Positions 1 to 64,000 of a stretch of 64,000 nt of DNA are shown here, one piece after another. The stretch is from Octopus bimaculoides (taxonomy: Eukaryota). Every line of letters begins with the position of its first letter. The stretch's first letter is position 1. The stretch covers positions 49,256,480 to 49,320,479 of the forward strand of contig NC_068992.1 in assembly GCF_001194135.2 (NCBI RefSeq), given 5' to 3'. The position numbers and the translations under genes were made by a program. Under the pieces are notes generated by a model, which ran no database searches, was not told where the DNA came from, and saw nothing but the letters and a program-made list of their open reading frames with translations.

Positions 1-1001
1 TTTAATTCTTAAGTATTTGGATTGTTCTGTCAAATGTGAAGCTTATTTATTTACATTGTTTTGAATTAATCAGACATTATGTCATAGCTTTGAAATTCTG
101 ATGATGTGATTGTATATTTTTTGTATGATATTGTAAGATATTGTACAAGGCCAAATCTGGCCAATTTGAGCATAAAACAGGTGATATATTTGGGCTGGAC
201 GTAGCCAGTTTAAATGTCAAAGGGTTAATATACTGCTTTGGGTCCCCAATTTACTATTTTGTGTGAACCCCCACTATTTTATATGGATCCTGGTTGAGAA
301 CCACTGCTCTAGGTGGTTGCTCAGTTTGCTAGAAACAGCAGTCAAACTTCTTTTCAACTCATACCATAGCATCTTAAAACAAATAAGAACACACTAGCTA
401 AGAAGTTTTAGATATACAAGATACGATGGTCACAGGTGAGGGGCCCCTGATCATAATAAGTCTGCTTGCTTTAAGGATGACATAATATACCCTCATTCAT
501 AATTTAAAAAAATATATCTCTTTTTTTTTTTGGCTGTACCAACTAATATCTTTTCTTGTAGTTTGCATGTTTTTTGGATTTCATTCCAGAATATTCTGTG
601 AAAGAATTTCATTGCATTGATAGTTATCTAGCTGCCACTGAGGAATGGAAATGGTTCCTTGTTGTAGTAGTAGTAGTGGTTTTGGTGGTGGTGGTAGTAA
701 TGGTAGTGGTAGTGGTGGTGGTGGTAGTAGTAGTAGTAGTAGTGACAACAGCAATAGTAATAGTCATTATTGTCATATATTTCAACTTTTTTAAGATAGG
801 GAAGGGATGGACGATCCAAGTCCAGTGTATTACTGGTATTTATCATTGTCATATTATTATTATTATTATTTCATTTTTTACTTTTGTTTTTGGCAGGGAC
901 TTGAACAGAAATTTAATGAAATTTGAAATCAGAGGAAATGAAACTAAATATCATATTGTATTTATTCATTTTTTTTTTACTCTTCCTGCCAAACTCTTTT
1001 T

Positions 1002-2936
1002 TTAAAGGAGCTGAAATATTGCAACAAAATTTTTTTCAGTCGGATAATTATACAACCAAGTTTTGCCCTGAATTTCAACTTCAGACTGAAGGTCTTTCCA
1101 TCTACCAGCTGGAATGTATATATCACGCTTTTTGATGCTATCACATAAGTAGGGGGCAACCATTAACTCATTGCCAATAAGAAATTGGTCTGAGATGTTG
1201 AGAGTTGTTTTATCATTAGGGTTGACCCACCAAAGGGGGCGAATAATTGGAAGGCCTGCTTTGATGTCTGAAGAAAGGCCTTCAATAGTTTTGTACACTA
1301 ATTTTCGATGGAGAGTGATAACGTCTCGTAAATGTAATGAAGTTGTATGATTATATAAGTACCTGCTGTATGATAAACGGACAACTGGCATAAAAGAAGC
1401 CAAGGTGATATATCGCATGTACAGTTCTTGAGTAATATTGGGAAATTTTACAGGGGAAAGAGTTATGTACGGATAGCCTAACATACTAACAGTTAGTGCC
1501 TGATCAATGACATTATTAATACAGGTATACTTGCCTCTGGATACAAACATAGATTTAACATTGATCACTAATAGTTTATGTTTGTTTAATTTGGAATCAT
1601 AATAAAATATTTCTGAACTGTTTCTGTAGAATGACGCCATTTTGTCAACGTAGTCTTTTATAGTGTAACTTGTGTTATAAAAGCGAATATTCTTTGGAAT
1701 GTAGCTCTGTCCAATTGCTAAATTACGGAATCCTCCGAATTCTGGCTTCGTAGAAAGGTGAAGCAATTTGTCCAAATACCATTTTGAAGCATTTGGGTTG
1801 GAAACATCTACAATAGCCATCTGTTTATTTTGCCATTTGACAAGCTTTGTAACGTCACTCAAATCATCCCTTATAAAATATCCTGAGGTCATTCCAACAT
1901 TGAATTCTCTGGATGTGAAATGGAAATAAGGACTTATTGGATATATAATACCAATATTATGACAATCAACTTGACGAAGGAATTCAGAGATATTTCGGAA
2001 TTGTTTGGGATCAAAAGTGAAATCTCCCTGACTTTGTTGCCAATTGTTATTCAATTCGATGTAAGTATCGTTATAAGTGTGAGCGAATTTACTATTAATG
2101 AAATTAAGGATGGCACTTTGTATAGAAATATTCCTGGAATTTTCTTCAAAAGACCAGATCATTGTTTTTAAAAGTTTATTGTTCTTTGCCAGTTCATCTT
2201 GGCTCACAGGTAAAAATGTCTTTTTCATGTTGACATAAGTATCTCTGATATCACTACCTTGACACAAATAATAGTGGAGTTGTTGGTTGGGATATGGTTG
2301 TCTTAGGTCTGGCAGAAGACAAAATAATCCATCATCAGAAGAATTCCAGCTAATTTTAAAAGGATGTGAGTCATTTACAAAGATTCCAACACCATCAGAA
2401 CTAATCCAAAGTGGTTCTAATACAGAACCCAACATATCTGATGATTCTGTTGAAAATGGAATAGGACCAGTAGAAAAATTCTTCAGTGGCCATGATTGCC
2501 TTGAACCAATGTTCATTCCATACCAATTAGAAGATTTTATCTGGTAACAATCAAGGAACTCTTCTACCTGTGAAATTTCCCAATTTATAGAATAGCAATA
2601 CAGACTGCCTTTTTCTTCATGTAGTATTTGTAGCTTGGTAGAGCGCTGACTTTGATAGCACAATTCTTGAATGCTTTGTTCTTTAATCTTTGGTTGACAA
2701 AAATGAAAGCTAGATGTGAGGTTGATTCCTAACCATCCAGTTAGAGTTATTCCTTTAAATTTATTCAACAGTTGTACTTTCCGTTCAGCTTCAGAGAAAT
2801 GGATAAGTCGGCCAACCAAAATAGCATTGGTTTGTCTTGCATGAAGAACTCTCACAGATATGAAACCAGCAAGAATCAATATGAAGAGTGTGGCCACACT
2901 GTATTTAAGCAGTTTGGAGTTTTCTTTACTTGGAGT
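1002..2936 (-). CDS. MYORG-like: Terminal coding exon of a GH31 (MYORG/KIAA1161/SITS-binding protein family) type II membrane glycosidase-like protein, probably catalytically inactive
   Basis: Uninterrupted 645-codon frame ending TAA (1004-1002). Motifs match MYORG: WISSDGVGIFV, GDFTFDPKQF, LTVSMLGYPY, ELYMRY..LASFMP, PIIRPLWW, DQFLIG.ELMVAP, RDIYIPAGRW. TM helix SVATLFILILAGFISV near 2900-2850; 13 N-X-S/T sequons after it. Acceptor gtttatattttatctattcattAG at 2938-2937, so the exon starts upstream of the ORF-track GTG start. Confidence 0.93.
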   Translation of the reverse strand, partial: TPSKENSKLLKYSVATLFILILAGFISVRVLHARQTNAILVGRLIHFSEAERKVQLLNKFKGITLTGWLGINLTSSFHFCQPKIKEQSIQELCYQSQRSTKLQILHEEKGSLYCYSINWEISQVEEFLDCYQIKSSNWYGMNIGSRQSWPLKNFSTGPIPFSTESSDMLGSVLEPLWISSDGVGIFVNDSHPFKISWNSSDDGLFCLLPDLRQPYPNQQLHYYLCQGSDIRDTYVNMKKTFLPVSQDELAKNNKLLKTMIWSFEENSRNISIQSAILNFINSKFAHTYNDTYIELNNNWQQSQGDFTFDPKQFRNISEFLRQVDCHNIGIIYPISPYFHFTSREFNVGMTSGYFIRDDLSDVTKLVKWQNKQMAIVDVSNPNASKWYLDKLLHLSTKPEFGGFRNLAIGQSYIPKNIRFYNTSYTIKDYVDKMASFYRNSSEIFYYDSKLNKHKLLVINVKSMFVSRGKYTCINNVIDQALTVSMLGYPYITLSPVKFPNITQELYMRYITLASFMPVVRLSYSRYLYNHTTSLHLRDVITLHRKLVYKTIEGLSSDIKAGLPIIRPLWWVNPNDKTTLNISDQFLIGNELMVAPYLCDSIKKRDIYIPAGRWKDLQSEVEIQGKTWLYNYPTEKNFVAIFQLL

Positions 2937-3172
2937 CTAATGAATAGATAAAATATAAACATATAATTAGCCATGGTAGAAAATGACAGTCTGAATGTGG
3001 AGCATTTAATACAATTAAATTATTTCAAGTCTTACTGCACAGACTTGAGAATAGATATCAAGAGAATGTAGAATATGAATGCAAGAGTGGTACCAACTGT
3101 GAGTGGAGTACTTGGGTCAGTGATGAAAAACCTTTAGAAACACCTTGGCAAAACTGGAATCTGTTTCAGCAT

Positions 3173-3558
3173 TTGTTGTTGGCACTCCATAGCTTACGAC
3201 GTCGAGGGTTCCAGTTGATCCAATCAACGGAACAGCCTGCTCGTGAAATTGACGTGCAAGTGGCTGAGCACTCCACAGACACGTGTACCCTTAATGTAGT
3301 TCTCGGGGATATTCAGCGTGACACAGTGTGACAAGGCTGACCCTTTGAATTACAGGCACAACAGAAACAGGAAAGAAGAGTGAGAGAAAGTTGTGGTGAA
3401 AGAGTACAGCAGGGTTCGCCACCATCCCCTGCCGGAGCCTCGTGGAGCTTTAGGTGTTTTCGCTCAATAAACACTCACAATGCCCAGTCTGGGAATCGAA
3501 ACCGCGATCCTATGACCACGAGTCTGCTGCCCTAACCACTGCACCATTGTACCTCCAC
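3173..3558 (-). mobile_element. tRNA-derived SINE, family B (full length)
   Basis: Reverse complement of the copies at 24625 and 32994; A/B-box head and (AAC)n tail. Confidence 0.85.
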
Positions 3559-4743
3559 CAAAGCTTTCATACACCATAAATATTTTACCTTTCATTGCAC
3601 AAATTTTGTCAATTTCTTATTATTTTCTTTGCAGAAAACAGTATTTGAGAGTTGCATCTGTATGTTGTTGTAGTATTTATTGTTGTGTCTCTTGTTGTTG
3701 TTGTGGTTCTTATTGTTGTTGACTGGTTTGTATGTTTTGCCAAGCCTTCTAGGTTTTTTTTTTTTCATCTTGGTAGTACCAAACCTTTGGATCTTAAGAT
3801 TTGGGGTTCAAGCCACTGGTTTTTTTCTCTGTCCCACCACATATATTTCTCTTTGTTGACACCCCCCCCCCCTCGCCCTGCACACACTCTATACCTCATC
3901 ACTGAGCTATTGGAAGCGGATGTTGTAAAATAAGACAGAAGACAGAAAAGGAAAAGAGATGATGATGATGATGATGAGAAAAAAATGACAAGTGACATAT
4001 TCCAAAATAATAATAATAATAATAATAATAAGAATAATAATGATGATAATAATCTCAACAGATGTGAAAAGAAAATTGCGTTTTCCTAAAGTTGGAGAAA
4101 AATAAGTTGAAGACAGCAAGCATGAAAAAATAAAATGAATAAATAAATAAATAAAACCTTTAACAAAAAATAAATGAAAAATAATGAAAATACTAATAAA
4201 AAAACAGGTCAGTTAAATGTTAGTGGGAATTCAAAAAAGAATTTTAAGGTGTAACCTTTAACCTTTCTTGAAAGGAGTTGACATTTGAACTTTAGTTAAA
4301 AAAATGAAGCTTAATGCAATTATCAAAACACAGTTAGGGGAATGTTATGCAATGCATTATAATATTAAATATATATAATGTTATATAATACAGTGTTATA
4401 TAATGCAGTGTTATATACTCTTGGGGGTCAGCAAAAGATTTATTATAACAGTAATGTTGAATACAGATATAGAAGACAACATATATCTACACACACACAC
4501 ACACATTATATAAGCTTGTTTATCTGAGAGAAACTTGAACCTGTTGTTTTTGGTGTAAAGTCCTGTGTAACTGTTTATAAAATTTATTTCTATGCACGTA
4601 ACACAAACAGTTATATACATAATAATGTATGTGCATACACACAAGCATAAACAAGTTTCTGCCTTTTTTTGTTTGCATATTACCAGACTTTTATCATCAC
4701 CACCACCACCACCACCACCACCACCACCACCACTGTCACCACG

Positions 4744-4780
<37 letters not shown>

Positions 4781-5454
4781 CCGACACCAATGTCACAATG
4801 GCAACCACCACTGTTGGTCATCATCCTCCTCATCATCAAAACCTTCACTGCCATCACCACTGCCACCACCACCACCTTTATCATCGTTGTTTTTAAGTTT
4901 GCTTTCCACATCAACATCGATTAGATGAATCACCATGTTTCAAGACAGTTCTTATTCAAAAGTTACTGTCCTCCCAAACAGGTTGGGAACTAAGTGTCAC
5001 TCAAACATTCCATTTTTGATAAGATTTCTACGACAAAAAGCCCTTCCCAGTGTTAAACACTTTATAGAGTTTAACGGACACATACATACACACATACACA
5101 ATACATTTGTTCATTTATTTTATGACCATCTTTATATAGCCACCCAGACTGGTGATGTTGATGATGAAGTTCAACTTGAACTTTGTATTTTTACTTACTG
5201 GGTCTGGAAGAAGGGACAGTTCTTATAGCATTCAGAGATCTCCTTAATCTTTTCAATACAAACCTGCCTGAGACAGCCCCAGATTCTAACTCACTGTTCT
5301 AAGGGGTCTAAATTATAATCTACCACCAAAATTTTATGGTAATTTGTTCCAGCTCCCAGCTTAATAATCAGAAAGTTATTTTACTAAATTCTTCATAATT
5401 CAAAAAATTAATTAAAACAAAGGCAGCATATGTTGATAGAAATATGGTAACAAA

Positions 5455-5690
5455 GGTGTTAAACAGGTGAGAATGCTGTCATTAATGTTCCTTTCTCTTG
5501 AAGCTTTATAAATCAAAACCTGCAGGAAAAATACAAGCAGGGAAGGAATTCCAGAGAGGAGATGTTCTAAGAAGGAAGAACTGGGCATAGTGATTGGAGT
5601 GGGGCCAAGCAAAGAAGTGGATACAATGGGTGAAGGTACTTCTATTTTTCTTGGTTCTTGCATCAGAGTAACCAGTGAACATATAAAACA
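5455..5690 (-). mobile_element. CR1/L2-group LINE ORF2 3'-end fragment
   Basis: FFLLRTSPLWNSFPACIFP.GFDL.SFK resembles the SFF.RT..LWN.LP...FP...L..FK terminal motif. Confidence 0.55.
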
Positions 5691-6351
5691 TATAGAAACT
5701 AGCTAGCTTTTTGTTGCTGATGTGTATGTAGTTTCAAAATGCCTTATTTTACAACTATGAGATGTATTGTTATTGTTAAACACATTTCATCAATATAAAA
5801 CTTATATTAGTTGCATAATAGGCGTGCTTTAAATCAATTACATAACTTTGATATTAAAAAACTGCATACTCTGTCTTGAAGTACCAGGCGTCACTCCTTA
5901 CACACACACAATGACAAACATCCAATTTCCATCCACTAAACACCTGGCACCTTACCTGACCTATATATAATATCATATGTCAGAAAAGCTTCTGTAAAAG
6001 TCTCTGTGTTTTTGAGTTAGAGGTGTGGAGTAGGGAGGCTTTGTTCACCAAACACATACTGAATGTTCTTTCTCCTGAAAAAAGATATTTCTTTACACAT
6101 GTGGAAAGTAAAACAGGATTTTGTGAATTCTACAAAAACCACTGCTACAGTTTATAGTAGTGAATCACACCCGGATGTGTAAGAACCTACTTAGAGAAAG
6201 GTGCGAAATCTATGACTGAGTATTAAATGTCCTCTCCAATGACATAATACAATATCTGTAACAACATAGAGATCATCAAAATACGAATACAATGGCTGTC
6301 CTCTCATTTAACAAGTATGACCGTCGATGATAGATAATAATATATCGTGAT

Positions 6352-6515
6352 TGCATGAATGGCTGTGCAGTTAAGAAGTTCGCTTTCCAGGCAAGTGGTT
6401 CTTGGTTCAGTTCCACTGTGTGGTACCTTGGACAAGTGTCTTCTGTTATAGCCCCAGGCCAACTAAAGCCTTGTGAATGGATGTGGTACATCGAAACAGA
6501 AAGAATTCCATTGTG
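6352..6515 (+). mobile_element. SINE family A head, degenerate
   Basis: Similarity to 27956-28120. Further degenerate family A pieces lie at about 16965-17235 (-), 19145-19240 (-), 30535-30765 (+) and 58085-58185 (+). Confidence 0.7.
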
Positions 6516-6520
6516 TATGA

Positions 6521-6554
<34 letters not shown>

Positions 6555-6714
6555 TGCCATAATAGATTGCTGCTTGTTTCTTTCTGTGTTTCTTTCTGTG
6601 GAAGAGTGTAGGTTTGAAACGTTAAAGACTTTTTCAATTCCCGAGCGTTATACTAATACATCTGATTGTTTTCTACACCACCTGTCTTCGTCTTTTTGTT
6701 TTTTTGTGAATTCT

Positions 6715-6754
<40 letters not shown>

Positions 6755-6759
<5 letters not shown>

Positions 6760-7545
6760 ACAAGCTTACAGCAGGACCTAAATTCAATATGCAAGTGGGC
6801 CAAAATAAACAACATGCGGTTTAATGCTGGAAAATTTCAAGCACTGCACTGTCAACTCACGAATACAGTACAATCTACATTTACAGGACCCGAAAGCACT
6901 ACAATCCCAGAGTCACATGCAGTGAAGACTTGGGGGATCAGTATGTGCAATGACACATCATTTCATATGCACATAAGCAAGACGGCAGCAAAGTGCAGAC
7001 AACTGGCAAGATGGATACTGAGGTCCTTCAAGACAAGAGACCAAGAAACTATGTTGAGCCTGTGGAGAACCTTTGTTCTCAGTCACTTGGACTACTGCTC
7101 CCAGTTATGGTCACCATATAGTGCCAAACTAACAGTGGAGCTTGAAACAATCCAATGCCACTACACTAAAAAGATTGAGACATTGTAGCAGATGAGCTAC
7201 AGGGATAGGCTGAGAAAACTGCAACTTTACTGCCAGGAGTGAAGGTGTGACAGATATGTAATAATCTACATATGGAAATCTTTAGAAGGGCTAATACCTA
7301 ATTTCTGCATTGAGTGTTATACAAATGCCACAACTGGCCGCCATTATATTGTACCAAAGGTACCATCCACTCCATCTATATTCAGGACCAAGTATTGCAA
7401 TAGTCTAGGGTTCAAAAGCCCATAGCTCTTCAATGCCCTGCCACAAACATTAAGAAATCTGCATAAGGTGGAAGTAGATGTCTTCAAAAAAGGAACTAGA
7501 CATCCTCCTCTCCTCAATACCAGATGAACCAACAACCTGACATGA
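6755..7545 (+). mobile_element. CR1-like LINE fragment (RT C-terminus)
   Basis: LQQDLNSICKWA..NNMRFNAGKF; WILRSFKTRD..ML.LWRTFVLSHLDYCSQLWSP; LFNALP. Stops downstream of 7188. Confidence 0.88.
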
Positions 7546-7620
7546 GGTACAGAGAGAGAGCAACAGAGAGAGAGAGAGAGAGAGAGAATGAGAGAGAGAG
7601 AGAGCTAAGAAACAACTTAC

Positions 7621-8017
7621 ACTTTTCTTTGGTCGTGATTTCAAGCGTGGAACTGTGATTACTGTTGTGTGTTCTGCAAACCGAACGCTATCAGTCGAGT
7701 CAACTGTGGCATACTGTGAATTGCATCTTGTGGTGGGAGCAAAGTTGCAATTCGCTGTCAAGTCATTTTCTCCTTGGCCTCCTCCTCCTCCTCCTTCTCC
7801 TCCAATTCCATCTTCTTGCTCAGCATCTTCTGCTAAGCTAAATTTCACGTATGTATCTGTGGTAGTGTTTTGCTCATCTTCTGCATTTGTTGTTTCAGAC
7901 GGGAGAAGCAGTGGTAATTCACTGCCCGTGTCCTCAAACACCTTGTCATCTTGTAGGAGAGCAGAGTCTTCTTGGTTGAATTCTGTAGAGTCGAGCAAGC
8001 AAACATCTTCGACAGTA
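7621..8017 (-). CDS. Internal coding exon of the GH31-like gene (acidic cytoplasmic N-terminal tail)
   Basis: Acceptor ttttgcctcatttgcAG (8019-8018) and donor AGT|GTAAGT (7620-7615). Open frame TVEDVCLLDSTEF...PRLKSRPKKS ends in phase 0 and joins exon 2936 (TPSKENSKLLKY + TM), placing a basic stretch before the TM as expected for type II topology. No in-frame ATG, so a phase-2 upstream exon is required. Confidence 0.8.
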
Positions 8018-8187
8018 CTGCAAATGAGGCAAAATTTCAAAACATCAGTTTTAAATATAAAAACTTTATATTTATCTTAGTTAAATATGAGAAACAGTTT
8101 GAAATATTGTTCTGGGAAGGGCTGGTGAATGTAAGATTGAAAAGACTGTCTAATTTTGTAGTGGGGAAAATTAAAACGTCTTCTTAA

Positions 8188-8477
8188 CCCATTACCTCCC
8201 ATTATTCTATTAACTGGAATTTTTTAATGAAACTTTGATTTCTAGCATAAAACAGCCTTAGAAACACACTGGAATGATCAAAATAACATTTCAAAATAAC
8301 ATTTTAAATAGAAATAAGCGAGATATTGGGTGAAAAATTAGCAAATCTCATTTGAATATCAGAGAAATATACCTAGTAGATATAGCAAAAAGGTTAGATA
8401 TGTGTAAATATTGACAGATAATTACGAAATTTGTAATTTTTAAGTGATCTCATATGAGGTCACTGGTAGGTAATGGG
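8188..8477 (+). mobile_element. piggyBac-type MITE, 290 bp
   Basis: TTAA on both sides (8184-8187, 8478-8481) and TIR CCCATTACCT.CCA. Confidence 0.85.
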
Positions 8478-8994
8478 TTAAAGTTGTTGGATTGGTTTAC
8501 CAAGTGCTTTACAGATAGCACTGGATGTATTTATCATGGTATTGGGCACTTGTAAGGTTGCTTGGTAACTCTTCTCAAGACTAAAGAATTCTCATGACTG
8601 AGAGGGAGAACAGGAGAAAAGGTGAGAGATTAAAGTATGATGGGGGAAGGGTAGTAGTGGAGAGACTAAGAGATATAGTATTAGAGAAAGGAATAATAGG
8701 AGGAAGGGATTAGTGAAAGCAAGTCAGAGAATGAAAAGGATGGTGGGGTGGATTGAGAAGATCAAGATTCAGGCAGAAGGTGTGATGTGTAAAAGAGAAA
8801 TAAAGATCTTAGGGAAAAGGATGAGGAACCAGAGCGTATTCCAAAAGCAACATGTCCAAAAAGGCAAGCCCATATCACCATACATTTCTTGTTCTCTTTA
8901 TGCATTTTGTCTTTCTCTCAACTCATACAACCTACCTACTCATGTCATTTCTCTAATTTATTCTCCTGCCTACTGTATTATTAATATATGTATG

Positions 8995-9218
8995 TGTGTG
9001 TATATGCTTGTGTGTCTGTGTTTGTCTCCCCAATATCGCTTGACAACCGATGCTGGTGTGTTTACGTCCCCGTAACATAGCGGTTCGGCAAAAGAGACCG
9101 ATAGAATAAGTACTAGGCTTCCAAAGAATAAGTCCTGGGTCGATTTGCTTGACTAAAGGCGGTGCTCCAGCATGGCCACAGTCAAAAGACTGAAACAAGT
9201 AAAAGAGTAAAGAGTATA
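8995..9218 (+). mobile_element. SINE family A, 3' half
   Basis: Matches the 3' half of 27956-28353. Confidence 0.85.
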
Positions 9219-9269
9219 TATATATATATATAAATTGTCAAGAATGTGATTATATATATATACATATAT

Positions 9270-9408
9270 ACGACGGGCTTCTTTCGGTTTCCGTCTACCA
9301 AATCCACTCACAAAGCTTTGGTCGGCCCGAGGCTATAGTAGAAGACACTTGCCCAAGGTGCCGCGCAGTGGGACTGAACCCGGAACCATGTGGTTGGTAA
9401 GCAAGCTA
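9270..9408 (-). mobile_element. SINE family A, 5' half
   Basis: Reverse complement of the family A head. Confidence 0.85.
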
Positions 9409-10681
9409 CACACATGCACATACATATAGCTATAGCTATGTTCCACGTATGTATTTACGTATGCATATATTAACATGCAAACACACAAAAACACACTCGT
9501 TAATGGGGTGTGTAGAGTTGTTTTACCCTCAGGTCAGTCCTCACAGAGACCACCCATGCAAAGGGGTAGCCGCGTGTAGATGATATCTTAAAGATCCATC
9601 GCTATAATGAACACCTCATTACACACACACACACACATACAAACATGCAGTTTACCATAATATTTAATGTAGTGTGGCCGTCGGAACGTCACATTTTCTC
9701 CATTGTCTTGTCTGTGTATGTCTAGAAATAAGTTTTAGTGGTGACTATGGGAGAATGTTGGTGGTGGAGCGAGATTAGTAAGAACGCAACGAACTTTTAA
9801 AAATGTTGCTGTCTATGTCTGCGAAGTGGAGCAGGACGGACTTTTAAAAATGAAACAGTTGTGTATTATGTTGTATGTAGGTAATTGTATAATTGTTCAA
9901 CGATGTTTACCTTTCCTCGAAATGGATATAGTCTAGATTAATTGAACGTATGATGGCCCATAATAATTCAAGTTACGCTCACTTTAATTACGTATCGCTA
10001 AACATTACTATGCTTACATAGACTTAAACAGCGAACGAAATAAAGGAAAATGTACACATATACACCTACATTTATGTATACATATATATATATAGAAAAG
10101 TTGTACTTAGTTATAACTTAAACCTTACACCCTCTCCTTCTCATACACACACATATGCATATTCACACACAAATAGATACATCTACGCGCACACAAGTTA
10201 TATTAAGTTATAAATAACTTGTCTACTTTATTTCTCACCTCTTTCATAAGTATAAACACGCATACTACCTGTTGATTCGTCCCATTCTCACTAATTAAAT
10301 GTCTCAATTAGATGAATTAAGATTGCTATATCTATCTATCTACTTATGTGAATGTGTACACACACACACACACACACACACAATAGGCGAGAGCTATATA
10401 TGCTCAATATCGAAAATACATCGTAGTGCTCAAATAAATTTGAACTTGCGAATTCTTCGTCCAGGGCAAAACCCAAGGTGTCAAGAGTGGCCGTAAGAGA
10501 AATACCAAACGCGTTGATATAGAGGTAGCAATGCAGATAAACAATTAGGCTTCACACACACAAGTCTACATTTATTAATATACACACATATTTACACGGA
10601 GCACAAAACAAATACAGAAAAATATGTAATTTCGTAACTCGACAGCTGTTTCAGGAAGCTCAGAGTCACGTAATAATCATA

Positions 10682-10990
10682 ATCTTACTATAATGGGCGT
10701 TATATCCGTCTGTCCGTGTCTTTGTCTGTTGCCTCTTCACGGCCAGACAACTGGACCAATGGTTACGATATTTTTGGGGTTTACAAAGACGATCGCCAGG
10801 AAGGTTTCTAGTATTGAAATATCAGAAAGTATGGTTATTTCGTGGATATCGATTTTTGAATTGATAAACCACCTTCGCATTTTTATTAAAAATTCACCGA
10901 CCACTAGTAACTCTGAATTTTCACCGCAGAGTTCGTGGCCCCATCGTAGATACGTATCATTATCGAAGCATTAGGCACGGATATGTCTTG
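10682..10990 (+). mobile_element. Possible non-autonomous Helitron-like fragment
   Basis: A^TC start, then a GTCTGTCCGT microrepeat and CACGGCCA.AC.ACTGGACC.AT, typical of non-autonomous Helitron 5' ends. Confidence 0.3.
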
Positions 10991-11520
10991 CGTGTCACAT
11001 CCCGCAGCAAAATATCTGTTAATTTTTGCTCTATAACAATCTATAGATAGAGGACAGTTAATAGTGAAAATAAAATGGAAAAAGTGTTCAGTATATAGTG
11101 TGTGTGATTATTTAGTGGTTATTGAAGTGTATACGGGGGAGCCCTACAAACTACAGATAGGGTAAGGTGTCGGGAATGCTCTGGGACTTGAGGTGGTGTA
11201 CATATACAGCTAAGGAAGTAGAGAGTTTAGAGGCTCTATTTAAGAATGACTTCAAGTGAAATCAATGGTGCTGCCAATGTAGACCCTAGAACGTGGGAAC
11301 GTGGGGTTATTATTGCCTGGCATTTATATAAAGATGTTAGAGAGTAAACAAAATCCATCTAATAGACATAGTTAGAACACCCAACAATTTCAGGTTTTCC
11401 CACTGCTATGTTGATTCATGTTATCAGTTATCCAAGAAGTAGGATCAGCGGTGTTTTCGTAACTAGTATGGAACTGGGAGAGGGCATTAACGCAATCACG
11501 TGTGGTAAGGCTACAAGTAT

Positions 11521-11600
11521 TAGGGGCGATTGCACTAACGTCACTTTCCGTTCTTGCTCCACCTCCTCTTTTCCTTCAACTGTTTATATCTGCTGACGCT
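11521..11600. promoter_or_regulatory. Candidate promoter or enhancer (CRE-half/ETS-like)
   Basis: CGTCACTTTCCG at 11539-11550 followed by a pyrimidine-rich tract. No downstream exon identified. Confidence 0.2.
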
Positions 11601-12849
11601 ACTATTTGAACCGCTTTCGCTAATTTTCTCTTGACAAGGGAAAACGGACTTATTCTAATATCTCCATGTGACTGGTTACTGATTACATACTTTCACTTAA
11701 TTGCAGATTTCATCTGCAAGTCATGATTATTATGTAGCTCTGAGCTTCTTGGAACAGCTGTAGAGTTAAGAAATTACATATTTTCTTCATATCTTTCTAT
11801 ATTTTTGTGCTCCATGTAAATATATAGCGTGTTTTTCTCCCCCTCCCCCTCTCTCACACACACACCTGTTCATCTGTGCGTCTGTGCATTTAGCATGTTT
11901 TTCCGTCCATTGTTTATTACTATAGGTGTTTGACTTCTGAATGTAGTATATATATATATATATGGTAGTCTTAACTACTCAGAAAATAAATAAAGGAATT
12001 AGACGTCAACCATTGTCAACTCAATAATAAAAATGAAACTGAAAAGAAATTTTTTCAACTGACAGTTTTATTGCAAAATTGTTTATGCATGGAAAAAATA
12101 AGTAGACGTTACAGGCGGCCAGAAGCACCTAAGAAAATTGTAAAAAAAACATAACTAGACGACCTGATTCAAAAGAATTTCTTTCTTTGAGATTTTTGCT
12201 CCATAACAATTTATACTGAGAGTGCCTATAAATTTCTTGCATTGTTGGTATTAATAAACAAGCCAGTGAAGTGTTGCAGTGTGTGGGGAATCACCATACA
12301 AGTTCAGATAACAATGGTTATAGGTGCTGTACGTATAGGTATCATTATCGAAGCATTAGGCACGGATATGTCTTGGGTCTCACAGCAAAATATCTGTTAA
12401 ATATGGGTAGATCAATATCGACATTCGGTATAACTATTTCATTTTATTATCGACTTACCGACTAATGCTGATAAAAAATCTTTCGACATTTAAAAACGAT
12501 ATGGTTTTATGCATTTCTAATTCACCAGGCTATGATAAAGCATTGAAAACTGTGCGTAGGATAAAAGCAAACAGAAATCTTCTAAATTACATTTGTCCCA
12601 ACATCAGTCTATGTGTTTCAGGTGGAGAGACGTTATCAAATCTAAATTGTTAAGTTCGCATCAACCCTAAATGCTCACTTAGGCATGTCCGTCACTAAGG
12701 GGTGAACTTGATGGCAATGCCTCCTCACTATTCAATGGTACGCCTTCAGATTTACAGTATACACTTATATCGAAACTCCACTTGAGCATTATTACAAATC
12801 TGGCGACGGACCTGCATTTAGGTCGGAGTTTACTCCGGTTTCTGAGACG

Positions 12850-13075
12850 TTTCCATTCGTTACTATATTTCTCTTGAAATATGCTGCTTTGTTTAAATTA
12901 ATTTGGAAAATAATGAAGAATTTAATGAAATAAGTGCATTTATTAAAACTAGCGTTCAGAACATAAATTAATGTGAAATTTTTATGAAAGAGTTAATTTA
13001 GATCCCTTTAAAACAAGAATTTTGCACCAAAGGACCAAGGGCGATTTCCGGCAGGTTGATATCGAAGGGGTTAAG
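12850..13075. mobile_element. Older piggyBac-type MITE (TTAACCC termini)
   Basis: Ends GAAGGGGTTAA; interior related to 58556-59020, 39880-40000, 43340-43420 and 5330-5420. A related family ends AAAGGGTTAA at about 235 and near 53800. Confidence 0.55.
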
Positions 13076-14019
13076 TGATTGAAAGTACAAGACCCTTCGC
13101 TGAACAAGCAAGTCTTCACAAGATTAACTCCAGCTGTTTTTGGTACTTATCTTTAACTGAGTAAACTGAACATGAAATAAAGTGACATAGGCGATCGCCG
13201 TGACATATATAAGGACACAAGCCATTACCGGGGCCAAAAATCGAACCCCGAGACTTTACAATCGCGATCTCAACACCCTAACAACAAAGACACGTGACAT
13301 CACTGAAACCAAAACAAAACAGAAAGCATAATACGAAATAAAGCTAACTTAATGGTTCTGTCTTGACTTGTAGAATTTGTGGAAAAGAGAAAGGAACAAA
13401 GTAAGAAAGCAACACAGCAGAATAATGGATTAAATTGAATCAAAATTAAAGAACAAAAGAAAACATGATTTTCTTCTTCTCTCTCTTTCTCCCTTTCTCT
13501 CTTTCTTTTTTTTAAACAACCACCAAACAAAAAAAATAGTTGTTTTAAAGTCAGCTTAAACAGAGACAAGACGAATGTTAAGTAATTATTTCCAAATGAA
13601 GATCACACAGAAAAGAACGAGAAAGAAAATGTGATTAAAACGTTTTATAAGACTTAGAACAAATGTGTGTTGGTATGGAACACATTGGTTGATTAAAGAA
13701 TACTGATTAAATCATTAAAAATAATTAAACAAATGAGCCATTAAATCAATCAATCTGTCTATCCATCTATCTATCAGTATATGGTGATCTTTCGAGATAT
13801 ATATATATTAGTTTATGTATATATTAATATTATCTCAGTTATTAAAACTTTTGATAATTTAAATACGTTAATAGTTATCAGAGGTAGCAAAATTACACTA
13901 AAAAACAAGATATCACAGCCGTTTTATAGGTAGAGATACCAAGTTAAAGTGATACATTTTGAGAAGATATGGATAATAATAATAAATGGAGCAAAACGCA
14001 TGTCAATAAAAGTTCCTTT

Positions 14020-14110
14020 AATTCCTACACATGTTTCAAAATAAATGAGAGCTCTTTCACAAAGAAGAAAGAGCTGTTGGGGTTCCTCATATATTTCTCT
14101 TCAGGGAGTT
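14020..14110 (-). ncRNA. Type I minimal (Penelope-type) hammerhead ribozyme motif, core intact
   Basis: CUGAAGA (14104-14098); stem II 11 of 12 bp plus a 9-bp distal stem; GAAA (14037-14034); self-complementary stem III ACAUGUGU; GUA cleavage triplet; stem I UCC/GGA plus AA/UU. Confidence 0.7.
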
Positions 14111-14165
14111 CATAATAAAACATATAATAGCAAGACAAAAACGAAATGATGAGGTAACTTACGAG

Positions 14166-14210
14166 CAGAGATGTTACATGGTCAGTCTGACTGACCATGT
14201 AACATCTCTG
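14166..14210. repeat. Perfect 45-bp palindrome
   Basis: CAGAGATGTTACATGGTCAGTC-T-GACTGACCATGTAACATCTCTG: 22-bp arms and a 1-nt spacer. Confidence 0.95.
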
Positions 14211-14318
14211 GGTACTTCAGGGAGGATCTGGGTGCATTACAAGAAGGGGTCTCTTGTACCTCAAGAGCTGAAGGCACTAAGTACTCAGGGACATGTACAT
14301 ACACTCAAGGCAACGTGG

Positions 14319-14365
<47 letters not shown>

Positions 14366-14639
14366 CTGAAGAACAGAGAAGATGATGGGACCAGGATGTG
14401 AATGTACTGAGCAAGAGTATTGATGGCAGAAACAGGATAGGGAGATAAAGTAATGACTAACAGTAAAGATATGGTGAACGGAGATTGTATTGGATATATA
14501 TACAGTCCATTTCAGTTTCTTAGACAAACATCAAGAAGGGAAAGAGAAATAGTGAACAGGATGGTGGTAGGGGATAAAATGTGGGTGGGTCTCATACAGT
14601 GGTATGGGATGAGTGATAGAGAGATGAGAAGGGAAGCAA

Positions 14640-14938
14640 CAGCAGTAGATTTGACAGGTGCAGGTGTGGCTGTGTGGATGAGAAATTTGCTTCCCAACCA
14701 TATGGTTTGGGATCAGCTCCACAGTGTGGCACCTTGGACACTTATCTTCAACTATAACTCTAAGCCAGCCAAAGCTTTGTAAGTGGATTTGGTAGATGGA
14801 AACTGAAAGAAGCCTGTAGTGTGTCCGTTTGCATATGTGTGGGTGTATGTGTGGGCAAGTGTCTTCTACTATAGCCTCGGGCCGACCAAAGCCTTGTGAG
14901 TGGATTTGGTAGACGGAAACTGAAAGAAGCCCGTCGCA

Positions 14939-14983
<45 letters not shown>

Positions 14984-15185
14984 TTGTGTCTGTGTTTGTC
15001 CCCCCCACCATCGCTTGGCAACCGATGCTGGTGTGCTTGCGTCCCCGTGAATTAGTGGTTCGGCAAAAAGAGACCGCTAGAACAAGTACTAGGCTTCCAA
15101 AGAATAAGTCCTGGGATCGATTTGCTCAACTAAAGGTGGTGCTCCAGCATGGCTGCAGTCAAATGACTGAAACAAGTAAAAGAAT
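14640..15185 (+). mobile_element. SINE family A with an internally duplicated middle segment
   Basis: The GTGGATTTGGTAGA.GGAAACTGAAAGAAGCC block occurs twice (about 14782 and 14900) before the tail. Confidence 0.75.
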
Positions 15186-17320
15186 ACACACACACACACA
15201 CACAAATAACATCCCAGTCTCAGACAGTCTCTCCCACCCCTTGGAACTATTTCCATTCTTCATAATCTCTGTCCACACGATTTCAACCAATAATCGTCTT
15301 TCTGTGCCTTCAGTCACTGTTCTATCTCTCTCTCTTCTGCCTCTGCTATACTCCACTCTAAACACCTCTCTTATCTGCTCTCAGTCCCAACACCCTTCCC
15401 CATCTGCCACCATGACCCACCTACTCCAGCCCCTTATATGTCCCTATAACTCCTTCTCCACACCTGCTACACATTGCACATCATCCCATACCGTCCTAAA
15501 CCACTCCTACCTCCCACTTTATTCTCTCTGCATACTAGTATTTCCCATCATCTGCACCCACACCCTTGTTCAGCGCTCATTAAATCCACCTCTGCCTCCA
15601 CCTCTTTACTGCCCGCACATGCTCACATGAAAGCCTCTACTCTCTCATCCTCTCTCCCATGATTCACCATCCCATCTGTGTCCACTTTGTTCCTTGTGAG
15701 TCTACTCTAGTACTACTACCTTCACTGCCTTCCACTTATCTTCTTCAGCTGTGCATCTCTTCTACAGCTAAACACTTCTGCTTGTCCCTCTATCTACCCT
15801 AACTTTTCAATACTTGGTACACAGCCACCCATCTCTACTTTCTCCTCCCAAATACTTCCTCTTAGTAATGGGCACTTTTTCTTTTTCCTTTTTCTCTGTT
15901 CTTTCCTGTCTTTCAAGTTACATGACAACATCACAAGTGGTGGTACCTAAAAAACAAAAACAAAAAAAAACCCACCAAATATATGTTGCAAAGTTGTTGG
16001 CATTAGGAAGGACATCCAGGGTGCTGAACCATGCCAAAGATGACATTGAAGCTCAATGCAGCTCTGTAGTTCACTGGTTTCCTACCAAAAAGTCCTACCC
16101 ATTCCAGCTTGGAAAGTAGATGTTTAATGATGATGATGATGATGATGATGATGAAATACATCATCATGATTGTTATCATCATTTAACATTTGTTGTCCAT
16201 ACTGGCATGAGTTGTACGGTCTGACAGGAGGCAGGCCAGCTGAAGAGCTGTCCAGGGTTCATGTGTATTTTGGCATTGGTTTCCGCAGCTGGATGCCCTT
16301 CCTAACTCTAACCACTTAACAGAGTGTGCTGGATGCTTTTATGTAGCACTGGCACAGGTGCTCATAGACGGCACCAGCACTCATGAGGCCACAAGATTAG
16401 GATTGCTAAGGCGGCGAGCTGGAAGAAACGTTAGCACGCCGGACGAAATGCTTTGCGGTATTTCGTTTGCCATTACATTCTGGTTTCAAATTCCGCCAAG
16501 CTCGACTTTGCCTTGCACCCTTTCGGGGTCGATTAAATAAGTACCAGCTGCGCACTGGGGTCGATATAATCGACTTAATCTGTTTGTCTGTCCTTGTTTG
16601 TCTCCTCTGTGTGTAGCCCTTTATTGGCAGTAACAAAATAAGATTAGGATTGCTTAGCTGCAGAGGGATGGAGAGGACACACATGTATGCAAGGATAACC
16701 ACAATTTTACTAAGTTCGATGTGTTTTCTCAAGCACAGCAAACTGCATATGAATGTATGTGTGTGTGCAAGTGTCTCCGAGTCTTGACATTGTATGACAG
16801 TAGTAAATGAGTATCACCATCATAACATGTCCTGTCACAAGGAAATATTACACTTGGAAAAGCAAGTGAAGGTCAGTGACCGGAAGAGCATCTGGCTGTA
16901 GAAAATTTGCCTTGGTCAATTCTGCCCAACCATTGACAGTATGGAAAAGGGGACATTATTCTTTGTAAACCTAGTACTTATTCTATCAGTCTCTTTTGCT
17001 GACCCACTAAGTTACAGGGATGTAAACACACCAACGTCAGTTGTCAAGCAGTGGTGGTGGTGGGGAAACACAGACACACATGACGGGCTTCTTTCAGTTT
17101 CTGTCAACCAAATCCACTCACAAGGCTTTGGTCAGCCCGAGGCTATAGTAGAAGACACTTGCCCAATGTGCCATGCGGTGTGGTTGAACCCAGAACCATG
17201 TGGTTGGGAAGCAAGCTTCTTACCACACAACCACTCTTTGCACCTTATATAAATCCCAGCTGTCTCATCTAAGGTGAGGACCATGTATTGCAATAGCTTG
17301 GGATTCAAGGGCCCACAGCT

Positions 17321-17391
<71 letters not shown>

Positions 17392-17994
17392 TCATCATTT
17401 AACATCCGCTTTCCATGCTAGCATGGGTTGGACGATTTGACTGAGGACTGGCGAACCAGATGGCTGCACCAAGCTCCAATCTGATCTAGCAGAGTTTCTA
17501 TGGCTGGATGCCCTTCCTAAAGGAAAGTAGGGATGAAAACATCCAATCATTCATTGGCTCCATTGTTCAATACCCAATTTTGTAGAGAAAAACCTTACAA
17601 TTCACATGTAAAGTTGCAAGTCTGGAAAACCCTTACAAACTGAGAAGGTGAATAACCGAGGAAAGTGATGCTAAAAGTACATTGGTGGGGAACTGGTATT
17701 ATGAAGAGGGGGTAGGGGAATGAGTGATAACTGGCAGTGGTGTGGTGAGAGGGAAAGGGAAAGAGGAAGTGTAGTGCTGGGAGTTATTATGAAAGATGGG
17801 AGAAGAGTTTTAAGAACGGCAGAATGTGTCGTGTAGGGAAGGACCTTCTGTTGATTAGCAATAAGTAGTGCTGGACGAAAGTCAAAGAAAATACCTAACC
17901 ATGCATTCAACTGATGAAGAAGAATGAGTTATATGTATGTGTATGTACATATATGAAAGTGTGTGGTTTAGTGGTTAGTTTGTATACATATATG

Positions 17995-18338
17995 TGTGTG
18001 TGTGCCGTTGCCAGTACCGCCTGACTGGCCTTCGTAGGATTTTCGAGCGAGATCGTTGCCAGTGCCCCTGGACTGGCTCTTGTGCGGGTGGCACAGAAAA
18101 TACACCATTTCGAGCATGGCCATTGCCAGTACCGTCTGACTGGCCTTCGTGCGGGTGACACGTAAAAGCACCCACTACACTCTCTGAGTGGTTGGCGTTA
18201 GGAAGGGCATCCAGCTGTAGAAACTCTGCCAAATTAGATTGGAGCCTGGTGTTGCCATCCGGTTTCACCAGTCCTCAGTCAAATCGTCCAACCCATGCTA
18301 GCATGGAAAGCGGACGTTAAACGATGATGATGATGATG
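17995..18338 (+). mobile_element. RTE 3'-end repeat (family D) with tandem internal units
   Basis: Same 3' end as 30340-30530. Other copies at about 16160-16390 (-), 17390-17520 (-), 31900-32260 (+), 39060-39190 (+), 41850-41930 (+) and 52414-52500 (+). Confidence 0.8.
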
Positions 18339-18711
18339 AACTAAAAGTCGGAGAGGGACGGGATAAACTACCTGCATCAACTTGCTATAAAGACAGGTAG
18401 TAATTTTACCTTGTCCTTATTCAAAGTTTCCAATTCGTAAGGATTCTCCAGACTTGCAACTTTACACGTGGCGGTGCATTAAGAAGGGCGTCCAGTTATA
18501 GGAAGCAAGGCAAAAATGAAACTCGCAAGGGAGATGTGGTCCCCGCTGAGATATCGAAGAGAGCAGCGAAGTCCCATTTAACTCATGCCAGCATGGAAAG
18601 CTAACGTAAAATGCTGCAGCTGCCATATATACATGCATATATATATATGTATGTGTGTGTATATGTATGTGTGTGTGTGTGTNNNNNNNNNNATATGTAT
18701 GTGTGTGTATA

Positions 18712-18754
<43 letters not shown>

Positions 18755-18809
18755 ATATGTATACTGTTATGAGTATAAAACCTGTATTATATATATTCTA
18801 CATATGATG

Positions 18810-19075
18810 AAGGTGCGTGACCTAGTGGACATGCTGTTTCACACACTATTGCTAGATCATGGGTTCAATTCCCAGACTGGACAGCGCATTGTGTTCTTGA
18901 GCGAAACACTTCATTTCACATTGCTCCAGTCTTCCTTTTGATCAGGGAGAATGTTGGCATGCTCGCCTACCCTGTGGGATGGTGTCATCCAAAAGCTAAA
19001 ACAAAGCAAAGTGCATTGTAACCAATGATGTGCAACATCTGATAGTCTGGTCAGTCATGTGATCACATGATATAT
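18810..19075 (+). mobile_element. tRNA-headed SINE, family E
   Basis: Head with B-box GGTTCAATTCC and a CATTGTGTTCTTGAGC core shared with the element at 53330-53660. Confidence 0.55.
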
Positions 19076-19079
19076 ATGC

Positions 19080-19147
<68 letters not shown>

Positions 19148-19493
19148 TTTTATTCGTTTCAGTCATTTGACTGTGGCCATGTTGGAGTACCACCTTTAGT
19201 CGAACAAATTGACTCCAAGACTTATTCTTTGTAAGCCTAGGACTTTTTTGTTGTCTTTTTTCCTCTAATACATACCTGCTAACTCGGAAGCCTAGATCTC
19301 TGGCTCCAGCCCCAGCTGTGAACTTAGAACCTAACAGATGACCAATTATAGCACTTACACAACGTACCTATTCGTTTAGATCACCAGTGAACTAAACCCC
19401 TCATACTCTATAAGTCAGGGAAAAGATGCACTCGTATATCTGTCAGTAGAGTGGGTATATTATCTGAAATGTATAGTATTAGATATCCAGCAA

Positions 19494-19713
19494 GGCCGAT
19501 CTTACCTATCGGTTTCGCATAAAGAATAGAATGAAGTGTTAAGTAATGATCAAATTATATAACTTTTCATTCATCAGAGTTTTCCGATATGGAGAATAGT
19601 CGACATATTCCCTTCCATATTGGCTATATCTGATGAACGTAAAGTTATATAATCGGATTGTTACTTAACACTCCATTGTATTCTTTGCGTGAAACCAATT
19701 GGTAAGATCAGCC
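19494..19713. repeat. About 220-bp imperfect palindrome (foldback element)
   Basis: Arms pair almost end to end around the GTCGAC centre at 19599-19604, e.g. AGTGTTAAGTAA / TTACTTAACACT and GGCCGATCTTACC / GGTAAGATCAGCC. Confidence 0.85.
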
Positions 19714-20082
19714 GTGATATAGATATTTAAAAGTATACATTTCGGATAATATATATACATATGTATATATATATAATGCCATGTATGTTTTTGCTTTAAA
19801 ATATGCATGACGTTGGCGCCAGGAAGGGCATCCGGTCACAAAACCCAAAAAACACCCCTTCAAATAGTCTCGTCCAACCCAGGCCAACACAGAAAGGGGC
19901 CGCTAAAACGACAATGACGATAATGATATATATATATATGGCGTTGCGCCCAAAAGCCGTAGTTTCTTCAGATATACATGTTTCAGTCATCGTACATTAC
20001 GATTCTGTACACCTGAATAATTACATAATTACACATGTAAATCATGTAAATTAGCGAGAAAATGAACGACTGAATCAGCATG

Positions 20083-20117
<35 letters not shown>

Positions 20118-20594
20118 TTGTATATACACATATATACTCTGCACAATGTATAGAGGGATATTCTCTTTCATTTGTATATCACAACCAACTACTTATACAA
20201 GAAATACTTCGGATATCTTATCTTCTATATGTAAAAACGATGGAAATATCACGATTAGAACCTTTTTTTTTTATCAAAGGTGTTCTCGATCAGGGACCGA
20301 TCTGATCTGTGTAGGGTATTGTTAAAAAATTTCTCTGTATGAGAACTATAAAAAAGATCCGTAAAGTAACTGAAATGAAAGTACATTAATGCAAAACGAT
20401 AAAGAAATTAACTTAAATAAAGTTAACATTCAACAGAACGGACACGTAGTGTACAAATGAAATTATCTTTTTTTGAAAATAAAATTATTATGATAATAGT
20501 AATTTCAATTATTGTCTCAAGGCCGTGTTATCGAGGAAAGTTATTGAAGTTGATTTAATCGGCTATACTCTTTACACAACATTCATATTCATTT

Positions 20595-20780
20595 TTGTTG
20601 TTGTTGCTTAGCCTACAAGTTAGTTCATATGATCGAAGGCAATACAATCGTGACCATCCTGACTTTATGTATATCAAAACTTACATTATCTAATGTATTC
20701 ATTTTAAACGATAGTGTGATTTGAGAGATATTTGGCTACTATTTCTAGCGTGTCGTGCGACCGGTTAGACACCGTCTAGT
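20595..20780 (+). mobile_element. Interspersed repeat, family G
   Basis: GTGTGATTTGAG.GA.ATTTGGCT.CTATTTCTAGC. Also at about 21225-21410 (-), 21430-21595 (-), 60975-61190 (+), 305-480 (-) and 40060-40170 (-). Confidence 0.6.
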
Positions 20781-21633
20781 TTGCTATTTACTAATGTGAC
20801 CAATTACGAAGACCGGGTGTTTGGATGAACTTGTGTATACACATTCCTAGCCGATTACATCTGTTAATCCGCCTGTCTGTCTGTGTCTCTCTCTTGGTTT
20901 TCCCCCCAGGGACGCTTTACCAAACGAATTAAAACAATGAGCCATCACGAGAATATGTGGTCGACTCGAATTTCAAGAAATAGCAGCCAAATTTTATTTT
21001 TCTCAAATGACACTTTAAAAAACGATGGTATGGTCACCATTGGAATGACTTTGATGATAGGTTTGCCCGATCAGGACTGACCTGGGGCTGAACAACAAGT
21101 TTCAGTTTAAGTTTTCTTTGTTTTATCTTGATTTTTTTTTTTAAACTCGTATTATGTTTCCTCACTATTTGAAGACTAGGCAAGTAAGATTTGTCAACAG
21201 TTTCAATTAAATACTATCAACAAACGGAACCTCTACGTGGAATGATCGATCTCTTAGAAATAGCAGACTAAATCTCCCTCAAATCACACCCTACCCGTCT
21301 TGAAGTATGGATGCATACAACAAAGATAGTCCCTGATACACAGTGATAGGATGGTCACGATTAGAAAGCTTTTCATCATAACTCCTGGGTCAATGTAGAA
21401 ACAACAAACTGTTACTGCAACGAAAGAGGCCTCAATCCTCCTCATTAACTCATACACTTGTCTTAAAAATGAAAATAGTAATGTAGTACTTCATAAACTA
21501 TGACAGGATAGTCAAAGCTGGGACGTTTTTGATCATAAGTCTGCTCTGTTAGGGCTGATCCTGGGGCTAGACACGGCTCAAACAACAATAACAAGAAGAA
21601 TGCAATGAAAGGTGATGTGAATCAACAACTTAC

Positions 21634-21666
21634 TCACTACTGTTCTTTCTCGGCTCTGTCATATCT
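21634..21666 (-). CDS. Candidate first or cassette coding exon of the GH31-like gene (MTEPRKNSS)
   Basis: ATG at 21662-21660, 29 coding nt, then GA|GTAAGT: phase 2, matching the 8017 acceptor (gives MTEPRKNSSDTVEDV). An upstream acceptor ttttttcattAG (21668-21667) would make it a 33-nt symmetric exon. Confidence 0.55.
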
Positions 21667-21699
21667 CTAATGAAAAAATATACATTGGGACAAAATGTG

Positions 21700-21830
21700 A
21701 CAAGGTACTCGCTCTGACGTCACACACACATACAAACTAACTGTTCTTCACTCTCCCTACTACTACAACTTTTTTCTCCTACTACAACTTTTTCCTCCTC
21801 CCTCTCCGTCACTTCCTTCATCGGTCAACA
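21700..21830. promoter_or_regulatory. Candidate promoter with a full CRE and a CRE-half/ETS composite
   Basis: TGACGTCA at 21715-21722 and CGTCACTTCC at 21807-21816, 50-150 nt upstream (minus strand) of the ATG at 21662, in a CpG-richer segment. Confidence 0.35.
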
Positions 21831-22469
21831 TGACTTGCTGTTATTTATTTATTTTTTTGTCCATCTTTTGTAGTGTTGTTATTAGTATTTTTCACAATGG
21901 TAGGAGAAGCGAGACAGAAAGAGAAAGGGAGAGGAAGCAACCGTAAAGTTTTTGTTTATTTTATTTTATTTTATTTATTTAATTTTTTTTTTTCAAATTT
22001 GTTTCAGATGAAAAAAATAAGAAAAAAGCAAAACACTTTGATATTTAAATCAAAATACTTCTGTAAAACTCTTGTCTGTTGTTATCTATAAGTATCATTA
22101 TGACTTATTCTTTTCTCTTACGGTAGATTTTAAAAATTTATTTCACAGAGGACGAAACTTGCAAAAGTTTTTTTTTTCTTTCGTTCTCATAAAACAGCGG
22201 TAACAACGAATACTTTTTCTGCATATCTAGACAGGGAGGTAGATTTGAGCTTAAAAAAAGAAAGAAGAAAAGAAGCTATTTTAATATTGCAGCATCTATT
22301 TAGTTCAGCCTCTTTACGTTCCCAGTTCAAATCTAGCTTTATTAGACTTTCCTTCGGGGTTCGATAAATTCAATACCAGTAATATATTCTCGATTTAATC
22401 GATTAGTATAGGTGGGTGGAACACAATGAGTTTTTATTGCATTTTTGACTTTTTTTTTTTTACAAATAC

Positions 22470-23377
22470 TCTTTACTCTTTACTCTTTTACTTGTTTCGG
22501 TCATTTGACTGCGGCGATGCTGGAGCACCGCCTTTAGTCGAGCAGATCGACCCCAGGACTTATTCTTTGTAAGCCTAATACTTATTCTATCGGTCTCTTT
22601 TTGCCGAACCTCTAAGTTACGGGGACGTAAACACACNNNNNNNNNNNNNNNNNNNNNNNNNNNNNNNNNNNNNNNNNNNNNNNNNNNNNNNNNNNNNNNN
22701 NNNNNNNNNNNNNNNNNNNNNNNNNNNNNNNNNNNNNNNNNNNNNNNNNNNNNNNNNNNNNNNNNNNNNNNNNNNNNNNNNNNNNNNNNNNNNNNNNNNN
22801 NNNNNNNNNNNNNNNNNNNNNNNNNNNNNNNNNNNNNNNNNNNNNNNNNNNNNNNNNNNNNNNNNNNNNNNNNNNNNNNNNNNNNNNNNNNNNNNNNNNN
22901 NNNNNNNNNNNNNNNNNNNNNNNNNNNNNNNNNNNNNNNNNNNNNNNNNNNNNNNNNNNNNNNNNNNNNNNNNNNNNNNNNNNNNNNNNNNNNNNNNNNN
23001 NNNNNNNNNNNNNNNNNNNNNNNNNNNNNNNNNAAGTTTAATCTTACAGCTGTTTCGGCCTAGTTTTAGCAAGCCCCATTCTATCCGAATATTCCTTTCT
23101 AGTGTAGCAATAATTGGGTACCCTCCCAGCAGTATACTGGATAGATACTATCCCTTAGTGGGTTGAACCCCCAACCCCTAACTCTCTCACGTTATATATA
23201 TATATACATATATACAACAGGCTTCTTTCAGTTTCCGTCTACCAAATCCATTCACAAGGCTTTGGTCGGCCTGAGGCTAGAGTAGAAGACACTTGCACAA
23301 TATGCCATGCAATGGGACTGAACCTGGAACCATGTGGTTGGTAAGCAAGCTACTTACCACACAGCCACTCCTGCGCC
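22470..23377 (-). mobile_element. SINE family A split by an assembly gap
   Basis: Tail half at 22470-22636, head half at about 23210-23377, with N-gap 22637-23033 between them. Confidence 0.75.
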
Positions 23378-23479
23378 TTACAAAAATTATATCATCTAAT
23401 CAGATGACTTTCTCTAAATTCATTAAATATATTATACCATATTCAGAACACTATTCCAGAAAATTATCACCGTTCTCTT

Positions 23480-25517
23480 TGAACATACGAAAGACAAATT
23501 TAGCTGGGGCAAAATAAGGTAAATTTGCCTCTAGCTAAACCGCTAAACAGATAAAAAGAATTAGAAGCTAATGCTAACTGATAATCACTAACTTTTATCA
23601 TATGAATTTAGTTTCAGTTTGGTTTTTTGGCTCTAAAACTTTTAAAAACAGATCCCAAAGAACTAGCGTCTCATCCATATCTCCATGCAAGCTGCAATGG
23701 TTTTTGTGAGCATGTGGTTCGTACAATTTTCGTGGGTAGGAAGGAGGCAGGACATTTGATCGCAATATCTTATAACCATATTTTGTTTATAGAAATCATA
23801 CATTGTGGTTTGACATTTGTTACTCGGCTGTTCTGAATTCATGGAGATATTGCTTATAATTCAAAGCCTTGTTATTAAACTTTTGAAAATAGTGACACAA
23901 CCTTGATAGGTGACGCTTTGTAGTGGTGGTGGTGGTGGTGGTGGTGGAGGATGAATAACTGAGATGAGGGATGGAATGATGGTCACTTAATCACATTTAT
24001 TTCAATTAGCTATTATACATTTTATTACATTATTTAAGAAAATAATTATTTAATAAATGATTAAATTAAATTAAGAAAATATGAAGTACGCCATAATAAT
24101 TAATAATCTTGTATAATTTTAATTTGTGAATACCTTGTAAAATACTGCTCCATCTGTTTATGGCTGGCCAAGATCATCCTTCCCAGAGTGCGGCAGAACA
24201 TCGACATTTTGCTGGGGGTTCAGCATCTTGATCAGGCTGATCAAAGTGGGGGACTCCGTTACATGCAGCTGTAGCATGTTTTCGAAAAACAGGTCTACAA
24301 TCCTTCTGTCCCCCATAAACTGACAGACGCCAGTGTCAGCAGTTTGGGCAAATACCTCACCAATGCTGGGCTGGCATGCTTTCTTTGCACATGGCTGCAA
24401 TGACTGGCTACCAGAAGATTGCCTGTGTTTCCCACGGGAAGAGCCGATCTCGATCCTCTCCTCAAACTGGATGGCATGCGCTGGGTGTTTCCTTTTGATA
24501 CACAACTTCAAGTTGTAGAGGCTCGCCCCTTGTCCTTTGATGGTGATCTCCTTGGGCTGGCATGTGACACACCTGAAGTACAGGATTTTGGTGTTCCTCT
24601 TATCCTTTGACATAAGGATAAAGTGTGGAGGCGCAATGGCCCAGTGGTTAGGGCAGCAGACTCACGGTCATAAGATCGCGGTTTCGATTCTCAGACCGGG
24701 CGTTGTGAGTGTTTATTGAGCGAAAACACCTAAAGCTCCACGAGGCTCCAACAGGGGATGGTGGCGAACCCTGCTGTACTCTTTCACCACAACTGTTTCT
24801 GTTGTACCTGTATTTCAAAGGGCCAGCCTTGTCACACTGAATATCCCCGAGCACTATATTAAGGGTACATGTGTCTGTGGATGCTCAGCCACTTGCACGT
24901 TAATTTCATGAGCAGGCTGTTCCATTGATCGGATCAACTGGAACCCTCGACATCACAAGCGACGGAGTGCCAGCAAACAACAAGGATAAAGTAGTTCTCC
25001 AGGTGGGGGCCACAGGTTCTGAGACTGCTGGTTCTCAACCTGAGCGACCTCTGACTCACCCACAGCAATTGCAGACTCCTCAACAGGCTCTTCATCCTCA
25101 GGCCAAACAAAAACATCTTCACCTTCCATAATGATAAGCGATAACTTGATAAGCTGATAATGTACAATGCTTTCACTGACACTGTAAGATTGTCTGTAAT
25201 GTGACAATGTTGTAACTGAACACAGCTCAAAACTGCAGAATTACACAATGCTTCTCAGCTAGCTGCTGCTGTGTCATCCGATCATGTCTTGTCATATGTA
25301 CATGTAGTCAGTCAATAGCATGCCTGACGGACTCTTTGAGGCATAGCCACAACAGACAGGAACAAATGTATGAATTTTGTTTGTGGACTTAAAGTTAGCA
25401 AGAAGCTAATTGGTCCACCAACAGTTTCCAAAGTTAGCAGAAGCACTTATCTGCTAAATGAAAAGTTAGCTTCGCTAATTAGCTGTTAGCAGATTAGCGG
25501 AACTGTGCCCACCACTG
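23480..25517 (-). mobile_element. Internally deleted hAT DNA transposon with BED zinc-finger transposase relic
   Basis: Terminus CAGTGGTGGGCA at 25517, GCTAA subterminal repeats at both ends. After removing the SINE and one extra base the frame reads WPHLENYF...FRCVTCQPK...S.YNLKLCIKRKHP...IVDLF..NML.L...ESP...LI..LNP. The left boundary is uncertain. Confidence 0.7.
24625..24981 (+). mobile_element. tRNA-derived SINE, family B, inserted into the hAT transposase
   Basis: A box TGGCCCAGTGG, B box GGTTTCGATTC, 11-bp TSD AAGGATAAAGT at 24614-24624 and 24982-24992. Confidence 0.9.
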
Positions 25518-25581
<64 letters not shown>

Positions 25582-25961
25582 GACATGCAGGAAGTAAATA
25601 GACACCTTAAATTTTCAAAATCTTTTATTTAATACGCAAAGCGAACAATTGAAATGTAATTGATAGGTAGGACTACATACTTTAGTTTTTAGTTGACATT
25701 CTCTTTGCAGTTTTTAATTCAGAAACTCTTTTTGGCATTGAACTGATGAGCTTTGTGATTGTCTCTTGTGGAATTTCTGCCCACTTTTCATGCAACAATC
25801 GAAATAATTCATCTTTAGAATGCCTAGACTCCGGTTGTTTGTTGTGATAAGGTTTCTATGGTTGGATGCCCTTCCTAATGCCAACCACTTTACAGAGTGT
25901 GTAGGGTGCCTTTTACATACCACCAACACATGTATGTGTGTATGTATGTATGTATGCATAT

Positions 25962-26045
<84 letters not shown>

Positions 26046-26528
26046 CATACAATGCATATTCCAGTTTTAGACTAAGTGGACTGAGGGACACAGAGGTGTA
26101 CTGATTAGGTACACAGAGTGTATCATAAAAAGTTACTAAAAAGGAGAACAAGACGAGCAGCAAGGTGCAACCACATTTTCAGAAAGTGCACATTTAAACA
26201 TGTACCAGCAAAGAAATGTAGACATAAAGTACTTCTGTGCAAAAGAAGTCACCAAATTACAATAATGAGAGAAGACAATGCATTTTGATATTTCACTGGG
26301 AGGAAAGAAAAGTTCACTTACTGAATTTATATTCAACATTCTTGTGCTAGAAAATAAAGTGTTGACATTATGTAACATATTGCATATATATATATATGTG
26401 TTTGTATATATATGAGTGTATATATTTATATTTATTTATAAATGTATATGTATATATATGTATGTTTACGTATGTGTACGTATGTGTATATATATATATA
26501 TATATAGTCTGTTAAAGTCTGTCATACC

Positions 26529-26568
26529 GGCCATGACGAAGGGAAATAGCCCTGAAACTCGAGTCGCC
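26529..26568 (+). ncRNA. Minimal hammerhead-like motif with one core deviation
   Basis: GGC-C-A-UGACGA, stem II AGGG/CCCU, GAA, perfect palindrome ACUCGAGU, GUC triplet, GCC. There is an extra or substituted A at the C3/U4 position. Embedded between (TA)n tracts. Confidence 0.5.
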
Positions 26569-26877
26569 TTTATATATATATATTTATATTTATATATTTA
26601 TATATTTGATCCTTTATATTGAACACTCAATATTTCATCTACATTCAATACTTTCTTTCATGGTGCCATCCATTTTTATTTTATTTTATTTTATATTGTA
26701 TATTGTATATCATATTATATATTGTATATTCCATATTCTATACCCCACATTAGTTCTGCAGGAATATAAATAAAACATAAAAAACAGACAGTGTTGGAAC
26801 TCTTTTAAGCAAAATAATATATTCCTCTATACACAATCATACAAAAAACCCCCACCTTTTTTGTATTTATTTTTACT

Positions 26878-26918
<41 letters not shown>

Positions 26919-27184
26919 GTGTGTACACAGATATGTGTGTGTTAGTGTATACATACACTTCCCCTTTAATTCTTTGCTATTTCAGTGTTATTTCACATTA
27001 AAGACAAAACCTACTTAATGATTCAGTTTCACCCCAAGAAAATGACATTGGAACAAAAAAAAAAAAATTGAGAAAAAAAAAATGATGAAGAATAAAGCCC
27101 TTGGTAGTTTGTGTGAATAGGGAATAATGCTAATGACTGGTGAATAGATGATATAATGTTATTTCAGCAGATATAGTCACCCAC

Positions 27185-27229
27185 CTGACATCTCCTAAAT
27201 CTGACATGACATTCAAAAACAGATAAATG
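27185..27229 (-). CDS. Candidate distal first coding exon of the GH31-like gene (MSDLGDV)
   Basis: Acceptor aatttaattttcAG (27231-27230), ATG at 27207-27205, 23 coding nt, then AG|GTGGGT in phase 2. In frame with both the 21666 and the 8017 acceptors. Confidence 0.35.
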
Positions 27230-27441
27230 CTGAAAATTAAATTTCTGTTGTATTTTGTACGATACATTTTGGGAACTGTTGTCAGTTTAACCTCGTTTAT
27301 TTTCAAATGAAATGAAAGATATATTTTATATAATTCAGTTTGACTAGACACAAAGCCTTTAGTTACAAAAGCTTCTGTGTTTTTTTCTTTTTCTTTTAAT
27401 TTTTTTTATATCATTAGGCACAAGAACCTTTAGGATATTTG

Positions 27442-27575
27442 TATGAGGTGGCATCAAAAGGTTTCTGGACTAGTTCTGTAGCATGCCAACAGATGGCAGC
27501 ACATGGTTGCGTGCACATTGAGAGCTAACTGTGACCTTCATGAAGCAGTTTGTTGAGTGACATCACTGCTTTGTG
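27442..27575 (+). mobile_element. mariner-like terminal fragment
   Basis: TATGAGGTGGCATCAAAAGGTTTCTGGACT...CAGATGGCAGCAC resembles mariner-family left ends. Confidence 0.4.
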
Positions 27576-27955
27576 TGCCTTAAGTGTACTTTGATTGACT
27601 TTTATATGACTTGATTGACTTATATGTGCCTTGAGTGCCTTATATATCTTGAGTGCCTTATATTTCATGTTGCCTTATGTGTCAGGGTAAAGCATGAAGA
27701 AGCAACGAGGTAAAAGAACCTTAGAGTGTTGGTCTAGATGTTATTAAATATTTAGTTATACTCTTTTACGTTATAAGTTAAAATCCTTCTAGGGTTGATT
27801 CAGTATTTCATTGCTTCCAGATCAAAGAAATAAATTTCAGTGAACACTCTACAAATGACTGGTAATTAAAGCATAATTAAAACAATATAGTTTCTATTAC
27901 ATCTCTTGTTATGATATATATTTAGGGGCTGACCTGATAAAATATCAGCCATATA

Positions 27956-28353
27956 GGCGCAGGAGTGGCTGTGTGGTAAATAGCTTGCTTACCAACCACA
28001 TGGTTCTGGGTTCATTCCCACTGCGTGGCACCTTGGGCAAGTGTCTTCTACTATAGCCTCGGGCCAACCAAAGCCTTGTGAGTGGATTTGGTAGACGGAA
28101 ACTGAAAGAAGCCCGTCGTATATATGTATGTATGTGTGTGTATATGTTTGTGTGTCTGTGTCCCCCCAACATCGCTTGACAACCGATGGTGGTGTGTTTA
28201 GGTCACCGTAACTTAGCGGTTTGGCAAAAGAGACCGATAGAATAAGTACTAGGCATCCAAAGAATAAGTCCTGGGGTCGATTTGCTCGACAAAAGGCAGT
28301 GCTCCAGCATGGCCGCAGTCAAATGACTGAAACAAGTAAAAGAGTAAAAGAGT
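27956..28353 (+). mobile_element. tRNA-derived SINE, family A (full length, with internal TA/TG microsatellite)
   Basis: tRNA-like head (TGGCTGTGTGG...GGTTCATTCCC), GCACCTTGGGCAAGTGTCTT core, (AAGAGTA)n tail; many copies in the window. Confidence 0.9.
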
Positions 28354-28974
28354 ATATACTAAGGGTTAATTTATTTAGGTATATGGCATGCTTAGAAATT
28401 TGTGGAACTTGTGCCAATATTAAAAATTTTATTTTTTTTATTTCATGTCCATATGGATGGAGTCTATAGAATGTATTCAGTCACATTAATGCTTTTTTTC
28501 TCAAATGTGCAGAATTTGTAACAAGTGTCAGGAATCCGACATTTCATTGCTCTGGTTATCGATAAATAAGTATCAGTTATATTTTGGTGTTGAGTCAATC
28601 AGCTATTATACCACTGTCTTACAGATGTGTGACCTTGTTTGGACTCAATACTCTGTTTATAGATCAAAGACACCCATCCACAAAATAATTCAAGGACAAT
28701 GGACCCAGGATGATAACGAGAGAGCTTAATGTGAATGATGACCTAGATATGGGGGAGGTGAACATATCCGCTCATTGACATTATATGAACTTTGCAGCAG
28801 GAATTCCAGGTCAGTCTTAAACCCACAAGTCAGATGAGTTCCACTAAATTCCATCTTGTCAAATGTAGAGTAATTTCAAAATGTTGCAGGAAGAGAACAT
28901 TTTTAATATTATTATCGTTTACACCCAACAGATTAGACTTGGAAAAAATTCCTAACATCAGGCTATAAGTAACC

Positions 28975-29150
28975 TTAGATGTCAAGAACCTTCCTAAGTA
29001 TTCTAGTTGTTCCTAATAATATTGTTTTCTGGAGCTGCGCTAAACTACATTTTATGCCTGTTTCCTCTATCCATCTGTTCAAATCTTTAGGAACAGTTCC
29101 TAATGTCTTTATAACTACAGGGATACATTTTACTCGCATTTTCCATAATC
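28975..29150 (-). mobile_element. R4/Dong-type (REL endonuclease) LINE 3' fragment
   Basis: RLWKMRVKCIPVVI.TLGTVPKDL......GI.CSLAQLQKTILLGTTRILRKVLDI*. Confidence 0.8.
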
Positions 29151-30530
29151 TCTGTAGACGGCCCTGCTTGATCTGTAGAAAAGGCGTAGGTAGAAACTCC
29201 ATAAGATGTACCCAGTGTAAGCTATGGACACATAAGAGGTGCAACAATATCAAAGGAAGGCTAACTGGGAAGATAGTTTTTGTGTATGGCAAATGCTCAG
29301 GTGCAATAAACACTGAAAATGTGCAGAGAACAGTTTCCATCGCATTCCATGGGGAAAAACTACAAGTAGTTGATAGCTTCCATTACCTAGGTGACTAAGT
29401 CAGTAGCAGGGGTGGATGCTCTGAGAGCATAGCTGCTAGAATAAGAATAAATTGGGAAAAGTACAGAGAGCTCCTACCTCTGTTGGGAACAAAGTGCTTG
29501 TCACTTAGAGTGAAAGGCAGACTGTATGATGCCTGTGTGTGAACAGCCATGCTATGCGGCAGTGAAACATGGGCTGTGACTGCTGAGGACATGAAGCTAG
29601 TATGCTCCACTGGATGTGTAATGTCAGTGTGCATGCACAGCAAAGTGTAAGTGTCTTGAGAGAAAAGTTGGACTCGAGAAGCATCAGATGTGGTGTGCAA
29701 GAGAGACAACTGCGCTGGTATGGCCATGTGATGCATATGGATGAGGACAGCTGTGTGAAGAAGTGTTGCACTCTAACGGTGGAGGGAAACTGTGGAAGAG
29801 ATAGACCCAGGAAGACATGGGATAAGGTGTGAAGCATGATCTTCAAATGTTGAGCCTCACAGAGGCAATGATAAGTGACTGAGACCTTTGATGATATGCT
29901 GAGATTGTAGATACGCTGAGATTGGAGATACACTGAGAAGTGAGATTGTAGCCATGGTCAATGACAGTGTCATTTAACTGGCCCATTAAAAGCACCCTTT
30001 TTGTGAAGACCTGTTGAGCCGAGTGAAATCGTAGTTGTGGCTGATGCCAGTGTCGCATAACTGGCCTATTAAAAGCACCCTTCAATCGTTGGGTGATATG
30101 CACTGCTTGTGAAGACCTGTTGAACTAAGTGAAATCATAGTCGTGGCCGATGCCAGTGCCGTCTGACTGGCCCCCATGCCAGTGGCATGTAAGAAGTACC
30201 ATTCGAGTGTTGGGCCTCATGGAGACTGTGACAGGTGAGTGAGACCCTTGGTGATATACCATGCTTGTGTTGACCTGTCAAGCCAAGTGAGACTGTAGTT
30301 GTGGCTGATGCTGGTGTCAGGTCAATAGCACCCATGCTGGTGGCACGTAAAACGCACCCACTATACTCTCGGAGTGGTTGGCGTTAGGAAAGGCATCCAG
30401 GCGTAGAAACCTTGCCAAATCAGATTGGAACCTGGTGCAGCCCACCAACTTATCAGTTTTCACTCAAACCGTCCAACCCATGCCAGCATTAAAAGCAGAC
30501 GTTAAACAGTGATGATGATGATGATGATAC
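29150..30530 (+). mobile_element. 5'-truncated RTE-clade LINE (PHD-like finger, RT C-terminal region, 3' UTR, (GAT)n tail)
   Basis: CLICRKGVGRNSIRCTQCKLWTHKRC; VVDSFHYLGD; KGRLYDACV..AML.GSETW; LRWYGHV; GRDRPRKTW. Contains in-frame stops. The 3' UTR ends TTAAAC(GAT)n. Confidence 0.88.
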
Positions 30531-32696
30531 ATATGTGTGCGTGAGTGTTTGTTCTCCACCACCACTTGACAACCCGTGTTGGTTTGTTTACGTCCACGTA
30601 AATTAGCAGTTTTTTTTGCAAAGAGTGATTGATAGAATAAGTATCTGGTTTAAAAAAAGAAAATAAATCCAGGGATCGATTTATTCGACAAAAAATTCTT
30701 CAAGATGGTGCCCCAGTATGGCCGCAGTCAAATGACTGAAACAAGCGAAATATAAAAGATAAATAATTCTATTTGTTAAAACTTTGATTCTGCTTGCATT
30801 TTGACTTATTCAATAAAATTATAAATTCCAATTGATTCTGCAAACAACTGGCTGTTTTTTCGTAAGAGAATTTGGTCACTAATTCCAAAATAACTTAGAA
30901 AGGAAGAAATAATTTTATATTCATCAAATACATACCATAACAATATACTTAGGGTGGGTTTAAAATCACTTCTAAACATTTCTTTGTTGTCCCCCAAAGG
31001 AAAATCTTCAGAAATATCTGTCACAGAGAAATAGCGAATAACGGGACATGACTCAACAAAATAACATTTTCTCTAGATGAGTAGTCTCCCATGATTATTT
31101 TATATTTTTAAGCTATAATGAAAGTGTGAAGGAAGGTAACTCTAGCTATTTTGTATCGGTCATCAAAATAACTGAACGACGAAATCCCGATTCTTCCTAC
31201 AAACATTATTATTTGGTGAATTTAGGTGGCAAGCTGGTAGAATCGTTAGCGTGTCGAACAAAATGCTGAGCAACATTTCTTTCGGATCAGTATATTCAGA
31301 ATTCAAATCTCGCCGAAAATATGTTTGCTTTTCTTTCGGAATCGGTAAAATACTGTACCCGTTGAGAACTGAAGTTAGACTGGGAAAATTTAGTGCAAAT
31401 CTTAACTAGGCTCTTCCTACAACCTAACCTGAATGTTTGAAACAGATTGGACTCTGCTAAAAATACCCAAAGTGCCATGGGTGATGTTTTAAACTGGACA
31501 ATTGACTAAGTTTACTTAAAAAAAAATCAAGGTGGGGTAAAATGATTTTGTTTTAATACCAGAACATGAAGAAGACATTACAAGTGAAGGGTTTCAACCA
31601 CCTCAGTCAACCATCAAATAAAACAAACAAACATGTTATCTGAAATATACTCTGTATACTCTTCCCCCATCACCTAGAAGTATTTTGGAACTGATAAATT
31701 CTTTGATTTCTCCAATTGTAACTTTTAGGTTTCCTCAATGGAAGTAATGTTATATATATATATATTGCTCCCATTGAAGTGACTCTGGTGAACATCAGGA
31801 GTACAACATGCGTTGCAAAGGTGTATCTGGTGTAACTTCCACAATGTTACAGTTATATAAGTTACCCTGGTAAGAACCAGGTGTTCTGTAAATATTCTGA
31901 TAAAACTCTCACAAACGTTGCCTTCCTGGCACTTGTGCTGGTGGCACACTAGAAAATCATTCGAGCGAGGTCGTTGTCAGTGCTGCTGGACTGGCTCTCG
32001 TGCAGGTGGCATGTAAAAGACACCCTTTTGAGCATGGCCGTTGCCAGTACTGTGTGACTGCCCCTTGTGCCGGTGGCACGTAAAAGCACCCACTACACTC
32101 TTGGAGTGGTTGGCGTTAGGAAGGGCATCCAGCTGTAGAAACTCTGCCAGATCAGATTGGAGCCTGGTGCAGCCTTCTGGTTCGCCAGTCCTCAGTCAAA
32201 TCGTCCAACCCATGCGAGCATGGAAAGTGGACGTTAAACGATGATGATGATGATGATGATTCTGGTGAGTGTAAGGAGTACTGTAAATGTTGGTTTAAAA
32301 AATTTGGCACAAGGCCAGCGAGTTTGAGAGAAGGAATAAGTCAGTTACATAGACCCCAGTACTCAACTGGTACTTATTTTATGAACCCTGAAAGGATGAA
32401 AAGCAAAGTTGACCATGGCGAAATTTGAACTCAGATTGTAAGGACGGACGAAGTGTCGCTAAACATTTTGCCCAGTAGGCTATCAGTTCTACCAGCTCAC
32501 CACCTCGAGCACTGTACATATTGTAAAGTTGTATATAACATAACTCCTAAAGTGTTAAAACATTAACATCAACAAACACCAGGTTTTCCTTTCCATACCT
32601 TACAAAGTTATTAGCCCTGAACAACTATTGACCCATGACCCTTCTGTTTATAGATTTATTGGGGCTATATTTATTACACAGTCAAGCAGTCTAGAC

Positions 32697-33613
32697 CAGA
32701 GCTTCTTAAGGTGGGTGGTACCACTCACTTTGGGATGTTGTGTACTCACAAAGAGGAAGCAAATGTCAAGAGGGTACTATGGGGCCACTGTATTTAGAGG
32801 GCTGTGACCCTTCTTAGAAATAAAATTTTGAAACCAGATACAATATTTGTTATATTTTAATCATTAAAATTAAAAAAAAAACATTCTGGGTTTAAAATAT
32901 GAAGAGAGCATTGTGTTATTAGTGAACAGAATATATTATTGGTGATGTATCAAGGTCCAATACTATTTCTTTATATAAGTTCTTATGTTCTTTAGTGGAG
33001 GCGCAATGGCTCAGTGGTTAGGGCAGCGAACTTGCGGTCATACGACTGCGGTTTAGATTCCCAGACCGGGTGTTGTGAGTGTTTATTGAGCGAAAACACC
33101 TAAAGCTCCATGAGGCTCCGGCAGGGGATGGTGGCGAACCCTGCTGTACTCTTTCACCACAACTTTCTCTCACTCTTTCTTCCTGTTTCTGTTGTGCCTG
33201 TAATTCAAAGGGTCAGCCTTGTCACACTGTGTCACGCTGAATATCCCCGAGAACTATGTTAAGGAGTGCTCAGCCACTTGCACGTTAATTTCATGAGCAG
33301 GCTGTTCCGTTGATTGGATCAACTGGAACCCTCGACGTCGTAAGCGACGGAGTGCCAACAACAACATGTTCTTTTGTAATTTCCATTAAAAATCTAATAT
33401 AGTGGGACACTAGTCCAAGCAAATATCTAAATAGAGACACATACTGGCTGGGATAGCTTAAGAAAATATAGATAGTAAACTGCTGTGCCAAATTAGCTTA
33501 TGTTTGATTAAAATAATCTGTTGTTATTTTTTTGTAAAATACGAGGGGTGGGTGTTTGTAAAATGCCATTCTGGGAAAAGGGACATTAAACTATAAATCG
33601 TTGAGAACCAATA
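32697..33613. mobile_element. hAT-Charlie-type MITE carrying a SINE insertion
   Basis: 8-bp TSD GTCTAGAC (32689-32696, 33614-33621) and degenerate CAGTGGTTCTCAA-like TIRs. Confidence 0.65.
32994..33365 (+). mobile_element. tRNA-derived SINE, family B, inserted in a hAT MITE
   Basis: Same head and body as 24625; TSD ATGTTCTTT at 32985-32993 and 33366-33374. Confidence 0.9.
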
Positions 33614-35893
33614 GTCTAGACCATATCCTTCTAACAGAATATATTCCAACTTAGAATAATTGCCAGCCCTCTACTTGCAACAAGTGAAGCTAACATTAAA
33701 ATACTGCTCAAATATTTGAGATTATGTCACACTCCTACACATACAAACATTCTAGACAACATCTCACTTATCCCCACCAAAACACATAATTTTGACAATT
33801 CTCTCATAGCCACTTATAACAACATTATATATAAAAAATCGCATTTTAAGAAGAACCTTTTGTTCCCCGCCCAAAGGAAAAATAAACTATGAAAATGATA
33901 TGTTTTGGTTGAACTATAGTGAAAGTTTTGAGTGTTGTGTTGTGTGATAAAGAGTTTATCCAAATATTGCCTGTTTTCATGTGTGAACCTTTACTGTTAA
34001 TAGTCTCAGTCAAGTGATAGGTTGTATGTTTGTACCCAGATATATATAGACAGCCAAAATGCCATGCATAAGTATTAATATATCAATGACATAATCTCAT
34101 TATGCAATTATTCACACTATATAATATTCATAACAATGGTTCCGTATATTGTGAAAACACGGATTCCTGTAACTAAAGGTTTCTTCCAATTAGGTTTGAT
34201 CCTATTCCACATCACCATAAAAGATGCTTCTCAAACCATGAGAGGTACTGTTGCAAAGATAGTACTATCATCACTCATGCCATTATCTTCGCTTATTTCA
34301 AGTGTTTCAAGTCTAGGCCTGGTTTAGTCTGCATGAGCCAAAATTCTGATCTCATTTCTTGTAATAATAGCAATGTCATTTTCAAAAAGCATCATGAAAT
34401 CCCTCTTTTTGACACCACATCTGCTGTTCTGAGGAATAGGTCACAGTCAAGAGTGCACTGATCTGAGTTTATTTTTATTGGTGCATATAAGTATACAAAA
34501 GTCTGTACATGAGTACACACACACACATATGCAAAGGCATATTTAATTGCCAATTAATGCTTTTTTTCTTCCACCTTCTTTTCTTTCACTCTGCTGCACA
34601 CTTTCTATTTTATATCTTCAGAATTGGTGGTTGAACTAGCAGCCTAGTCAGTTCATTTCTCCAGGGATGATGTGAATTCTGACTTACTTAACCAAGAAGG
34701 TGATAAGAAAGAAAGTGTTTTGGTCGCACATGCAAACACACCTACAGATCCATATCCCTCCTACACACACAGAGTCTCACATGCATAAGCTTATTGATAA
34801 ACAACCATCATTATAAGAAAATTTCTTAATTTTGGTCAGGTGGTAAGTTTCAGTAGTTCTTGGCTGTATTCCATAAGAAATAGCTACTTTTTTTTAAAAC
34901 TGAATATCATTTCCTGCTTTTGTATGAAGTTCACATATGCAACAAAGAAAATAATATCCCAACTGCAGCCATTCCAATATTCTTGATCTTTCTTCAATGA
35001 GATTCACTTGCACCAGGTCCTCTTGAATACTTTTATCACTTTAACCAATCTTAAACAAACTCACAACCTGTCACTAAGGTGATACAGAAATTTTGTAATG
35101 AACTCAAAGGATTCTTGTCACACAGATATGAACTTAGTTTTGTAAAGGCCATCGTTTAAGTCTCGCATTATTTGCTATCTTCTTCTGTTTTTTACTGAAA
35201 CAGATGTCCTCCAGTTGTTTCCAATGAACCATAAGTGTCACCATCTATATAATTTCAGGAGTTGCCCTTGATAAAAATAATTCTGTTATCTTCTTCAGAA
35301 CACCATGTTCATTATTATCTCTCAATTGTATTTTCTTTCTTGTTGTCTAGTGGTGGCTGCGTAACATTCTTAATCTTTTCTAAACAAGGTCAGGATCAAT
35401 CGACACCAATTCAGATCCCATCGACCATGTATTTGTCATGTCATATGAGACAGAGTTCATTAAAAAATTATCATATTAACACGTGATCCTTTACACATAC
35501 AGTAGCACACAATCAACTGCTTATAGAATAACAGTTGCCCTAAATATATACTTAATCAATTGAAAATATACAAAAAGAATACATCAACATTTATATATCT
35601 ATGATATATTTACAATATGCAATTTTCACACTGTACATTATTCATAGAATTGGTTTCACACTTTACTCTGACACTAACATCATCACAGTGCATTTATTAA
35701 GTTAATTTATATTGCTGTCTGCATAAATACATACACATATGCTATAAGTTGGAGCATTCGCTGTTTGGTACTAAACATTTTATGTATTTCCTCAATTCAT
35801 TGAGAGACTAGGTGACTATCAGTAAAGTAGCAGACAACTAAACAAGAGACATGAGGTTTATATATTGTTATTGCTGCTGTCTTGTATGTATGG

Positions 35894-35954
35894 CAGCTCA
35901 AATAACTCAGTCAGCTCAAATAACTCAGTCAGCTCAAATAACTCAGTCAGCTCA
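35894..35954. repeat. 18-bp tandem repeat, 3.4 copies
   Basis: (CAGCTCAAATAACTCAGT)3 CAGCTCA. Confidence 0.95.
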
Positions 35955-37711
35955 TGTCAAATGGGAAACCTATTCCACCAAATTGTAAGTAGTTGCCACA
36001 GGCTAATACGTACTACCACAGGTTGGTATATTTTAGCACATGGTAGCGTATTGTACCACATGGTGGTATATACTTCCTCAGAGTGGTATATACTACTACC
36101 TGCTGGTACATTATACCACATAGGGGTAGCATATTCTGCCACACGGTGGTATATAATACAACTGTTAATAGAGGCAACACTGGAATTAATTAGTATTTTG
36201 CATTCTTGTTGTATTGGGTTCAATTCTTAAGTTGGGCAAATCTACTTGAGAAAGACTAACATCCTTTCAAAGTATTGGCAGAGTTGATCTGTTGCCTGAT
36301 TTAACACCTCCCCCCTGGAAGTTTGATTGTCTTTAGGGGAGTCCACCCTGTTGCATGTATTCAGGCCAGGTCTCCAGTTTGAAGATACTTCCCTCCTTCC
36401 CACCTACCAGTCTCAAAGGCCCTGTAAAGGGTCATGGACATTGCTTTTCCTCCTGACTAAAACATTATAAAGAAAAGGGAAGAAAGATCTCCTATTGATT
36501 TGGCACAGTAGAAGCTGTAGATAAATTGTGTCTTAGAGGACTTTTGAGATTAGGAAGAAAAGATTACCTTAGATGAATGTTAGGCTTTGATATGACGAGC
36601 TTAATTAATTGACCAATTTCGGAATATCAAGATTGCTGAAGATCAAATGTCAAAGTTCAATGACTTCATTAAAATAGATAACTACACCCTTCAAACTGAA
36701 GTTCTGATAAAGTATCCCCTGTTTTGTAGCTTATCTGGTTTTGGTTTTGATTAACTAATTATACAAAGGAACTTTACAATCAACACATATGTTTGCTCTT
36801 CTTTTGAACAAATACCCAGCAAGAGATGAATGAATATTGCATTTTAAATCCCCTTCACTGTAAATCATCACAAGTTGAATGATTTGGAACGATATGATTT
36901 TTTTCCCTCTTGTGTCTCACTCCTTACCAACAGATGTTCATATCTCAATGTTCATTTCCTTATTCTACTGGTGCAACGTTGATAAATTATGGTGAGTCTG
37001 TTAAAGAGTTCAGACAAGAATAAAATGCATGAAATTAAAAGGATGTTCATAGGGATCACTATGACAGTGGGTTGTAATTTTATTTTAAAATTTTACTTTG
37101 TCCCTTACATAGCAATAGAAAATAGAGCTCTTATTATAATTATGGTGTCACTCAGCAGTAGACAGCCTATGATTTGTGGGTACAGACTGGATATATTGAC
37201 AGGATATAGACAGAATATAATAGCCTTTAATTAACATCAATTAAGGTAAAATTTCATATATGTGTAGCAAGAATATTCAGCAACCACGTGTTGTGACTTG
37301 TTAGAATATTATCCATATGATCAATAAAATCTGTTCAATTTACAGATGGCAGACAAACAGTGAACAGATGTGAATGGTAGCTGACCTGAACTGATCACCA
37401 CCATGATGAACGATCAGTGACAGCAACACAACAACAATCAGTTAATCTTTTACGACTACTACAATTACACCAAGAACAACATTGAAACTCTCTCAATATT
37501 TTGTCATTTGTAGTAATGACAGTTTTTGTTTTTTTGTGGAGCTTGGTAATCTGTAATAATGCTGGTAAAATTTAGTTCATCTTTGAACTTATCTGCATTA
37601 AGATCTGAAATGTAAGATCTTCTATACCTTGATGATGGAGGCTCATCTCATCCAATGTTAATACATTATTATAATTTTTTCTTTTTTTGGTGTACAAAAA
37701 GAATAAAAATT

Positions 37712-37874
37712 TGTGGCTGTGTGGTAAGTAGCTTGCTTACCAACCACTTGGTTCCGGGTTCAGTCCCACTGCGTGGCACCTTGGGCAAGTGTCTTCTACT
37801 ATAGCCCCGAGCCGACCGAAGCCTTGTGAGTCGATTTGGTAGACAGAAACTGAAAGAAGCCCGTCGTATGCATG

Positions 37875-37905
<31 letters not shown>

Positions 37906-38490
37906 ATATATAAATTCAATAATAGGACGAATTCTTTTACAAGAATTTATCAAGTAGCTAGCGTGAAAAAACCTCATAAGGGAAAAAATTCATCATTTAT
38001 TCCCGAAATATATATTTATATTTATATAAGGGTGTGAGGCGTTATTGTATAGTAATGCCCTTTATATAAATATATNNNNNNNNNNNNNNNNNNNNNNNNN
38101 NNNNNNNNNNNNNNNNNNNNNNNNNNNNNNNNNNNNNNNNNNNNNNNNNNNNNNNNNNNNNNNNNNNNNNNNNNNNNNNNNNNNNNNNNNNNNNNNNNNN
38201 NNNNNNNNNNNNNNNNNNNNNNNNNNNNNNNNNNNNNNNNNNNNNNNNTATATATATATATATATATATATGTATGTTTGCGTGTCTGTGTTTGTCACCC
38301 CAACATCGCTTGACAACTGATGCTGGTGTGTTTACGTCCCCGTAACTTAGCGGTTCGGCAAAAGAGACTGATAGAATAAGTACTAGGCTTACAAAGAATA
38401 AGTCCTGGGGTCGATTTGCTCAACTAAAAGGCAGTGCTCCAGCATGGCCACAGTCAAATGACCGAAACAAGTAAAAGAGTAAAAAAAGAG
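37712..38490 (+). mobile_element. SINE family A head (37712-37870) and tail (38270-38490) flanking a gap
   Basis: Sequence identity to the family A halves. Confidence 0.75.
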
Positions 38491-38643
38491 TAAAACTTCA
38501 AATAGATTTTAATTTTTTTCTTTGTACATATGTGTTTGTGAGATTTTATTCACATGTTTTCTCAAAAGTCAGTGCTAGAAAGGGAAATGAAATAATGTCT
38601 TTTTAAATGGTGCAAATTATTCTGTAGAGGAAAGGGATGATAT

Positions 38644-38820
38644 TTAGTAAGAAGAGCAGCCAGTCCTTACTCTAGTTACTGTATATTTTTGCCCCTCCTC
38701 TCCACTACTGCTTAGATCCCCTAGATAGCAGAAACCATCAATCACTTCCAATGACCCTTCTGAACAGTTAAAAGACTTCATTTCTTGGTTGCTCTTACTG
38801 TTAACAACTCCCATGTATTT
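38644..38820 (-). mobile_element. RTE LINE RT-region fragment
   Basis: GSLEVIDGFCYLGDLSSSGEEG..VTRVRTG is paralogous to VVDSFHYLGD at about 29360. Confidence 0.7.
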
Positions 38821-39134
38821 GTTACTTATGAAATCTTTCCTCTTTGTCAGCCTTTTCATATCATGCCTCATATTTCACATGTTAATTCCTTACTTTAGAT
38901 ACATGTTACAGAGTTCAAAACCAGTTCCTTTTCTCTATATTACATATGGACACTTCCTTGTTGGCAGTAGTGTCCTGAGCACTCTTGATAATAACAGCAG
39001 AACGACTTCGTGTTTAGCTTTGACGCTTGCCTTTCAGCTTTTTTACTTCTTATCCAAATGACACTAGTTGCTTGTCTACCGAAGTTGAAGTCTATCTGGT
39101 TGGTGTATTTGCCAGCATTGAAAATGGATGTTAA

Positions 39135-39205
<71 letters not shown>

Positions 39206-39275
39206 GGTGGTGGTGGTGGTGGTGGNNNNNNNNNNNNNNNNNNNNNNNNNNNNNNNNNNNNNNNNNNNNNNNNNN

Positions 39276-39322
<47 letters not shown>

Positions 39323-39400
39323 TATATATCTTTTATCTTTTACTTGTTTCTGTATGTATGCGTGTATACCTGAATATATATATACATACACATGCTTGTA

Positions 39401-39431
<31 letters not shown>

Positions 39432-39464
39432 GTATCTATCTATCTATGTATCTATCTATCTATG

Positions 39465-39513
<49 letters not shown>

Positions 39514-40629
39514 GCGTGTGTGTGTACATATATGTGGGTGCATATGTATGTACACACACACACACACACATGTAGTTAATGTGCACAAGAAATTGAAATG
39601 CACTGAAAAATCTCAAAAGAACATGTGACAGACTCATGACAATGATTTGCCAAATTTGGTCCTCTGTTAACTTATGGCAATAAAGTGACCAAATATGGTG
39701 CTACGTTAACTATTCTATATCTTCTACATGTAGAACAGTATCTAAATTCATGAACCCTAATACCTTTGAGTTTTTATACATTCAAGAATTTTGGGTAGAT
39801 GATTTGTTTCTCTTTTTTTTTGGTTAGGAGAAAATATTTACTCTTTATAAGCTTTTTTTACCTACAGAGAAGAAAACTTTTAACTCTTTTGTTACCTATT
39901 GAAAAACATTACCTTCGATTTAATTAATTTTGAAAATGATGAAGAATTTCATAAACTAACTTTGTCATTATTAAGCTAGTATTTGAAACACTATAGATAG
40001 TATCCAACCAGCTCAAGTAGTTTTTTTCAACAAAGACATGGTGACAAAGTATTAAATAAAAATTGATTAATTGGCTAATTCAGCCCCTGACTGGATTGTT
40101 ATGGTTGGACTATCTTTGGTCAGAGATCTACACAATTAGTGATAGCCTAAGGTTAAACAACAACAACAGCATTAATTAATAATACCAGATAAAAGTATGC
40201 TGTTGATTCTATTTTAAGCAGAGGTCAAACATAAAATATATTTAAGAAACGAGTAATGTTGTGTGTCTCTCTGAATATTCTCCTGTCATCACTACCAACA
40301 AACTGATTGATATGCATTTAAAAATAGGTTCATTTATTTCTAGAATATTCATGTTTGATAAGATTATCAGTTGAAGTGGGTTCAGAGGAGAAAGATAAAA
40401 TAATTATTAATACAGTAATTACTAATAATTAAGTGGTTCTATCATCTCTTTTTGAGAATATGTGTGTGTGTGTGTGTGTGTGTACATGTGTGTGTATGTA
40501 TGTATGCATATATATATATATTCATATATATATATATATATTTCGTATGTGTATTTCGTGTGCAAGATATATATAATCATCATCATTGTTTAACATTGAT
40601 GATTATATATATATTGTATATACATATTG

Positions 40630-40671
<42 letters not shown>

Positions 40672-41902
40672 TATGAATATGTATATATACATATGACTAT
40701 ATATATATATATATATATATATGCATATGAATATGTATATATACATATGACTATATATATATATATAAATATACATACAATACCTATATACATACATGTG
40801 TGTGTGTATGTGTGTGTGTTTGTGAGAGAGGGAGAGAGGGAGAAAAGGAAAAAAGGCAACCTATATATTTATTACTCTGTTCAACCTAATCAGTCAGCAT
40901 TCTCCATGTTTAATCATTTGAATCAGTCTCCCACACTCTACACAGAGGCTTTGTACAGATAATAGACATTTCTTTAAAACTGTAAGTAAAGACTTTATCC
41001 GGCTAATGATACATTTCTACTTTTCTTTTTTAAATTTTTTTATTTATTTCAGCACAGCAACGTTTGCTTTTAATTTTACCTCAAAAAAAGGTGGCTAGCT
41101 CGCAGAATTGTCAGCACGCCAGGTGAAATACTGGGCAGCATTTTGTCCATCTTTATGTTCTGAGTTCAAATTCTGCTGAGGTCAATTTTGCCTTTCATCC
41201 TTCCATGGTCGATTAAATAAGTACTGCTTGAGCACTGGGGTTGATGTAATCGACTTAACTCCTCCCCAGAACTTGATGGCCTTCTGCCAAAATTTGAAAC
41301 AAATTTTTACCTGAAAATTGAGAAAACTTAAAACTGAACAGTAATAAAGTAAAGAGCTAACTTTTACTATTGCAGTTTAACAAATTAATTAACTCCTTTG
41401 TTTGATTAATTAACTACTTATTATAACGACATCCTGTTAATTGTTTCAGAGTAGGTCCCTATTTAGTGTGCTTAATGTAACATTTTCCTGCAGCATTCTA
41501 ACCATGTGTTCATAGTACCGGTGCTGTGACCTCACAATGTGGAGAAGTAACAGATCAACCTGGAGAGATTCCCTGATGTCTAAGCTATGCAGCCTGCCAA
41601 GTAATGTTACTTAATAGTTCCCTATGGACCCTTTTGATTCCTATTTTACTTGGGTGGACTCCCCCATAGTCACTTGATGCTTAGAAATTAAATTATTTAT
41701 AATTAAATATTATTAGGACTTGTATAAAAATTATAAAATTATTTTGTATATTGTGGATCTATAAACAATTTTATTGCACATAAACTTTACTGGTCTGAAG
41801 CACAATTTTTCATGGCCCCTGAAAAATTTTCATGAACCCCCAATTCACCAGTCCTCGGTCAAATCTTCCAACCCATGCTAGCATGGAAAGTGGACGTTAA
41901 AC

Positions 41903-41933
<31 letters not shown>

Positions 41934-43607
41934 TTTCCAGATTCTATATTTTATCCCCTTGTGTGATATTTGAGCAAGTGTTTTCAACTGTAGTCTTAGG
42001 CTGACCAATCCCTCTTGGTGAGTGGATTGGAAGCCCAACGCGTATATATTTATGAATATATGTATATGTAATTATGTATGCATGCATATACATACATGTA
42101 TGTGTCTGCATATTTTGTATGATTATATTCCATGTGTGTTTGTATGATGCAGTTTGAGTGAAAGAACAGTGATGCTGTGTTTATATTCCCTGTAATTGAT
42201 ACATCCTGTAGCACTGTCTTTTAACCATTGCAATAAAATATCATTGAAAAACTATGGGAGGGAAGCAGCAGAAAGAACATCCAGCTGTAGAATTCTGCCT
42301 CAATAAGTCTTGCTGCAACTTGCACCATCAAGAAAAGTGGTTGTGAAAATGACAATGACAGCGACTATGACAATGATAAGGATAATGAGAATGATGAAGA
42401 TACATTTATATACATCATCACCACAGAAGAAAATACAAACATTCTCTTCTACTCAAATGATGTAACACAGTATAGGTAATTATCTCTAATTTCAATGGTG
42501 TTAAGCAGATGTGAGACAGACATTCCCATGGGTAGTATAGGAGGAATTAATACTCTTATTTGTGATATTTCCAACTCTATAGAAGGTAATAACACAAGAC
42601 ATTTCAAAGTGATACCCAATTTGCCTAATATACCACTCATGAAACAAAAAAGATAAGCCATGACACTTAAAAAGCAATTATGAAACTTTTACATGTCTTC
42701 AATATCATTCCACTACTTCTGCCAAATTGCAACCCAAAATACAAAGAAGAATATACCTAATGTCTTTATATGTTTGTAAGGAAAGGATATCTCTGTTTAT
42801 GATATGAAGGCCAAGATACTAAAATTTAACCCTTTTGGTACTAATCTGTCTGTGACCAACCCTGGTTCTATGGTACAAACTTTCTGTTTTACCATTTCTA
42901 TACCAAGTTGCCTGAGACTGATCCTGGTTTCACAATACAAGCTTCTTGCTTCAAAGATATTTACTGTATTTGATGGCTTATAAGACACACGATTGCACAG
43001 GATGTACCCTAGCCTAGGCTATACTTTGTAAAATAAATTAGCACTGAAATAATGTTTTAATTCCTCCACTTACCTGTATAACTTTGTTATTACCGGTAAT
43101 TCTAAGCAATTTATTGCATCCACATTCGATATAAACATACCGTAGGTGATTGCTCACCAATAGATGGCAGTACACGTTTTGTAAACATACATACTGTTTT
43201 GAGCGAGTTTTGATCCTACATTGAGTGCATTGGACACAAGGGGATTTTTAAAGCCATTTTTGGGTAAAAAAAGATGCGACATATAGGCCGTCAAATATGG
43301 TAATTAAAACTTCCCATCAAAATTGCATGTTAATTTATGTTCCAAAGACCAAATTAACAATGACCAAATTATTTCACTAAGTTCTTCATTATTTTACTAA
43401 ATTCTTCATTTGTTTCATAATGAATTGAATGAAAGACAATGTATTCAACAAGATTATGGCAATGATAGCATTAAAAGATAACTCTATTCTCTTTGTACTC
43501 TTAGTTCTGAGTAAACAAACTGTTGTTTGCTCCCCCACCATCATCCTCCACTACACCATGTCACATATTTTTATTATTTTTAATATTTTTTTCTATTTCT
43601 TTTTCAG

Positions 43608-43820
43608 ATAATCGAGCATTGTTTTTTTATTAGAAAGATGCATGATATTGTATTTGTTCCAATTGGTTATCTGACCAAAACTGTTGCATGGAAGAAATGG
43701 TTGCACCATGTAGTGAAAAAGTTGCGAAATTGGGAGTTGAAAGAAGGTGCTATAGTCTGTAAGAATGGCAATGTGATTGCTGTATCTCACCAATTTCATA
43801 TCAACATGAATGAATTTAAG
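43608..43820 (+). CDS. Profilin-like protein, first coding exon (ATG at 43638)
   Basis: Acceptor ttttttctatttctttttcAG (43606-43607) and donor AAG|GTAAGA (43821). Translation VAWKKWLHHVV...EGAIVCKNGNVIAVSHQFHINMNEFK aligns by eye with the profilin N-terminus (SWQxYVD..L...AAIIGxDGSVWAxS.GF.ITxEE.K). Confidence 0.75.
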
Positions 43821-44364
43821 GTAAGACTTTTGTTATGGTGACAATATAAATCTCATATAATCAAAAGAAATTTAATAAAATCAATATAACTCTTATATAA
43901 CCAATATAAGCTTTATAAGGTGGTGGTGATGGTGGAGGCAGTTGCTTATCTAACTGAGCCAAGGAAATTATGTTTCTTTTAGTTTTTCAAGTTACTGATG
44001 TCTGCTGGTTGCAAATCCTGACAGAAGTGTTGTCTTTTTGGGGGATGGAGTGGATCTGAACTGAAGGTTGTTAGAGGGCTGGGAAAAGTGTCTCGCCTAG
44101 CTTTGTAACAGTTTCACCAATTCAACAGCCAGTCTTAGAAGGGAAAATGAGGCTGATAAATGGTTTCCATTTTATGTTGAAAACCATTTCCATTTTTTAT
44201 AGTATGGAATGTTCTGAAAAGTGTGAATGAAACAATTTCTCAGTTTAATACGACCTACCTTTATATGACACACTGCTAGTCAACAAAAACTATTATTATG
44301 AAGAATGACCCAGGAATAGTCAAGAAGTAAGGTGAAAAGATAGATAGATACAACCCTCTTAACT

Positions 44365-44980
44365 ACGAAATAGCCTGGCTATGGAAAATGAAGGTGAAGA
44401 TAGTGCCAATTATTATTTGGTCCTTGGGACAGTATTGGAAGGCATTAAGAGGAATATAAAAGAAATTGGAATAGAGTGCGCAGTAGAACTGTTACAAAAG
44501 GTTTGCCTCCTTGGCATGGCCAGAATAATCAGGAAAGTATTAGGTAGCTGAAATGAATGAATAGCATGGTATCGTAGGCTGTATGCAAGACCCCAGGAGC
44601 TCCAACAAAACCTGTGATAAAGAGAAAATAATAATGATAAGAATAATAATGACTGTTCCTGTTATTGTAGGTGCCCTTGGTATGATAAAAAGGGTATGCC
44701 AGAAACATCTAGATAACATCTCAGGAGAACCATGTCTCAGAGAAACCTAAAAGATTGTGCTGACAAGTACTGCCTACGTCCTTAGGAAAAACCCTATCAA
44801 TTTAAATGTCTGTGTTGTATTACATGACAAAATTTTGCTACTGCCTCTGCCACTTCCCCTCTCCAAATTTTCAGTCATACTGTAACATCTCCTATCCTTC
44901 ACTTGCCCAAGGATGCTGGGTGTGTCTCGGCAAGTGATTGTAACAAACATGAAGATTAAAAGTAAATAACAATAATGATA
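44365..44980 (+). mobile_element. Two tandem R4/Dong-type LINE 3' fragments
   Basis: EIAWLWKMKVKIVPII...LLQKVCLLGMARIIRKVL* (to about 44532) and TVPVIVGALGMI...KIVLTSTAYVLRKTLSI* (about 44650-44800), frameshifted, with TAA-rich junctions. Confidence 0.75.
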
Positions 44981-45224
44981 ATAGTTTCAAATTTTGGCAC
45001 AAGGGCAGCAATTTTAGGGGAGAGGATGAGTTGAGTACATCAACCCCAGCGTTCAATTGCTACTTATTTTATTGACCCCGAAAGGATGAAAGGTAAAGTT
45101 GATCTCAGTGGAATTTGAACTCAGACTGTAGTGATGGGCGAAATACTGCTAAGCATTTCGTCCGGCATGCTAATGATTCTGTCAGCTCACCACCTTAATA
45201 ATAATAATAATAATAATAATATTA

Positions 45225-45580
45225 AATGCCCTCATGCAATATCAGGCAGTGGCTCTCATAGCTTCTGATCTTAACTGATTGGAAATGTTATCATGTACAT
45301 TGTTTTGTTTTGGTATAAAAAGATGGGCTACAGCAAATATTCTGCTCAATACCACAGATTTTCTTGTCAGTTGTTTGACCTTAACCAGTTGAGCATATTC
45401 CTTGCTAGCTGACGATATGTGCATCTCTGATCACAAGCAGAAGTAGTGGAAGAGCATCATAGCCATGTGTTGAGAGGAATTCTTTGGGGTTTGGATAATT
45501 CACCCTTAGAAACATGGGTGTTTCATTCAACATCCTTAAACAACCCTTATTCAGAAACCTTTTGAGTGGGATGGGCTCAG
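45225..45580. mobile_element. Unclassified SINE-like interspersed repeat next to (TAA)n
   Basis: GC-richer non-coding block abutting the family C head. It resembles conserved-domain SINEs, but I cannot confirm the family. Confidence 0.35.
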
Positions 45581-46077
45581 CAACCTAAAAATAACTAATC
45601 TATTCCCCTCAAAATTTCTAGCCTCATGCCAAAATTTGAGATAATTATTATAATTATTTAGAATTGATGGTGAGCATAGAATGGGATACTTTTTGCAGTA
45701 TTTAGCTGTATAACCTTGTTTTCTGAGTTGAAATCCTTCTGAGGAATCAGGGATCACCACTCTGAGCAGTAAAGGAACTTTGTAAAATTGGAATAATTTC
45801 CATCACATTTTGATTATAACTTGGGATGTAATTCTCGAGTAGAAAGTGAACCTGTGTTGCAGAATTAGTTTGTTTGGAAGTGTGTTACTGTTCTATTGAC
45901 AACACACACACACATGCACATGCATGCAAACACACATACACACATACATACTCACACATGCGCACTTATCTGTCCTTCATATATCTGCAAGTATGTTCTT
46001 GTTAATACAAAAAGACAAACAGTTTAATATTTATATTTTTATTTCCATCCCCACCAAAAAATAAACAATGAATGAAA

Positions 46078-46109
<32 letters not shown>

Positions 46110-46190
46110 GAGCTTTTTAAATATATAAAAATAAAATTAATTAAAAATTTCAAACTGTTTATATTTTTTGTTTATTTGTTTTTATTTTAG

Positions 46191-46430
46191 GAAATAATTT
46201 GCTGTTTTGTTTATCAAGATGTTGAGATGGTTTCACTAATGGGAATAACATATTGCATAAAAAGTATTTCTGATTCTCAGCTAGTTGCCTTCAATGGCAA
46301 ACATTATTTGATTGTCAGTCAAACAGAATCAATGTTTATATTCTTTAAATGTACCACAAGATTAAAAAGTATTTTAGTAGCAGACTGGTTGAAGAAAACA
46401 GCACAGAAAATTCAAGAAAGACATTACTAG
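46191..46430 (+). CDS. Profilin-like protein, terminal coding exon
   Basis: Acceptor tttatttgtttttattttAG (46189-46190), phase 0 to exon 43820. EIICCF...VSLMGITYCIKSISDSQLVAFNGKHYLIVSQTESMFIFFKC...LKKTAQKIQERHY* follows the profilin strand/helix pattern, with 25 residues after the last strand and a terminal Tyr. Spliced product is 140 aa. Confidence 0.75.
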   Translation, partial: EIICCFVYQDVEMVSLMGITYCIKSISDSQLVAFNGKHYLIVSQTESMFIFFKCTTRLKSILVADWLKKTAQKIQERHY

Positions 46431-46880
46431 ATTGTTGTGGTCAATAGACGGTTTCTATCTAAAATAGTCCATTCAAGAATCTTAAAGTGTACCACAAGAT
46501 ATAAAAGTACTTTAGTAGCAGACTGGTTGAAGAAAATGGCACAGAACATTTAAAAAGACACTACTAGATTGTTGTGGTCAATAGATGGTTTCTGTTTAAA
46601 ACAGACCATTCAGGAATTTTAAAGAGGATCACAAGAGATAAAAGTATTTTAGTAGCAGACTGGTTGAAGAAAACAGCACAGAACATTCAAGAAAGACACT
46701 ACTATATTGTTGTGGTAAAAAGATGATTTCTATTTAAAACTATCCTTTCAACAATCTTGATGCATACCACAAGATTTAAAAGTCTTTTGGTAACAAATTG
46801 GTAAAGAAAACTGCTCTAAAACATGAGAATCTTCAGCAATAATACTACAGAATGGTTTTACTTCCAAGAACCTTTGATTC
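46345..46880 (+). repeat. Tandem repeat of 137-138 bp, about 4 copies, spanning the profilin stop codon
   Basis: Anchor CAGACTGG at 46381, 46519 and 46656; degenerate CAAATTGG at 46794. Confidence 0.9.
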
Positions 46881-47289
46881 TACTGCAAAATGACAAAAGA
46901 ATATTTTGGTTATAATCACATGAAAAAAGAATCATTAGGAAATATACTACAAGATGCGTAGTGATGAATTCTCTTGCACAAAGATTCTCTCCAGAATCTT
47001 CAAATAGACCATAATATTTAGAAGTACTGTGTTAACAAACTTTTCAAGGAAAATTGCCATGAAACTTTAGAAAGTCACTATAAGACTTATTGTATTCAGC
47101 CTGTATTTAAAAAAAAAAAATTCTTTCTGAAATAGTCAAGGTTTGATTGAAAATGAGAAAAATCTTATTTTTTCACTGAGCCTGACTAACTTGCATTAAG
47201 TCTTCAAGTATCTCATCTATATCTGGTTCACTTTGGAATTGTCAAGAGGTTAGACATGACCACAGTGTAAGTACTTCCATCATGCTCCA

Positions 47290-47500
47290 ATATCATGGAA
47301 ATACTTGAAGATAACATTGTAAGCTGATGAAACACACACTGATTTTACAGTGCTCCTTAGGAATGAGAACCCAGGTTTGAAATTCCCCCAAGACACCTGA
47401 TGAAGGCTGGAGGGTATACCAGCTGAAACGTGTTAATAACAAACAAAACGAGGACAAATATCCGTCAAATGTAAATAATTCCTCATCTCTCAAATATAGA
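47290..47500 (+). mobile_element. Penelope-like element terminal fragment with a degenerate hammerhead (47392-47434)
   Basis: gacac-CTGATGA-aggctgg...ccagct-GAAA-CGT-gtt; stem II and an ACGT palindrome are present, but the cleavage-site/stem I junction is defective. Confidence 0.45.
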
Positions 47501-47754
47501 CCTGTATCACTGGAGTCAGTTATCAACTAGGGGCTACCAAGATGGTCGTCCGACACCCTACTAGCTCAGCCGCTCCATCATGCTAAGAACCCCTTAATGA
47601 TAGAATGAATTGCATGGTAGGGGTTAAAACCCCATTATCATCATAATGGTCACTATTGTTGTCCTCCTCCTCCTCCTCCTCCTCCTCATTACTACCACTA
47701 CCACTGGCACTGTAACCATCACCCTCGTCATCATCCTTATTACCGCCCCCTCAC

Positions 47755-47786
<32 letters not shown>

Positions 47787-48204
47787 GCATCTTCATTGTC
47801 ATTATCATCATCGTAGTTGTCGTCATTATCATCATCATCACCATCATCACCATTATATTGTCAATGTCTCCTCCACCTCCTTTTCCTCATCAGTCTTTCC
47901 AGTCTCTGAGACCCTACAAAAAAAAGTCATGATTGCTTCCCTTTCATTCTTTGACAAGATTTTTTTTTAAATGTGGAAATCTTCAAACATGTTCACTGTA
48001 TTGTCTACAATAAAAACCATGAATGATTTTCATTGTTTCAGTTAGAGTTCAAGGATTTTGAAGCTCATCTATGTCTATGCTGTGATAAATAAAATTTTAT
48101 TTTATATCAAAATGAGTTAATGTTTGTCTTTTTCTACTGGAAAAAAAAAGTGTACATCGGTCTATGTATGCAGTCATGTGCATGCATGTGTTTGTCTGAG
48201 TGTA

Positions 48205-48800
48205 TGTGTGTGTGTGTGTTTGTGTTTATATTATTTTTGTCCCCCACTACTGTTTGGCAACTGTTGTTCGTTTGTCTGTGTCCCCATAACATAGTGGTTT
48301 GAGAAAAGAGACCAACAGCAGACTTTAAAAAAAATACAAGTACTAGAGCTGATTTGTTCAATTAAAACCCTTTAAGGCGGTGCCCCAGCATGGCCACAGT
48401 CCAATGACTAACTAAAACAAGCAAAAGATAAATGATAAATACACACACACACACACACATATATATATATGGCACCTTGGGCAAGTGTTGTCTACTATAG
48501 CCTCGGGCCAACCAAAGCCCTGTGAGTGGATTTGGTAGATGGAAACTGAAAGAACCCGTCATATGTATATGTACATATGTATGTGTGTGTTTTTGTGTGT
48601 GGGTTTGTCCCCACCACCATCACTTAACAACTGATGTTGGTGTGTTAATGACCCCATAACTTAGCGGTTCGGCCGAAGATACCAATAGAATAAGTACTAG
48701 GCTTAAAAAGAATAAGTTCTGGGGTCGATTTGCTGGATTAAAGGCGGTGCTCCAGCATGGCCACAGTCAAATGATTGAAACAAGTAAAAGAATAAAAGGA
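48205..48800 (+). mobile_element. Two adjacent SINE family A copies
   Basis: Degenerate tail at 48205-48430, followed by a 5'-truncated copy at 48470-48800. Confidence 0.75.
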
Positions 48801-62041: not shown

Positions 62042-63065
62042 GGCTGATGAAATTTTCGATGGAAATATAAAGAGGCCAGCACAAATTAAAATTGTTCCCC
62101 TCTGCCTATTGCTCAGTAACATAATGGTATTATCATAATCTTTGAAAGCAGATTTTTCCCATGCTTGTACAGGCCAGATGGGGTTTGTTGAAGCAAGTTT
62201 TCTACAGTTAGATTATTACAGCAGATTTTCTTTAGCCCTTCGTATCTAATCTGCCAGATTTGAGGTGCACCTTGTAAGCTGTCAAATATGGCAAATTCTA
62301 TGGGAACATACCCTGTATCCAAGACTGAGTTGTAATAATCTGGAATAATAGGGTAATTATGACAAGACACACACACACATGCACAAACTGGTAGACATAA
62401 TAATGCTGATTTTTCAATGGGAAAAAGATTGTTAAACTTTGGCGGAGAGAGATGTAATGGAGTAATTTGTAATTACTTTTATTGCTTTCAGAACGGTGAA
62501 AGGCAGAGGATTTGAACTCATATTGTAAAGAGACACACACAAAACAACAACAACAACAAATAAAATGGAAGTTACTGGGAGGGGGAGACAAGGGGACAGT
62601 TTGATTTAATTAAACTACGTGCCGCTGAAGTAACATGTAGCTTAATGCAGAAACTAATAAACTGTTTATTTGTAATTTGAAGTCACTAAATTCTTGCATT
62701 GATTAACAGTTGACACGAAATGTGTGGAATCTCTGACAGAGATTCTGAAGGCAAGTTCAAGCAGAAATCAGAATGTAAAGGTTGTTGGCAAAGAAGAACT
62801 GAAAGCAGTGTCCATGATAGTTGTAGTTTGGTGTGTTGGTGGTGGTGGTGGTGGTAGTAGTGATGGGGTAATAATGTGGTGGCTGCAACAGTAGTAGAAT
62901 AATGGTGCAGTGTGGTGGTAGTAGTGGTGGTGAAGGTAGCAGTGTGGTGAGGGTAACAATGTGGTAGTTGCAACAGTAGTAGAATAGTGGTGCAGAAGGT
63001 GGTAGTAGAGTGAAGATAGCAATGTGGTTGTTGTAGTAGTGGTGTGACTGTATTCATATGAATGA

Positions 63066-63103
<38 letters not shown>

Positions 63104-63962
63104 ACGTGCATGCATTCATATGTATTTAGAATGCATACGTCTTTGCCTAGTCTTACCTCAGCAACTGCAGTGTGGTTTGAACTTGAGACCATGTGATCAG
63201 CAGTCAAGTTCCTTACTCTTAAAGCATTTCTGCTTTTGTTGAAACATAAAATATGAAATGTCTTTGTCTGTTTGCCAGCCAAGTAAACTGAGCTAAGCAT
63301 AAGTTATGGCCCATGTCCAATAGATCTTACAAAGTGGTTGCAGTACAGTTTGAACTCATAACTATGCGGTCAGTAGTTTAGTACCTTAACTTCATGTGTG
63401 TGTGTGTGTGTGTGTGTGTGTACATGTGCAAGTATGTATGAGTGTGTGTGTATATATGTGTGTGTGTGTGTGTGCGCATATATGTGAGTGTATGTGGGTA
63501 GACATATATGGAAGTGTGTGGCATAATGTATGTGTATGAAAAGAAACAAGAGAAAAAAAAATGAAGAAATTAGTAAAAGAGGCAACATGGAATGGTATGA
63601 GGCAGTCTTGGGATTCTCTTTATCGTCCATTTCCTTTAGAATATCAATTCTGTAGTGTTTGGTGCTAACCATCTTAGGAGAATACAGTTACTTTTTGTGG
63701 GGTTTCTTATATAACAACCTCGTACTGACTTCTTAGGGGTCAACAATATGTGAAGGGATGTCTGTGTGTGTGTGTATGTGTGTGATTGTACACTTGAATG
63801 TGTGTATTTGTGTATGTGTGCTTATTTGGGAGAGTGAGTGTGTGTGTTCATATCAATAAGCATGTGTCTGTGTGAGTGTGTACATATGGAGGAATGTGTA
63901 TACATGGGATGGTGGGCAGGGTGTACATGTGGGAGAGCATGAGTGTATGCATGCATAAGACA

Positions 63963-64000
<38 letters not shown>

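What the first reader, a model, noticed from the sequence alone, without database searches (positions are those of the whole stretch)
1002..2936. Intact but apparently catalytically dead GH31/MYORG-family membrane protein (pseudo-glycosidase)
Seen: a 645-codon open exon with family motifs and 13 N-glycosylation sequons. Established: MYORG-type GH31 enzymes use a nucleophile Asp in (F)KFDAGE, an acid/base Asp in RLVDRDS.W, and substrate-binding IDD and PDM.GG motifs (recalled from memory). Manual alignment gives GFRNLAIGQSYIP (Leu at the nucleophile, 1721-1719), LVINVKSMF (Asn/Lys in place of D-R-D, 1562-1554), IELNNNW in place of LEIDD (2060-2040) and ITLSPVKF in place of ILPDMVGG. Inference: every active-site acid is lost while the fold is preserved, suggesting a non-catalytic lectin, sensor or scaffold, with an unusually long acidic cytoplasmic tail of about 155 aa.
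Basis: partly seen in the sequence, partly recalled or inferred. Interest (0 to 1): 0.72.

Follow-up and report, generated by a model that had tools for sequence, protein, structure and literature searches.

The report
Catalytically dead MYORG-like octopus membrane protein
This octopus gene encodes an intact, conserved membrane glycoprotein that keeps the fold of the sugar-cleaving enzyme MYORG but has lost its catalytic and sugar-binding residues, and it belongs to a large, apparently undescribed group of such "dead" relatives in molluscs.

Summary
Window 2936..1002 (minus strand) is the last of three coding exons of a 786-aa type II membrane protein. The other two are at 21662..21634 and 8017..7621.

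- **Homology:** it matches human MYORG structures at E=6e-63. An AlphaFold model (pLDDT 90.8) superposes on MYORG with TM-score 0.81-0.85.
- **Active site:** the nucleophile Asp463 is Leu and the acid/base Asp520 is Asn. W321, D353, D354, W426, K461, E466, R504, R517 and D552 are also replaced. These include both sugar-stacking tryptophans, so lectin binding in the old pocket is unlikely.
- **Not a pseudogene:** dN/dS is 0.05-0.28. Orthologues with the same Leu occur in Octopus sinensis, Argonauta and probable squids or cuttlefish, where they are seen as spliced transcripts.
- **Wider family:** the gene sits inside an all-dead clade that includes gastropod and bivalve proteins. Of the 154 nearest family representatives, 88 lack the nucleophile Asp.
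- **Conservation:** the most conserved parts are the membrane helix with the start of the lumenal domain, and a 24-aa cytoplasmic motif next to the membrane. The acidic distal tail evolves almost neutrally.

Best reading: a non-catalytic scaffold or auxiliary subunit. The partner and the role are unknown.

The parts
1002..2936 (-). Last coding exon (644 codons plus TAA stop). It encodes residues 143-786: the end of the cytoplasmic tail, the membrane anchor and the whole GH31-like lumenal domain.
   Evidence: Open frame. Acceptor AG at 2938-2937. Pfam PF01055 and PF21365. MYORG PDB hit at E=6e-63. tblastn with the O. sinensis, Argonauta and probable decapodiform orthologues.
7621..8017 (-). Coding exon 2. 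It encodes most of the acidic cytoplasmic tail (residues 10-142).
   Evidence: tblastn with P0001, P0002 and P0003. Acceptor cag|TACTGTC and donor AAAAGT|gtaagt read directly from the sequence. The frame joins exons 1 and 3 to give a 786-aa product.
21634..21662 (-). Coding exon 1: ATG plus 9.67 codons (MTEPRKNSS-D), followed by a gtaagt donor. An acceptor-like AG just upstream suggests a further 5'UTR exon.
   Evidence: Peptide search and sequence reading. The peptide matches the N-terminus of the O. sinensis protein P0001.
2838..2897 (-). Single hydrophobic membrane anchor (residues 156-175, VATLFILILAGFISVRVLHA), giving a type II topology.
   Evidence: Kyte-Doolittle 19-mer windows score above 1.6 only here. 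AF2 models one long helix over exon-3 residues 4-35. The anchor plus the start of the lumenal domain (residues 155-190) is 72% invariant among five coleoids.
7645..7716 (-). Conserved cytoplasmic motif next to the membrane, QYATVDSTDSVRFAEHTTVITVPR (residues 111-134). It contains a Y-x-T-V element of the YxxPhi type.
   Evidence: About 70% invariant between octopods and the probable decapodiforms, against 8% for the distal tail. A regex search found it only in the cephalopod orthologues among all proteins fetched.
1719..1721 (-). Leu548 (TTA) at the position of the GH31 catalytic nucleophile (human MYORG D463), within FGGFRNLAIGQSYIP.
   Evidence: It is Leu in all six cephalopod sequences and Asp in 115 of 115 canonical MYORGs.
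1554..1562 (-). Asn601-Val-Lys603 at the position of the acid/base segment D520-R-D522.
   Evidence: phmmer alignment to 7qqf and 7qqh. The MAFFT and hmmalign alignments are shifted by 3 residues and put Ser at D520 instead. No alignment places an acid there in the Octopus sequences.
2046..2051 (-). Asn438-Asn439 at the position of the substrate-binding D353-D354 (the IDD motif).
1455..1457 (-). Ser636 at the position of D552 of the PDM(V/I)GG motif. The GG that follows is deleted.

Best explanation
**What it is.** The gene encodes a 786-aa type II membrane glycoprotein of the MYORG branch of glycoside hydrolase family 31, and it is a true pseudoenzyme. It keeps the whole MYORG architecture: an N-terminal beta-sandwich, a (beta/alpha)8 barrel and C-terminal beta domains sitting directly on a single membrane helix. 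It has lost the catalytic nucleophile, the acid/base residue and essentially all sugar-contacting residues of the -1/+1 subsites. It therefore cannot hydrolyse glycosides by the GH31 mechanism, and it probably does not bind sugar in the old pocket.

**How old the loss is.** The loss predates the octopus-squid split. By tree position it probably predates the cephalopod-gastropod-bivalve split. Purifying selection has maintained the protein since.

**What is shown.** Homology, retained fold, residue losses, purifying selection, and transcripts in the probable decapodiforms.

**What is inferred (about 0.4 on its own).**
- It works through protein-protein contacts as a scaffold, auxiliary subunit or receptor in a secretory-pathway or surface membrane.
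- The invariant membrane helix, the first lumenal strand and the conserved cytoplasmic motif next to the membrane would be the partner-binding or sorting elements.
- The heavily glycosylated dead barrel would be a stable lumenal or extracellular module.
- The long, acidic, fast-evolving distal tail would be a disordered spacer.
- The working analogies are 4F2hc/rBAT and DPP6/DPP10.
For: - **Homology and fold:**
- **Residue losses:** W321 to E, D353 to N, D354 to N, W426 to Q, K461 to R, D463 to L, R504 to I, R517 to L, D520 to N, D522 to K, D552 to S. W321, D353, D354, W426, K461, D463 and E466 are kept in 114-115 of 115 canonical MYORGs, and all seven are changed in all six cephalopod sequences. 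The roles of these residues are taken from PMC9491548.
- **Selection:** dN/dS 0.05-0.28. There is only one 1-residue indel across 644 aa between octopus and the probable decapodiforms.
- **Expression:** uninterrupted full-length CDS on roughly 3-kb Logan contigs. One orthologue sequence was seen on 55 contigs.
- **Secretory topology:** a single anchor and 13 lumenal sequons, 9 of them conserved. Conserved cysteines.
- **Region-wise conservation:** membrane helix plus start of the lumenal domain 72% invariant; cytoplasmic motif next to the membrane 70%; lumenal domains 42-57%; distal tail 8%. Tail dN/dS is about 1 against O. sinensis.
- **Tail length:** dead relatives have longer N-terminal tails than canonical ones, median 77 against 21.5 aa, with 29 of 84 against 0 of 18 reaching 100 aa. 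A second canonical set has a median of 13.5 aa and a maximum of 72.
- **Possible dimer:** four of the five hydrophobic residues of the MYORG dimer interface stay hydrophobic.
- **Tree position:** the gene is nested in an all-dead clade with gastropod proteins in 100 of 100 NJ bootstraps.
Against: - No partner, location, tissue or activity was observed. The scaffold or auxiliary-subunit mechanism is an analogy, not a result.
- The AF2 model was built from an alignment dominated by canonical MYORGs, so retention of the fold is partly imposed by the method. No coordinates were available to inspect the pocket.
- The alignment around the acid/base residue is ambiguous by 3 residues.
- Argonauta has Asp and Glu there (LVIDIESMF), so that position is not uniformly non-acidic.
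- Transcript evidence comes from the probable decapodiform orthologues, not from the window's own species.
- The tail-length comparison is not corrected for phylogeny, and it relies on predicted protein models.
Confidence: 0.75

Rival explanations
1. It is a non-catalytic lectin. The dead barrel would still bind a carbohydrate, either in a remodelled version of the old pocket or on a new surface, as chitinase-like lectins do.
For: - The barrel and its pocket-lining strands remain conserved in cephalopods (FGG.R.LA.G.S.IP and IEL...W.Q.SQG.F.F).
- D520N MYORG still binds Gal-alpha1,4-Glc (PMC9491548), so loss of the acid/base residue alone does not abolish binding.
Against: - Both stacking tryptophans and every hydrogen-bonding side chain described for DGJ or Gal-alpha1,4-Glc binding are replaced: D213, D353, D354, K461, R504 and R517.
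- The replacement residues differ between octopods and the probable decapodiforms (E/D/G, N/T, N/S/D, Q/H/R). They are no better conserved than the background.
Confidence: 0.13
2. It is still an enzyme. It would use non-canonical catalytic residues or a different chemistry, or its acids would be restored by the A-to-I mRNA recoding that is common in coleoids.
For: - Asn438, Asn439 and Asn601 are AAT or AAC codons. A-to-I editing at the first base would make them read as Asp.
- Lys603 (AAA) could be edited to read as Glu.
Against: - The nucleophile codon is TTA, and editing can only give TTG, which is still Leu.
- There is no Asp or Glu within 8 residues apart from one Glu at -7.
- The residue before the Leu is Asn in octopods but Ser in the probable decapodiforms, so there is no conserved editable site.
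- E466, K461 and both tryptophans are also lost.
Confidence: 0.04
3. It is a decaying or functionless gene copy whose open frame survives by chance or through recent origin.
For: - The distal tail exon has dN/dS of about 1 against O. sinensis.
- No expression data were obtained for the window's own species.
Against: - A 644-codon open frame in 34-38% GC DNA.
- dN/dS of 0.05-0.28 in the lumenal exon.
- Orthologues with the same exon structure in O. sinensis and Argonauta.
- 54-57% identity to full-length transcripts from probable decapodiforms, with a single 1-residue indel.
- Nine conserved glycosylation sequons.
Confidence: 0.02

Closest known systems
Human MYORG (KIAA1161/NET37), a GH31 alpha-galactosidase; PDB 7QQF, 7QQG, 7QQH
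   Same: - Type II single-pass topology, with the GH31 domain sitting directly on the membrane helix.
- The same domain order.
- 28% identity over 558 aligned residues, phmmer E=6e-63, Foldseek TM 0.81-0.85.
- N-glycosylated.
- The hydrophobic dimer-interface residues are largely retained.
   Different: - The nucleophile, the acid/base residue and all described -1/+1 subsite residues are replaced.
- The PDMVGG loop is shortened.
- The cytoplasmic tail is about 155 aa and acidic. Canonical MYORG-like proteins have a median of 13-22 aa and a maximum of 72.
- 13 lumenal sequons against 6 in human MYORG.
Other catalytically dead MYORG-like proteins of molluscs. Examples: Lottia XP_009056707, Gigantopelta XP_041366764, Plakobranchus GFN88622, Batillaria KAG5708576, Mizuhopecten XP_021346137, and a second Octopus paralogue XP_014773149 / XP_029647573.
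   Same: - The same family and topology.
- The nucleophile Asp is lost. It is Leu in the gastropod and scallop proteins, as here.
- They group with the cephalopod clade to the exclusion of all canonical sequences in 100 of 100 NJ bootstraps.
- All are annotated automatically as 'myogenesis-regulating glycosidase-like' or as hypothetical proteins.
   Different: - Only 23-30% identical to the octopus protein.
- The gastropod proteins have short tails, with the anchor starting at residues 28-35.
- The conserved cephalopod cytoplasmic motif was not found in them.
4F2hc (SLC3A2) and rBAT (SLC3A1), the heavy chains of heteromeric amino-acid transporters (from my own knowledge)
   Same: Type II single-pass glycoproteins. 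Their ectodomain is a glycosidase fold (GH13), and 4F2hc's has lost its catalytic residues. They act as trafficking and stabilising subunits of a multi-pass partner.
   Different: - GH13, not GH31.
- The partner is held by a disulfide from a cysteine just outside the membrane. Here the first lumenal Cys is about 47 residues after the anchor.
- No partner is known here.
DPP6 and DPP10, dead dipeptidyl-peptidase-like auxiliary subunits of Kv4 channels (from my own knowledge)
   Same: Type II membrane proteins with a variable cytoplasmic N-terminus, a conserved membrane helix that contacts the partner, and a large glycosylated catalytically dead ectodomain.
   Different: An unrelated fold (beta-propeller plus alpha/beta-hydrolase). 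The comparison is an analogy of logic only.
Chitinase-like lectins (GH18, e.g. YKL-40) and alpha/beta-Klotho (GH1), which are known pseudo-glycosidases (from my own knowledge)
   Same: Glycosidase folds that lost catalytic acids and took on binding or co-receptor roles.
   Different: Chi-lectins keep the aromatic sugar-binding cleft, whereas here it is dismantled. Klotho proteins are type I and belong to GH1.

Membership tests
Glycoside hydrolase family 31 (sequence and fold family) | Significant match to the GH31 TIM-barrel and C-terminal domain profiles. | tested here: met
   PF01055 scores 59.3 bits (cut-off 23.5). PF21365 scores 64 bits (cut-off 24.4).
Glycoside hydrolase family 31 (sequence and fold family) | N-terminal beta-sandwich, (beta/alpha)8 barrel and C-terminal beta-sandwich architecture. 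| tested here: met
   AF2 model with pLDDT 90.8 and pTM 0.89. The Foldseek top 50 hits are all GH31, and MYORG scores TM 0.81-0.85. Caveat: the alignment behind the model is dominated by canonical MYORGs.
GH31 retaining glycosidase (active enzyme) | Catalytic nucleophile Asp at the end of barrel strand 4 (K-F-D-A-G-E; MYORG D463). | tested here: not met
   Leu548 in three independent alignments. No acid lies within reach in the sequence.
GH31 retaining glycosidase (active enzyme) | General acid/base Asp (MYORG D520). | tested here: not met
   Asn601 by phmmer, or Ser by MAFFT and hmmalign. Argonauta alone has Asp at the phmmer-aligned position.
MYORG-type alpha-galactosidase | The -1/+1 subsite residues W321, D353, D354, W426, K461, R504, R517 and D213. 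| tested here: not met
   All are substituted or unaligned. W321, D353, D354, W426 and K461 are kept in 114-115 of 115 canonical sequences.
MYORG-type alpha-galactosidase | Type II single-pass membrane anchor N-terminal to the GH31 domain. | tested here: met
   One hydrophobic segment at residues 156-175. It is modelled as a helix continuous with the domain.
MYORG-type alpha-galactosidase | Hydrolysis of alpha-galactosides (4MU-Gal, Gal-alpha1,4-Glc). | not testable with these tools
   Needs recombinant protein.
Pseudoenzyme (functional, non-catalytic homologue of an enzyme) | Clear homology to an active enzyme, with essential catalytic residues lost. | tested here: met
Pseudoenzyme (functional, non-catalytic homologue of an enzyme) | Maintained by purifying selection and expressed, i.e. 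not a pseudogene. | tested here: met
   dN/dS 0.05-0.28. Full-length spliced transcripts in two probable decapodiform samples. Expression in the window's own species was not tested.
Glycosidase-derived lectin (chi-lectin type) | Retention of the aromatic and hydrogen-bonding sugar-binding residues of the parent enzyme. | tested here: not met
   W321 to E, W426 to Q, and D353/D354 to N/N.
SLC3-type heavy chain (4F2hc/rBAT) | An extracellular cysteine close to the membrane that disulfide-links the light chain, plus a GH13 ectodomain. | tested here: not met
   The first lumenal Cys is C222, about 47 residues after the anchor. The fold is GH31. Only the working logic is comparable.

The most novel reading that the evidence does not exclude
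Dead MYORG-like proteins may form an old, diverse and unrecognised class of type II membrane receptors or auxiliary subunits in molluscs, and possibly in other protostomes such as horseshoe crabs.

- They would have arisen by one or a few ancient losses of catalysis.
- They would then have diversified more than the enzyme itself, repeatedly gaining long cytoplasmic tails.
- Coleoid cephalopods would carry at least two such lineages, and may have lost the canonical enzyme altogether.
Probability: 0.3. Interest if true: 0.7.

Novelty: new variant of a known kind. Interest (0 to 1): 0.5.

Why it matters
MYORG is a human disease gene (primary familial brain calcification). Its natural substrate and cellular role are still unclear.

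This finding points to a large natural family in which the MYORG scaffold has been kept for hundreds of millions of years without any catalytic or sugar-binding residues. That implies the fold has a second, non-enzymatic use. The conservation pattern suggests this use lies in the membrane helix and the regions next to the membrane. Identifying the partner in a cephalopod or a bivalve could show what that use is, and whether vertebrate MYORG shares it.

There is also a practical point. Genome annotations currently name all these proteins "myogenesis-regulating glycosidase", which is misleading for enzyme inventories of molluscs.

Tried and rejected
1. **Shallow AF2 run.** A run on an 8-sequence alignment gave a useless model (pLDDT 39). 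It was replaced by a 122-sequence run.
2. **Profile search.** Searching the word-indexed protein database with a 21-sequence profile returned only the 7 proteins already known. Names for the distant relatives had to come from cluster look-ups instead.
4. **Literature.** I searched for KIAA1161 with mollusc, GH31 with pseudoenzyme, 'family 31 glucosidase KIAA1161', MYORG with cephalopod terms, and GH31 with 'catalytically inactive'. Nothing on dead MYORG-like proteins turned up.
5. **Rescue by A-to-I editing.** Considered and rejected, because the TTA Leu codon cannot be edited to Asp.
6. **4F2hc-like disulfide cysteine next to the membrane.** Looked for and absent.
7. **Extra domains.** A Pfam scan of the 950-1240-aa dead relatives found only the GH31 domains.
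8. **A canonical MYORG in cephalopods.** This could not be settled. The look-up of the sample carrying the canonical fragment P0006 gave only an uninformative run accession.
9. **Other ORFs in the window.** The other long ORFs (574-1005+, 4411-4917-, 6355-7188+ and others) are low-complexity or intronic and have no Pfam match, apart from a sub-threshold PHD finger.
Full report
**1. What is in the sequence**

On the minus strand the frame is open from 2936 to a TAA stop at 1004-1002, which is 644 codons. The upstream end of the open frame is a splice acceptor (ttcattAG|ACT).

tblastn with the orthologues found later locates a second coding exon at 8017..7621. It is flanked by cag| and |gtaagt. 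A peptide search finds the initiator exon at 21662..21634 (ATG...AGTGA|gtaagt).

Joined, the three exons give a 786-aa protein. O. sinensis and Argonauta hians show the same three-exon layout. Non-coding DNA of the window is colinear with the O. sinensis locus at 85-93% identity. The last exon differs by 3% (dS about 0.07-0.08). The window therefore comes from a different but related Octopus species.

**2. Architecture**

- There is one hydrophobic segment, residues 156-175.
- Upstream of it lies a tail of about 155 aa with pI 4.3 (30 acidic against 14 basic residues).
- Downstream lie about 610 residues carrying 13 N-x-S/T sequons and 9 cysteines.
- The downstream part matches Pfam GH31 barrel and C-terminal domain models above their cut-offs.
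- It matches human MYORG (7qqf, 7qqh) at E=6e-63 over residues 109-641 of the exon product, at 28% identity.
- A first AF2 run on 8 sequences failed (pLDDT 39).
- A run with 122 sequences gave pLDDT 90.8 and pTM 0.89. The best Foldseek matches in the PDB were the MYORG chains (E about 1e-45, TM 0.81-0.85), followed by bacterial GH31 alpha-galactosidases.
- The model shows one long helix through the anchor running straight into the first beta-strand, as described for MYORG (PMC9491548).

**3. The active site is gone**

The MYORG paper assigns D463 as the nucleophile and D520 as the acid/base residue. It lists D213, W321, D353, D354, W426, K461, R504 and R517 as the residues that hold the sugar.

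Mapping through the phmmer alignment gives these changes:

| Human MYORG | Octopus |
|---|---|
| D213 | unaligned |
| W321 | E406 |
| D353 | N438 |
| D354 | N439 |
| W426 | Q511 |
| K461 | R546 |
| D463 (nucleophile) | L548 |
| R504 | I585 |
| R517 | L598 |
| D520 (acid/base) | N601 |
| D522 | K603 |
| D552 | S636 |

A MAFFT alignment with 115 canonical MYORG-like proteins includes many bivalves, gastropods, a chiton, brachiopods, echinoderms and vertebrates. In it, W321, D353, D354, W426, K461, D463 and E466 are kept in 114-115 of 115 sequences, and all seven are changed in all six cephalopod sequences. An hmmalign to a profile built from those canonical sequences agrees.

Only the acid/base segment is ambiguous, by three residues: phmmer places Asn at D520, MAFFT and hmmalign place Ser. 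Neither places an acid there in Octopus. Around Leu548 the only acid within 8 residues is a Glu at -7, and around Asn601 there is none.

**4. It is not a pseudogene**

- Orthologues were found in O. sinensis (96% identity), Argonauta hians (78%) and three sequences at 54-57% identity.
- Two of those three lie on Logan contigs of about 3 kb that carry the uninterrupted 790- or 791-aa CDS. They are therefore spliced transcripts.
- One such sequence was seen on 55 contigs.
- The lumenal exon aligns with a single 1-residue indel.
- dN/dS (NG86 / YN00) is 0.22/0.28 against O. sinensis, 0.10/0.12 against Argonauta, and 0.05/0.06 between the two probable decapodiforms.
- Nine of the 13 lumenal sequons are conserved in all five sequences compared.

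**5. It is one member of a large dead radiation**

An exhaustive HMMER search of 1.84 billion cluster representatives found 238 relatives at E<=1e-30. After the cephalopod cluster, the next best is only 30% identical.

Aligned to the canonical profile, only 45 of the 154 nearest representatives keep both catalytic aspartates. Eighty-eight lack the nucleophile Asp, and 17 have Leu there. This sample is biased, because it was ranked by similarity to a dead query.

Cluster look-ups place dead members in:
- gastropods: Lottia, Plakobranchus, Batillaria, Gigantopelta;
- bivalves: Mizuhopecten, Sinanodonta, Tegillarca;
- the horseshoe crab Tachypleus;
- a second Octopus paralogue on another chromosome (XP_014773149, XP_029647573; Thr at the nucleophile position).

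Canonical members include a scorpion, Lingula, an annelid, amphioxus, a hemichordate and a sponge.

In 100 NJ bootstraps the cephalopod clade is always monophyletic. Its common ancestor with the gastropod Leu-type proteins never includes a canonical sequence. The immediate sister alternates between an unnamed transcript (P0008) and the gastropod/bivalve group. Catalysis was therefore probably lost before the cephalopod, gastropod and bivalve lineages separated. This is an inference from an NJ tree only.

**6. Where the constraint lies**

Fraction of invariant positions among five coleoid sequences:

| Region | Invariant |
|---|---|
| Distal tail | 8% |
| Cytoplasmic motif next to the membrane | 70% |
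| Anchor plus first lumenal strand (155-190) | 72% |
| Lumenal domains | 42-57% |

The cytoplasmic motif is QY(A/S/G)TVDSxDSVRFA(E/K)H(T/A)TV(F/I)TVPR.

- Against O. sinensis the tail exon has dN/dS of about 1 and a Gly-run indel.
- The former pocket residues vary between octopods and the probable decapodiforms.
- Dead relatives tend to have long N-terminal tails. The median is 77 aa, and 29 of 84 reach 100 aa. Canonical representatives have a median of 21.5 aa and 0 of 18 reach 100 aa (Mann-Whitney p=0.001, not corrected for phylogeny). A second canonical set has a median of 13.5 aa and a maximum of 72.
- The extra N-terminal 400-550 residues of the longest relatives contain no Pfam domain.
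- Four of the five hydrophobic residues of the MYORG dimer interface stay hydrophobic.

**7. Interpretation**

Shown: a conserved, glycosylated, type II membrane protein with a MYORG fold and no GH31 catalytic machinery.

Inferred:
- Both stacking tryptophans and the hydrogen-bonding residues are gone and their replacements are not conserved, so sugar binding in the old pocket is unlikely.
- The strongest constraint lies on the membrane helix and the segments next to it. The most economical mechanism is therefore protein-protein interaction in or at the membrane, as a scaffold, auxiliary subunit or receptor. The dead barrel would serve as a stable lumenal module and the acidic tail as a disordered appendage.
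- The Y-x-T-V element fits the YxxPhi sorting-signal pattern (from my own knowledge). This hints at trafficking beyond the ER, but it is untested.
- The working analogies are 4F2hc/rBAT and DPP6/DPP10 (from my own knowledge). The protein is not a member of either family.

**8. Rivals**

- **Lectin with a remodelled site:** possible but disfavoured, for the reasons above.
- **Residual or editing-restored enzyme:** rejected. The Leu codon TTA cannot be recoded to Asp, although the three Asn codons and the Lys could in principle be edited to read as acids.
- **Decaying gene:** rejected by section 4.

**9. Novelty**

RefSeq calls these proteins "myogenesis-regulating glycosidase(-like)". Five full-text searches found no paper describing catalytically dead MYORG or GH31 homologues in molluscs or elsewhere. 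That library is incomplete, so this is not proof of absence.

Pseudo-glycosidases as a class are well known. I therefore rate this as a new variant of a known kind: a dead, tail-bearing branch of the MYORG family. It is not categorically new.

**10. Open point**

A search with the canonical Lingula MYORG returned 888 hits. The 120 listed include more than 20 molluscan entries from bivalves, gastropods and a chiton, but no cephalopod. This suggests that cephalopods may lack a close canonical MYORG. It does not show it, and the tools available here could not test it further.

Noticed in passing
Not in the window; protein cluster P0012 (O. bimaculoides XP_014773149, O. sinensis XP_029647573, O. 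vulgaris CAI9737272): Octopus has a second MYORG-like paralogue of 831-833 aa on a different chromosome-scale contig. It also lacks the catalytic residues (Thr at the nucleophile position) and also has a long N-terminal tail, with the anchor starting near residue 170.
   Followed up: partly
Family level: Of the 154 nearest MYORG-like cluster representatives, only 45 keep both catalytic Asp residues. Dead members have significantly longer predicted cytoplasmic tails than canonical ones. Some dead relatives of 950-1240 aa carry 400-550 extra N-terminal residues with no Pfam domain (the one whose organism was looked up is from a bivalve).
   Followed up: partly
One search hit list: The top 120 of 888 hits to a canonical brachiopod MYORG include many bivalves, gastropods and a chiton but no cephalopod. 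This raises the possibility that coleoids lost the active enzyme.
   Followed up: no
Argonauta hians orthologue P0002 / L003:25065-26996: Argonauta reads LVIDIESMF where Octopus has LVINVKSMF. Under the phmmer register, Asp and Glu therefore sit at the D520 and D522 positions, while the nucleophile is still Leu. Its tail also carries an insertion of about 50 aa that is rich in Thr, Asn and His.
   Followed up: partly
window 7770-7800 (minus strand, exon 2): A GGA/GGC run encodes GGEGGGGGGQG. It differs by a 3-codon indel from O. sinensis. The whole tail exon has dN/dS of about 1 against O. sinensis, compared with 0.22 for the lumenal exon.
   Followed up: yes
window 7621-21634 and 2937-7620 (introns), compared with L004: The two coding introns are 13.6 kb and 4.7 kb here, but about 34 kb and 18 kb in O. 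sinensis. The window contains nine runs of N (10-867 bases; for example 22637-23033 and 59025-59891), so part of the difference may come from assembly gaps or collapsed repeats.
   Followed up: partly
window 27951-28362, 60403-60861, 38249-38483, 23194-23395 and others: An interspersed repeat of about 400 bp is present in several copies in the window. It occurs at many places and in both orientations in the O. sinensis locus at 80-92% identity, so it is probably a SINE-like element.
   Followed up: no
window 7570-7612 (minus strand): A (CT)n microsatellite begins about 10 bases after the exon 2 splice donor.
   Followed up: no
window 28979-29398 (+): A 139-aa intergenic or intronic ORF has a sub-threshold PHD-finger match (23.5 bits, cut-off 24). 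It is probably a remnant of a transposable element.
   Followed up: partly
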